DNA of 64,000 nt, taken from Narcine bancroftii. Its lineage: Eukaryota. The notes under the pieces are model-generated. The model was not told the DNA's origin and made no database searches. It was given only the letters and a program-made list of their open reading frames with translations. Within the stretch, counting starts at the first letter, position 1. Every line of letters starts with the position of its first letter. The stretch lies in assembly GCF_036971445.1 (NCBI RefSeq), contig NC_091473.1:205096001-205160000 (forward strand), read 5' to 3'. A program made the position numbers and the translations under genes. Positions 1-64,000 of this stretch are shown here, piece after piece.

Positions 1-830
1 TTTAACTTTTTTATTAGATTCTTCTAATTTCTCTTTTGTCCTCTACTTCCATTTCTACGGCTGTTTCTCATTCTTCCACCTTATCCACTCTTTTTCCTAT
101 ATCTGACATGACCATCTCTAATCTATTCATTTTTTCTTCTGTACTTTTAATTCTTCTTTTTATTTCACTAAATTCTTGTGATTGCCATTCTTTTACTGAT
201 TCCATATATTCTTTAAAAAGTATATATCCATTGTCTTGCCTTTCCCTTCTTCTTCCATTTCTCTGTGTTCTTCTTCTTCTTCTTCCTCTGGGTTGGTCAT
301 CTGTTGTTTCCTTGTTTTCTTTTTACTCTCTTCTTTCTTGTTCTCGTTGTTTTCTATGTTCTCTTCTTGTTGTTGTGTTGTAGCTGTCATTCTCAGCTGT
401 GGAGATCGACTCCTCAGCAGGTCCCCCCTCCCGTCAGTGTTTTTTTGTCATACGCGTCGCGCATGCGCGACTCCTCTCGCATGCGCGACTCCTCTCGCAT
501 GCGCGGTTGCGCACTTTTACTTGGCTCCGCGAGCCATTTTTGTAGTCCCAAGCTCGGGACTTCGACTGACCTTAGGGAACGGGCTTCTCTCTTCGCGGCG
601 GGCCTCCTCGGACAGGTAAGGCCTTCACCTTCTTCTTCCAACGTTTTTTCTTCTTCTCTTCTTCCCGTTGCTTTCAACTTTTCTTTCTTCGCTGCCATTT
701 TCTTCCCACCTTTACTTTCACTTTATTTTAATTTTTATGTTTGTGCCTTTGCGTTTTATGTGTTTTTTTTAAACTTTTCCGGAGAGGGCTGGAGTTCGCC
801 GACCGGCCACTACTCCATCACGTGACTCCT
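1..830 (-). mobile_element. L1-like LINE 5' end (5'UTR and interrupted ORF1), runs off window
   Basis: CpG-rich 5' end near 830; Glu/Lys-rich coiled-coil-like ORF1 from 698 with stop. Confidence 0.65.
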
Positions 831-834
831 CTCA

Positions 835-1400
835 CACTCTGTCCACCTTAACGCAGATATGCCAACTATTCATACTGGCAACAAATGCAGGCAGGAATGC
901 ACACCGTTCCCCTGAACACAGGTACGCAAACTGTTCACACCCACCTCAAACGCAGGCAGGGGTGCACTCCATCCACCTGAACACAGGAATCCACTGTTCA
1001 AACCCACCTCAAATGTGGGCAGGGACACACTCCATCCACCTGAACGCAGATATGCAAACTGTTCATTCCAGCAACAAACGCGGGCAGGAACGCACACCGT
1101 TTATCTGAACATTGGTACTCAAACTGTTCACACCTGCCTCAAATGTGGGCAGGGACAAACTCCATCCACCTGAACGCAGATACGCAAACTGTTCATACCC
1201 CCACAAACACAGGCAGGGATGCACTCCGTCCACCTGAACACAGATACGCAAACTGTTCATACCGGCAACAAACGTGGACAGGTATGCACACTGTCCAGCT
1301 GAATGCAGCAACACAAACTGTTCACAGTCACCACAAAGGCAGGCATGGACGCAAACGGCCACCTCAAGGAATGAACTCAAACAGTCCACCTGAATACAAA
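835..1400. repeat. About 60-bp minisatellite
   Basis: Recurring aaactgttca..gcagg..tccacctgaac. Confidence 0.85.
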
Positions 1401-1658
1401 CCTTTCCCTCCGACACTCATATTTTCCACTGGGGAAGGGATAAGTCGGGAGAGAATTAAATCGCGCTCTCTCTCTCGCCGTCTCTCTCACTTGCCATCCC
1501 TCACACTTGCTCTACCTCGGTATCCTGATGCCCCTCTTCATGTGACTCTCTCCCCCTCCCTGTGTTTCTGCCTTTTGCTCCACCTGCCTCTTTACCTCGC
1601 AATGTCTCTCTCATTCTCTTCTTCCCTGTGGCTCTATTCCTCTCTCTCCCTCCCTATC

Positions 1659-1660
<2 letters not shown>

Positions 1661-1729
<69 letters not shown>
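1661..1729. repeat. (TG)n microsatellite
   Basis: Perfect TG run. Confidence 0.98.
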
Positions 1730-1730
<1 letters not shown>

Positions 1731-2129
1731 GCTCTCTCTCCTCCCCCCCCAATCTGCCTCTCATTCTCTTTCTCTCTCCCTCTCCCTCTTTCTCCCCGTC
1801 TCTCCGCATTGGCGTTTGTACCTCGTACGCTGCTGGATAATCGCAGTGCTGGGTTTAGACTTGGTGAGGCCTTAAACTACGTAAAGCTGAGAGGCCCCCC
1901 TTGTTAAAAAAAATTATGCCAGAAGATCTCACAACCCTTGAAAAAAAAATTAAAATTTAAAAATAAAATAATTTAAAAAAAAATAAAAAAAAATAATATA
2001 TATATATATATAATTAATTACAAAATTTTGAAAATTTTAAAAGCCTCCCCAAAAATTCTGAATTAATTTTGAGGCCCCTGTGTTTTGCTTTATTTATGCC
2101 TTGTAGAGAACCCCTCTCTGCAACTGGAC

Positions 2130-3000
2130 CCCGAACTTGTTGATTGAAATACCAACTGCCTGTCTGCGTTGGTGGCAAGACCTCAAGGCCCATGACACCG
2201 AGCACTGGCACGTCACAAGACCGCATGCTTAGCCGTCTGCTGTTCACTCTGCTAACTCGCAGCTGGACTGCCAGGTTTGGCTCCAACAGAATCATCAGGT
2301 CTGTGGCTGGCACAACACTCGCTGGCCTCATTGGCGGGAGACCGATGGGCTTGAGCTGCGGTGCAAGAGCAACAACTTGAGCCTCAGCGTGGACGACACA
2401 TAAAGGAGATGATTCAGGAGCATGAAGGACCCACTCCCCACTCCATCGCGGAGAAAGCAGGGAGCACCACGTTCCTTCGCGTCCTTTTAAAGGACGACTC
2501 ATCCTGCACCTCCTCATTAGCCAGGAAGGCAAGGCTACTGGTCACTTTGCTAGCAGCCCAACAGACAGTGTCCTGGCCGGCTGCATCATAGTGTGGTATG
2601 GTGGCTGCAAAGCATCAGATTGGAGGTCAGTACACAGGATGATTCAAACTGCTGAGAAGACCACTGGGGTCTCCCGTCCCTCCATCGACGATATCTACAA
2701 GGAGCGGGGCTTAAAGGGGGCACTGAGGACCCTTATCATCTTTAAGGAAGGGGTACAAGGGCATCAAAACCAGGACTGCCCGGCTGTGAAACAGCTTCTT
2801 CCCGCAGTGGCAAGACGGTTGAACAATCCTAGCAAGCTGCAAATTAATTTTTTAATATATTTATGCAGTTTGTCCGCAGGGTGTCCATCTTTACCTCGGG
2901 CGAGACTTGCTGAGTTACTCTTGCATTACTGTGTTTTTAACTCGGGTGTTCTGTGTGTGTGCACTCTGCTCCAGAGGATCGTTGTTTTGTCGAGTTGTAT
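2130..3000 (+). mobile_element. Decayed Rex1/Babar-like LINE 3' part (tail resumes 3454-3475)
   Basis: RT-like relics (LSxLLFTLLT, WYGGCKASDW) and aataaacttgaact tail. Confidence 0.55.
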
Positions 3001-3008
3001 ATGTATAT

Positions 3009-3443
3009 GCACTGGGTGGGTCACGTCTCCAGAATGGAAGACCATCGCCTTCCCAAGATCGTGTTATATGGCGAGCTCTCCATTGGCCACCGTGACAGAG
3101 GTGCACCAAAGAAAAGGTACAAGGACTGCCTAAAGAAATCTCTTGGTGCCTGCCACATTGACCACCGCCAGTGGGCTGATATCGCCTCAAACCGTGCATC
3201 TTGGCGTCTCACAGTTTGGCGGGCAGCAACCTCCTTTGAAAAAGACCGCAGAGCCCACCTCTGACAAAAGGCAAAGGAGGAAAAACCCAACACCCAACCC
3301 CAACCAACCAATTTTCCCCTGCAACCGCTGCAACCGTGTCTGCCTGTCCCGCATCGGACTTGTCAGCCACAAACGAGCCTGCAGCTGACATGGACATTTA
3401 CCCCCTCCATAAATCTTCGTCCGCGAAGCCAAGCCAAAGAAGA
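3009..3443 (+). mobile_element. RTE LINE 3' fragment with 10-bp TSD ATATGTATAT
   Basis: [15 protein letters not shown]...GRDRG-like C-terminus plus zinc finger; (AAG)n tail; TSD at 2999-3008 and 3444-3453. Confidence 0.9.
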
Positions 3444-4487
3444 ATATGTATATCACACAACAATAAACTTGAACTCTCTAGCCCCATCTCTTTCCATCTC
3501 CCTGTCTCACTCCTGTCTCTTTCTCCCTAGTCTCTCTCTCTCCCGTTTCTCTTTCCTCCTGTCTCTCTCTCTATCCCCATCAGTCTCCCCCTCCCTGTTA
3601 CTTTTCTCTCTCTATCCATCTCCTCTGTCTCTCTCCCTCTATGTCTCTCTCTTTATCTCTTTCCCTGCCTGTCTCTATCTTTCTCTGCTCTGTCCGTGTG
3701 ACTTTCTCTCCCCATCTTGCTCTCCGTCTCTTTTGTCCCTTTCTGTCCCTCTCCCTCTTTGCCTGTCTCACACTCTCTCTCCCCACCTGTCTCTCTCTTT
3801 CTCCATCGCCCTCCCCCTGTCTCCCTCTGAATCTCAACTGTCTCCCTCAGAATCTCTCCCCCTCCATCTCCCCAACTCTCTCCCATCCTCTCTGTTTGTC
3901 TCTCGCTCCCATCTCTCTCCCCCATAACTCTCTTTCTGCCCTCTCTCTCTCCTGGTCTCTGTCCTTGTCCGTCTCCCCCTCCGACTGTCTCTCTTTCTCT
4001 TCCCGTCTCTTTATCTCTTCCCTTGCCTATCCTACTCTGCCCAACTCTCTCCACATGACTCGCTCCATCTCCACCTGTCACACACCTGTCTATCTCCTTC
4101 TCGCGCTTTCCCTGTCTCTCAACATCTCTTTTGTCTCATTTCCTCCAAAACTCTGTTTCCCTCGATCTCTCTTGCTCTGACTCTCCCTCACTCACTCTCT
4201 CCTACCCTCTGCATATGTATCTCTCCCACTCTCTCCCTCCATTTTTCACTCCTGTCTCACATTCTCTCTGTATCTCTATCTTTATCTCTTTCCCTAACGT
4301 CTCGTTGTCTCTCCCTCCCTCTCTCCTTCTGTCTCTCTCTCCTTCTCCTTCCATCTCCCTCTGTTGCCATAATGAACCAATCACCACCAGGTCGTGGCAC
4401 CATCACTCTGTGGAGGCTGGGTGTAGACGGAGGGGGTTTGGGGGGGGGGGGTGAGGTGGGGGTGTAGTCGAACGCTGCGCGTCTTAC

Positions 4488-4601
4488 TTGGCCAAGGCCA
4501 ACAACTCCCGCTCCTTCACCTCCTGCTTCAGCTCCGCCAGGTGGAATTTTGCTTCCTCCGACTCGGCGCAAAAGTCCGACCTCCACTGGTCCGGAATCGA
4601 T
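4488..4601 (-). CDS. TEP1: TEP1 exon ([28 protein letters not shown]...), last exon visible
   Basis: gacag|/|GTAAGA boundaries, phase 2-2. Confidence 0.92.
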
Positions 4602-7600
4602 CTGTCCCAACAGGTGGCAAGGAAAAATGGCCTCAGCAATTCTTTGTGCAGGACTATGATTCAAGAAGCAATTCCTGTTCCCATATCTACTCCTAATGGA
4701 TCACCACTCCTTCCCATCCACTCCCACTCTCCACATTCCCAACGGCCCCTACCTCTTCCCATTCACTCCCACTGTCCACATTCCCAATGATCCCCACCCC
4801 TTCCCATTCACTCCCAGTGTCCACATTCCCAATGGATTCTCACCTCTTCCCATTCACTCCCACTGTCGACATTCCCAATGATCCCCACCCATTCCCATTC
4901 ACTCCCACTGTCCACATTCCAATGGGTCCATCCCCTTCACTCCCTCTGTCCACATTCTCAATGGCCCCCCACCTCTTCCCATTCACTCCCAGTCCATATT
5001 CCCAATGGATTCTCATCTCTTCCCATTTACTCCTACTGTCAACATTCCCAATGATCCCCACCCCTCCCTATTCACTCCCACTGTCCACATTCCCAATGAT
5101 CCCCACCCCTTCCCATTCACTCTCACTGTCCACATTCTCAATGGCCCCAGAGATACCCATCACTGGGCTGAGCTCTGTCCCACCTCAGCACAGCTGGGTC
5201 CCTTGTGTAGACGAAGCAGGACTGCCTGGGGTTGTCCGCGTTCTGCCTCAGGAACTGTTTCAATTCCAACTCCGTGACCGAGCGGCCCTTGGGGTAGTCC
5301 TTGACCTAGAGGGATGGGTGGGAAGAACAGAGAGACAGTGGGTGGCTCTTACCCCACCACTCTTAGGGATCTTGGACCCCACCTCAGTGGGAGAAGGAAG
5401 CATAATCACTCCCCATCCCCATCTCAAACAGATTAGCCCCTTATTCTAAGACAGTGACATCACCCCTTAATCTAAGACAGTGACATCCCCCCCTCCAGTC
5501 ATAATGATGCCCGACCATTCAGGAGCAAGAGAGAACATAGAACTGCAGAGTACAGGCTTACAACATTGTGCTGATGTTTATTAACGGTCTGTAAAAATCT
5601 CACTCTTCCCTCCCTCACACCCATAATCCACATGCCTGTTCATGAGTCTTCTGAATGCCCTTATTAGACCAGTCACCACCATTACCACCCACCCCCCCCC
5701 CCCACCCCCGGCAATGCATTCCTGGCACCCACCACCCTCTGCATTAAAAAAGGACTTACCTCTTACGTATCCTCTAAACTTCCATTCCTCACCTTAAGCA
5801 GATGTCCTCTGATATTTGCTATTGTCAACCTAGGGAAAAAAGGTGCTGGATGCCCCACCTGATCTAAGTCCCTTGTAATCTTATACAACCCTAAGTTGCC
5901 TTTTATCCTTCATTGGTCCAAAAAGAAAAGTCCCATCTCCAGCAACATTACCTCACTTCCCCCCGACTCATGAGGGCCAACACACCACACGCCTTCTTCG
6001 CCACCCCATCAACTTTGAGAGATCTATGGACCTTGACCCAAAGATCTCACGCCTTCTTCGCCACCCCATCAACCTTGAGAGATCTATGGACCTTGACCCA
6101 AAGATCTCACGCCTTCTTCGCCACCCCATCAACCTTGAGAGATCTATGGACCATGACTCAAAGATCTTGTGGTTCCTCCACGCTGTTAAAATCCCACCAT
6201 TAACCATGACTTGATCTTCCAAAATGCATCACTTCACACTTATCCATCTGCCATTTCTCCCCTCAACTCTGCAACCTTTGTGTCAACTGCAAACTTACTG
6301 ACCTACACCTCCGCTTTATAAAAAGGTGTCCCTAGATAGGTGGAACAGACGTATCTGTTGCCAGTCACGACTTCCAAACGTCAGATGATCTGAGATGACC
6401 GCAGGATCCAGGGCTACTGGGGAAATGGGTCAAGGAGTGACAGATGGAGTCTTACTGGGACATGGGCAAGGTGTCGCACCTTGAGTGGCAGGACTTGTGC
6501 AGTAAATGGGGAGGCCCAGAGAGTGGTGTGGTTCTGGGGAGTGGAGGAGGGGGGAAGGTGGAGGGGACAACAGGTGCATCGTTTTCCGACAGTGGGGACA
6601 TTGGGTGATGAAGGAGGCGTTTGTCCTGCCTGCCTTCACCGGTCGGGGGCACGGAGTCCAGGAGCTGGGATGTTTCATCACGGCTGAACAAGAGGAGGGT
6701 GAGATCGCAGTGTACACAGTTCCAGTCTCCTGGCTGTAAGAAGGACGTTACTGAGCCAGGGGCGGATGGACATTCCTGGGGGGGAGGGGGGAATGGTTCA
6801 GGTTATTTTTAAATTTAGATTTAGATTTAAATGTAGGCATACAACACCATAAGAGTCCATTTTGGCCCACGAGTCTGTGTCACCCAATTTACACCCAATT
6901 AACCTACACCTCCGGTACATTTCTAATGGTAGGAGGAAACTGGAGCCCCCGGGGAAAACTCACACAGACATGGGGAGAACGTACAAACTCCTTCCAGACA
7001 GAGCAGGATTCAAAGCCCGGTCCTGACCGCTGGCACTGTAAGGGCGTTGTGCTGACCGCCACACCAACCGTGCTGCCCTACGAGAAGATGGAGAGGCTGG
7101 GACATTTCTCCATAGAATGACAGGCTGAGGTGGGGGGATCCTCAGAGAGGTTTATAAAATCAGGTCTAAAACCTGATGGCAGTGGATTAAGGTGAAAGAA
7201 GGGAGATGCAATGGAACCTGAGGGGGTCAACTTATTCAGACAGAAGGTGGTGGTGGGAGGGTGGGATGAGCTGCTGGAAGAAGGGGTAGAGGGGCTGAGG
7301 GAGAAATAACCCTGGTGCAAAGACATGTGGATGGGGACATGGGGAGGGAAGGTTTGGAGAGGGAGGCAAGATGAACATAGTGAAACGTGACCAGCTCAGG
7401 GAGAGAACTTGGGAAAGGTAAGGATGAAGAGCCTGGACTGGACATTCCCCCCCCCACCCAGCAGCAGCGCCCTCACCCACTGGAAGTGTGGCAGATCCGG
7501 CAGCGAGTAGTCGACCGGGATGTGTCCGTAGCGTTCTCCCAGGAGAAGCAGGAAGAGTTGGCAGCGGGAGACCTCAGACAGGCAGAGCTCCAGCTGCCTG

Positions 7601-10600
7601 CAGAGTAGGGGTGGGGGGCAAAGAGAGAGAAAAAAATGTTAGCCCTGGTGGAAGTGAGAGGGAGGAAGGGAATGGGGAAAGGGGAGGGGAGAACAGGGAA
7701 AGAGAGGTGGGGAGGAGAGAAGGAGAGGGGGGAGAGTCAGGAAAGAATGAGGGGAGGGGAGAGGGATGAGAGGATGGGGAGGGGAAGGGGAGAGCAAAGA
7801 CAGGATGAGGAGAAATGGAGACAGGGGGAGAGGGGGGAAGGAGGGGAGAGAGGAGAGCAAGGACAGAAAGAGGGGAAGGGGAGAATGAGGGGGAGAGGAA
7901 GGAGAGAGGGAAGATGAGCAATGACAGAATGAGGGAAAGGGGAGGAGAGGGGAGAAGGGGTGATGGGGAAAGGGAAAGGAGAATGAGGGAAAGGGGAAAG
8001 GGAGGGGGAGAAGAAAAGGAATGAGGAGAGGATGAGAGCGAGGACAATGAGTGGGAAGGGGAGAGCAAGGAGAGAATGAGGGGAAGGGGAGAGGGAGGGG
8101 AATCAGAGGTGAGGGGTGACAGTGGAGGTTGAGGGGAGACAGAGGGAAAAGCCCTGGAACTCCCAAGCAGAGGGTCAGGGCAAGGTCATGTCCCCCCAGG
8201 AAGGAGAGTCGGTGCGTGGTCGTTACTGCTCTAAAGGTGACTGAAGTTAGTTGTAACCGCCCCATCGGGAGGGAGTTGGGGAAAATTCAGAACCTGGGGG
8301 TAGGCCGTAGATTGAAGACACCCACCTGTTCCCGCGGGACTCCTCCTCGGTGATGCCCCAGCGCAGGTCAATCTCGCGCAGGTGGATGGCGTGCCGAGCA
8401 GCCCGAGCCCGCAGCTCCGGGAAGACAGAGCCAACCAGCAGGTCCCGCTCACTCTGCATGTCCCGGAACGTGGACGAGACAAAGACCCGGACTGTCCACC
8501 ACCTGTTGGCAGAGTGAGGGGCGGACAGTCAGGGACAAGGAGAGGATGGTCCGATGAGAGAGCGTGGGTCGGAGCGCATGATGCAACGGAGGATTGGGTC
8601 GGAGGCATGGAGAGGGAATGTCTGACGGGGCCAGCACAGGATAGAGCGAAGGACAAGCACAGCCCAGTACAGGACGGAGTATGGGCCAGCGCAAAATGCA
8701 GCCACAGGGTGGAGCACAGACCAGCCCAGGTGGGTCGGACGGATCCAGGAAAGTGGGGCAAGGGGAGATGAGGCAGTGAAGGAGGGGTTCGTCACGCCTG
8801 CCTTCACCGGTCATGGCCACTGAGTCCAGGTGCTGGGACATCCCATCTCCACTGGAAAAAAGGTGGGTGAGACCGTGCTCAGAGTACTGCGTGCAGCTCA
8901 GGTCTCCCGGCTCCAAGAACGATGGAGGTGGGGTGGGGAGAATGCAGGCAAAGATTTGTCAGAACATCCCCAGGGACTGTAGGGGACTCGGGTGACAAGT
9001 AGAGGCTGTGGTGTTTCTCCGTAGACCTGAAAGAGGTTTATAAAATCAGGAGGGGCGTGGATAAGGACAACAGTCACAGTCTTTTCCCTCACTGGGGTTC
9101 CAGGAGTCAAAAGCCAGAGGCCACGGGTTTAAGGTAGAAGAGGTGAGAATAAGGGTGTGTGGGACGAGCTGCCAGAGGAAGGGTTAAGGTTTAGAGGATA
9201 CTGGACAGGAGGAGAGGGGCAACAAAGGCTGAGGTGGATGTTGGGCCAGAGGGCTTTTTCCGCGGAGTTCATTTTGGGGAGTACCTGAGCGTGGGGGAAT
9301 GAATAATGTCGCCCAGGCCGGAGGCCTCTCTGTCCCCGGGAATATGGCTACCATCCTTGGGTTTGGGGAGGTGGAAGATGTCGTCCATCCTGTTCACGTG
9401 GTTGAGCAGACGGCTGGATCCACGCTCACACAGGAACCTTCATGGAGCAGACACCAGCTCAGACAGGACCAACTCCCCTTCCGCATACCTCCTCCAGAGA
9501 CACAGCATGAAGCTCCCTCCAGACCATCCCGAAACACTCATCAGGGAGACAGAGTGAAGCTCTCTCCGTACCTGCCTGTTACCCACTCCCAGGGACAGAC
9601 ACACAGTGTAGCACCCTCCACACCTGCCCCAGAGACACAGAGTGAAGCTCCCTCAGTACCTTTCTGTCACACATTCTTCAGGGGCAGATACAGAATGAAG
9701 CACCCATTGCAACATCCCATCACACACTCCCCCAGGGACATGGAATGAAGTTTCTTTTGCACCGTCCCATCACCAACTCCCAGGGACAGTCAGAGTGAAG
9801 CTCCTTCCACACAGTCCCATCACACACTCCTAGGGACAGACACAGAGTGAAGCTCCTTCCACACCATCCTATCATACACTCCCGGGGACAGACACAGAGT
9901 GAAGCTCCCTCTGCACTGTCCCATTAAACATTCCCGGGGACAGACTCAGTGTGAAGCTCCTTCCGCACCATCCCATCACACACTCCTGGGGACAGACAGA
10001 GATTGAAGCTCATTCCACACCGTTCTATCACACATTCCCGGGGACAGACACAGTGTGAAGCTCCCTCCGCACTGTCTCGTCACACACTCCTGGGGACAGA
10101 CACAGAGTGAAGCTCGTTCCACACACTTTCATCACACATTCCCGGAGACAGACTCAGTGTGAAGCTCCCTCCACATCGTCCCATCACACACTCCAGGGGC
10201 CAGACACAGAGTGAAGCTCCTTCCACACCATCCGATCACACACTCCCGGGGACAGACAGAGAGTGAAGCTCCTTCCACATCAAACATTCCTGGGGATGGT
10301 GTAATGTAGATAAATATTGGGAGAATTTGGTAAAATTAGAGTAGGTTACATATCTTCTTCTTTGGCTTGGCTTCGCGGACGAAGATTTATGGAGGGGTAA
10401 TGTCCACGTCAGCTGCAGGCTCGTTTGTGGCTGACAAGTCCGATGCGGGACAGGCAGACACGGTTGCAGCGGTTGCAGGGGAAAATTGGTTGGTTGGGGT
10501 TGGGTGTTGGGTTTTTCCTCCTTTGTCTTTTGTCAGTGAGGTGGGCTCTGCGGTCTTCTTCAAAGGAGGTTGCTGCCCGCCGAACTGTGAGGCGCCAAGA

Positions 10601-13600
10601 TGCACGGTTTGAGGCGATATCAGCCCACTGGCAGTGGTCAATGTGGCAGGCACCAAGAGATTTCTTTAGGCAGTCCTTGTACCTCTTCTTTGGTGCACCT
10701 CTGTCTCGGTGGCCAGTGGAGAGCTCGCCATATAACATGATCTTAGGAAGGCGATGGTCCTCCATTCTGGAGACGTGACCTACCCAGAGCAGTTGGATCT
10801 TCAGCAGCGTAGATTTGATGCTGTCAGCCTCTGCCATCTCGAGTACTTCGATGTTGGAGATGAAGTCGCTCCAATGAATGTTGAGGATGGAGCGGAGACG
10901 ACGCTGGTGGAAGCGTTCTAGGAGCTGTAGGTGATGCCGGTAGAGGACCCATGATTCGGAGCCGAACAGGAGTGTGGGTATGACAACGGCTCTGTATACG
11001 CTAATCTTTGTGAGGTTTTTCAGTTGGTTGTTTTTCCAGACTCTTTTGTGTAGTCTTCCAAAGGCGCTATTTGCCTTGGTGAGTCTGTTGTCTATCTCGT
11101 TGTCGATCCTTGTATCCGATGAAATGGTGCAGCCGAGATAGGTAAACTGGTTGACCGTTTTGAGTTTTGTGTTCCCGATGGAGATGTGGGGGGGCTGGCT
11201 GATGGAGGACCTCAGTTTTCTTCAGGCTGACTTCCAGGCCAAACATTTTGGCAGTTTCCGCAAAACAGGACGTCAAGCGCTGAAGAGCTGGCTCTGAATG
11301 GGCAACTAAAGCGGCATCGTCTGCAAAGAGTAGTTCACGGACAAGTTGCTCTTGTGTCTTGGTGTGAGCTTGCAGGTGCCTCAGATTGAAGAGACTGCCA
11401 TCCGTGCGGTACCGGATGTAAACTGCGTCTTCATTGTTGGTCTTTCATGGCTTGTTTCAGCATCAAGCTGAAGAAGATTGAAAAGAGGGTTGGTGCGAGA
11501 ACGCAGCCTTGCTTCACGCCATTGTTAATGGAGAAGGGTTCAGAGAACTCATTGCTGTATCTGACCCGATCTTGTTGGTTTTCGTGCAGTTGGATAACCA
11601 TGTTGAGGAACTTTGGGGGGGCATACGAGGCACTCTAGTATTTGCCAAAGCCCTTTCCTGCTCACGGCGTCGAAGGCTTTGGTGAGGTCAACAAAGGTGA
11701 TGTAGAGTCCTTTGTTTTGTTCTCTGCACTTTTCTTGGAGCTGTCTGAGGGCAAAGACCATGTCAGTATTTCCTCTGTTTGCGCGAAAGCCGCACTGTGA
11801 TTCTGGGAGAACATTCTCGGCGAGACTAGGTATTATTCTATTTAGGAGAATCCTAGCGAAGATTTTGCCTGCAATGGAGAGCAGCGTGATATCCCCGTAG
11901 TTTGAGCAGTCTGATTTCTCGCCTTTGTTTTTGTACAGGGTGATGATGATGGCATCATGAAGGTCCTGAGGCAGCTTTCCTTGGTCCCAGCAGAGCTTGA
12001 AAAACTCATGCAGTTTGGTATGCAGAGTTTTGCCGCCAGGCTTCCAGACCTCTGGGGGGATTCCATCCATACCTGCTGCTTTGCCACTTTTCAGTTGTTC
12101 AGTTGCCTTATATGTCTCTTCCCGGGTGAGGACCTCATCCAGCTCTAGCCTTAGGGGCTGTTGAGGGAGCTGGAGCAGGGTGGATTCTTGGACTGAGCGG
12201 TTGGCACTGAAAAGAGATTGGAAGTGTTCTGACCATCGGTTGAGGATGTAGGAGGACTTTGCCGTCTGAGCTGCGCAGCGGGCTTTGGACTTGGGGTAGC
12301 CTCCAAGAACTCTACTGGTCCCAGAAAGAGGTTTAATGTTGGAAACTTGCAGTCAGACGAAGTGAGAGGAAACTTCCAGGCAAACCTCAAAGCAAAGCTC
12401 GAGGATGCAATCCGCCTCACGGACTCGTCCCCTGAAACCCTCTGGGATCAGCTGAAGACTGCCATACTGCAATCCACTGAAGAGGTACTGGGCTTCTCCT
12501 CCAGGAAAAACAAGGACTGCTTCGATGAAAACAACCAGGAAATCCAGGAGCTGCTGGCAAAGAAGCGAGCTGCCCACCAGGCTCACCTTGCAAAGCCGTC
12601 CTGGCCAGAGAAGAAACGAGCCTTCCGTCGCGCATGCAGCCATCTTCAGCGCAAACTCCGGGAGATCCAAAATGAGTGGTGGACTAGCCTCGCCAAACGA
12701 ACCCAGCTCAGTGCGGACATTGGCGACTTCAGGGGTTTTTACGAGGCTCTAAAGGCTGTGTACGTCCCCTCACCCGAAGTCCAACGTTACAAATATACAC
12801 ACTTTAAAACCGATCTTATTTGAAATACTTAAGAATTCATATTCAGTGAACTTTACAGAAACTATGGAGAATACTATACACATTCCACAAGGAGGTGTTA
12901 ATTGAAATGACGTTATAAAATGAATAGGCTATTGTCTTGGACTGGAGACACTTTGGCTATTTGCAAGGTTCTACAAAGTGTTCACAGAAAGGTCCCTCCT
13001 GGGTTCTTGTTTACCTAAAACAACAGATGGGAGCAAAAGACTAACTTCTATTGTTTGCTGGAGAAGGTGGGGGTTTGGTGGCAAGTGAGAGAACGAAGGA
13101 CATGTGGCTAGCAGTTTGATGAAGAGACTGAACAGTCACAGCTGAAGCAAGCAAGAAGCCTGTTGGAATTGAAACAGAAAGCTCCAGAGCAGCAGATGGC
13201 TGGAAGTACTATCTGTCTGATTCTCTTAGAATAAGTGGAACAGAAAGGAACTCTGTGATAGCCTGAAAGAAAAAGGTTATCATCTGGAGAACCCTGATGG
13301 GGAAAGTTTCATCAACAAGACATTGAGGTGACTAATGGTGGTACCTCAGTTGTGGAAATCCTGGAACAACAAATCTCTCTATGCAAATCTCCAAAGAACC
13401 TTCCTGAGCGGTAAACATTTATCTTTCGAGCACCAAAGCCTGGTCAACTTTATACATGTTAAATACTGTGCATGGTCTAAGAATTACCTGCAACCAGTGA
13501 ACTTGGAAGAATGAGAAGTGAGATTGAACTATGAACCAAAGAACTTTTTGTAAATTTACACACACATCATACATGTGCACTGAGAATTAGAAGGGGTTAG

Positions 13601-16600
13601 TTAAGTTAATAGAGATAAGTAATGTTTGATTCTGTTTTCATGTTTAAAGATAATTAAAAACAACTTTTGTTTAAGTAACCATTTGTCGTGGTGAATATCT
13701 ATTGCTGCTGGGTTTTGGGGTCCTTTGGGCTTGTAACAATGGAGACAGAGTGAAGCTCCTTCCACACCGTCCCATCACACATTCTTGGGGATGGACACAG
13801 AATGAAGCTGCTTCCACACTGTCCATTCACACACTTCCAGGGACAGACACACAGTGAAGTTCCCTCCGCTCTGTCCCCTCACACACTCCCGGGGACAGAC
13901 ACAGAGTGAAGCTCCTTCCATGCTGTCCCATCACACATTCCCGGTGACAGACATAGAGTGAAGCTCCCTCCGCACCCTGCCCTCACAAACTCTTGGGGAC
14001 AGACACAGAGGTAAATTCTCTCCACACCATCCCTTTACACAGTTTCCCAGTTTTTCCTCTCACCTCAAGATCTGGTCACTGAATCCGTACAGAAAGATAT
14101 CATTTTTGCAGTCGGTGAATGCTGATATAAGGCTGTGGGATCAGAGATTAATTTTACTGTGTGCTTGCAGGAGCAAAAAAAATTGCAATCGATAACATGT
14201 TGAGGACAGACTTGGTGTGGAGCCCCCTTGTACCCCGCTGAGCCTGTGTCCTGACTGAAGGTACTATGAACTGGTGTTCAATTTCACAGTTCCTAAACCG
14301 AGGTACTGGCTTTGCGAGGAGTTCTGCTGGCAAACCTGGGCATCGGACTGACGATCCAACACTGTGCACAGTGAGAGAGATTGGTTCATTATCTTACTGG
14401 TGAGGATTCTTCATTAGTGCGAAAACAGTAGGAAAGAAACTGTCCTCAAATCTGGTCGGGGCGTTATCTCACCCATGTGAATCTGCTTCTTAATGAGAGT
14501 GGGGTAAAGAGAGTGTGGCTGTAATGGAACAGGTCACTGACTGCATCCCCAGCTCCCACATGTTGTTTCTCAGTTACCCCTCTGCCCCAGCACCCCGTGT
14601 CACTGACTGTACCCCAACTGACAATCCCCCCCCACTCTCTCAGTGCCCCATCACTGACTGTACCCCCACTGACATTACTCCCTCTCTCAGTGACCCCTCT
14701 CCTGCAGCCCTTCATGTCACTGACTGTAACCCTACTTTCATTACCCTCTCCCTCAGTGACCCCTCTCCCCCAGTGCCCCGTGTCACTGACATTACCCCAA
14801 ATGCCCCAGTGACCCCCTCTCCCCCAGTGCCCCACATTTTGATTCACTATAACACCCCATCCCACAGTCTGACTGCACCCCACCATGCACTGCTATTTAA
14901 TACTGCACATCTCTGTACTGAAGGTTGTAACAGGGAACAGAGCTTTTCACTGTCTTCAAAGGCAAGAAACCAATTCAGTTCTGGACCTGGCTTGATCTCA
15001 CAGCAGCAGTTTCTGGGAACCTGGGAGAGGTGGGGGGTGTGGGGAAGAGGGGGAACAGGGGACATTATCAGTCTGCATTGGATGGAGAGAGGGGTCAGGA
15101 GGATTCTGTCAGATGTCTACCCTCTGGGGGGGGATGGATACAGCAAGGGAGGGTGTCTGTGGGAGGGTGGGACTCCGGCAGGGAGGGAAGGGGCCCTGAG
15201 AAAGGGAGGGATACACGGAGGAAGGGGTCCACAGCGAGGGCTGGAGGAGAGATCTACAGGGATGGAGAAAGGGATCGGTTATCCGGACGATTATCAAGTA
15301 GGTCGGACGTGAAACCACTCCGAACACTGGATAGTCCACGTGCTTGCTCCAGCAGGGTCACCTGACCAGGCAGGTCGAAAGTCATCTCCCCACGTCAATC
15401 AAGGTGAGCATGCCCACAAGCAAGGGCACAACTTACGACTGGCTCTCTTGCCTCATTCGGGAATACCTGAGCTGGACTCTCCAGCCTGCTGCAGTATCAA
15501 GCCCATCATGTAGATCACCCACCTCTCTTTATCCCCAGGGACAGATCCAGGTTGAAAGGTGGAGGTGACACTGGAAAGCGTCAGTTCAGGGAAGGGGGGG
15601 GAGGGTCTATTGTGAATACCTAGAAAGGACTGTGGTGCCTTATACTTTGACCTCAGTGCAATTAGACACTGTAGTTAAGAGGGATATGGTGCCTGCTGGT
15701 TAGAGAAGAATGGCGATGACTGTTTTACCATGGGGAACTGCGATTTGCAGCGACCTGTGCCTTTAACCATGGGAACTGCGAGTTATAACAGCTGTAGTGA
15801 TGCTTGATTGTTTAGCTCTGTCCGCTACATACGAACTGTGTGAAAAATCCTTGTTTTGTGTGTGTGAGAGTCATCCCTGTTGCCACCTATTCACCCCATG
15901 TAAATAAAAATCCTTTTTTGTGGTTAAACTGTATTCAGTCTCATCAAATCTTGGACCCTCCAAGCAAGTTCTCCACATCACAGCATCCACAGGGAGGGAG
16001 GGTGGGAGGTTCCACAGGGAGGAAGGGATGGGAGGTTTCACGGGTAGGGGGGGGTATTCCATGGAGGGGGGGGTTCCTCAGGAGTGGAGGGCTGTGTGTG
16101 GAGCGAAGGAGTGAGGGGTCTGTGGGGAGGGAGGTCTGCATCGATCGAGAGAAGGAGGGGTCTGCAGGGAGGGAGGGTCCACAGGGAGCGAGGGGTCCAC
16201 AGGGAGGGATGGAGGCTGTGGTCCGCAGGGGTGAAGGATTCTGCACAGAGCATGGGAGGGAGGGGTCCACCGGGAGGGATGGAGGCTGTGGTCTGCAGGG
16301 GTGAAGGTGTGCACGGAGCATGGGAGTGAGGGGTCTGCAGGGAGAGAGGGAGAAGCCCGCATGGACAGAGGGATCTGCAGGGAAGGAGAGAGGGGTCCAC
16401 AGGGAGGGGGAGAGGGAGGAGTCAGCAGGGTGTGATGGAGGGAGAGGCCCATAGGGAGGGAGGGTGGGTCCGCTGGATCCTCTAGGCCTACCTTGCCCTC
16501 TGAATGGAGAGATCAACCTGAAGGAAGAGCAGGTTATGGTTGACGTGGTAACGGTAGACTGGTATGATATCGCAGATGGGAAACCCCGAGCCCAGAAGTA

Positions 16601-19600
16601 GCACCGTGTCAATCTGCAATGCGAGGTGCAGGGGTCAGCGCTGAAGGAGGGGGGCTCGGAGGGTGTGGGTTGAAATATCCCCGCTCTCCATGCCTCCCTG
16701 GGCATCTTTCTCTCCCCCACCCCCTCCCCAGCAGGGCGTGAGCCCCACCACCCAACAGCACCCACCAGAAATCCCAATATGGGATGTGAGCTGACCCATT
16801 CCCTTCTCCTTTCCCCACCCCCAACCCACTCCCTCATTCCACCCTGTCCATCCCACCCCGTCCCCACTCGCTTCGTCTCCACTCCCTTCTTCCCCACTCA
16901 CCCTGTCCCCACTCCCTTCTTCCCCACTCACCCTGTCCCCACTCCCTTCTACACCCATCCCGTCCCCACTCCCTTCTCCCCCCCACCCCGCCCCCATGTC
17001 CTTCTCCTCCACTCACCCTGTCCCCACTTCCTTCTCCACCCACACTCCCTTCCCAATCCTGTCCCCACTCCCTTCTCCCCCACTCACCCCGTCCCTACTC
17101 CCACCCCATTCCCATTCCCTTCTCCACCCCCACCTCGTCCCCCCTCCCTTTCCCCCCCACAGCCTGTCCCCACTCCCTTCTCCACCCCCACCCCGTCCTC
17201 ACTCCCTTCTCCCCTACTCACCCTGGCCCCACTCCCTTCTCTCGCCCCCACTCTGTCCCTACTCCCTTCTACCCCCACCCCATCCCCACCCTCACCCCAT
17301 CCCTTCTCCTCTCTTCCCTACCCCACCCCAACTCCCCCCACCCCACGGTCTCCCATTCCATTGGCAGCACAGGTCACCCACCTGCTCATGGTCCCGAATG
17401 CAGTCCAAGAAAAAGGAGGCAAATCCACTGATTTTATACGATTCATCCCCCACGGCTTCAAGGTTCTGGTAGGGGAGACCAGGGAGGTGTGAATTACCCA
17501 TGGGATGGGGAGGGTAGATTTAGCTTTGAGATTGAGAAAGAGAGCGAGAGAGAGAGAGATACTCAGTGAGAGAGAGATGAAGACAGGGAGAGAGCCAGAG
17601 CCAGAGAGAGAATGCATGCTCTGAATGGATGGAACCCTGCTTCTCTGCAGACCCCCTCCTGCTCTGGGGCAGTGATGCCAACCCATGCCTGAAGGAGGAA
17701 AACTTTTTCCCCCCCACCGTGGTATCCCACAAAGAAACACCCCCCCATCCCCTCCTAACCCACATCTCCCACGCCTCTCCACAGAGCGGGCTCCCCCTCC
17801 ACACACGCCCCCCCCCTTCCCCCACTGACCTTGGCCTCTTGCAGGATCCTGTCCAGGCCAGTCAGGAGGGAACCGCGGGGGAGGTCCAATCCCCGGTAAG
17901 AGTGCTGGGAGCAGAGTACCAGGCGGGACGTCTCACTCAGCCGTGCAGTCATCAGCCCCAGGAGGGCGGCAACCTCCAGGACCTGCCAAGAGCGCACACA
18001 CAAATTCAGGGAAAGCCTTGTCTCCGTTGCAAGAGTGAGCAGACGATGTTGGACTTCAGGGGGACGTAGGTAACAATAGTGGAGCCATCTCAGTTTGCCT
18101 CCTGTCTAGGTCAGTTCACAGATGATGCCATCACCTTGACCCTCTACTCTGTTCTGACTCACCCATGGAACCATATAACATTACAGCACAGGAGCAGGCC
18201 CACTGGGACTTCCAGTCTGTACTAAACTATTATTCTGCCGAGCTTCACCCTTTTCCCACTTATAAAACCACCTTAAGAAATCCCTGACTAACCACAGACC
18301 ACGATGGCATAGCCACTCCCACCACTCTGGATGTGAAGAAGCTCCCTCTAATGTTCCCCTTAAAATTTACCCCTTTCACCCTTAATTCATGGCATCTGGT
18401 TTGTATCTTACACACCCCCCCCCCACAAACCTCGGTGGAAAAAAGCTGATTGACATGTAATCTATCTATACCAGTGGTTTTCAAACATTTGCTTTCCACT
18501 CACATACCACCTTAAGTAAACCCTCTGTGATCTGGGAAGGGGGGGGGGGGGGCTATTGTGAATACTTAGACTACACGAGCCGGTGTCTTTAAAAAGCAGC
18601 CTCTGTCCTCAAAGACCCCCATCCCCCAGGCCCTCTTCACTCTGCTACCATTGGGGAAAAGGAACAGGAGCCTGAAGACGAGGACTCAGCGGCACAGGGA
18701 CAGCTTCTTCCCCACTGCCATCAGATTCCTGAATAACCAATGAACCAAAGCCATTCCCTTACTCTTCATACACTGTTTTTTTTTTGCAATCATGTCATGA
18801 GACGGTTATAATGAATGTTTACACTACAATGCTGCTACAAAACACTGAATTTCGTGATTGGCTTGTGACAATAGATCCTGATCCTGATGTGAGGGGAAAG
18901 AAAACAATGGTTTTAATCGTACCTAATTGACCTGTTCACTGGTGCTCAACCTTTTTCTTTCCACTCACATCCCACTTTAAGTAATTGCTCTTCCATCGGT
19001 GCTCTGTGATCAGTAAGGGATTGCTTAAGGTGGTCTGTGAGTGGGGAAGGGAAGGTTGAGAATTGCTGTTCCAGACCCAATTATTACTGAAATATTTTGC
19101 TTGAGAAAAATTGTCTTTGGCCCATTTCCTTTGGAGTTATGAAACCATGCACATAACGACACCATCTTAAGCAATCCCTATGCCATTGGTGCTCTGTAAT
19201 TAGTAAGGGATTGCTGAAGGTGGTACGTGGGTGGAAAAAGTTTGAAAACCACTGTTTGAATCGTCCCTCATTGACACATGTGCATGGTTTCAAAACTCCA
19301 AAGGAAATGGGTCAATGACAAATTTTCTCAAGCAAAATATTTCAGTAACAATTGGGTCGAAAGCAGTGGTTTTCAACCTTCCCTTCCCACTCAGAGACCA
19401 ACTTAAGCAATCCCTTACTAATCATAGAGCACCAATGATGGCTGAGGGTCCCTCAGGGTTTTGTTCGCCTCATAGCTTGTAGCCCAGGCTGCTGTTCAGT
19501 GACATCAGGACAGCATTCAACAGGACTTGGTGGATAAGCTGTCCTCACTGGGACTCAACACCCCTGTCTGTGGGCCTGCTCACTCAACCAAACCTTATGA

Positions 19601-22600
19601 GGCAGGTATACCAATCCAGACAACCTTCTTGTAAATCTTCTCTCTACAGCAGCAACATCCTTCCTGCAGTGAGGTGACCAGAATTGAACACAGTATTCCT
19701 CGTGGTTTCTGACCAAGCTGTAACATTACTTCACGGCTCTTGGGCTGTGAGGAGGGAGGGAAGAAGAGGAAGGGGGAGGGAGTGGTGGGAGGAGGCAAGA
19801 CGAGGGAGGGGAGAGAGGGAGGGAAGACACCACCTCACCGTTGGTGCCCCAGCCTGGGGCACTGTATCAGGGCTCGGGGCCCCACGGGGGAGGAGATCTC
19901 GTGCTCCGAGGCAGGGTTGCTTCATCGAAGGTTCGACAGCACACAGGACGACGGTGCGCCCGGGGAGGGGTGGCAGGTTGTGTGTGGCCGAGATCTCAAG
20001 GGCCTTCTCCAGGGCTTGACTGTATTGGTCCAGCAGGTCCTGGTCATAGTGGACGTTCCTGGGGTTGAGGGGAGAGACAGGGGAAAAGAGGGAAGAGCGA
20101 TGGGAGTGGGGAGTGAGAGGGAGGGGAGGCGGAGACAGAGGGGAGAGAGGGAGGGAGGAGAGGGGAAGAAGACGGAGAGGGAGGGAGGGGAGGAGAGAGG
20201 GCAGATGTGGAGAGAAGTGAGAGGGAGAGAAATGGAGGGGAGGTGGGAGGAGGGAGGGGAGAGAGAGGGAGGAGTGTTGAGAGATGGTGGGGAAGAAAGA
20301 AGGGGGGAGAGTGGGAGGAGGAGAGGGAGCAGAGCAAGGGGCAGCAGAAAGAGGGAGGGGTAGGAGAAAGACAGGGAGGGGGATAGAGGGAGCATGAGGA
20401 TGAGGGGAGGGAGCAGGAGTGGAAAGGAGGGAGCAGGAGCAGAAGAGGGAAAGACAGGAGAGAGAGAGACAGGAGAGAGAGGGAGGAAGGAGAGTGGAGA
20501 GTGAGTGAGGGGGAAGGGGGTGACCGAGAAAGGTGAGAGGCAGGCAGGCGAAAGAGAGGAAGGAGAGTGTGGGGTGGTTGGAGGAATGAAAAGGGACAGA
20601 AGGGGGAGGTGAGTGGGGAGAAATAAAGAGGGGGAGGGGAGAGGAAGTGGGAAATAGTGGGAAGGGTGAGATGTTTATTGTACAAGATACAGACACATTG
20701 AGAATCTTACTGCCACCACAGGGATGAATGTGATGCACCAACAGCAATGGTACAACTACAGTGGAGAAAGGGAATGAGAAAGGGGGGGTTTCAAGAGAGG
20801 GCTACAAATGAGAAGGAATGATAAGGAGGAACGAGAGAAGACTCCATTCTGTTCCCCCATTGTTCTGTGAGACCCCAGCTGGTCCTGTGGGCTTCCTTCC
20901 ACACTCTCTCCAGTACCTTCTCACCCAACCCCAATCTGGGATGCATTTGGTGACTCGAACTCTTTTCCCCTCCATCACCAAACCCAGGCTGGGGGGGGGG
21001 GGTCGGGACATGGGGTGGCAACTTCTCCAAACACTGGCTAACCAGCCCGCACTTGTAGCCATGCATGTAGAAGCTGGTCACCAGATCACAGGGAGGGTGG
21101 GGTTGTGCCGAGATGGGGTGAGGGAGACTCTCCCGGGCCGGGGTAGTGGGGGGGGGGGGGGGAAGGTCAGACAGAATCCCAGGGAGGCATCAGAAGGGGT
21201 CACAGGGAGAGGTCAGAGGGGTCAAGGGGAGAGAGGGCAGAAGACACTTCCCAGGACTTCCCCTGGGTCAGGGAGAGATGGGACTGGTTCCCCGGGTGAG
21301 AGAGGATGGAGTAAACTCTCTGGGACGTCCTCTGGCCCAGGGAGAGGTCAGATGGGGTCACGGGGAGATGTCGGACATGGTCCTGGGATGGGTTGGATGT
21401 GGTCACAGGGAGAAATTGGATGGGGTCCCAAGGAGAGGGTGGACAGGGTCACAGGGAGAAGGAGGAGGACACTCCTTGGGACATCTCCCAAGTCAAAGGG
21501 TATGTCTGATATGGGGAGATGGGATGAGAGCTGGGCTCATTGCCCTGCGTTCCGGGATCCAAGAATGGCAAGGGAAGGAAGGTCCTGACAATAGATCACG
21601 AGGCGTTGCCAGTCAGTCTCCACCCACAAGGCGACTCCTTCTCTCTGCCATTGTTCAAGGAGGTGCTTCCCTTCCCCATCTCAGATCTACTCTCCCCCTC
21701 CCCGATTCCCCACCTTAGGCTACCAAGTGTAATGGAGAGGCAGCATCCACCATTGGGCGGTGCTGCTGCGCTTCTATTCGCAGGACACACTACCTGCCAA
21801 TCAAGGTCAGAAACTCACCCTAAGCCATCAAGGTGACCCTCAGGATTGGCCCAGGTGAATCACCTCAGGTCATCCCTGCTGAGCCCCTGCACTTGGCCTT
21901 GAGCCATTGGACAGCCACCAATGGGGCCCATACTAGCCATATGATTGGCCCCTCAGCTTTGCCCCCCAGAACCATGTGCTCCTTGTTCTGTCTCTTGGAC
22001 TTCTCGTGGATCGTGAGTATCACCTTTCATACTGGATTGGGGTGAGTCCCGAGGCTAAGTAGCAAGAGCCGTGCCCATACTGACCAAGGGGTGGGGGCAC
22101 GCACAATTGCCTAGAGCATGTGTGTTGAATGTGTATATTTTTCCTCCTGTGTACTGTGTGTGTGTAAAGATTTACTTGACAAATCAACCCCACTGTTTCC
22201 TCTTTTATCCTCGAAATAAAAGTTGGTTTTGTACCATCCACCTCGGTCTGGTTCTTAACCTGTGGGACCAACACAAACCCGAACAACACCAAGGCAACTG
22301 TACAACACTTTGTCCTCAACCTTCGCACCCACCCCTCACCTCTGGTTTTTTTGAGGTGAGAGGGGAACAACCACTGTCCCGGAGCGAATGCATTTGGTTG
22401 CAAGCCGCAGAGTCAGCTAGGGACGGAGCTCAACAGTTGGTTCTGAGTTTCTCCTTCCCCCCTCATCCTGAACACTGGGGAGCCAGGCCAATGGACCCAT
22501 CGGGTCTGCTCCGATATTCGAATCCTGTTTTTCCCTCCAGCTTCGTTCTCACTGTAACTTTTAACGCCCCCTTCCAAATCAAGAACCCGTCATTTCTGCT

Positions 22601-25600
22601 TCGAGTCTTCCCGAGGACTAGCCGTCTGTGGCGACAAATTTCAACCTCCACTCCCCCCCACCTTTGGTTGAGGCAACTCCCCTTCATCTCTGCTGTAAAG
22701 CAATGTCTTTCATTCTGAATGCGTCCTCTGCTCCGAGACTCACCTGCCACTGGAAACGCCCTCTCCACGGCCACTCTGTCAGGAAGTTTCGATGAGTCCA
22801 CCCTCCCTTGCCCTCCCGAACACCAGTTAGCACCGGACCAGACAGGTTAACAGCTCCTCTTAGTGACAACCCTCTCCTCCCTCAGGATCACTCTTCTGAA
22901 CCTCCTCCACAGCCTCTCCCAACATATAGGGCACAAAACCTCTCAAAATATCAACAGCAAGGCTTGACAGAGGTAGGGAGTTTCTCCTTGAAGTGATGGA
23001 GGACGAGGAGAGACTTAACAGAGGTGCATTATATTACAAAGGGTTTAGATCCAGTGGACAGCTAGCACCTTGTTCCCGGGGGAACCAGGGCACATAGCAG
23101 AGGACGTCTGTTTAAGGTGAGTGGAGTAAGGTTTTGGGGAGGTGCTTTTTTTTTGACTAATGGGTGCCTTCAGCACATTGCCGAGGATTGGCGGTGGAGG
23201 GTGGGACAATGGGAACAGTCAAAAAGGCTCAGACAGTTCTGCTCGCCTCGTGACAGGAATGATGTAGATGCTCTGGAGAGGAGGCAGAGAGAAATTTACC
23301 AGGATATCGTCTGGATTGGAGAGCACGTCTTATGGAGCAAGGTTAGACGAGCTGGGCCTTTTTTCCTGGGAGGAGTGATGGATAAGAGGTGAATTGAGTT
23401 GGGGGGGGTGGGTTGGGAAGTAGAATGTGAGGGCAGAGAATAGGTTGATGGAATATGTAATGAGTGTGTAAGGGAGGAGAGGCAGTGGAGGGAGCATAAA
23501 GGTAGTCCATTGGAGGGTTTGAAATGTGCTTATTTCAATCGGATTGAGGGAGATGGACCAGTGCATGGAATTACAATGTTGTGGCTGTTACTGAGACCTG
23601 GCTGACACAAGGACAGGATTGGCTGATTTAAGTACTGGGGTTGAGATCGGGTGGGATGTTAGAGGGGTTGGGGAGGTAGCATTACTAATCAGGCATAGTA
23701 TCACAACTGCAGAAAGGAGGACGTCATGCAGGGATCATATAGGAGTCAGTGTGGGTGGAAGTCAGAAACAAGAAGGCAGTGTCCTCTAGGCCTCCAAATG
23801 GCACTCAGGACACTGAGGAGCAGGTAAGTAGGAAGATTATGGAATTGTGCTGAAATAACCAGGGAGGCTTCTGCTTCCCAAATATTGCCTGACACCTCCT
23901 TACTGCCAGAAGGCTAAACGAGGCAGAATTTTTCACGTGTCCAAGGATTCCTGATACAGTATGTGGCCCAGCCGACGAGGAGAGGCCACACTGGATCCAG
24001 TACTGGGTAATGAACCTGGTCAGGTGACAGACCTCTCGGTGGGGGAGCATTTTGGTGACAGTGACCACAACTCCCTGATCTTTAGCACAACAATGGCCAA
24101 GGACAGGAGTGGACAAAATGGTGAAAGTGTTTAATAGGGTTAATTACTTGGGATCAGATGCTCTTGATGAAAAGAAGTAATGTGGAGGATGTTTAGGGAC
24201 CACTTGTGTGGGGTATTAGATAGGTATGTTCCTCTGAGACAGGGAAAAGACAGTAGGATAAGGGAACCATGGTTAACTAAAGAGGTGAGTCAAGTTTAGA
24301 GGAAGAAGGAAACATACATAAGGTTCAGGAATCAAAAGACAGGAAGGGCTCATGAGAATTATGTGGCAGCCAGGAAAGAAATTTACTCAGGAGAGCTAGG
24401 AGGCACGAGACCACCTGGGCAAGAAGGATGAAGATGCAAAGAACAGAAGGATAGTGAGAGTAAAGGTAGGACCACTTCAGGATAAAGGAGGCAACATGTG
24501 CCTCGAGACAGATGAGTAGAGAGGGTCCTAAATAAATCCTTTGCTTCAATAGTCACCAGACAAAAGGACCTTTGCACATTTGAGGTTAGTATAGAATAAA
24601 TATGTGCTGGAGCATGTGGAGAGTAAGAAAGAGGAAGTGCTGGATGTTCAAAAAAATTATGACTGAGAAGTCTTCGGGACTAGATGAAATCCACCCTAGG
24701 TTACTACAGAAAGTAAGGCAAGGGATTGCTGGGGCTTTGGCATCCTCCCTGATCAGAGAATGGCAAATGTGGTCCCTTTCTTTAAAAAAAAGGTCACCAG
24801 GAGAATCCTGGGACTTATGGACCAGTGAATCTCAAGTCGGTGATTGTCAGAAAATTCTTAGGGAAAGGATTTACAAGCATTTAGAGAAGTAGAGTCTTCT
24901 CAGGGATAGTGGCTTTGTGAGGGGTAGGTCATGCCCCACGAGCTTATTGAGATTTTGAGGAAGTCATAAATCGATGAAGGTTGGGCAGAAGGTCTGGTGT
25001 TTCTGGTTTTTGGTAAGGCATTTGACAAAGTTCTCCCGTGGTGGACTCATTCAGAAGGGCATGGGATCCATGGGACCTCCTTGGCTGCGTGGATTTAGAA
25101 TTGGCTTGCCTGAAGAAAGCGGGGGCGAGGTAGTAGATGGAACATATTCTGCCTGGAGATCAGTGGCCAGTGGAGGTCCGTGAGGATCTGTTCTGGGACC
25201 CCTGCTCTCGGTGACCTGGATGAAGAAGTAGAAGGTTGGAGGTGCTATGTAGAAGACCGCTGTGGGTTCCAGGCAGCATGGTTAGTGTAGCAGTTAGTGC
25301 AACCCTGTTACAGTGCCGGCGACTGGGGTACAAATCCCGCGCAGTCTGTAAAGAGCTTGTACATTCTCCCCAGGTCTATGCACTTCCTCCGGGCGGTTAG
25401 CACAACACCTTCACGGCGCCAGCGATCGGGGTGGGGGAGTTTCAAATCCAGCACTGTCTGCAAAGAGTTTATTCGTTCTCCCAGTGTCTGCATGGGTTTT
25501 CCCCAGGGCTCCGGTTTCTTCCTACCGTTCAAAACGTACCTGGAGCGTAGGTTAACAGGGTGTACATTGGGTAGCACGGGCTCGTTGGGTCAAAATGGCC

Positions 25601-28600
25601 TGTAACCGCGCTGTGTGTCTAAATTAAATTATATGGGGATTGCAGGTCAATTGGGAGTGATTAGGTGGCGCGAGCTCGAGGGCCGGAAGATCCTGTTACT
25701 GTGCTGAATTTTTAAAAAATTACGATGAGATGGAGAGAGGATGCAGAGTTGAGCAGAAAAATGGCCGAAGGAGTTCAATCCCAAGGTGTTGCATTTTGGA
25801 GAGTTAAGTCTAAAGGCAGAGTATATGATCAATGGCAGAATTCTTCACAGTATGGGAGAATAAAGGGACCCTGGGGTCCGCATCCATAGATCTCTCAGAC
25901 TGTCATGCAGGTTGATAGGCTAGTTAAGAAGGGTGAGGGTATGCTGGCCTTCATTCGTCAGGGGTCTGAGCTCGAGTCGCGAGGAAATGTCGCAGCTCTG
26001 TAACACTTGGAATATTGTGTTCGGTTCTGGTCGCTTCATTACAGGAAGCACGTGGGGCCTATGGAGAGGGTGCAGAGGAGATTTACAAGGCTGTTGCCTG
26101 GATTGGAGAAAGTGTCTTGTGAAGCAAGGTTAGCAAAACTGGGGCGTTTCTCTTTGGAGAGAAGACGGGTGAGAGGAGACTGAAAAGACGTCTACAAGAT
26201 TACGAGAGGCGTAGATAGATTCGTTTTCCAGGGTGAGAGTAGCAAACGCCAGAGGATATCTATACAAGGTGAGGGGAGGGAAGTGTCAGGAGATGCTGGG
26301 GAAAAGTTTTCCCACACAGAGAATGGTGGGTGCCTTGCCAGGGTGGGGGGTACAATCGGGACATTCAAAAGACTCTTTGATAGGCACACGGATGCAAGAC
26401 TATGGGAGGGAAGGGTTAGATTGTGGAGTAGGCTTATGAGGGTCGGCACAACATTGTGGTCAGGGGGGACGTGCCACATGTCGGAATTTTCTTTGTTCCA
26501 GAGACACATGAAATCACGATAGGGATTAATAAGGCAGAAGCACAGGTTGTTTCCACTGGCAGGTGAGACTTGGAGAGAGACTCAAGATTCAGGGGAGATT
26601 TAGGTCGGCACCACATCGCTAGAATACTCTCTGTTCCAACACTCCTCCTCGAGGGTCAGACTGCATCCTTCCAGGAACGTGGGAACAGGGAAAGGGAGGT
26701 ATAAATTGACCAAAAGACGTGGCCTCCACACCCATATGTGGCAACAACTGATAATTCACTCCCTCTCGATCAGAGGGAACTCTTCCTCCTCTCCGTGCTT
26801 TTATTCCGAGGCTGTGCCCTCTGGCCCTGGACTCACCTGCCTCCCCTGCATTACGGGACACAGAGCCTCCCGAATCTGGCACCCACCCACCCCCCCCTCC
26901 CCCGTAAAGTCTCACCTGAGTTCCTGCAGGCGCTTCAGCTGCTTGGCCACCTGACGGGAAAGGATGGGTATGGGATCTGGATGCGTGGCCTGACTCCCCG
27001 GCCTGGAGCCCCGGAACCTTGAGCGACCCCTACCCTGAATGCGTAGGGAGGACAGGGCTTTGAGCATCAGCTTCCGTCTCGAAGGCAGTGGGTTGTCTGG
27101 GGAGGGAGAGAGGGGTAGGGAGGGGTGGGAAGGTGGAGAGAAGGGGGTGGCAAGAGGGAAGGGAGAAGTAATTGAATTATTTCCTCCCAAATTCACCAAC
27201 CCTTTGACCCCTGACCCCGAATCCCAGGAGAAGGAGCAACCCCTCCCCCACACCCGATCCCAATAACGGAACATACCCCCCTCCCTCCCTGAGGCCCCTC
27301 CCCATCACCCACCCACTCGCCAACCTCTGCTTTTAACAAGGAAGAGTCAGATCTAGCCCCCCCCCCCACCGACTCCACCTCTCCCATCCAACCCCCTACC
27401 TTCCCTTCCCCCAACTTGTTCCTCCATCCTCTTCTCCCACCTCCCCACATAAGGAGTATGCCAGGCCTGCTCCCCATTCAATGCCTGTGGCACAGGACCC
27501 AGCTCCACTTCCCCTCTTGCAGTCCCCTCTACCCCAGATTCCCCCATTATTTAAGAATGTATCTCACTTCTGTCTTTACTCCAATCAATGAGGCAGTCTT
27601 TCTGGGAGAAGCAGTTCCTCCTTTTCACCATCTGAAAACTACATTTCCCCCGAATCAAGGCTCTGTCCCCATCTCCTAGTCTCAGTTGCCAATGGAAACA
27701 ACCTCCATGCTTCCTGAATTAACCACCCCTTTCATAGTTTTCAATGCTTCTCTCAGAATGCTCCCCCATGCTTTGAGGTTCCAGCAATGACAGTCGCAAG
27801 GCGAGTCATTCTCTCCTCAGCGGCTGTTATTCTCCTCATCTCCGGAATCTCCCTGAGGAACCTCCTCTGTGACCCGTCCAAGGCCAGTCAATCCTTTCCC
27901 GCTCCCTTCTCCTCCCCTCCCTACTTCCTCTATCCCATCCTCTTCTGCCTCATCCTCCTTCACCTCCCTCCCATTTCCCCTGCCAAAACCAGTATTGTCT
28001 CGCTCTCCACCCCTCCCTGTCTCCCTCACTCCCTCTCTCCTCACCCTCCCTGCCACCCTCCCAGGGACTTCCACACCCCCTACTCCCCCATTTCCCGATC
28101 CAGGACGCTGCATTCCCTCTCCCAGTCCCATCCTGGAGACCCAGTGCCATCACTCTCCCCCATCCCCACTCCCACCAACTCACCCTTGTGCTCCAGTGCT
28201 TCCCGCAGCTTGGAGACCACACGGAGGGCCGTCAGGAATCGGAAAGGGAACTGGCGGCTGTGGACAATGCACCTCTGGGGGAAGAGATGGTGAGGAGGGT
28301 TATCAGGAGAGAACAACTGGGGTGGGGGGAGAGGGTGGACAGAGGGAGATGGGTGAGGAAGGGGTTGGAGATGGAGGGGGCAGATGAGTGGGGTGAGACA
28401 AGGGGGAAAGAGAGGGGGATCAGAGGGGGGGTCAAGGGAGGGGTGGTAATGGAAAGGGGGGGTCAAGGGAAGTTGGGAAAATGAGTCAAAGGTGGTGGTT
28501 GGGAGGGTTGAGAGAGGGAGGATTGAGGGATGGCAAGTGAGGGAGGTGAGATGGATGGGGAGGGAGAGGGATCGAGGGGAGGAATGGATTGGGGAAGGAG

Positions 28601-31600
28601 GGGAACTATGGAGGGGGACGATGAAGGAAAGATGAAAGACAGGGTGTGAGGCAGTGGGGAAACAATGTGGTGGGGGTAGGGGGGTCGAGGGACAGGGGCA
28701 TCGGGAGATAGGGAGGGAAAGTAGGAGGGAGATAGTGAGAGGGAGAGGTGGGATAGGAAAGGGGGAGAGGGTGAGGAGGAGGGAGAGATAGTGAGGGGGA
28801 AGGGGGAGGGAGGCCAATATCTCCACAGACAGTCCACACCTCCTTGCCTGGCCCCGTTCCATGTTGCCAAAACAAGCCATGCATCCTCAGCAATCCCTAG
28901 TCCCTGCTTCCAACACCCCTCTCTATCCCCTCCCTCCTCAGGCTCCGCTCCATAGCCAGAGCCCTGCCCCTACCTCTGAAACTCCTCCCCCTGTACAACC
29001 CAGCCCCCACCCCTTCATTTCCGAAGGCTTGCCTCTTCCAGCCCACCCATGGCCCTATGGACAGAGGATCCCTTCCCCACCCCCAACCCGGCAAGAACTT
29101 ACTTCGTCGGAGAATTGGGCGAGGAGCTTCCGGTGGTGGCGGGCGCTCAGCCCCCGACTGATCATGTTGCGCAGGTTGCGAAGGGCAGCCATGAAGGGCA
29201 GCTTCTGGTTATCTGTAGGAGAGGGGTGAGGGGTGGGTGGTGCGGTAAGTCACGTCAATTAACCTGTTCTGGTCAAAGAAAACATTCGCAATCAGGCAAG
29301 GGAGGGTCCCAGGAAGATAGGAGAATAGATGGGAGAGTCCCAAGGAAAGGGGACAATCCCGGGGAGATGGAACAATCCTGGGGAGTGGGGAGAGTCCTGG
29401 GGAGATAGGAGAGGAGATGGGAGGGTCCCAGAGAGATGGGAGGGTCCCAGGAGTGGAAGGTTCCTGGGGAGATGGGAAGGTCAAAATGAGTGGAAGGTTG
29501 TCAGGGAGTGATAGGTTTCGGGGAGGAGGAGGAGATGGGACAGTCCTGGGGAGATGGGAGGGTCCTGGGGAGATGAGAAGGTCACGATGAGTGGGAGGGT
29601 GTTAGGGAGTGATAGGTTTTGGGGAGGAAAGGGAGATTGGAGGGTCCCGAGGAGATGGGAGGGTCCCAGGGAAAAGGGACAGTTCCTGGGAGATGGGAGG
29701 GTCCCAGTGAGTTGACAGTTTCTGGGGAGGTCAGGATGAATGGGAGGGTGTCAGGGAGTGGTGGGTTCCGGGGAGATGGGTGGGTTGCATGGAGATGGGG
29801 GGGGCGGGGGTCACAGGGAGATGCTAAGGACCCTTGGAGATGGTGGGGTCCTGCAAAGAGATGGGGGTTTTAAGGTGGGAAGGGGTGAGATTTTAAGGGG
29901 ACCTGCAAGGGGCACCTTCTACACACAGAGGGTGATGGGTTTGTGGGACGAGCTGCCAGAGGAAGTGGTAGAGGTGGGGATGGGGTGGAATTACAAAAGT
30001 TCAGACATATGAATGGGACACAGAAGGGGAAGGTTTAGAGGGAAATGGGGCAGCTGCAGGGACACAGGGGAAAAAATCAAGGGTCAGATTCACTGACGAT
30101 GAACACACTTCAGGGCAGGTTGTGATCCTTGGCCTGGTTTGCCTCATCCATTGCCACTGACTAATTGACTGGAAAGAGGTCTCCAATGGTTGGGGCTTTT
30201 ATTTTGGATCTGCTGTACAACAGGGCAGAAAGAGCCAGAATTGCCTCTCACTGACAGCAGAGCAGAGAGGGAGAGAATAGCCTCCTGCTGTCTCGAGAGC
30301 CGGCTAGAGAGGGGCAGGACAAGCTCCTGTGTTCCCTGAGGGGAAGCCAGAGAGGGGCTGACCATTTACCCACCCCCCCCCTGCCACCACAGAGCCTCAC
30401 CGATGAGCCGTTCCCAGCAACGGGCGCTGTTCCCATGAAGGCAAAGTTCCCTCTCCCAGGTGTCCGGCACTGGAAGCTTCATTCTGGTCCCTGCTCTTTG
30501 TGAGTCCCAGGGCCCTGGCAACCGGGCTTTGGCAAAGGACTGCAGGTCACAGGGGTACCTGTTGGGGTGGGGAGGGGGAAGGGAGGGGTGGGAGAGGAGA
30601 AGGTGGTGAAAGAGGGGGAAAAGAGAGGGGGAATGGGGAAGAGGGGGGGTGAAGAGAGGGAGAAGACAGGCAAGTGAGAGGAGAGGAGGGAGGGGGTGAG
30701 GGGGAAGGGAGGCAGGGAGATATTTGGGGAGATAGCAGGGAGGGCAGTGATGGAGAAGAAAGTGGAAGAAGAGGGGGAGAAGAGAGGGAGGAGGGGGAAG
30801 GGCATGTGGTTTCAGTGGGCAACAGGCAAGGTGGGTCAGGGACAGTGGGGGAGAGAGAGTGCGGGGAGGAGGGGGTGAGGGAGGAAAAAGTGAATGAGGG
30901 GAAGAGGGAACAGAAGGGAGGAGATGGCGATGAAGATGGAGAGAGAGGAAAAAAAGAGAGTGAATTGACAGCCTCAGGCAGACGGAAGTGCCCCCAGACA
31001 CCTTTGACCCACTCTCACCTTCGACCCAGCAGGCACATGATGTGATTGGCTGGTTCCCTTAGGTGCAGCCACTGGACCAGCTTCTTCAGAGTGAAGGGGT
31101 CTGCTGGCTTCATCTTTTCTCCCCTATCCGGGTTCAATCTACCCCCCTGCAAGCAAAGGAACACCAGGATCACTCACCCAGTCAAGAGGTGCGCCTTCCC
31201 ATTTACCCCAACTATCCACATTTCCAATGGACCCCAACCCTTCCCATTCATTCCACTGTCCACATTCCCAATGCATCCCCAGCCCTTCCCATTCACTCCC
31301 ACTGTCCACATTATCAATGGATCCCCAGTCCCCCACTATCCACATTCCCAATGATCCCCACCCCTTTCCCACTGTCCACATTCCCAATGGATCCCCCACC
31401 CCTTCCCATTCACTCCCACTGTCCACATTCTAAATGGATCCCACCCCTTCCCATTCACTCCCATTGTCGACATTCCCAATGATCCCCACCTCTACCTATT
31501 TAGTCCTACTGTCCACATTCCAAATGGATCCCCACCACTCCCACTGCCCACATTCCCAATGGATTACCACCCCTTCCCATTCACTCTCATTGTCCACATT

Positions 31601-34600
31601 CCAAATGGATCCCACCCCTTCCCATTCACTCCCACTGCCCATATTCCCAATGGTCCCCACCCCTTCCCATTCACTCCCACTGTCCATATTCCCAATGGTC
31701 CCCACCCCTTCCCATTCTCTCCCACTGTCCACATTCCCAATGGATCCCACCCCTTTCCATTCACTTCCACTGTCCACATTCCCAATGGTCCCCACCCCTT
31801 CCCATTCTCTCCCACTGTCCACATTCCCGATGGCTAACTGGCTAAGCGAGGAATCCTCTTTGTCATGCCAAAACTATACTATCCACAGTGTATACATGTG
31901 AACAGATATTGAATGTAAACAAACTGTTCAGGACAGAGAAAACAATAAGAAAATCAATGAAGTACAAGAGTCCTTAAATGAGTTTGTCGATGAGGAGTCT
32001 GATGGTAGACGGGTAGCATCTGTTCCTGAACCTGGTTGGTGCGAGTCTTGGGGCACCTCTACCTCATTCCTGATGGCAACAGCGAGAAAAGAGCTGCACC
32101 TAAGGGTGGTGTGGATCCCCCATGATCATGGATTATATGGGAAGGTAAAGATCTCTATCCGATGAAACATCGGTTATACCCAGAGGAAGGGCTCAGGCCC
32201 AAAACATCGGTAATATATCTTTACCTCCTATGGTCCCTGCGAGACCTGCTGAGTTCCTCCAGCATTTCTGTATTTTGACTGCAACCAAGGCGTCTGCAGA
32301 CTTTTGGGTTTCACAACATCCCAGTCAATCTCCTCTGTACCCTCTCCGCCGAGGAGCAGATAAGCAGGCAGGTTTTGGAATGATGCGGGAAATACGAGGT
32401 TGCTGTCATGGAAGACTTCAATGATTGGCACTTCCTGACTGTGAGGGATTGACGGGACTGAATTTGTCGGCTGTGTTCAAGAAAGATTCAAGAGTGTGTG
32501 AGCCAGCCGACAGGAGGAGAATGAACCTGGTCAGGTGGCAGACCTCTCGCTGGGTGAGAGTGACCTCAACTCCCTAGGCTTTAGCACAGCTATGGATAAG
32601 GATAAAAGCAGGCAAAATGGGAAAGTTTTTAATTGAGGAAGGGCTAATTAGAATGGGGTGAATGAGAGTAAATTGGAAACAGATGTTCAAAGGTGAAAGT
32701 TTAGGGACCACCTGTTGGGTTCAGGTTAGGTTTGTCCCAATGGAATAGGGAAAAGAGGGACCTGTGGTTGACGAAACAGGTGAGGCAGCCAGTCAAGAGG
32801 TTGAAGGAAGCAGACACTAGATGTAGGAAGCAGGAAACCGGAAGTGTTCATGAGAAGTACGTTAGTCAGGAATCTTACAGGCTTAGGAGAGCTCGAAGTG
32901 GGAATGAGAAAGCCTTGGCATGTAAAATAAAGAGAACCCCAAGGTGTTCTACGCAAAGCCGTCCTGGCCAGAGAAGAAATGAGCCTTCCGTCGCGCATGC
33001 AGCCATCTTCAGCGCAAACTCCGGGAGATCCAAAATGAGTGGTTGACTAGCCTCGCCAAACGAACCCAGCTCAGCGCGGACATTGGCGACTTCAGGGGTT
33101 TTTACGAGGCTCTAAAGGCTGTGTACGGCCCTTCATCCCCAAGTCCAAAGCCCGCTGCGCAGCTCAGACGGCAAAATCCTCCTCAGTGACAAGATCTCCA
33201 TCCTCAACCGATGGTCAGAACACTTCCAATCTCTTTTCAGTGCCAACCGCTCAGTCCAAGAATCCACCCTGCTCCAGCTCCCTCAACTGCCCTTAAGGCT
33301 AGAGTTGGATGAGGTCCTCACCCGGGAAGAGACATATAAGGCAATTGAACAACTGAAAAGTGGCAAAGCAGCAGGTATGGATGGAATCCCCCCAGAGGTC
33401 TGGAAGCCTGGCGGCAAAACTCTGCATGCCGAACTGCAAGCTCTGCTGGGACCAAGGAAAGCTGCCTCAGGACCTTCGTGATGCCATCATCATCACCCTG
33501 TACAAAAACAAAGGCGAGAAATCAGACTGCTCCAACTACAGGGGAATCACGATGCTCTTTATTGCAGGCAAAATCTTCGCTAGGATTCTCCTAAATAGAA
33601 TAATACCTAGAGTCGCCGAAAATGTTCTCCCAGAATCACAGTGCGGCTTTCGCGCAAACAGAGGAACTACTGACATGATCTTTGCCCTCAGACAGCTCCA
33701 AGAAAAGTGCAGAGAATAAAACAAAGGACTCTACATCACCTTTGTTGACCTCACCAAAGCCTTCAACACCGTGAGCAGGAAAGGGCTTTGGCAAATACTA
33801 GAGCACCTCGGATGCCCCCCCAAAGTTCCTCAACATGGTTATCCAACTGCACGAAAACCAACAAGATCGGGTCAGATACAGCAATGAGTTCTCTGAACCC
33901 TTCTCCATTAACAATGGCATGAAGCAAGGCTGCGTTCTCGCACCAACCCTCTTTTCAATCTTCGTCAGCATGATGCTGAAACAAGCCATGAAAGACCTCA
34001 ACAATGAAGATGCAGTTTACATCCGGTACCGCACGGATGGCAGTCTCTTCAATCTGAGGCACCTGCAAGCTCACACCAAGACACAAGAGCAACTTGTCCG
34101 TGAACTACTCTTTGCAGACAATGCCGCTTTAGTTGCCCATTCAGAGCCAGCTCTTCAGCGCTTGACGTCCTGTTTTGCGGAAACTGCCAAGATGTTTGGC
34201 CTGGAAGTCAGCCTGAAGAAAACTGAGGTCCTCCATCAGCCAGCTCCCCACCATGACTACCAGCCCCCCCACATCTCCATCGGGAACACAAAACTCAAAA
34301 CGGTAAAACAGTTTACCTATCTCGGCTGCACCATTTCATCGGATACAAGGATCGACAACGAGATAGACAACAGACTCACCAAGGCAAATAGCGCTTTTGG
34401 AAGACTACACAAAAGAGTCTGGGAAAACAACCAACTGAAAAACCTTACAAAGATTAGCGTATACAGAGCCGTTGTCATACCCACACTCCTGTTCGGCTCC
34501 GAATCATGGGTCCTCTACCGGCATCACCTACGGCTCCTAGAACGCTTCCACCAGCGTTGTCTCCGCTCCATCCTCAACATTGATTGGAGCGACTTCATCT

Positions 34601-37600
34601 CCAACATCGAAGTACTCGAGATGGCAGAGGCTGACAGCATCAAATCCACGCTGCTGAAGATCCAACTGCTCCGGGTAGGTCACGTCTCCAGAATGGAGGA
34701 CCATCGCCTTCCTAAGATCATGTTATATGGCGAGCTCTCCACTGGCCACCGAGACAGAGGTGCACCAAAGAAGAGGTACAAGGACTGCCTAAAGAAATCT
34801 CTTGGTGCCTGCCACATTGACCACTGCCAGTGGGCTGATATCGCCTCAAACCGTGCATCTTGGCGCCTCACAGTTCGGCGGGCAGCCTTTGAAGAAGACC
34901 GCAGAGCCCATCTCACTGATAAAGGACAAAGGAGGAAAAACCCAACACCCAACCCCAACCAACCAATTTTCCCTTGCAACCGCTGCAACCGTGTCTGCCT
35001 TTCCCGCATCGGACTTGTCAGCCACAAACGAGCCTGCAGCTCACGTAGTCATTACCCCTCCATAAATCTTCTTCCGCGAAGCCTAGCCAAAGAAGAAGAC
35101 AGGCACATGGACAGAAAAAAAATAGAGGGTTACGAGGAGGGAGGTTTTTTAAAAAAGGATTGCATGGGTTAGTACAACACTGAAGGCTGAAGGGCCTGTA
35201 ATGTGCTGTGTGTTCAAAGCAACTACATCCCCCTGTAAAGAGGTGCCCAGATTTGAACACAACACTCCAAGTAGAGCCTAAACAGAGTTTTCTATCCAGA
35301 ACTCCATTCCAGAGTCCCAATCCAGATTCTCAATCCAGATCACTAAGGGGATCAGAGCCATGTCAGGTAGCCTGATGTTCAGAGGAGGCAGACCATGCCC
35401 CAGCCCTACTCACCGAGCTCCGTCTCTTTTGGGCTTTGCAGCGCTGTCTCCTGGAGTTGTACTTGGCCAGCTGATACTCGTCGAAGGTGCGGAAAGAGTC
35501 AGTCAGGCCCTGCCGCAGGCAGGAGGGGAAGGGACCGAAGGTCTTAGGGGAGTTCGCCAGGCTCTGCCAGGGGAGAAGAGCAGATGAGGATGGTCCAGTG
35601 GGACACAGGCACACACAGAGTGACCACGTTCACTTCGGGTGGTGATGGGATTGGCAGAATAAGGGCAAGAGCACCACGGGGAGGGGAGTCATGGGGCGGG
35701 GGAAGACAGGGGAGGGGAGGATGGGGAAAGAGGGGGAGGGGGGAGGGGGAGAGAGGGGGGGGAGGGGGAGGGGGAGGAAAGGGAGGGGAAAAGAAGGGGA
35801 GGGGAAAAGAAGGGAAGAAGGGGAGAGAGGGGAGGGGCAGAGTTGGGGAGCAGGCCCAGTCCTGCTCCTACATCTTCACGCTCAGTATCAAGCCTTCCCC
35901 TCTTCTTTGGGCCCAGCCCCATCATGTCCCCTTGACCTCAGGCCAGTTCCCGTCCTGCCCACTCAGGCCAAGCATCCATTTCATTTCCCCATCCCGTCAT
36001 CTTGGACCCAGCCCCAATCTGCACCCCCCCCCTTGGGCCCACCCCAACCTGTGCCACCCAGCCCCTGGCCCCACCTACCTTACCCTCGGACCCAGGCCCC
36101 ATCCCACTTCTCAGGTCCTGGTCCTGTTCTGCACCCTTTAAGCCCAGCCTGTCTGCGTGGCCCCCCACCCCTTCCCCGTCAGATCCAGTCCTTATTCCTG
36201 CCCCCTTAACCATTGGCCCCCACCCCCTCCTTGGTCTCAGACCCAACAGCCATCCCACCTCCTCACCCTTGGCCTGAGCTGGCCCCTCTCCCAGTCCCTA
36301 TCCCACCCTCTCACCCTGGGGACAAGCCCCTGTCCCGTCCCCCCTTGGTCTCAGTCCCTATCCCACCCCCTTACCTTGGGTCTAGCCCCTGGCCTCTCTC
36401 CCCTCCCCCCCGCTGGGTCTCAGACCCAGCCACAATCCCGCCCACAGAACACCCACCCTGCCCCCTCGGGCCTACCTGGAAGAGCCTGGGCACTTGGAGC
36501 CAGTCAGAGGGCAGGCGCACGGCCCGAGCGAAGTATCGGCGCAGGTGGGGCCTCACGGAGGGGAGCAGGGCGCCCACCGCTAACAGAAAGTTGGCCACGG
36601 ACCGAATGTTCAGCTCGTGCCTGGCATACAGAGCGACCTGTGAGGTGGGGGATGTGGGTGGAAATAGCAATGGTCAGGGGTCACCAACCAGCAAGGAACC
36701 TCCTCCCCCTTGGCCCACTCCCCACCAAGGCACTCCTGGGGATTTGGGGAAGAGCAGATGAGGTCCAAGAAATATTGAACCCCACTATGACAGGATTTCT
36801 CTTGTCATCACCTACCACCCCACCAGCCTCTGCATCCAATTCATTATCCTCTGTAATATCCGCCAATGACATGATCCCACCACTAAACACATCTTCCCCT
36901 CCCCTCTCCTCTTTCCACAGGGACTGGTCTCTCCATGACCCCCTCATCCACTCATTCCCTTTCCGCTGATCGTCCCCTTCCGTATCCACCGAGACCACAG
37001 GAGATGCTCCACCTATGCCCACATCTCCTGCTTCACCGCCATTGGGCCCCCACTCAGCCCATCCAAGAGAAGCAATGCGCCAATCGTGAATCTGCAGAGG
37101 TCCTCCGCTGCTTCGGTGGCCTCTACTACGTCAGAGAGACTGGACGCAGACTGGGGCTTCGATTTGGTGAGCACTGTTGCTCTGTCCTCTACAATAGCGA
37201 GGTCCCTCCCGGGGGGCCAAACAATTCTGCACCCTACTTCCATGCACTGGTTAGGGGAGTTCACCAGGCTCTGCCAGGGGAGGAGCAGATGAGGATGGTC
37301 CAGTGGGACACAGGCACACACAGAGTGACCATGTTCACTTCGGGTGGTGATGGGATTGGCAGGGGTGGGGCAGAATAAGGGTAAGAGCACCATGGGGAGG
37401 GGAGTCATGGGGTGGGGGAAGCAGGGGAGGGGGAGAGAGGGGGAGGGGGAGAGAGCGGGGAAGGAAGGGGAGGGGAAAAGAAGGGAAGAAGAGAGGGGAG
37501 GGAAAAGGGGAGAGAGGGGAGGGGCAGTGTTGGGGAGCAGGCCCAGTCCTATTCCTACATCTTCGCGCTCAGTATCTAGTCTTCTCCTCTTCTTTGGGCC

Positions 37601-40600
37601 CAGCCCGTCATCCCCCCTCAACCTCAGGCCAGTTCCCGTCCTGCCCGCTCAGGCCCAGCATCCATTTCATTTCCCCATCCCGTCATCTTGGACCCAGCCC
37701 CAATCTGGACACCCCCCCCCTTGGGCCCACCCCAACCTGTGCCACCCAGCCCCTGGCCCCACCTACCTTACCCTCGGACCCAGGCCCCATCCCACTTCTC
37801 AGGTCCTGGTCCTGTTCTGCACCCTTTAAGCCCAGCCCGTCTGCATGCCCCCCCACCCCCTCCCCGTCTCAGATCCAGTCCTTATTCCTGCCCTCTTAAC
37901 CTTTGGCCCCCACCCCCTCCTTGGTCTCAGACCCAGCAGCCATCCCGCCTCCTCACCCTTGGCCTGAGCTGGCCCCTGTCCCAGTCCCTATCCCAACCCC
38001 TCACCCTTGATACATGCACCCTCCAACCAGATGGAATTAACATCAACTACTCTGGTTTCCATTAGACTCTGCATCACCATCCCTACATCAGGGTGTTTTT
38101 CATCGACTCCAGCTTTCAACACCATCATCCCCTCGGCATTGGTCAGCAAGCCTCAAAACCTGGGCCTCCTAGATTTCGTGCTTAGCCCACTGCTCTACTC
38201 TGTGTACATCCATGACTGTGGGGGGAGGCTCAATGCAAATCCATCTACAAAATGGCCGAATCGCAGGTGACAATGAGGACGCATACAGGACTGCAATAGA
38301 TCAGCCAGTTGAGTGGTGTCAAACGTCAGGCCAACTAAGGAGCTGATTGTGGACCGGAGGCAGGGGAAGCCAGGAGAGCAAGAGCCAGCCCTCGTCGAGG
38401 GGGTCAGCACAGTGCAACCTCACCTTCCAAGACATCAAGACCTATCCTGGGGGAATCACCTTGATGCAAATCACGAAGGCTCGCCTTGTTCGGAGGTTGA
38501 GGCGATTTGGCCTAGCACCAAAGACTCTTGCAGATTTCTGCGGGAGGACCGTGGAGAGCATTCTGTGTGGTGGGTCGCCATCGTCCTGTCCCACCATCAG
38601 CCACACTGAGGGTGGGCCCGCCCCTGGGTGTCCTCCCCCCCCCAACCCCCGTCCAGCTTCCCTCGGGCCTCCTCCCCGACTGTCTCCCAAACCTACAACA
38701 CAACAATTTGACCCTACCTTCCCTCGCGTCTTTCAAACCTGCGTCTGTCTACGAGTCTTTTAAATGTAGCCATTGTACCACCCTCCGCACTGCATTCCAG
38801 GCACCCATCACTCTCTAAATTAAAAAAAACTTATCTCGGACATCGTCCCTGAACTTTCCTCCACTTACCTTGTCCTCTGGTATTTGCTATTGTAGTCCCG
38901 AGAAAAAGGTACTGGCTGTCCACCCTATCTAAGCTCCTTGTAATCATATGCACTTCTATGGTCATCTCTCATCCGTCTCTCAAATGAGCAACCTTGCTTC
39001 ATGAGATACACTTTCCAATCCAGGCAAAATCCTGGTCAATCTGCTCTGCACCCTCTCCGCAGCATCCACACCTTTCCTGTAAAGCGTTGACCAGAACCGA
39101 ACACAATACTCCAAGTGAAGTCTAACCAGAGTTTTTAGACAGCTGCAACATTACCCCATGGCTCCTGAACACATTCCCTGACCAATGATGGCAGCACACC
39201 TTCTTTACCACCCCATCAACCTGCACGGCAACCTTGAGCGATTGATGGACCTGGACCCCAAAATCTCAGTTCCTCGGTACGATTAAGAATCCTGCCATTG
39301 ACCACGTATTCTGCCTTCAAGTTCGACTTTCCAAGGTGCGTCATTTCACACGTCTCCGGGTAAACCTCCTTCTCCCACCCGACTCTGTATCCTGTCTGTC
39401 TTCCGTTCTAACCCGCGACCCCTCCAATCCCAGTGTCACCTGAAAAATGACTAACTCAACCCCTTCTCCCACCCCCACTGCTGCTTCTTCGTCCAGGTCA
39501 CTCTTCATAGAGCAATACACCACACTGCAGGCCCTTCGGCCCTCAATGTTGTGCCAACCCATATATTCCTTCCAAAAGAAAAGGTACTAACCCCTCCCTA
39601 CCCCAGAACCCTCTATTTTTCTTCTGTTCATGTGTACGTCTAAGAGTCTTGGAAATTCCCCCAGTGTTTCAGCCTCCAACACCATCCCCGGCGAGGCATT
39701 CCAGGCACCCACAACTCTCTGTGTTTAAAAAAACTCTCCCCTAAACTTCACCTTATACACATCCTCTGGTGTTTGCTACTCCCACCCGAGGAAATGGGTG
39801 CTGGCTATGCCTCTCAGAATCTTGTAGACTTCTATTAAGTCTCCTCTCATCCTTCTGTGATCCAAAGAGAGAAGTCCCAGCTCTGCTAGCCTTGCCTCAT
39901 AAGATTTACCAGGCAGCATCCTGGTAAATCTTCATCCAAACTCTGCTCTGAACTACTTATCCAACCCCCCAATCATCGAGGAAGGGTTGAGGGGGGTGGG
40001 GGTGCTAGCAAATGGCCAGAACTGCTCCTGGACCCCACACTGACAGTTTCTCTCTCACTCTTTCTTGTGCACGGCAAGGCTCTCTCACACCTTTAAGAGG
40101 AACTCAGGATCATCCTCCGCCACCTCTCGGCACAGGTTCAGCAGCAGCTGGCGGGTCGGGTCACTGGGGTTGGTGAAATTAGGACCCTGCAGCAAAGAGG
40201 AACAGACAGCTTCGAGCAGGGACTCCTGGAAGGGGTGGGGAGAGAGAAAATTGGGGTTAAAAGGATAGCGTCGCCGTACCCAGCAGCAGACACCCGTGGA
40301 TGCTGTGGTCCAGTGTCGAGAAACCCCTGCCCCACTTCTCACCTCTGCAACCCTCATCATTGAGGGAGGGAGGTGGGAAGTTGGCATTTCGGGTCGGGAC
40401 CCTTCTTAAGAGCCCCAGGAGGAGCAGGGAGGGGTCCCGGATTGCAGACAGAAACTGTACCCCTCTGAGGGAGGGGGGATGGTCTGTGACATCCTGGAGG
40501 ACCCTCCCCCACCAATCCCATGCTGGCCAAGCCAACCCCATTTGCCTGCATTCCGGCCCCTGGACCTCTCCTATCCACGTACCCTCCAAAAGTTTAATTC

Positions 40601-43397
40601 CAGCCCCCACCCCTTCCTCCAGCAGCTTGTCCCATGCACCCACCATCTCTGTGTGAAGGTGATCCCCTCTCACCTTAATCCCATGTACTCTGGTTTCAGA
40701 TTCCCCGAGTCTGGGGGAGGGGAGGGGGGGGAAACTGTGACTGCCCGCCTTATCCACGTCCTTCCTGATTTTAGAAACCTCTCTCAGGTCTGCCTCAACC
40801 TTTGACACTCGAGGAAGAAATGCCACGAGAGTGCAGAAAAGAATGATTGATGGGCTGGGTAAGGGAAGGGGTTTGAATTGAAATGTCAACTGTTCTGATC
40901 CCTCCCACAGATGCTGCTTGAACTGGTGAGTTCCACTGGCAGAGTGGTTCACTGGTGGTGGTGGTGGGTGGGTGGGGGGTGTGTGTGTGTGGATATACGA
41001 GTCTGTGAGTATGACAGTGTGTGTGAGTGCATGTTTGTGTGTGAGTGCGTGTGTGTGCACGCACCCGCGCATTTGTATCTGTACATTTGGGACTTTGTCC
41101 ATATACGAGTCGATACATGAGTCTGTGTGTGTGAGTGTGAACCTGTGTCTGTGAGAGGGTGTGTCTATGTGTGTCTTTGCACATGTGCGCGTGTGCGAGG
41201 GCACGTGTGCAAGTTTGTAAGTGTGCCTGCATGTTGGTGAAGTCTGCAACAGGTGGGTTTCCCCCACCCCCCAGGGTTTCTGGTTCCCAAGAATGCCCCA
41301 GAGACCCCATGCAGGTTGGGGAATGAAATTGCCCCACCCACCCTCTTCTCAGTGCAGTGTGGGATGGGGTAGAGACAGAATGTGGGGAGGGGGCAGGGAA
41401 GAGTGGAATGAGTCAGCAAGAGCAACATGGGGGTTCAGAGGTCGACAAGCCTGCTGTTCGAGGCCTTCCACTGCACGAGCCCTCCAATGCGTTCTGGGCC
41501 TGGGGAAGCCTCACCTTCTTCTTTCGCAGGCAGGCAGCCTGGTCAGCGGAAGGCTCTGGAACGTCATGCAGCTCTGGAGGACCTGACTCTCCGGTAGCCT
41601 CTGCCAGGTCCTCATACTCTTGTGCAGACAGGTCGCAGATGGGCATGTGTGCATCCGGCTCAACGGGATCCTCAGGTAGAAGGGGAGAATGAGCATGTCC
41701 GCACATCAATCCTCAACAAGTCTACTCCTGCTGGGAGACATTCCCAAACTCTGCCCGCCTTCCAGCATGGAATTCAGTAACCCACTCCCAGCAGTGGCGG
41801 ATTAACTCCTACCCAGACCCCAAGGCTGAGCTTCAGCAAGGCTCCCCCTGACCTTGCCCACCCCCCACCGTCACACCCTTCATTGAATAAAGTGATGTTG
41901 TTACGTTAAAATATCGCTGTACTATGTGTAATGCACGACATGTATAACATCATAAAGTTATACAAATCAATTACAGCCCTTTCATTCATTTTCTTTACAT
42001 TTGTACTTAAACAACCTCCGTGTTTTTTGGATTACAGAAATATCGATAACAGCACGTAAATCAGCAGATCTAATTCAATGTGACAGATGACTAAGTTTCT
42101 CATGGTTCCTTGTTGAGCACAAATAGGTTTTGATCCCTTTCAGTGTTGAAAATGAACACACACCTGAATAGTTAGTGATCGTTAAGGAAAGATCAATTCG
42201 AAACCAAATGTATGGATTTGGATACACCTCGTACAGTCGATCTCTTGCCAGAGATCGATACATCGTAGTGACCCACAAGTATTTCCCACTGGTGGACTGA
42301 AACACTGAAGAAATTGTACAATGCCCCAACCCAGAACCCTCCCTCAGCCTACCGCACACCAGAGCTCCTGTCGCCCCGCCTCTGAACCCTCCCCTCAGCC
42401 TATCTTAACTGAGGGGCACAATTTGCGTCTAATGAATTCAGTTTTTAAATAAAACATTTTACTCACATCTCTCCAATTTAATTTGAACATAAATAAAGTA
42501 TCGTTTGCACCTGGGCTTCACGGCGATTCATGCATGCGCAGCGTGCAAACCCCAATCCACGCTGAAGGGCTGAACGTGCCCAATCAGCAGGGAGCTTATA
42601 CCGTTAACACCCAATCGACTGGAGACACACAAGGAGACGGCAGATGTCTAAAGCCAAACACAATGCGCAAGAGGAACTCAGCAGGAGAAAAAGAACAGTC
42701 GATGTTTCGAGCCGGGGCTCCAATCGATGACAAGTCCAAGAAAACCATTTGTCACCAATCAGTGATTGCTCGAACCCATTTGTTATCGGGCTCCCCTCCC
42801 TTCCAGGCCCCTAGCCTTGAGCCTACTCACCTAATGGTTAATCCGCCACTAACACCCATGAATGTTATTCTAAATATAAACCCCCCCACCCCCGAACCCA
42901 GATAGACCCATCAGTAACCAATCCCTGGGTTACTGATATTGAATAAAAATCCCCAACTCCTCGAACCACTGGATTTGATCCCAGCTTTTAACCCACTCCC
43001 ATGGATCTGTTGTTCTATACATTTGTCCCCAATACCTCACCCGACCCCCCCCCCCACCACCCATTACCTGTCGCTGTGGGACATCCCAGTTTTCTGGGGG
43101 CCCCAGGTAGGGTCTGGGTTCCTCCGCTGCCACTGATCTTCGATCCGACTTGGCCCCCAGGGTCTGGAAGCTGGAGGGGCAGAGGGCGGAGGGCAGCTTT
43201 GGGGTGAGGGTGCGGCTGAAGCAGAGGGGAAGTGGGGTTAGGGAGCGGGAGAGGGTCTGGTGGATGCCGGTCCCCAGAAACCTGTTGCTCAGCAGGTGAG
43301 GGGCGGCGAGCTTGGGATGCCGGAGAGATAGGGTCCTGGAGAGCAGTCGGTTGTCCAGGTCGGGGAACCTGCAGAGAGGCCTCCTCTTGGTCTTCAT
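4488..43397 (-). CDS. TEP1: TEP1 (telomerase protein component 1), 5' portion, 20 coding exons; gene presumably continues left of window
   Basis: All 20 exons have GT-AG boundaries and matching phases (sum 2936 nt = 978 codons + 2). Peptides resemble TEP1: EPEFLLK-type/[73 protein letters not shown] (TROVE); [41 protein letters not shown] (DUF4062). Confidence 0.95.
4695..5150. repeat. About 38-bp minisatellite
   Basis: ttcccattcactcccactgtccacattcccaatg units. Confidence 0.9.
5184..5305 (-). CDS. TEP1: TEP1 exon ([19 protein letters not shown]...YTRDPAVL)
   Basis: tctag|/|GTGGGA boundaries, phase 0-2. Confidence 0.93.
5520..6310 (-). mobile_element. Decayed CR1-like LINE 3' end with internal 60-bp x3 tandem (5985-6170)
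   Basis: CR1 C-terminal relics; three near-identical 60-nt units. Confidence 0.55.
6810..7078 (-). mobile_element. tRNA-derived SINE
   Basis: Head gggcagcacggttggtgtggcggt..ttgaatcc; same family as 25273 and 45054; short tandem tail. Confidence 0.75.
7477..7597 (-). CDS. TEP1: TEP1 exon ([40 protein letters not shown])
   Basis: tgcag|/|GTGAGG boundaries, phase 2-0. Confidence 0.95.
8326..8502 (-). CDS. TEP1: TEP1 exon, DUF4062 start ([22 protein letters not shown]...[15 protein letters not shown])
   Basis: aacag|/|GTGGGT boundaries; hallmark motif. Confidence 0.96.
9285..9437 (-). CDS. TEP1: TEP1 exon ([26 protein letters not shown]...)
   Basis: aag|/|GTACTC boundaries, phase 2-2. Confidence 0.88.
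10300..13738. mobile_element. Solo LTR (about 1 kb net, TG...CA) with 4-bp TSD ATGG, split by RTE
   Basis: atgg|TGTAATG...TGTAACA|atgg, interrupting the minisatellite. Confidence 0.8.
10354..12784 (-). mobile_element. RTE LINE with inverted 5' segment (12301-12784 on plus)
   Basis: RT motifs ([29 protein letters not shown]) on minus; upstream ORF piece on plus; flanks gttacatat / gttacaaat. Confidence 0.92.
14064..14132 (-). CDS. TEP1: TEP1 exon ([23 protein letters not shown])
   Basis: cacag|/|GTGAGA boundaries; NDxxLxGxSDxIL motif. Confidence 0.88.
15310..15982 (+). mobile_element. LTR-like element
   Basis: AATAAA at about 15903 and ...CATCACA end; related sequence near 18530; no TSD found and left boundary uncertain. 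Confidence 0.35.
16492..16613 (-). CDS. TEP1: TEP1 exon ([10 protein letters not shown]...[21 protein letters not shown])
   Basis: tgcag|/|GTAGGC boundaries, phase 0-2. Confidence 0.85.
17382..17465 (-). CDS. TEP1: TEP1 exon ([10 protein letters not shown]...RDHEQ)
   Basis: accag|/|GTGGGT boundaries, phase 0-0. Confidence 0.78.
17830..17982 (-). CDS. TEP1: TEP1 exon ([17 protein letters not shown]...EAK)
   Basis: ggcag|/|GTCAGT boundaries, phase 0-0. Confidence 0.88.
18939..19437. mobile_element. Cluster of hAT-type MITE copies forming an inverted repeat
   Basis: Repeated CAGTGGTTTTCAA-type termini; 18994-19154 is the reverse complement of 19278-19437; related fragments near 18472 and 49640. 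Confidence 0.7.
19839..20058 (-). CDS. TEP1: TEP1 exon ([38 protein letters not shown]...)
   Basis: cccag|/|GTGAGG boundaries; end of TROVE and start of VWA-like region. Confidence 0.92.
21728..22288 (+). mobile_element. Solo LTR (561 bp) with 5-bp TSD CCAAG
   Basis: ccaag|TGTAATGG...AACAACA|ccaag; AATAAA near 22215. Confidence 0.85.
23560..26480 (+). mobile_element. Decayed CR1 LINE ORF2, split by a SINE
   Basis: Relics of EN (gagcattttggtgacagtgaccac), RT (taaggcatttgacaa, ggatctgttctgggacc) and C-terminus. Confidence 0.75.
25272..25630 (+). mobile_element. tRNA-derived SINE with duplicated head
   Basis: Two successive head-like blocks (gttag..caac..acagtgcc..aaatcc..tctgtaaagag) then body and tail. 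Confidence 0.7.
26916..27096 (-). CDS. TEP1: TEP1 exon ([12 protein letters not shown]...LKRLQELR)
   Basis: cccag|/|GTGAGA boundaries; phase 1-2 fits both neighbours; basic low-conservation segment. Confidence 0.8.
28184..28274 (-). CDS. TEP1: TEP1 exon ([16 protein letters not shown]...)
   Basis: cccag|/|GTGAGT boundaries; SRQFPFRFL motif. Confidence 0.93.
29103..29212 (-). CDS. TEP1: TEP1 exon ([27 protein letters not shown]...)
   Basis: tacag|/|GTAAGT boundaries, phase 1-0. Confidence 0.95.
30401..30558 (-). CDS. TEP1: TEP1 exon ([43 protein letters not shown]...)
   Basis: aacag|/|GTGAGG boundaries, phase 2-1. Confidence 0.95.
31019..31146 (-). CDS. TEP1: TEP1 exon (GGRLNPD...[25 protein letters not shown])
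   Basis: ttgcag|/|GTGAGA boundaries, phase 0-2. Confidence 0.9.
31190..31832. repeat. About 38-bp minisatellite, same family as 4695-5150
   Basis: Same unit sequence. Confidence 0.9.
32380..32952 (+). mobile_element. Decayed CR1 fragment (3' end resumes about 35098-35215)
   Basis: EN/linker relics ending aacccc aaggtgttctac. Confidence 0.6.
32953..35099 (+). mobile_element. RTE LINE, 5'-truncated, non-functional (stop at 33718, FADN in place of FADD)
   Basis: 445-aa ORF with RT C-half and zinc finger; near-identical to the 10354 copy; aagaagaag tail. Confidence 0.93.
35414..35563 (-). CDS. TEP1: TEP1 exon ([39 protein letters not shown]...)
   Basis: ggcag|/|GTGAGT boundaries; [10 protein letters not shown] motif. 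Confidence 0.93.
36476..36637 (-). CDS. TEP1: TEP1 exon ([20 protein letters not shown]...[13 protein letters not shown])
   Basis: cacag|/|GTAGG boundaries; strong TROVE motif. Confidence 0.95.
36700..38067 (+). mobile_element. Penelope-like (GIY-YIG) relic, interrupted by duplicated TEP1 intron segment 37251-38007
   Basis: [11 protein letters not shown]-type and [18 protein letters not shown] before the insert; [15 protein letters not shown] after it. Confidence 0.7.
38765..39930 (-). mobile_element. Decayed CR1-like 3' fragments
   Basis: ccagaac..acacaatactccaag and gcattccaggcaccc relics repeated twice. Confidence 0.55.
40091..40225 (-). CDS. TEP1: TEP1 exon ([11 protein letters not shown]...DPEFLLK), start of TROVE
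   Basis: ttccag| acceptor, |GTGTGA donor, phase 0-0. Confidence 0.92.
41515..41670 (-). CDS. TEP1: TEP1 exon ([10 protein letters not shown]...LRKKK)
   Basis: Acidic linker ending LRKKK; AAG|GTGAGG donor; acceptor is an unusual gAG after a pyrimidine tract. Confidence 0.7.
41792..42851 (-). mobile_element. Non-autonomous hAT DNA transposon
   Basis: TIR AGTGGCGGATTAAC / GTTAATCCGCCACT; degenerate 8-bp TSD actcccag/acacccat; internal [21 protein letters not shown] relic of the hAT dimerisation domain. Confidence 0.8.
43068..43397 (-). CDS. TEP1: TEP1 first coding exon ([19 protein letters not shown]...PQRQ)
   Basis: cccacag|GGATG acceptor with ATG at 43397; CAG|GTAATG donor; two LxNRxL motifs resembling TEP1 N-terminal repeats. 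Confidence 0.75.
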
Positions 43398-43984
43398 CCC
43401 TGTGGGAGAGGTTAGGTGAGGAGGGGAAAAGAGAGCTGGATGAAAGAGGATCTGTCTCCACTTCCCCAGCACACCACCACTCCCCCAACCCCAATTGCCC
43501 AGCAACCCCTGGTGTAGGGAAGACCCTTTTAAATTTAAAAAGGACAGAGGTGAGTTCTGGAAACATTGCTTCAGCGCCCTCAACCAACCTTGCTGGCAAG
43601 GCCTGGAACCACTGCCGCCTTTGTCTGATGCACCCCTCCTCATCCCGAATACGCCGTTGCTCATACTGTTCCCCCACCTAAACACTATGACCATCCTCCC
43701 GGATACTGTCAGCCCCTCCTGGACACAGGGAACACCCACTCCCCCGCACACTGGGGACACACTAGACATTGGGAAACCATCTCAGACATTCTACCTCCCC
43801 TCCTGAACATGGGGAACCCCTCCCAGACACTGTAAAACCCCAGTGCCCTCTGTACTTATCCTGGCCCCTAGACTCTCTTTATCTCTGTAACTACCTCCGG
43901 TCCCTACACCCCTCCCCATCACCCCTCTCATTCCCTAAACCACCCCACCCCGTCTCTGCAACTTCCTCCAGTTCCCTGCTACAC

Positions 43985-44725
43985 TACCTATCTCTGTAGC
44001 CCCCTCCGGTCCCCACACCCATCCCTAACACTGTAGTCCCCTCCGGTCCCCACACCCCTCCTAACACTGTAGTCCCATCCGGTCCACACACCCCTCCCCA
44101 AAACTGTAGTCCCCTCTGGTCCGCACAATACTTCCCATCTCTGTAGCCCCCTCCAGTTCCAACACCCCTCCCTATTGCTATGGCCCCCTCCAGTTCCCTA
44201 ACACTGTGGTTCCCTCTGGTTCCAACACCCCTCCCTATCTCTGTAGCCCCCTCTGGTCCCCACACCCCTCCCTAACACCGTAGTTCCCTCTGGTTCCCAT
44301 ACTCCTCCCCATCTCTGTAGCTCCCTCCGGTTCCCACACCCCTCCCTATCTCTGTAGTCCCATCGGGACCCCACACCTCTCCCTGACACTGTAGTCCCAT
44401 CGGGACCCCACACCTCTCCCTGACACTGTAGTCCCCTCCGGTCCCCATACCCCATCCTTATCTCTTTATCCCCCTCCCTATCTCTGTAACCCCTTCCGTC
44501 CCTCACAGCCCACTCGATCTCTGTAAACCCCTCCCGTCCCCCACACCCCTCCCTATTTCTGTAGCCCCTTTCGGTCCCCACACCCCACTCTATACCTCTC
44601 AACCCCTTCGGTTCCCCACACCCCAATTGATCTCTGTAAACCCCTCCCATCCCCCACACCCCTTCCTATCTCTGTAGCTCCCTCCGGTCCCCACACTCCA
44701 CTCTATCTGTAAACCCCTACGGTTC
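43985..44725. repeat. About 35-bp minisatellite
   Basis: ctgtagtccctccggtccccacacccctccct units. Confidence 0.85.
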
Positions 44726-45053
44726 CCCTGATCCCTGAAACTGCTTCCAGCCAATCTCGGGGAGGTGGTGTCAATGGCCGGAGGATCAGGTTTTGAACCC
44801 TGACCTCTGCTGCTGTGGGAAGGCAGCGTGGACTACTGTACTGTGCCGGATGGGGGCTTCATGGGGCTCACGTGAAATATGTGAATGTGCCGGACCTGTG
44901 TCCAGCAGTGGTGAGGCCACAACACGAGTATTGCCTGAAACTCTCTCACACCTCTCTCCATTGATCCCTCACTTCCCTTCACCACCATCTCACTCTCTCT
45001 CTCTGACTCCCACTGTTACACCTCTCTTCCCCCTCCTCTCCTCCCTCAACCGT

Positions 45054-45306
45054 GGGCAGCATGGTTAGCATAGAGGTTGGCGCAATGCTGTTACAGCACC
45101 AGCAATCGGGACTGGGACTTAAATCCTGCGCTGTCTATACATTCTTCCTGAGTCTGCGTGGGTTTTCCCTGGGGGCTCCGGTTTCCTCCCACCATTTGAA
45201 ACGTACCAGGGGGTGTAAGTCAATGGGATGTAAATTGGGTGGGACGGGCTCATGGCCCGAAATGGCCTGTTAACGTGCTGCATGTCTAAATTTAAAAAAA
45301 TTAAAT
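45054..45306 (+). mobile_element. tRNA-derived SINE
   Basis: gggcagcatggttagcatagaggttgg head; same family as 6810 and 25272. Confidence 0.75.
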
Positions 45307-45309
45307 TCC

Positions 45310-47449
45310 TCTCCCCTTCACATGCTCCTCCGCTCCTCATTCTGTTCTCCCCCTCCTCTACCATTTGTCCTTCCTCCTGCCTCACCTCCCTGTCCATCCA
45401 CTCTTTCCTCTCCAAATCCCTTCCCCACTCCCTCTTCCTCCTGCCTCCCTACCCCTCTCCTCCCTATCCTTACTCTCCCCTTTTCACCCGTCTCTTAACC
45501 CATCATCCCCACTCCCCTTCCCACTGCTCCTCCCTCTCCCCCACCCTCCCTAACTATCAACTCAATACCTCCTCTCCTCCGCACTATCCACTCCTTCCTT
45601 TCCCCTCTCTTCTCCTCCACCTTCTCCCCTACCACCTCGCCACTCTTCACTCCTATCCTCTGCTCTACCTTTTACCTCTGCCACTCTCCCCTTCATCTCT
45701 CCCATCCTCTCCTGACCCCTGCCTTGCCACCTACTCTCTTCAATCCACTCTAGCTGCCATCTCTCCCCAATCCATCCCTCTCTCCATCCTCCTCCCGTTC
45801 CATCCCTCTTCTCTAATCCCCACTCTTCTTCATCCCCCTCTCAGTTCCCCTCCCTCTATTTTCTCTCTCTCCACCCTACCATCCCTGCTCCCTACCACCT
45901 TCCCCCCTCACTCCTCCTAACCCTTTCCGCTTCCCTCCCCAATTGCTCCCCTCTCCTATTCCCCCACACCCTCTACTCCAGTTTCCCCACCTCCTTTCCT
46001 TTGCCCAAACCCCTTCCTTCCTTCCCCACCCTCCCTTCCCTGCTCTCTCGTTCCCCACCACCTTCCTTCCTTCCCTGCCCCTGTTCCTCCCCATCTCTTC
46101 TTCCTTGCACCTCATCCCCTCTTCCTTCCCCACCTCCTCTTCCTTCCTTCCCCACCCTCCCTTCCCTGCTCTCTCTTTCCCCACCCTCCCTTCCCTGCTC
46201 TCTCTTTCCCCACCCCTTCCTTCCCTGCCCCTGTTCCTCACCATCTCTTCTTCCTTGCACCTCATCCCCTTACTTCCCCACCTCCTCTTCCTTCCCCCAT
46301 CCCCACTTCCTTCCTTCCGCCACCCACTTCCTTCCTTCCGCCACCCACTTCCTTCCTTGCCCCTCTTCCTTCCTTGCCCCTCTTCCTTCCTTGCCCCTCT
46401 TCCTTCCTTGCCCCTCTTCCTTCCCTGCCCCTCTTCCTTCCCCGCCCCTCTTCCTTCCCCGCCCCTCTTCCTTCCCCGCCCCTCTTCCTTCCCCGCCCCT
46501 CTTCCTTCCCCGCCCCTCTTCCTTCCCCGCCCCTCTTCCTTCCCCACCCCTCTTCCTTCCCCCACCCACTCTTCCTTCCCCCACCCCTCTTCCTTCCCCC
46601 ACCCACTCTTACTTCCCCCACCCACTCTTCCTTCTCCCCACCTTCTTTCTTCCTTCCACCCACCTATCCTTCTCCCCACCCACCCCTGTTCCTTCCCCAC
46701 CCCACTTCCTTCTCACCACCCTCTACTCTTCCTTCCCCAACCCCTCCTCTTCCTTCCCCCACCCTTTTCCCACCCCCTGTTCCTTCCACCCATCCCGTTC
46801 CTTCCTCCCGCCCTTCCCCCCCACCCCATCCTCTTCTTTCCCCCCACCCCCTCCAGTTTCTTCCCCCACCCCCTCCTCTTCCTTCCCCAACCCCTCCCTT
46901 TCCCCACCCATTCTTCTTCCTTTACCCACCCACTGTTCCTTCCCTCCACCCCATTCCTTCCTCCCACCCTTCCCCCACCCCATCCTCTTCTTTTCCCCAT
47001 CCCCTCCAGTTTCTTCCCCCACCCCCTTCCTTTCCCACCGCTTCTTCTTTCTTCCCCCCCACCCCATTCTTTCCTCCCACCCTTCCCCCACCCCCTTCCT
47101 TTCCCACCACTTCTTCTTTCTTCCCCCCACCCCTGTTCCTTCCTCACACCCCCTCCAGTTCCTTCCCCCACCCATTTCCTTCCTTTCCCACCCCCTCCTT
47201 CCCCCACTCCACTTCCTTCCCCACCCCTTCTTTTCTTCCCCCACCCCTGTTCCTTCCTCACACCCCCTCCTTTACCCCCACCCCCTCCAGTTCCTTTCCC
47301 CACCCCCCTTCTTGCTCCCACCCCCCTTCTTGCTCCCACCCCCCTTCTTGCTCCCACCCCCCTTCTTGCTCCCACCCCCCTTCTTGCTCCCACCCCCCTT
47401 CTTGCTCCCACCCCCCTTCTTGCTCCCACCCCCCTTCCTTCCCCCCCAC
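45310..47449. repeat. 2.1-kb C/T-rich low-complexity tract with 18-bp tandem arrays (46340-46560, 47300-47435)
   Basis: Almost no G on plus strand; cccccttcttgctcccac repeated about 7 times. Confidence 0.92.
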
Positions 47450-47640
47450 CTCGTTCGCAGTTTCCACGGACGCGAAGGTTCCTCGGCCCTGCGGACGTCA
47501 CATGACCTTGCGCGCGTTGGTGCGGGTGATTGGCTGGAGCGGAAGCGAATGAAAGGGCGTGAACGGCCTCGCGCTGCGGTAGCGAACGGATGATCCGAGC
47601 AGCAATGGCGGAACGCGGAGGAGCTGAGCATCCCTCAGCT
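47450..47640 (-). promoter_or_regulatory. Putative TEP1 CpG-rich promoter and non-coding exon 1 (donor GAG|GTGGGG at 47450/47449)
   Basis: Local CpG cluster containing GACGTCACATGAC (overlapping CRE/E-box), GATTGGCT (CCAAT box on minus) and CGGAAG (ETS-like); lies 4 kb upstream of the ATG exon. Confidence 0.6.
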
Positions 47641-48059
47641 GGGCCACTACCACCCCCCCCCCCCCCCCCCCCGTGGACGCTGCGAGACACACTGAGTCCC
47701 GTCCACCCAACTAATGGGGTTAACTTTATGACATCCCTCTGGACATGCGGAGTTCTCCTCGGTACGTTTCTCTGGTAGATCTGATGATTTGCACTGGACG
47801 ACATTTCTCCGCAGGCCTAAGATTTCTTTCCCCTCCTTTTTATTTCTATAAAATATATTTTATCCATTTTATGTATTGTTTCCTTGAGGGGTTGGTTGGG
47901 GCGCGAGGGGCTTTTCGGGGATGGGTCAAAATCATCAATTTGTTTTTTTTAATCGTAATAACTATAGTTACTGCATGTGTGGAATTGTAATTATAAATAA
48001 TATTTTTAAAATGGAGACCTACTGAGTTCCACCAACATTTCTGTATTTTTGGCCTGGAA

Positions 48060-49312
48060 CTGTGGCGTCATGAGGGTTGGTGTCACCCGAAACGGTAACT
48101 TATAGACCCCCTCTCAGCCCCCATGGATCCCCTCCCGTACCAGACCATTGAGAATCTTTCCCTCCCCCCGCCACCCCCCCCCCCCGACCTCCTCCCGTAC
48201 CAGATCAGACAGAATCTCCCCTTCCCCCATGGACCTCCCATAGCAGACCATACAGAATCCCTCCTTCTGTACCAGAATCTTCGCCCCCCCCCTCACCCCC
48301 ATTGGACCTCCTCCCATACCAGACCATACAGAATCTCCCCTCCATGGACCTCCTCTGTAACACCATACAGAATCCGCTCCCCCATGAACCTCCAACCGTA
48401 ACAGACCATACAGAATTCCACCCCCCCCCCCGTGAAACTCCTCCTGTAACAGACCATCCAGCATTCCCCCCTCCATGGATATCCTCCTGAAAGACCAGAC
48501 AGGATACCCCCTCCGATGGATCCCCTCCCGTACCAGACCATACAGAATCCCCCCTCCACGGACCTCTTCCCATACCAGACAGTACAGAATCCCACCCCAC
48601 CCCCTGCAGACCTTCTCCAGTACCACACCATACAGAATTCCCCCCAATGGACTGCCTCCCGTACCACATTCGGAAAGTTTAGTAAAGTTTTTTTTGTACT
48701 ATTTTACTAATAAATCGTAATTCCCATATATCGTTTAATTATATGAACTAGATGGTATAAATACTAACAATAAAATTGTTTTGTAAAATCCTTTTACATT
48801 GAATTACAACATTATTAGTTACAACGTTATTCGTAACTGATCAGAAGTCTTTTTAAATTTTTTTCCTTCTTATCTTTAATTACTACTTAATTCTCAAAAA
48901 AAAGTTTTGATACAGGTTCCAAAATACTAATTACCACAATATTGTAGCTAAAACACTGGAAAATTTGACAAAAGCAGTGACCATAAAAACACCAGCAGCA
49001 ACGAAAAAAACAACACTTGCTTGTTTTTCCGTGCAAATTAAATCACGTGATTCAAAGCTTCATTGGGTAATAATGACAGCTCTGATTGGAGTGCATTAGA
49101 AGGTTCAAAAGGTAAATTAGCAGTGGTAGATATATTGATCCATGTAAGCTGGGCTTACAAAAAATGTTTGTTGTCATAACTAACTATAGGGATATTTTTA
49201 TAAATTTTTTTTTATAAATTCCTGCTGAAACTGCACAAAAATTTAATAGACAGGTAAATACCCTCTGATGGTGTCACCTGATGCGGTCCACACAACCCAA
49301 GTAACGCCAGTG
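48060..49312. mobile_element. Possible hAT-type MITE containing a minisatellite
   Basis: Degenerate TIR ctgtggcgtca / taacgccagtg; tggtgtcacc near both ends; no TSD. Confidence 0.4.
48120..48665. repeat. About 34-bp minisatellite
   Basis: ctcccgtaccagaccatacagaatccc units. Confidence 0.85.
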
Positions 49313-50039
49313 AGGGTTGTGGCAGGAGCACTGGCCAACAGGCAAGAGGCCATGGGTGGACATGGATAGGGAAGAGGGGAGCTCTGTGAATGCAGAGCTG
49401 GAAGAAAGGAGTTGGAAGGATAGGGAAAGTGAGATAAGGGGGAAACACAAAAGCGATTATTATCCTCCTGCCCACATATTTACAAACTACCCTGAACCCT
49501 AACCTTAGATTTGACACTAGATCTACCAGATTGTGAGCAAGTTGGTATGTGGGTTTGTCCTCAGTTTGAACAGTCTGAAGCCCACCACTCCGCTCCCACG
49601 CCGATAGCCCGCCACCAGCCCCCAATGATTGATAGCAGTGATTACTTAAGGTGGTATGTACATGGAAAGAAGTTTGAAATCCACGTCTTTCACTCAATAC
49701 TTGCAGTGGATTTCCCCAAACTCTTTTATAAATTGTATGCATATGTTTTATCAAATTGTGCGTGTATTTTCCCATGCTCTTTTATATATTCTGTGTATGC
49801 TTTATTAAATTGTGCATGTTTTTTTCCATGCTCTTTCATATTGTGTGCGTATATGCTTTATTCCCATGTTCTTCTATTAATTGTGTGTTAATAAAAGTAA
49901 TGTTTAATAGCAAACCCTTTGTTCAGACTCGTCTCTCAGGGACCTGACACTTTCTCAACTGAACAATGACCAGAGTGGGGACCAACAGCATCACTGTCAG
50001 CGTTACTCACCATGTCACCCTAATTTCAACCTGGTATAT

Positions 50040-53036
50040 TATATAACCATATAACCATTTACGGAGCAAAGGTCGTGTCGGCCTTTGGAGTCCGCACCGG
50101 TACAAGAACAACTCCACTAGCTCAAACCTCCCGCTCATCGCCAATAACCCGCCAACCTCCTCACCTCCATGTACACATCCAACCTTCTCTTGAATGACCG
50201 AAGGGACCCCGACGCAACTATCTCATTTGGTAGTTCATTCCATTCTGCCACCTCTCACTGAGTGAAAAAGCCACCTCTAATATTTCTCCTAAAGTGTTGC
50301 CCCCTTACCCTTAACTCATGGCCTCTTGTTCCAACCGCCCCTGCCCTCAGGGGAAAAAGTCTGTTTATGTCTAATCTATCCCTTTCATAATTTTAAATAC
50401 CTCTATCAAGTCCCCTCTCAATCATCTGCGTTCCAATGAATAAAGTCCCAATCTCCTTAATCTCTCCCTGTAATCCAGATGCTGTAAGCCAGACAACATC
50501 CTTGTAAACCTTATCTGCACCCTATCCACCTTATCTATATTCTTTCTATAATTTGGAGACCAGAATTGAGCACAGTACTCCAAACCTGGCCTCACCAATG
50601 CCTTAAACAGCTGCAGCATCACCTCCCAGTTCCTATACTCTATACTATGATTTATGAAGGCCAGCATACCATATGCCTTCTTAATCACCCTGTCTACATG
50701 GGAATCTACCTGCAGTGAACTCTGTACCATAACCCCCAGGTCCCTTTGCTCCTCTGTGTGCCTCAATGCCCTCCCCTTAACTGTATTTTTACTGAAATGC
50801 AACACCTCACACTTGTCTACATTGAATTCCATCTGCCATCATTCAGCCCACTCTTCCAAACAAACCAAATCCTTCTGTAATCCAAGAAAATCTACCTCAC
50901 TATCCACCACTCCCCCTATTTTCATATCATCTGCATATTTGGTTACCTAGTTAACCACACCCTCCTCTAAATCATTAATCTTCTTCTTTGGCTTGGCTTC
51001 GCAGACGAAGATTTATTGAGGGGTATGTCCACATCTGCTGCAGGCTCGTTGGTGACTGACAAGTCCGATGCAGGACAGGCAGGCACGGTTGCAGCGGTTG
51101 CAAGGGAAAATTGGTTGGTTGGGGTTGGGTGTTGGATTTTTCCTCCTTTGTCTTTTGTCAGTGAGGTGGGCTCTGAGGTCTTCTTCAAAGGAGGTTGCTG
51201 CCCGCCGAACTGTGAGGTGCCAAGATGCATGGTTGGAGGCAATATCAGCCCACTGGCGGTGGTCAATGTGGCAGGCACCAAGAGATTTCTTTAAGCAGTC
51301 CTTGTACCTCTTCTTTGGTGCACCTCTGTCTCGGTGGCCAGTGGAGAGCTCGCCATATAACACGATCTCGGGAAGGCGATGGTCCTCCATTCTGGAGACG
51401 TGACCCACCCAGCGCAGTTGGGTCTTCAGCAGCGTGGATTCGATGCTTGCGGATTCTGCCAGCTCGAGTACTTCGATGTTGGTGATGAAGTCATTCCAAT
51501 GAATGTTGAGGATGGAGCGGAGACAGCGCTGAATTAATATAAATCATTAATATAAATGATAAACAACAAGGGACCCAGCACCGATCCCTGAGGCACCCTG
51601 CTTGTCACAGGCTTCCAACCTGACATACAGTTGTCCACCATGACTCTGTGTCTATCTCCCAGCCACCTCTGAATCCATGTTACGATCTCTCTACTAATTC
51701 CTAGTGACTGAACCTTCCTTATTAACCTTCCATGCGGAACATTATCAAAAGCCTTACTAAAATCCAAATAGATCACATCCACTACTCTACCTTCATCCAC
51801 TTTTTTTGTTACTTCCTCAAAAAACTCAACAAGGTTCGTCAAACATGACTTTCCTTTAACAAACCCATGCTGGGTGCCCCTAATCAATCCCTGCCTATCC
51901 AGATATGCGTATATACTATCTTGAAGAATACCCTCCATAACCTTCCCCACCACCGAAGTCAAAACTTATTGGCCGAGAATTACTTGGCCTTCACCTACTG
52001 CCTTTTTTGAACAATTTAACAATATTTGCAATCCTCCAATCCTGTGGTACCACCCCCTCCTCCAGTGATCTTTGAAAAATCACTGTCAGAGCCTCTGCTA
52101 TTTGTTCCCTGACTTCCCTTAAAGTCCTGGGGAAAATCCCATCAGGACCAGGAGACATATCCACCTTAATTGACCCGAGAAGCTACAAAACTCTCACTTT
52201 ACTAATCCATATCCTTTCCATAACTAAGCCCTTTGCCTCTCTTATCTCATATAGCCCAATGCCCCTTTCCCTCGTGAATACGGACGAAAAAAAACATTCA
52301 ATATTTCTCCTATCTCATACGGTTCCTGACATAGTTCACTGGTCCCATCATCCAGTGCCCCTATTCTATCCTTAACCCTTCTTTTGATGTTCACATATCT
52401 GTAAAAACCCTTAGGATTCACCTTCGCCTTATTAGCTATGGACTCCTCATACCTTCTTTTTGCCTTTCTAATTTCCCTCTTAAGGTTCTTCCTGCAATTT
52501 AAGTAACGACCATACAATCCCTTGTTTTTTTTTATATTTGGTATAGGCCTCCCTCTTGTCCCGAACTAACTTCTTAATTTCACCAGAAAACCACGGCTCC
52601 CTCAAACCTTTAGTCTTCCCCTTTGGCCTGACTGGAACATAAAGATCCTGTACTCTCAAAATCTCACCCCTAAATGCCCCCCAAATTTCCTTTACATCCT
52701 TTCTGGCAAAAAGATCAGCCCACACAACTCTCTGCAAATTCCTTCTAATTTCTCCAAATCTGGCCTTCCCCCACTCGAAGACCTTCAACCTCAGACCCGA
52801 CCTATCCCTTTCCATCATTAAGCTAAAGCTAATGGACCCATGATCACTGGATCCAAAGTTCTCTCCAACGCTTACCTCCGTCACCTGCCCCATTGCATTC
52901 CCAAACGACAGATCTAAAACTGCTCCCTCTCTAGTTGGCGTCTCAACATATTGTTGCAAAACGCAATCTTGAACACAATGCATAAATACTAAGCCATTCT
53001 GCCCTTTTACTGACTGCATTTCCTAATCTATGTTTG
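50040..53036 (-). mobile_element. CR1 LINE ORF2, 5'-truncated, with (ATGGTTAT)n tail
   Basis: [54 protein letters not shown]. Confidence 0.92.
50980..51532 (-). mobile_element. RTE 3' fragment inserted in CR1 RT, 12-bp TSD TAAATCATTAAT
   Basis: TSD at 50968-50979 and 51540-51551. Confidence 0.92.
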
Positions 53037-56000
53037 CGTTTTACAAACAAGGTTCAATCAATAATGCAAACAAATCTGGTGAGTTGATCGAGTTACCTTA
53101 AAAGATTCTGAAATAAAACCATTCGTCAATACTCTAGCTACCAGTTTACTTTCTAGAGCCCCAATCCAACCAATAAAAGAAGGACCAAACTTCTCCAAAA
53201 CTTTGAACAAAAAAATCCATTAAACTCTATCAAATGCTTTTTCTGCATCTAACGATATCACCATTGGATGATCTAAAGATTTTCGGAATCTATTAATCAA
53301 ACTAATCACTCACAAAATATTATCTGAAGCATATCTATTCTTTATAAAACCTCTTTGATCAATATGTATAAACTTTGGTAAAAATTTAGCCAATCCATTC
53401 GCTAATGCTTTAGGTATTATTTTATAATCTACATTTAACAACGAAATTGGTCTATGTGAAGATGCCTTCAAAGGATCTCTATCTTTTTTTTAAGGGATTA
53501 CTGTAATTAAAGCACTAGAACAAGACTCAGGTAAATCATAATATTCTCCAACTTGATGTAATATATCCCCAAACACTGTAGATAAATCATCATTAAAAAA
53601 TTTATAAAATTCAACCGAAAATCCATCATCACCAGGCGATTTACCATTTGGCATTTCCAGCATAGCCATTTAAATTTCCGAATCAGTAAACGGTTCTTCT
53701 AACTCCTGTATATCTCCATCCTCTAATATCGGTAAATTCAACTGTGATTTAAAAAATCAGTCGATCCAGTTTCCTGTTTTCCTTCAGATGTATATAACTT
53801 TTTTATAAAATGAATAAAATTCATCATTAATCTCATGAGGTTTATAAGTAATAAAAGAATTCCGTCTAACAGCATTAATAGTCCTTGATATCTGTTCTTT
53901 CTTTAATTGCCACGCCAGTACCTTATGTTCTTTCTCTCCCCATTTGTAATGCCATTGTTTAGTCCTATTAATCACACATTCAAATTAATAAGATTGTAGG
54001 GTTTTATATTTCAATTTCAACCGAGATAATTCTAGTTTCTAATCTTCTGTAGCATCTTTCTGAAATTCCTTTTCTAACTCATCGATCTGTTTCTCTAATT
54101 CAAGACTCTGATTTAATCGATTCTTTTTTTATTTTAGAAGTATAACTAATTATTTGTCTTCTCAAATAGGCTTTCATAGCATCCCATAATACAAACTTAC
54201 TTTGAACAGATTTAGAATTTTCTTTAAAAAAAATTTAATTTGTTTTTTTCAAAAAATCAATAAATTCCGTATTTTTAACAACATTGTATTAAATCTCCAA
54301 CGATAAGCTATTTGAATTTTCTCAGAAGTTTCAAATGTAAAATATAACAGAGAATGATCTGAAATCACCCTAGTTTTATATTCCGCTTGTTGTATATTCC
54401 CTTGTAAATGTGCTGATACTAAAAAGAAATCAATCCTTGAAAACGATTCATGTCTAGATGAATAAAAGGAAAAATCTTTCTCTGTCAGATTAAGACGTCT
54501 CCAAATATCTACTAAATTAAGATCTTTCATCAATGCTTGGATCTGGATTTCCATCTTGGATTTTTTAACTTTCTTTGGAGATTTATCTAATAAAGGTTCC
54601 AAAACACAATTAAAATCACCACCAACTAAAATATTATCTTTAGCCTGTCCCAAACATAAAAATGCATCTGAAATAAATACTTCATCATGTGCATTTGAAG
54701 CATAAATATTAAGTAAAATCCAAAATCCACTAAAAATCTTACAATTCAGTTTAAGAATACATCCTGCCTTTTCCTCCATTGATTGTAATTCAAAAGATAA
54801 TGTTTTATGTAACAAAATTGCTACACCTTGAGCTCTAGAATTAAATGAAGAAAATTATACATGCCCAACCCAATCAATTTTTAATTTCACTTTCCTTCAC
54901 ATTCAAATGTGTTTCTTGTAAAAAGGCAATATCACTTTTCATTTTCTTAATATACGCCAAGAGTCGCTTATGTTGAATCGGACTATTTAATCCTCGAACA
55001 TTAAAAGTAGCAAACCTCAACATTGACATATCTACTATTATTGCTAAATGCCAATAATATCTTTATATAAGAACTCAAATCAACGTATATAGGCCCTCCA
55101 ATAAAAAAAAATCACAAATTAAAAACTAAGAAAAAAGTAAAAAAAAACAATAACCCTCCCCAAAAAAAAACTACCAAAAGGTAGTTATCCCCTAAACAAA
55201 AATTGGGTGTGGATCACCAACCAGTGGCTGATGACTAGTAGAGAACTTAATGCAAATCTCCCCCTCCCCAGCCAAACAATCAGTAACTTCCAAGTATCAT
55301 AATAACAAAAGAAAAAAATAAAATAAGAAAATTCTTCTTTTCATCCAAAAGACTCCAGTCTCAAAGTTCCCATTTTGGAAGAAGGTGGACTCTTTCCATT
55401 CCCATTTTTCCTATTTCTGCCATTTCTTCTGTTTCCAGAACTACAATTTTTTTCTTTAGGAGATAATGGTGAGCTTCGTCTTTGTCTTCTTATATCCGGC
55501 AATGAGTCAGCAAAAATCATTGCTTCACAATCAGTTTCAAAAAACCGAAATTGATAGTCTCCATAAACTGGATTAAATTGACATCGACGTTGAATGACAT
55601 CTTGACTCAGATCAGGATAAAAAAAAGACTCTACTATTCTGAACCAATAATGGGGTTTGTCGTCTCGCATTTTGTACTGCAAGTCGAAGTATTGCTTCTC
55701 TATCCAAATAACTCAGACATCGAATTATTACCGGTCTCGGGGGTTGACCAGCTGAGGGTATTCTTCTAAAAGCTCTTTGGGCTCTTTCCAGTGCCAATCC
55801 CCTGGAGAAACATTCTTGCCCTAATATTTTGTGGAATCCAGACTTTAAAGAAATGAAGAGGGTCTTGTCCTTCTATACCTTCTGGCAAACCAACAATTTT
55901 CACATTATTCCTTCTGCTTTGATTTTCCAAATAATCTATTTTTCTTTCTAGCTCCTTCTCATGATCTCCTAATTCTATGACTGATTTTTCCACCTTCAAC

Positions 56001-56618
56001 ACTTTTTCTGTGTTAGAAGTCACTTGTTGTTTACAGTCCAAAAAAGCAGTCTGAATTTTTTTAAATTCTTCAAAAGATGCATCCACACGTGCCTTAACCA
56101 TATTTAATTCTGTACTTATACCAGCATTCATTTGAACCATCTCATTCATTAGAGATTCAACATAGGTTGAATAACTGCATTTAATTGCATACATTGTGAA
56201 TCCGTAAATCTAGGGAGTCGCCGCTGGTCTCCCTCCCCTCCCACCCCCCCCCACCCCATCTTGTTGTCTTCTCATCCATTCGCAAACAAAAACGACTTCT
56301 TCAGATTGTAATGCTGCCTGATGCATTTCCTTTTTAGCCTCCACAGGCGGTCCTTGGGATTTAGGCAATGAAGAAACTGAGCCTGGGGCTGCTTCAAGTC
56401 GTCTAGGCCCCAAATCTTCAGCACTTCGAAAATGTATTTTCTTTTCAACTTGAGATTTAGTCTTTTTACCATTAGTGGCCATAATAATTCCTTAATACTT
56501 TAAACTAAAATTTAAAAAATTTAAAATTGGAAACAAAGGGTTAAAAACAGGTATTTAAAAGTCCAGCCAGAGAGGTCGAGATTGCACGTCGAGACTCTAC
56601 GCCATCTTACCACGCCCC
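53037..56618 (-). mobile_element. L1 LINE: 5'UTR, ORF1, ORF2 (EN and part of RT), 3'-truncated, decayed
   Basis: ORF1 LENQSRRNNVKIVGLPEG; ORF2 starts MSMLRFATFNVRGLN at 55029; GGDFN, SRIDFF, SDH; DAEKAFD. Confidence 0.92.
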
Positions 56619-56957
56619 ATCTCCAGCTTTAACCTAATGAAAGTTGACAATTCCCCAAAATGTTACCCTCTCCCTCGTATGTTCTCGCTCTGCTTACTCA
56701 TTTACACAGCCTGTGTTTATTAAACCTCCTCACGGTTTCTCTCTCTCTCTCTCTGTTACGTCGGACGTGGGATCGCGCTCTTATATGGTGGAACATTTGT
56801 AAAATATCCTTGCTCCGAAATGAGTCTTTGCATAATTTTCCTACTGAACTGTTGACTGATTCTATGCACCGTTCTGCCTGGTGAGACAGATTGGCCAGCA
56901 CTTATCCAACGAGATTCGTTCCGACCCGATGCAGTCCCATAATCTGTTTTGTTCCAG

Positions 56958-57263
56958 GGACGATTGGGAACGATTCAATGATTCAGGAACCCGCGGAATT
57001 GTCAGTCAATGAAGAGCAGATCGTATCACTGAGCTGCAGTTACTCGATGGTTGCTAACGCATATGTTTGGTACATTCAACGATCTGGAGAATCTCCCAAA
57101 TATTTGCTTGAAATCTACACGTCAGGAGACGTGGTTCCGCTCCTGATTGTCCGCAGAGAATATCGGATTCATTGGAGAAAAAGAGTCAGACATTCCACCT
57201 CAACATCACTAAAAGTCTTGTGAAGGATTCCGCGTGTGTCTCTGCGCCGTGAGACACGCACTG
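56958..57263 (+). pseudogene. TCR V pseudogene, paralogue of the 61019 V
   Basis: 1-nt deletions near 57140 and 57233; heptamer mutated to CGCACTG; nonamer deleted; no leader exon upstream of the L1 junction at 56618. Confidence 0.88.
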
Positions 57264-58149
57264 TTCCTGAGTTCAATCGGACGCTGGGGATCGGGGTCGC
57301 CCCTGACCACGGAATGGAAGGGACAGCGCGACCTTCCTGAAGGGCCTGATGAAAAGCCGAATTGCGGGAGATTTGCGCTCCTCTGAGCGTTTCTCTTTCT
57401 CTGAGTGCTCTTGGTCCGATTTGGAGGTTGGAAGTCAGGGGGAGAGGGAGAAATAGATAGGTATTTGTCAGTATATTGTAGGAAAATGAAGGAATGTTGG
57501 ATAGATGGAAGGTGAGAAGTTTTAAAAAAACTTAGCCGCGCGGGTGGGTGGGACTAACGATCCCTCAAACCTGTTATTGGTAAAATGAACAACTAGCTCC
57601 TTGGTTTTGGTGATATTAAGAGCACAATTGTCGTTCTCGAACCAGCCAAACTGGTTCTCGATCACCATCCTACATTCGGACTCATCGTTTCTATTTATTT
57701 GGGCAGCCCTGGTGGCGCCTTCAGCTAATTTGTAGATTGAGTTTGGTGTGAACTTGGCTGAACATCTATGAGTGAACATGGCTAAGGTTGAAGGGAGGGA
57801 GAGATTGGTACTGCTCTCTAAAGATTAACTAAGTGTAAGACGGAGTCCCCTCAAGGAAGGAAGCGAAAGAGAACACGAGAAGCGGCGAGAGGGTTCAAGA
57901 AAACAAATGAAGATGAAGGAAAGGGATGAGCGAGAGCGAAGAAGAGAGAGACGTTTGGTGTGTGAATATAGACAGGTAATACGTGGGAAAAAGAGTGAGA
58001 ATGAGAACGGCCAAAATTAATAACCAGGTTTCATTGGTTCTGTCACCATTGAGCCGATGTGTGAGGATGGCGCCCTTTTGTACCTCTACTGACGCGACCC
58101 CACTGACATATAGCGGGCGAAGACATTGAAATACGCTGCTGTTTATATT

Positions 58150-58610
58150 CATCCTGGTTTCCTTCCAATTCAGTTGTTTTCAGATTCTGTGGGCCGTTCT
58201 ACTTGGCGATCCTCTGTCTAATTGGTCAGCACGTGTCCCTCTCTGCTCAGACTATTTCTTCGCAGCTATGCACTGCATGCTTCTTTCCCGAAACAAATGG
58301 GGAAATGCTGTGACACACGGATATGGCCGCGGGAAGGCAAGAAGTGGCACTGACACTACTTATCGGACAAGTGTAACCTAATATTTTTGAGTCGTTACAA
58401 TTCCAGTGGACCGTGAGATCTTGGATATAACATACGATTCGATGCGCTTCGGTCTCATTATCGTCCGGACAGGATGATGGTTCCTTTGGAGAAAAGGGCC
58501 TGGATATTCCACCTCAATGTTTCGAAAGCTCTTGAAGCGGAATTGGCCGTGTATCTCTGCGCGGTGCGGCTCAAACTGTTCTTTGGAAATTGCGGAGTTG
58601 CACAAAAGCT
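58150..58610 (+). pseudogene. Eroded TCR V pseudogene (second subfamily) with degenerate RSS
   Basis: Leader relic (gattctgtgggcc); FR3 FHLNVSKALEAELAVYLCAVR; CAAACTG-23-ACAAAAGCT. Confidence 0.8.
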
Positions 58611-58679
58611 GATTCTGAAATCGGATGTGGGTGGAAACAAAACCGGAGACAGAGGACGCGAGACTCAGAGTGAGGCAGT

Positions 58680-60060
58680 CATATGGCAACTCGATCACAC
58701 TACCGCCACTCTCTGAGTGGAGGTTCCCTCTCAACCTTTCCTCTTTCAACATAAAGCTATGTCCAGTTGTCGTCATCTATCCAAATCTAAGTGGAAAGAG
58801 CCTACTCAATTTTACAGTGTCTACAACTCTCTTAAATTAGTAAATCTCAATCAAACATCCCCTTATTCCTCTACGCTAGAAGTCCTAACCTGTGTAATCT
58901 TTCCCTGTTATTCAACTCTTGAAGACTCGAAACATCGTAGTAAATCTCTCTCCACTCTTCCAATCTTAAATATACGCGTCGTATAGTTTGGCGACCGGAA
59001 GTGCACACAGAACTCCAAATATTCTCATATTTTCTATACTCTTCTCGTAGCTCATTAGCTCTTTGTTCCCTAAACACACTTTACACCTTCTTCACCAGAT
59101 CGCAAATGTCCTCGAAAGCCAAGGTTCCCTCTGTCTGTTATCTGTGACTTTAATCCTGAAAGGATGATGCACACTCCGCACTCTCAAAATGTTGCCTTTG
59201 AAGACCTTCCACTGACCGAACACATATTTGCCATTAAACAGATATTCCAGTCCACTCTTCCTCGATCCTTTCTTATTTCCATAAATTGGCCTCTCACCAA
59301 TTTATAATATTAACTCGACGGTTAGACCTGTCTATATGCATAAGTAAATTGAAAATAAGGACATAAAGTATTGCATCAGCTCTCGTTGGCACCTATATAT
59401 ATTGAATAAGAAATCTTTCCTGAACAGATTTGACAAACGTTAAGCCACCCAGCCCTTTTACCACATGGGGGTCCAGTCAATATATGGAAAATTAAAATCA
59501 CCTACTATCCCAACTTTCTGTTTCTTACATCGGTCTGCTTTCTCTTTTCAGATTTGCACCGTCAATTCTCTTGGACTATTGTACGGTCTATAATACAACC
59601 CTTTCAGTGTGGCCGCATCATACCCGTTGGTGAACTACATCCATATGGCCTCTGAGGACGAGGCCTGTCCTGTCTAATCTAACTCCTCCCCCTTTCACCC
59701 TCCCACATCATGTCCGAAAGAGAGAATCATGGAGCAATGTGCTGCCAGTCCTACTGCTCCTGCAACCACCTCTCACTAAAGGCAATAAAGTCGTGATTCC
59801 ACGCCTGAAAACCGCCCGCCTTTGTGGCAATACTCGTTGCATTGAAATAAATAGAACATTTCTATCGTGTGCAAACCTTTGATTTCTGTCTATACACGCA
59901 GTCCTCACATGATATTTATCTACGTCCACCTCACTATCAGCTGTCACAGTCTGGTTTCCCTCCCCCTACAAATCAAACTTAACCCTCCGGAACAGCATCA
60001 GCAAACCTGCCTGCAAGGATATAGGTCCCCTTCCAGTTCGGATACAAACCCCCTGTCGGA
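58680..60060 (-). mobile_element. Decayed CR1 fragments within the V array
   Basis: gaggttccctctcaac, cacagaactcc and aaaatcacctactatc relics. Confidence 0.55.
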
Positions 60061-60094
60061 TATATTTGCTGGAAAATCCGCAGCTCAGGGGTAG

Positions 60095-60260
60095 AGGGTC
60101 TGTCTCACTATTGGACGGACAGGATGAAGGGTTCCTTGGAGAAAAGGGGTTGGATATTCTAAGTCACTATCTCCGGAGATCCTGAAGTGGACTTGGCCGT
60201 TTGTCTCTGTTCGGTGCGATTCACACCCTTCCTGGGATATTGCGGAGGTACACAGGCTCA
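60095..60260 (+). pseudogene. 3' remnant of TCR V pseudogene
   Basis: FR3-like sequence (ttggagaaaagg..ttggccgtttgtctctgttcggtg); CACACCC-23-ACAGGCTCA; 5' part replaced by CR1 relic. Confidence 0.7.
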
Positions 60261-60674
60261 TTCTGTGATGGGATGTGGTTAGAGAGAAAAGGGGAGAAAG
60301 AAGTGGATAGAGCGTGTTGAGGATTGAGAAAGGTTAAGCAGGTGAAAGAGTGAGACAGAGTGAGGTAGAATCGTAGAAAGAATGAAGGGGTGAGACGGAG
60401 GAGTGAGGGAAAGCGAGGGAGGAGATACAAAGAGGGCAGGAGAAAGACGCGGGAAGTGGACAAAGAGGGAGAAACTGAGCGAAGGACGGGGAACGAGATG
60501 GGGAATGTCTTATCAACTCAGTCTGGTTGGTTCAATTATGGCCACACGAACCAATCCTGTGTGAGGTAAACACTCTCATATCTGGCCCAGGCGTCATTTC
60601 GCTGATAACATCGCCCCACCCTGGTACAGCGGTAACACAGGGAAATCTTCGCTTTAGACCTTAATCCGCGTACC

Positions 60675-61319
60675 ATGTCCCTCCTGAGTTGTTTGCTGAT
60701 TCTGTGGGCCTTTCTGACTGGTGAGACTGTCTGATTGGTCAGCGACGTCTATCCATTGTCTTTTCTCTTTGTATCTCCAGCTTTAACCTAATGAAAATTG
60801 ACATTTCCCCAAAATGTTGCTTCCGACTTGATATCGCGGTCTTATATAATCGAGCATTTGTAAAATATTCTTCCTCCGATTTGAGTCCGGGCATCATTTT
60901 CCTACTGTGCTGTTGGCTGATTGTTTGTGCCGTTCTACCTTGTGAGAGTGATTGGTCAACAAGTGTCCAGTGGGATCAGCGTCATCCCGCGCGATTAACA
61001 ACTTCTGTTTTGTTCCAGGGGCGAGTGGGAACGACTCAGTTAGTCAAGACCCCACGGAATTGGTGGTCTATGAAGGGCAGATCGTATCACTGAGCTGCAG
61101 TTACTCGAAGAGCCTGACGGCATATATTTGGTACATTCATCATCCTGGAAAATCTCCCAAATATCTGCTGAAAATCTACACGTCAGGAGAGGCGCTTCCG
61201 TCTCCAGATTGTCCGGAGAGAATATCGGGTACATTGGAGAAAAAGAGTCAGAAATCCCACCTTAACATCACTAAAAGCCTTGTGGAAGATTCCGCCGTGT
61301 ATCTCTGCGCAGTGAAGCA
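60675..61319 (+). CDS. T-cell receptor alpha/delta-type V gene segment, apparently intact (leader 60675-60720; V exon 61019-61319)
   Basis: Leader MSLLSCLLILWAFLT-G with phase-1 GTGAG donor. V exon DSVSQ..EGQIVSLSCSYS..WY..PGKSPKYLL..DSAVYLCAV. Followed by 23-RSS. Confidence 0.9.
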
Positions 61320-61358
61320 CACGCTGTTCCTGGGCAGTGGCAGATCCGTACAAAAAAC
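61320..61358 (+). other. 23-RSS (CACGCTG-23 bp-ACAAAAAAC)
   Basis: Heptamer and nonamer with a 23-nt spacer counted directly after the V exon. Confidence 0.9.
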
Positions 61359-61967
61359 GTAGCACACGAAATTTAATCGGACGCAGTGGGTCGGGGGCGC
61401 CCTCGATCACGGAATGGAAGCGGCAGCGCGACCTTCTTGGAGAGTCTGCAGGAACGTGGAGTGTGTGGAGATCTGCCCTCCTCTGATCGTTTCTCTCTCT
61501 CTGCGTGCTCTGTGTCTGAGGTGAGAGGTTGGAAGTCTTTAAGAAATAGACAGCTGTTTGCTGGAATATTGTACTTAAACGATCGATTGTTGTTTAGATA
61601 GATGGGAGGGAGAGGTTATCACTACTCTCGAAAGGTTAAATAAGTGTAAGAGGGAGTCGAATCGAAACAGAACGGGAGAAGCGGCGAGGGGGCCCAGGAA
61701 AACAAGAGGAGGTGATGGGAAGGGATGAGCGAGAGTGAAGAAGATAAAGACGTGGGAAGTGTAAATGTAGACAGCGAATCACGAGCGAAAATGACTGAAC
61801 ATGAGAACAGCCAACATTAATAACTAGATTCCATTGGTCCAGTAACTGCGCCCTATTGAGCCGATGTGCGAGGAGGGCGCCCTCTTATGTATCCTTGAGG
61901 ATGGGCCGCCACTGACGCGACCACCCAGTCTTCGACTAAAATGTTGAAATATTTGCTGTTTATCTTC

Positions 61968-62428
61968 ATGCTGGTTTCCTCCCCATTAAGTTATTTGTTG
62001 ATTCTGTGGGCCGTTTAGCTTTGTGAGCCTCTGACAGATTGGTCAGCGCGTGTCCCTACCGGCTCAGCGCAATTCTTCTCATATCTTGCACTGCGAGCTT
62101 CATTCCAGGAACAAAAGGGGAAATGTAGTAACACACGGAAATGTCTGCGGGACGCCAAGCAGAGTCACTGACACTACTTACCCCACAAGTGTTACCTTAT
62201 ATCTTTGGGACGTTAAAATCCCCGTGGATCGTCAAATCTTGGATATAACATCCAGTTCGATGTGGTTCAGACTCACGATCGTCCGGACAGGATGACGGTT
62301 ACATTGGAGAAAAGGGTCAGGATATTACATCTCAATATCTCGAAAGCTCTTGAAGCCGACTTTGCCGTGTATATATGCGCGGTGCGGCGCACACTGTTCT
62401 TTGGAAATTGCGGTGACGCACAAAACCT
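61968..62428 (+). pseudogene. Eroded TCR V pseudogene with well-formed 23-RSS
   Basis: Leader with in-frame TAG; deleted/frameshifted FR1-FR2; FR3 LHLNISKALEADFAVYICAVR; CACACTG-23-ACAAAACCT at 62390-62428. Confidence 0.82.
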
Positions 62429-62836
62429 GATTCTGAAATCGGATGTGGGTGGAATCAAAACGGGAGGAAGAGGACGGGAGATCATGTTAGTGATTGCGAA
62501 AGGCCGAGCAGGTGAAAATGTTAGATAGAATGAGCTAGAGGAATGGAATGAAAGAAGCGGAGAGAGGGAGCGAGGGAGGAGATAAAAAGACGGAAGACAC
62601 TGGGAATGTACAGATAGAGGGAGAAACCGTGAAAGGAGAGCGCGATGCAGAGTGTCTTCTCAACGCGGTCTGATTGGTTCACGAATGAGATCATCAACCA
62701 ATCAATCGTATGTGAAGGAAACTCATTCATTTCTGACCCAGGGTGTTTGTCCGCTCATAACATCGACCGACCCGTATTTCCCTATGTTCAGCTGTAATGC
62801 AGGGAAATCTTCGCATTTGACCTTAATCCGCAGATC

Positions 62837-63047
62837 ATGGCTGTTCTGTGTTTTTTGCCGATTCTTTTGGTCGTTTGGACTGGTGAGCATGTCCGATATG
62901 TTACCATCCCCAGTAGTCCACGTGTTTTTAACTTTAACATCAGTAAAGTTAGATGAGTTCCCCCGGAAGAATCAAACTCCTTAGCTCTCCCTCCGTTTAC
63001 TCGTTTACTCGTTCACTGTCTACGTACTGATCTACGTCGCGCGCCCC

Positions 63048-63103
<56 letters not shown>

Positions 63104-63664
63104 GTCGCTCCTCGCCATTCTAATGAGAGAGAAACAAGTCCAGTCTCAAAAGAGATTTTTCAGCATCCGACGTGAGTTTGCGACCTTGTGTGGGGTGAGC
63201 ATTTGGAAAATTTCTTTCTTCCGAATTGAAGCCGAGCATCATGTTGCTCCTGAAGATTGGGCAGAATCTTAGGGCCGATCTGCCAGCTGAGACAGATTGG
63301 TCAACAAGTGTCGCGCGGGTGCAGTACGGTCCAGCGGTGTTCACTCATTGTGCTTTGTTACAGGGGCCAGTGCGAATGATTCAGTGACACAAAGACCGCC
63401 GGAAATGATAGTCGATGAAGGGCAGTTTGTGGAACTGAACTGTAGTTACTCGATGACAACCTACGCTTATTTTTGGTACATTCAAAATCCCGGAAAATCT
63501 CCAAAATATTTGCTGAAAATCCAACTGTCAGGAGACGTGTTTCCTTCTCGCGATTGTCCTGAGAGGATATCGGGTTCCTTAGAGAAAACGAGCCAGAGAT
63601 TCCACCTTAATATCTCACAAATCCGCGTGGATGATTCCGCCGTGTATCTCTGCGCCGTGGAGCT
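62837..63664 (+). CDS. T-cell receptor alpha/delta-type V gene segment, apparently intact (leader 62837-62882; V exon 63364-63664)
   Basis: Leader MAVLCFLPILLVVWT-G|GTGAG. V exon DSVTQ..EGQFVELNCSYS..WYIQNPGKSPKYLL..DSAVYLCAV. Confidence 0.9.
63051..63102. repeat. (CT)n microsatellite in V leader intron
   Basis: CT run. Confidence 0.95.
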
Positions 63665-63702
63665 CACGCTGTTCCAGGGCGGCGGGGATCTGCACAAAAA
63701 CT
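63665..63702 (+). other. RSS (CACGCTG-22 bp-ACAAAAACT)
   Basis: Heptamer/nonamer after the V exon; spacer counts 22 nt. Confidence 0.85.
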
Positions 63703-64000
63703 CACCTCGAAAATTGTCATCACGCGCGGTGGCTTGGGGGCGCTCTCGGTCCCCAGAAGCCAGTTCTGTCAGTCAGATTAATAGAAGGGTGAAATCAACG
63801 CCGAGGTGCTGGAGATTTTCCCTCATCTTGCGTTTCTTTTTCTCTGCATCCGTTTCGTTTCTTTGAGGTTGAAGGTAGGATGACAGCGAGGGAGAAAAAG
63901 TGAACAGCTGTTTCCCAGAATATAGTGGGAAAAGGGAAGTTGTGTTTTTGTGATGGAAATTGAGAAGTTGATAAAGGCGGGGTGGGTAGGGCAAGAGCGT

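What the first reader, a model, noticed from the sequence alone, without database searches (positions are those of the whole stretch)
47450..63702. TEP1 lies head-to-head with the edge of a TCR alpha/delta V array, about 9.5 kb apart
Seen: the TEP1 promoter faces left, the V segments face right, and only transposon debris lies between them. Known: human TEP1 and the TRA/TRD locus are both on 14q11.2 but separated by many genes, with METTL3/SALL2 flanking TRAV. Inference: this may be the 5' boundary of the TCR alpha/delta locus in a probable cartilaginous fish. It would show ancient TEP1-TCR linkage with a different immediate neighbour, and a housekeeping promoter close enough to affect distal V accessibility.
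Basis: partly seen in the sequence, partly recalled or inferred. Interest (0 to 1): 0.7.

Follow-up and report, generated by a model that had tools for sequence, protein, structure and literature searches.

The report
Telomerase gene abuts ray T-cell locus
In this electric ray the T-cell-receptor alpha/delta gene array begins 9 kb from the start of the housekeeping gene TEP1, likely because an ordinary chromosome rearrangement moved away the block of genes that separates the two in humans, and nothing found suggests that TEP1 controls the receptor genes.

Summary
TEP1 (minus strand; ATG 43,397; likely non-coding first exon at 47,450) faces a V array across about 9 kb of LINE debris. The array is the 5' end of a complete TCR alpha/delta locus on contig C11: V segments over 1.76 Mb, 3 D, 1 J-delta, C-delta, 42 J-alpha, C-alpha, then an ABHD4-like gene, OXA1L, IgH clusters and PSMB5-like. 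DAD1 is on another contig. The genes that lie between TEP1 and TRAV in human (order recalled: OSGEP, APEX1, PIP4P1, PNP, SUPT16H, CHD8, TOX4, METTL3) sit together, mostly in reverse order, about 8 Mb downstream. The present edge is a secondary break. The first V is a half gene cut inside an L1, whose paralogue 220 kb away keeps the leader. The first intact V is 13 kb from the promoter. In stingray, TEP1 and TRDC share a chromosome-length contig, so the linkage is old, as the published shark/human-14 synteny implies. Whether the direct adjacency is old is untested, and I found no support for regulation. Long reads were not available to check the junction. The scan's notes show shark TRA/D arrays elsewhere, none with TEP1.

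The parts
4493..43399 (-). TEP1 coding exons in the window (ATG at 43,397; TROVE and DUF4062 regions); the gene continues left to C11:205,030,643
   Evidence: tblastn of shark and ray TEP1 proteins; TROVE hits; acceptor and ATG context
47450..47720 (-). CpG-island promoter and likely non-coding TEP1 exon 1, splice donor after 47,450; CCAAT-, CRE- and ETS-like boxes (motif names recalled)
   Evidence: GC 0.665, CpG o/e 0.94; exact contigs from runs X1 and X7 cover most of it; exon inferred, no RNA
47721..50040 (.). Simple repeats and interspersed-repeat debris; no V leader and no L1 3' remnant
   Evidence: no blast cover by any fetched locus; high repeat depth and exact contigs from three samples
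50041..53036 (-). 5'-truncated LINE (CR1-like by recall; RT domain) with a younger high-copy repeat nested at 50,976-51,531
   Evidence: RVT_1; copy extents; closest genome copies 91-93% and ending at 53,036
53049..56618 (-). L1-like LINE inserted in the intron of the first V: 5' end at 56,618, cut at 53,049; the LINE/LINE junction is the break that forms the array edge
   Evidence: endonuclease domain; full-length copies run 1.9 kb further; the paralogue at C11:205,372,940-205,377,600 keeps 0.5 kb more L1 and the V leader
56619..57265 (+). First V unit: half gene starting in mid-intron, no leader or promoter, frameshift, RSS nonamer lost
58130..58610 (+). Degenerate V unit (stops, damaged leader)
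60040..60240 (+). V exon remnant (3' half only)
60675..61358 (+). First intact TRAV/TRDV-type gene: leader 60,675-60,720, V exon 61,019-61,319, 23-RSS (heptamer CACGCTG)
61960..62428 (+). V pseudogene (in-frame stop) with 23-RSS
62837..63702 (+). Second intact V gene: leader 62,837-62,882, V exon 63,364-63,664, RSS with 22-bp spacer

Best explanation
This is the 5' edge of the ray's single, complete TCR alpha/delta locus, and TEP1 is likely a bystander neighbour, left beside it when the gene block that separates them in human was moved by rearrangement. Shown: (1) the locus anatomy. (2) The gene order PARP2(+), LTB4R-like(+), adenylate cyclase(+), EMC4(+), TEP1(-), V...C-alpha(+), ABHD4-like(+), OXA1L(-), SLC7-type(-), IgH, PSMB5-like(+). 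(3) A roughly 350-kb block at 213.00-213.36 Mb holding TOX4-like, CHD8-like, SUPT16H, NUTM1, NOP10, SLC12A6-like, METTL3, PNP, PIP4P1-like, APEX1-like and OSGEP-like. (4) The first V is cut inside an L1 that a paralogue retains with its leader. Inferred: an inverted transposition or two nested inversions, plus smaller local flips, separate this order from the human one (human order recalled). Which lineage moved the block is unresolved. The present end of the array was made later, by a deletion or by a duplication breakpoint in the L1, after that L1 copy and its paralogue split (6.4% substitutions). The V genes would work as in any TRA/D locus, by RAG joining of their 23-RSS to D-delta or J-alpha 12-RSS under their own promoters and 3' enhancers (established knowledge, not tested here). 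TEP1 points away, lies outside every deleted interval, and is likely neither affected by V use nor steering it.
For: Locus; C-delta relatives include stingray and skate TRDC. Boundary. Flanking and displaced genes. Secondary edge. No special chromatin signature near TEP1: CpG o/e is 0.83 in the window's V units, 0.70-0.82 in the next nine 10-kb loci, and 0.58-0.94 in 20 V-bearing loci up to 1.5 Mb away. Flanks of TRA/D are known to change: axolotl has KLHL33 at the V end and NUTM1/LPCAT4 at the C end (PMC12529555); newts lost the flanks (PMC12698447).
Against: The junction across the two LINEs was not checked with reads. The position of TEP1 on the stingray chromosome could not be obtained, so an old direct adjacency is not excluded. 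Axolotl has KLHL33, TEP1's human neighbour (recalled), at the V end, which echoes the ray order. Several gene names rest on a Pfam family plus recalled similarity. KLHL33, SALL2 and RAB2B were not found in the stretches read. No expression or chromatin data were obtained.
Confidence: 0.72

Rival explanations
1. The direct TEP1-TRAV neighbourhood is ancestral in cartilaginous fish (perhaps in jawed vertebrates), and the METTL3/SALL2 flank was inserted between them in bony vertebrates. The young L1 break would then only mark a duplication that pushed the V array towards a long-standing neighbour.
For: The order V, C-delta, C-alpha, IgW, PSMB5(+) is the same here and in stingray (Table S1 of PMC12227049). 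TEP1 shares the stingray chromosome with TRDC. PARP2(+)-TEP1(-)-TRAV(+) keep human orientation (human order recalled). Axolotl has KLHL33 at the V end. The L1 break fits a duplication end as well as a deletion.
Against: METTL3/SALL2 flank TRAV in frog and opossum and, per the newt paper, in coelacanth and many amniotes. The axolotl locus has moved away from ABHD4, so its flank is probably secondary. Other elasmobranchs scatter V segments over 5-9 Mb among IgM clusters, so edges are labile.
Confidence: 0.17
2. The TEP1 CpG-island promoter acts on the locus, as an open-chromatin or loop boundary that raises use of the most distal V cassettes; this would favour their recent tandem expansion.
For: The promoter is 13 kb from the first intact V. 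The distal 90 kb is a recent 10.2-kb tandem expansion at 96-98% identity, with 13 of 43 V-like units being stop-free A/B-family exons. No CTCF-like site lies in the spacer (0 in 9.2 kb, against 0.8 in shuffles, motif recalled).
Against: The three V units nearest TEP1 are dead. The spacer is CpG-poor LINE DNA (o/e 0.47-0.48). CpG richness does not fall with distance from TEP1. The same V families have open-frame members 0.2-0.65 Mb away.
Confidence: 0.06
3. The 9-kb spacing is an assembly mis-join or collapse inside the LINE stretch.
For: The break sits between two repeats. No laid contig bridges the LINE stretch.
Against: The join is between two different LINE families and occurs once among the 40 best of 2,993 candidates. 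The window has no N, and the nearest gap is about 108 kb left of it. Both sides belong to the same ancestral linkage group.
Confidence: 0.05

Closest known systems
Elasmobranch antigen-receptor complex (AgRC), Flajnik et al. 2025, PMC12227049 (read: abstract, parts 1-2 of 8 of the text, all of Table S1; term search of text and both supplements)
   Same: TCR alpha/delta translocon followed by IgH clusters and PSMB5, syntenic with human chr14; same V-C-IgW-PSMB5 order as stingray chr26.
   Different: The paper names no non-immune flank other than PSMB5 (0 hits for TEP1, DAD1, METTL3, SALL2). Here no IgH constant exon was found inside the 1.6-Mb V array (150 of 170 candidates scored), unlike white shark and stingray.
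Tetrapod TRA/TRD locus flanked by METTL3-SALL2 and DAD1-ABHD4 (PMC2275272, PMC4536121: passages read)
   Same: V-D-J-C-delta nested before J-C-alpha; ABHD4-like and OXA1L follow C-alpha.
   Different: The 5' neighbour is TEP1; METTL3 is 6 Mb beyond C-alpha; DAD1 is on another contig.
Axolotl TRA-TRD (PMC12529555: passages and supplement rows) and newt TRA/TRD (PMC12698447: passages)
   Same: Working loci with changed flanks; axolotl has KLHL33 at the V end and NUTM1/LPCAT4 at the C end.
   Different: Those loci left ABHD4 and IgH behind; the ray keeps both, and only the 5' flank and DAD1 differ.

Membership tests
TCR alpha/delta (TRA/TRD) locus | V genes with split leader, V-set exon and 23-bp RSS | tested here: met
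   (some spacers are 22 bp)
TCR alpha/delta (TRA/TRD) locus | D segments with 12-RSS and 23-RSS, J-delta and C-delta upstream of the J-alpha cluster | tested here: met
   3 D at 206,935,580, 206,973,405 and 206,974,906; J at 206,993,791; C at about 207,004,700; TM exon at 207,008,400; C relatives include stingray and skate TRDC
TCR alpha/delta (TRA/TRD) locus | Large J-alpha cluster (FGxG, 12-RSS) and C-alpha | tested here: met
   42 J at 207,053,735-207,125,155; C-alpha exon 100% to P0122
TCR alpha/delta (TRA/TRD) locus | Rearrangement and expression of these V genes in T cells | not testable with these tools
   no RNA holder listed
Elasmobranch AgRC | IgH clusters and PSMB5 linked to TCR alpha/delta | tested here: met
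   IgH V and multi-exon C at 207.5-208.2 Mb; PSMB5-like at 212.61 Mb
Elasmobranch AgRC | IgM, IgNAR, UrIg2 and NARTCR in the same linkage group | tested here: inconclusive
   isotypes not typed by tree; the V-set hits checked at 182-216 Mb were other IgSF genes or IgL; no targeted UrIg2 or NARTCR search
TEP1 orthologue | TROVE, DUF4062, NACHT and WD40 regions in order in one gene | tested here: met
Tetrapod-type TRA/D flank | METTL3/SALL2 at the 5' end | tested here: not met
   METTL3 at 213.21 Mb; SALL2 not located
Tetrapod-type TRA/D flank | DAD1 directly 3' of C-alpha | tested here: not met
   only DAD locus is C5:291.9 Mb, 16 of 16 candidates scored
Tetrapod-type TRA/D flank | ABHD4 and OXA1L 3' of C-alpha | tested here: met
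   OXA1L match E 4.5e-26; alpha/beta hydrolase at 207.19 Mb with one paralogue on C5, named ABHD4 by recall and position

The most novel reading that the evidence does not exclude
TEP1 is the original 5' neighbour of the TCR alpha/delta locus. The METTL3/SALL2 flank long treated as the conserved landmark was flipped in between only in bony vertebrates, and the TEP1 CpG island serves as the outer boundary of the recombination domain in sharks and rays.
Probability: 0.12. Interest if true: 0.55.

Novelty: new member of a known kind. Interest (0 to 1): 0.27.

Why it matters
It gives a complete, bounded map of a ray TCR alpha/delta locus and non-immune markers for both ends, which the published elasmobranch maps lack. 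TEP1, OSGEP and METTL3 can now be used to test in any shark or ray genome how the human 14q11 order arose. It adds another case, after axolotl and newts, that the METTL3/SALL2/DAD1 flank is not needed for an apparently intact locus. It does not reveal a new mechanism.

Tried and rejected
Orphon V cluster: rejected. More V left of TEP1: none (with 150 of 674 scored, 94, 95, 96). The other half of the first V at a reciprocal breakpoint: a leader/promoter search gave 40 matches (40 of 47 scored), all within 205.156-205.978 Mb, and none near OSGEP. CTCF-like sites with a recalled consensus: no enrichment (14 in 97 kb of V array, against 13 in shuffles), so uninformative. CpG spreading from the TEP1 island: rejected. 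Sequencing runs: no RNA holder listed. Placing TEP1 on the stingray chromosome by finding its V proteins failed (13 hits, none named from a shark or ray). Contig-length matching worked for stingray only. White-shark TEP1 lies on a 20.4-Mb contig, compatible with but not shown to be its AgRC chromosome. A short plus-strand ORF in the CpG island has no Pfam match. Literature: searches for TEP1 with TCR terms, shark TCR flanks and the genus listed no paper reporting this adjacency. Term searches gave 0 for TEP1 in PMC12227049, PMC12698447, PMC12529555, PMC4536121, PMC2275272 and PMC10322711. Figures were not visible, subscription papers are not covered, and supplements of the last four of these and of PMC12698447 were searched only for PMC12529555. 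One search was seen as a listing only.

Full report
The window is G000:C11:205,096,001-205,160,000 on a 257.7-Mb contig and has no N. Genome coordinates below are on C11 unless stated.

TEP1. A window exon finds cartilaginous-fish TEP1 as its best named relatives, at 78-84% identity. Those proteins map exon by exon on the minus strand from window 43,397 to 205,030,643; a 2,589-residue stingray TEP1 is covered over 2,061 residues. The ATG lies 2 bases after a pyrimidine-rich acceptor, so an upstream exon is required. A 280-bp CpG island with a donor at 47,450 is the only candidate I saw. This exon is inferred, not shown by RNA.

The V array. Six V-derived units lie in 56,619-63,702, and two are intact, with leader, open V exon and RSS. 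The array continues as a 10.2-kb tandem cassette at 96-98% identity; 13 of 43 V-like units in 205.153-205.241 Mb are stop-free exons of the two intact families. Other families follow to 206.91 Mb. No V was found to the left: a local profile over 357 kb gave none, and two genome-wide searches with all candidates scored (119 of 119; 134 of 134) had no C11 match outside 205.157-206.868 Mb.

The locus is complete. Downstream are 3 D segments with 12- and 23-RSS, 1 J-delta, C-delta at 207.005 Mb, 42 J-alpha and C-alpha at 207.130 Mb. The C-alpha exon is 100% identical to a protein NCBI labels as TCR alpha of Narcine bancroftii, an electric ray. Relatives of the C-delta exon include stingray and skate TRDC, and its TM exon closely resembles the stingray one.

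Gene order. Left of TEP1 lie PARP2 (204.80-204.85; best match human PARP2), an LTB4R-like gene (204.916), an adenylate cyclase (to 205.013) and EMC4 (205.024). Right of C-alpha lie an alpha/beta hydrolase that I call ABHD4 by recall and position (207.19), OXA1L (207.23), an SLC7-type permease (207.26-207.28), IgH clusters (207.5-208.2) and a PSMB5-like gene (212.61). DAD1 has one locus, on C5 (16 of 16 candidates scored). At 213.00-213.36 Mb lie, left to right, TOX4-like(-), CHD8-like(+), SUPT16H(+), NUTM1(-), NOP10(-), SLC12A6-like(+), METTL3(-), PNP(-), PIP4P1-like(+), APEX1-like(-) and OSGEP-like(+). TOX4 and SLC12A6 rest on recalled similarity alone, with no matching Pfam hit. One assembly gap lies inside this block, near 213.083 Mb. 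From memory, human runs PARP2, TEP1, KLHL33, OSGEP, APEX1, PIP4P1, PNP..., SUPT16H, CHD8, RAB2B, TOX4, METTL3, SALL2, TRAV, with TEP1 already divergent from TRAV at about 1.2 Mb. So 8 of the genes that lie between TEP1 and TRAV in human are gathered here in one block 8 Mb away, in reverse order apart from METTL3. KLHL33, RAB2B and SALL2 were not seen in the stretches read. An inverted transposition or two nested inversions, plus local flips, would convert one order into the other (inference). Human 15q14 genes (EMC4; SLC12A6, NOP10, NUTM1; location recalled) are split between the same two places.

The edge is secondary. Similarity of the first V unit to other V genes begins at exactly 56,619, in mid-intron, against the 5' end of a minus-strand L1. 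The L1 stops at 53,049, 1.9 kb short of full-length copies, and meets a different LINE; the missing part is not in the window. A paralogue at 205,372,940-205,377,600 has the same L1 at the same intron site, with 0.5 kb more L1, the leader, and more V-array DNA upstream. The two L1 copies differ at 142 of 2,222 aligned sites (6.4%). No stray leader was found outside the array (40 of 47 candidates scored). The present end was therefore cut after that duplication, by a deletion or as the end of a duplicated segment. This dates the 9-kb spacing, not necessarily the TEP1-TRAV neighbourhood.

Other species. Stingray TEP1 and TRDC both lie on a contig of 48,887,500 bases, which Table S1 of PMC12227049 identifies by gene name as the AgRC chromosome. 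Their distance could not be obtained. That paper shows TCR alpha/delta, IgH and PSMB5 linked in four elasmobranchs and syntenic with human chr14, and does not mention TEP1. METTL3/SALL2 and DAD1/ABHD4 flank the locus in opossum and frog. Axolotl has KLHL33 and NUTM1/LPCAT4 instead, and newts have lost the flanks. Changed flanks are thus known; this particular one was not found in print in the searches named under Tried and rejected.

Regulation. The first intact V starts 13 kb from the promoter, behind three dead units and CpG-poor LINE DNA. The V array is CpG-rich along its whole length, not only near TEP1. A recalled CTCF consensus is not enriched, and it is absent from the spacer; this is uninformative. 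No RNA or chromatin data were available. TEP1 lies outside any V-to-J deletion. I give the regulatory idea about 6%.

Assembly. Exact contigs from three samples cover pieces of 47.4-49.9 kb, but none bridges the LINEs. A mis-join is unlikely, because the join is between different repeat families, occurs once among the 40 best of 2,993 candidates, and links genes of one ancestral group. It is not excluded.

Verdict: a real and well-defined 5' boundary of a known kind of locus, with a flank not found in print that ordinary rearrangement explains. Interest 0.27.

Noticed in passing
G000:C5:291,900,086-291,902,127 (L080): DAD1, the usual 3' neighbour of TRAC, is an intron-containing gene on another contig; an ABHD4-like gene follows C-alpha instead.
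   Followed up: partly
C11:205.15-206.78 Mb: No IgH constant exon was found inside the V array (150 of 170 candidates scored), and no intact VH-like V lies in 206.74-207.14 Mb, unlike other sharks and rays where IgM clusters and Ig V segments are interleaved.
   Followed up: partly
C11:206,786,500-206,786,800 (L005): Inverted, stop-containing C-delta-like exon 220 kb upstream of the real C-delta (34% identity).
   Followed up: no
C11:206,490,500; 206,513,400; 206,910,300: Three inverted V genes with 23-RSS; the last is divergent from the other TRAV families.
   Followed up: no
C11:205.155-205.241 Mb (window 59,000 onward, L071-L079): Recent 10.2-kb tandem cassette at 96-98% identity, each copy with two usually intact V genes and three dead ones.
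   Followed up: partly
window 56,829-56,890; 60,893-60,955; 63,240-63,300: The V introns of the distal families carry a second, decayed copy of the leader exon and its donor site.
   Followed up: no
window 61,019-61,358 and 63,364-63,702: Distal V families have an extra cysteine in the C'' region, heptamer CACGCTG, and in one family a 22-bp RSS spacer in 8 of 8 copies.
   Followed up: no
whole V array: CpG o/e about 0.7-0.9, against 0.33 in the TEP1 gene body and 0.56 in the J-alpha region; possibly germline hypomethylation of V cassettes.
   Followed up: partly
C11:205.024 and 213.14-213.20 Mb: Genes of human 15q14 (EMC4; NUTM1, NOP10, SLC12A6-like; location recalled) are interleaved with 14q11-12 genes, as NUTM1/LPCAT4 are beside axolotl TRA/D.
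   Followed up: partly
C11:204.92-204.935 Mb (L043-L044) and 205.787-205.793 Mb (L173): Retrovirus-like LTR elements, one of them inserted in a V intron; observed only.
   Followed up: no
C11:206.93-207.00 Mb: Only one J-delta was found, with three D-delta spread over 40 kb.
   Followed up: no
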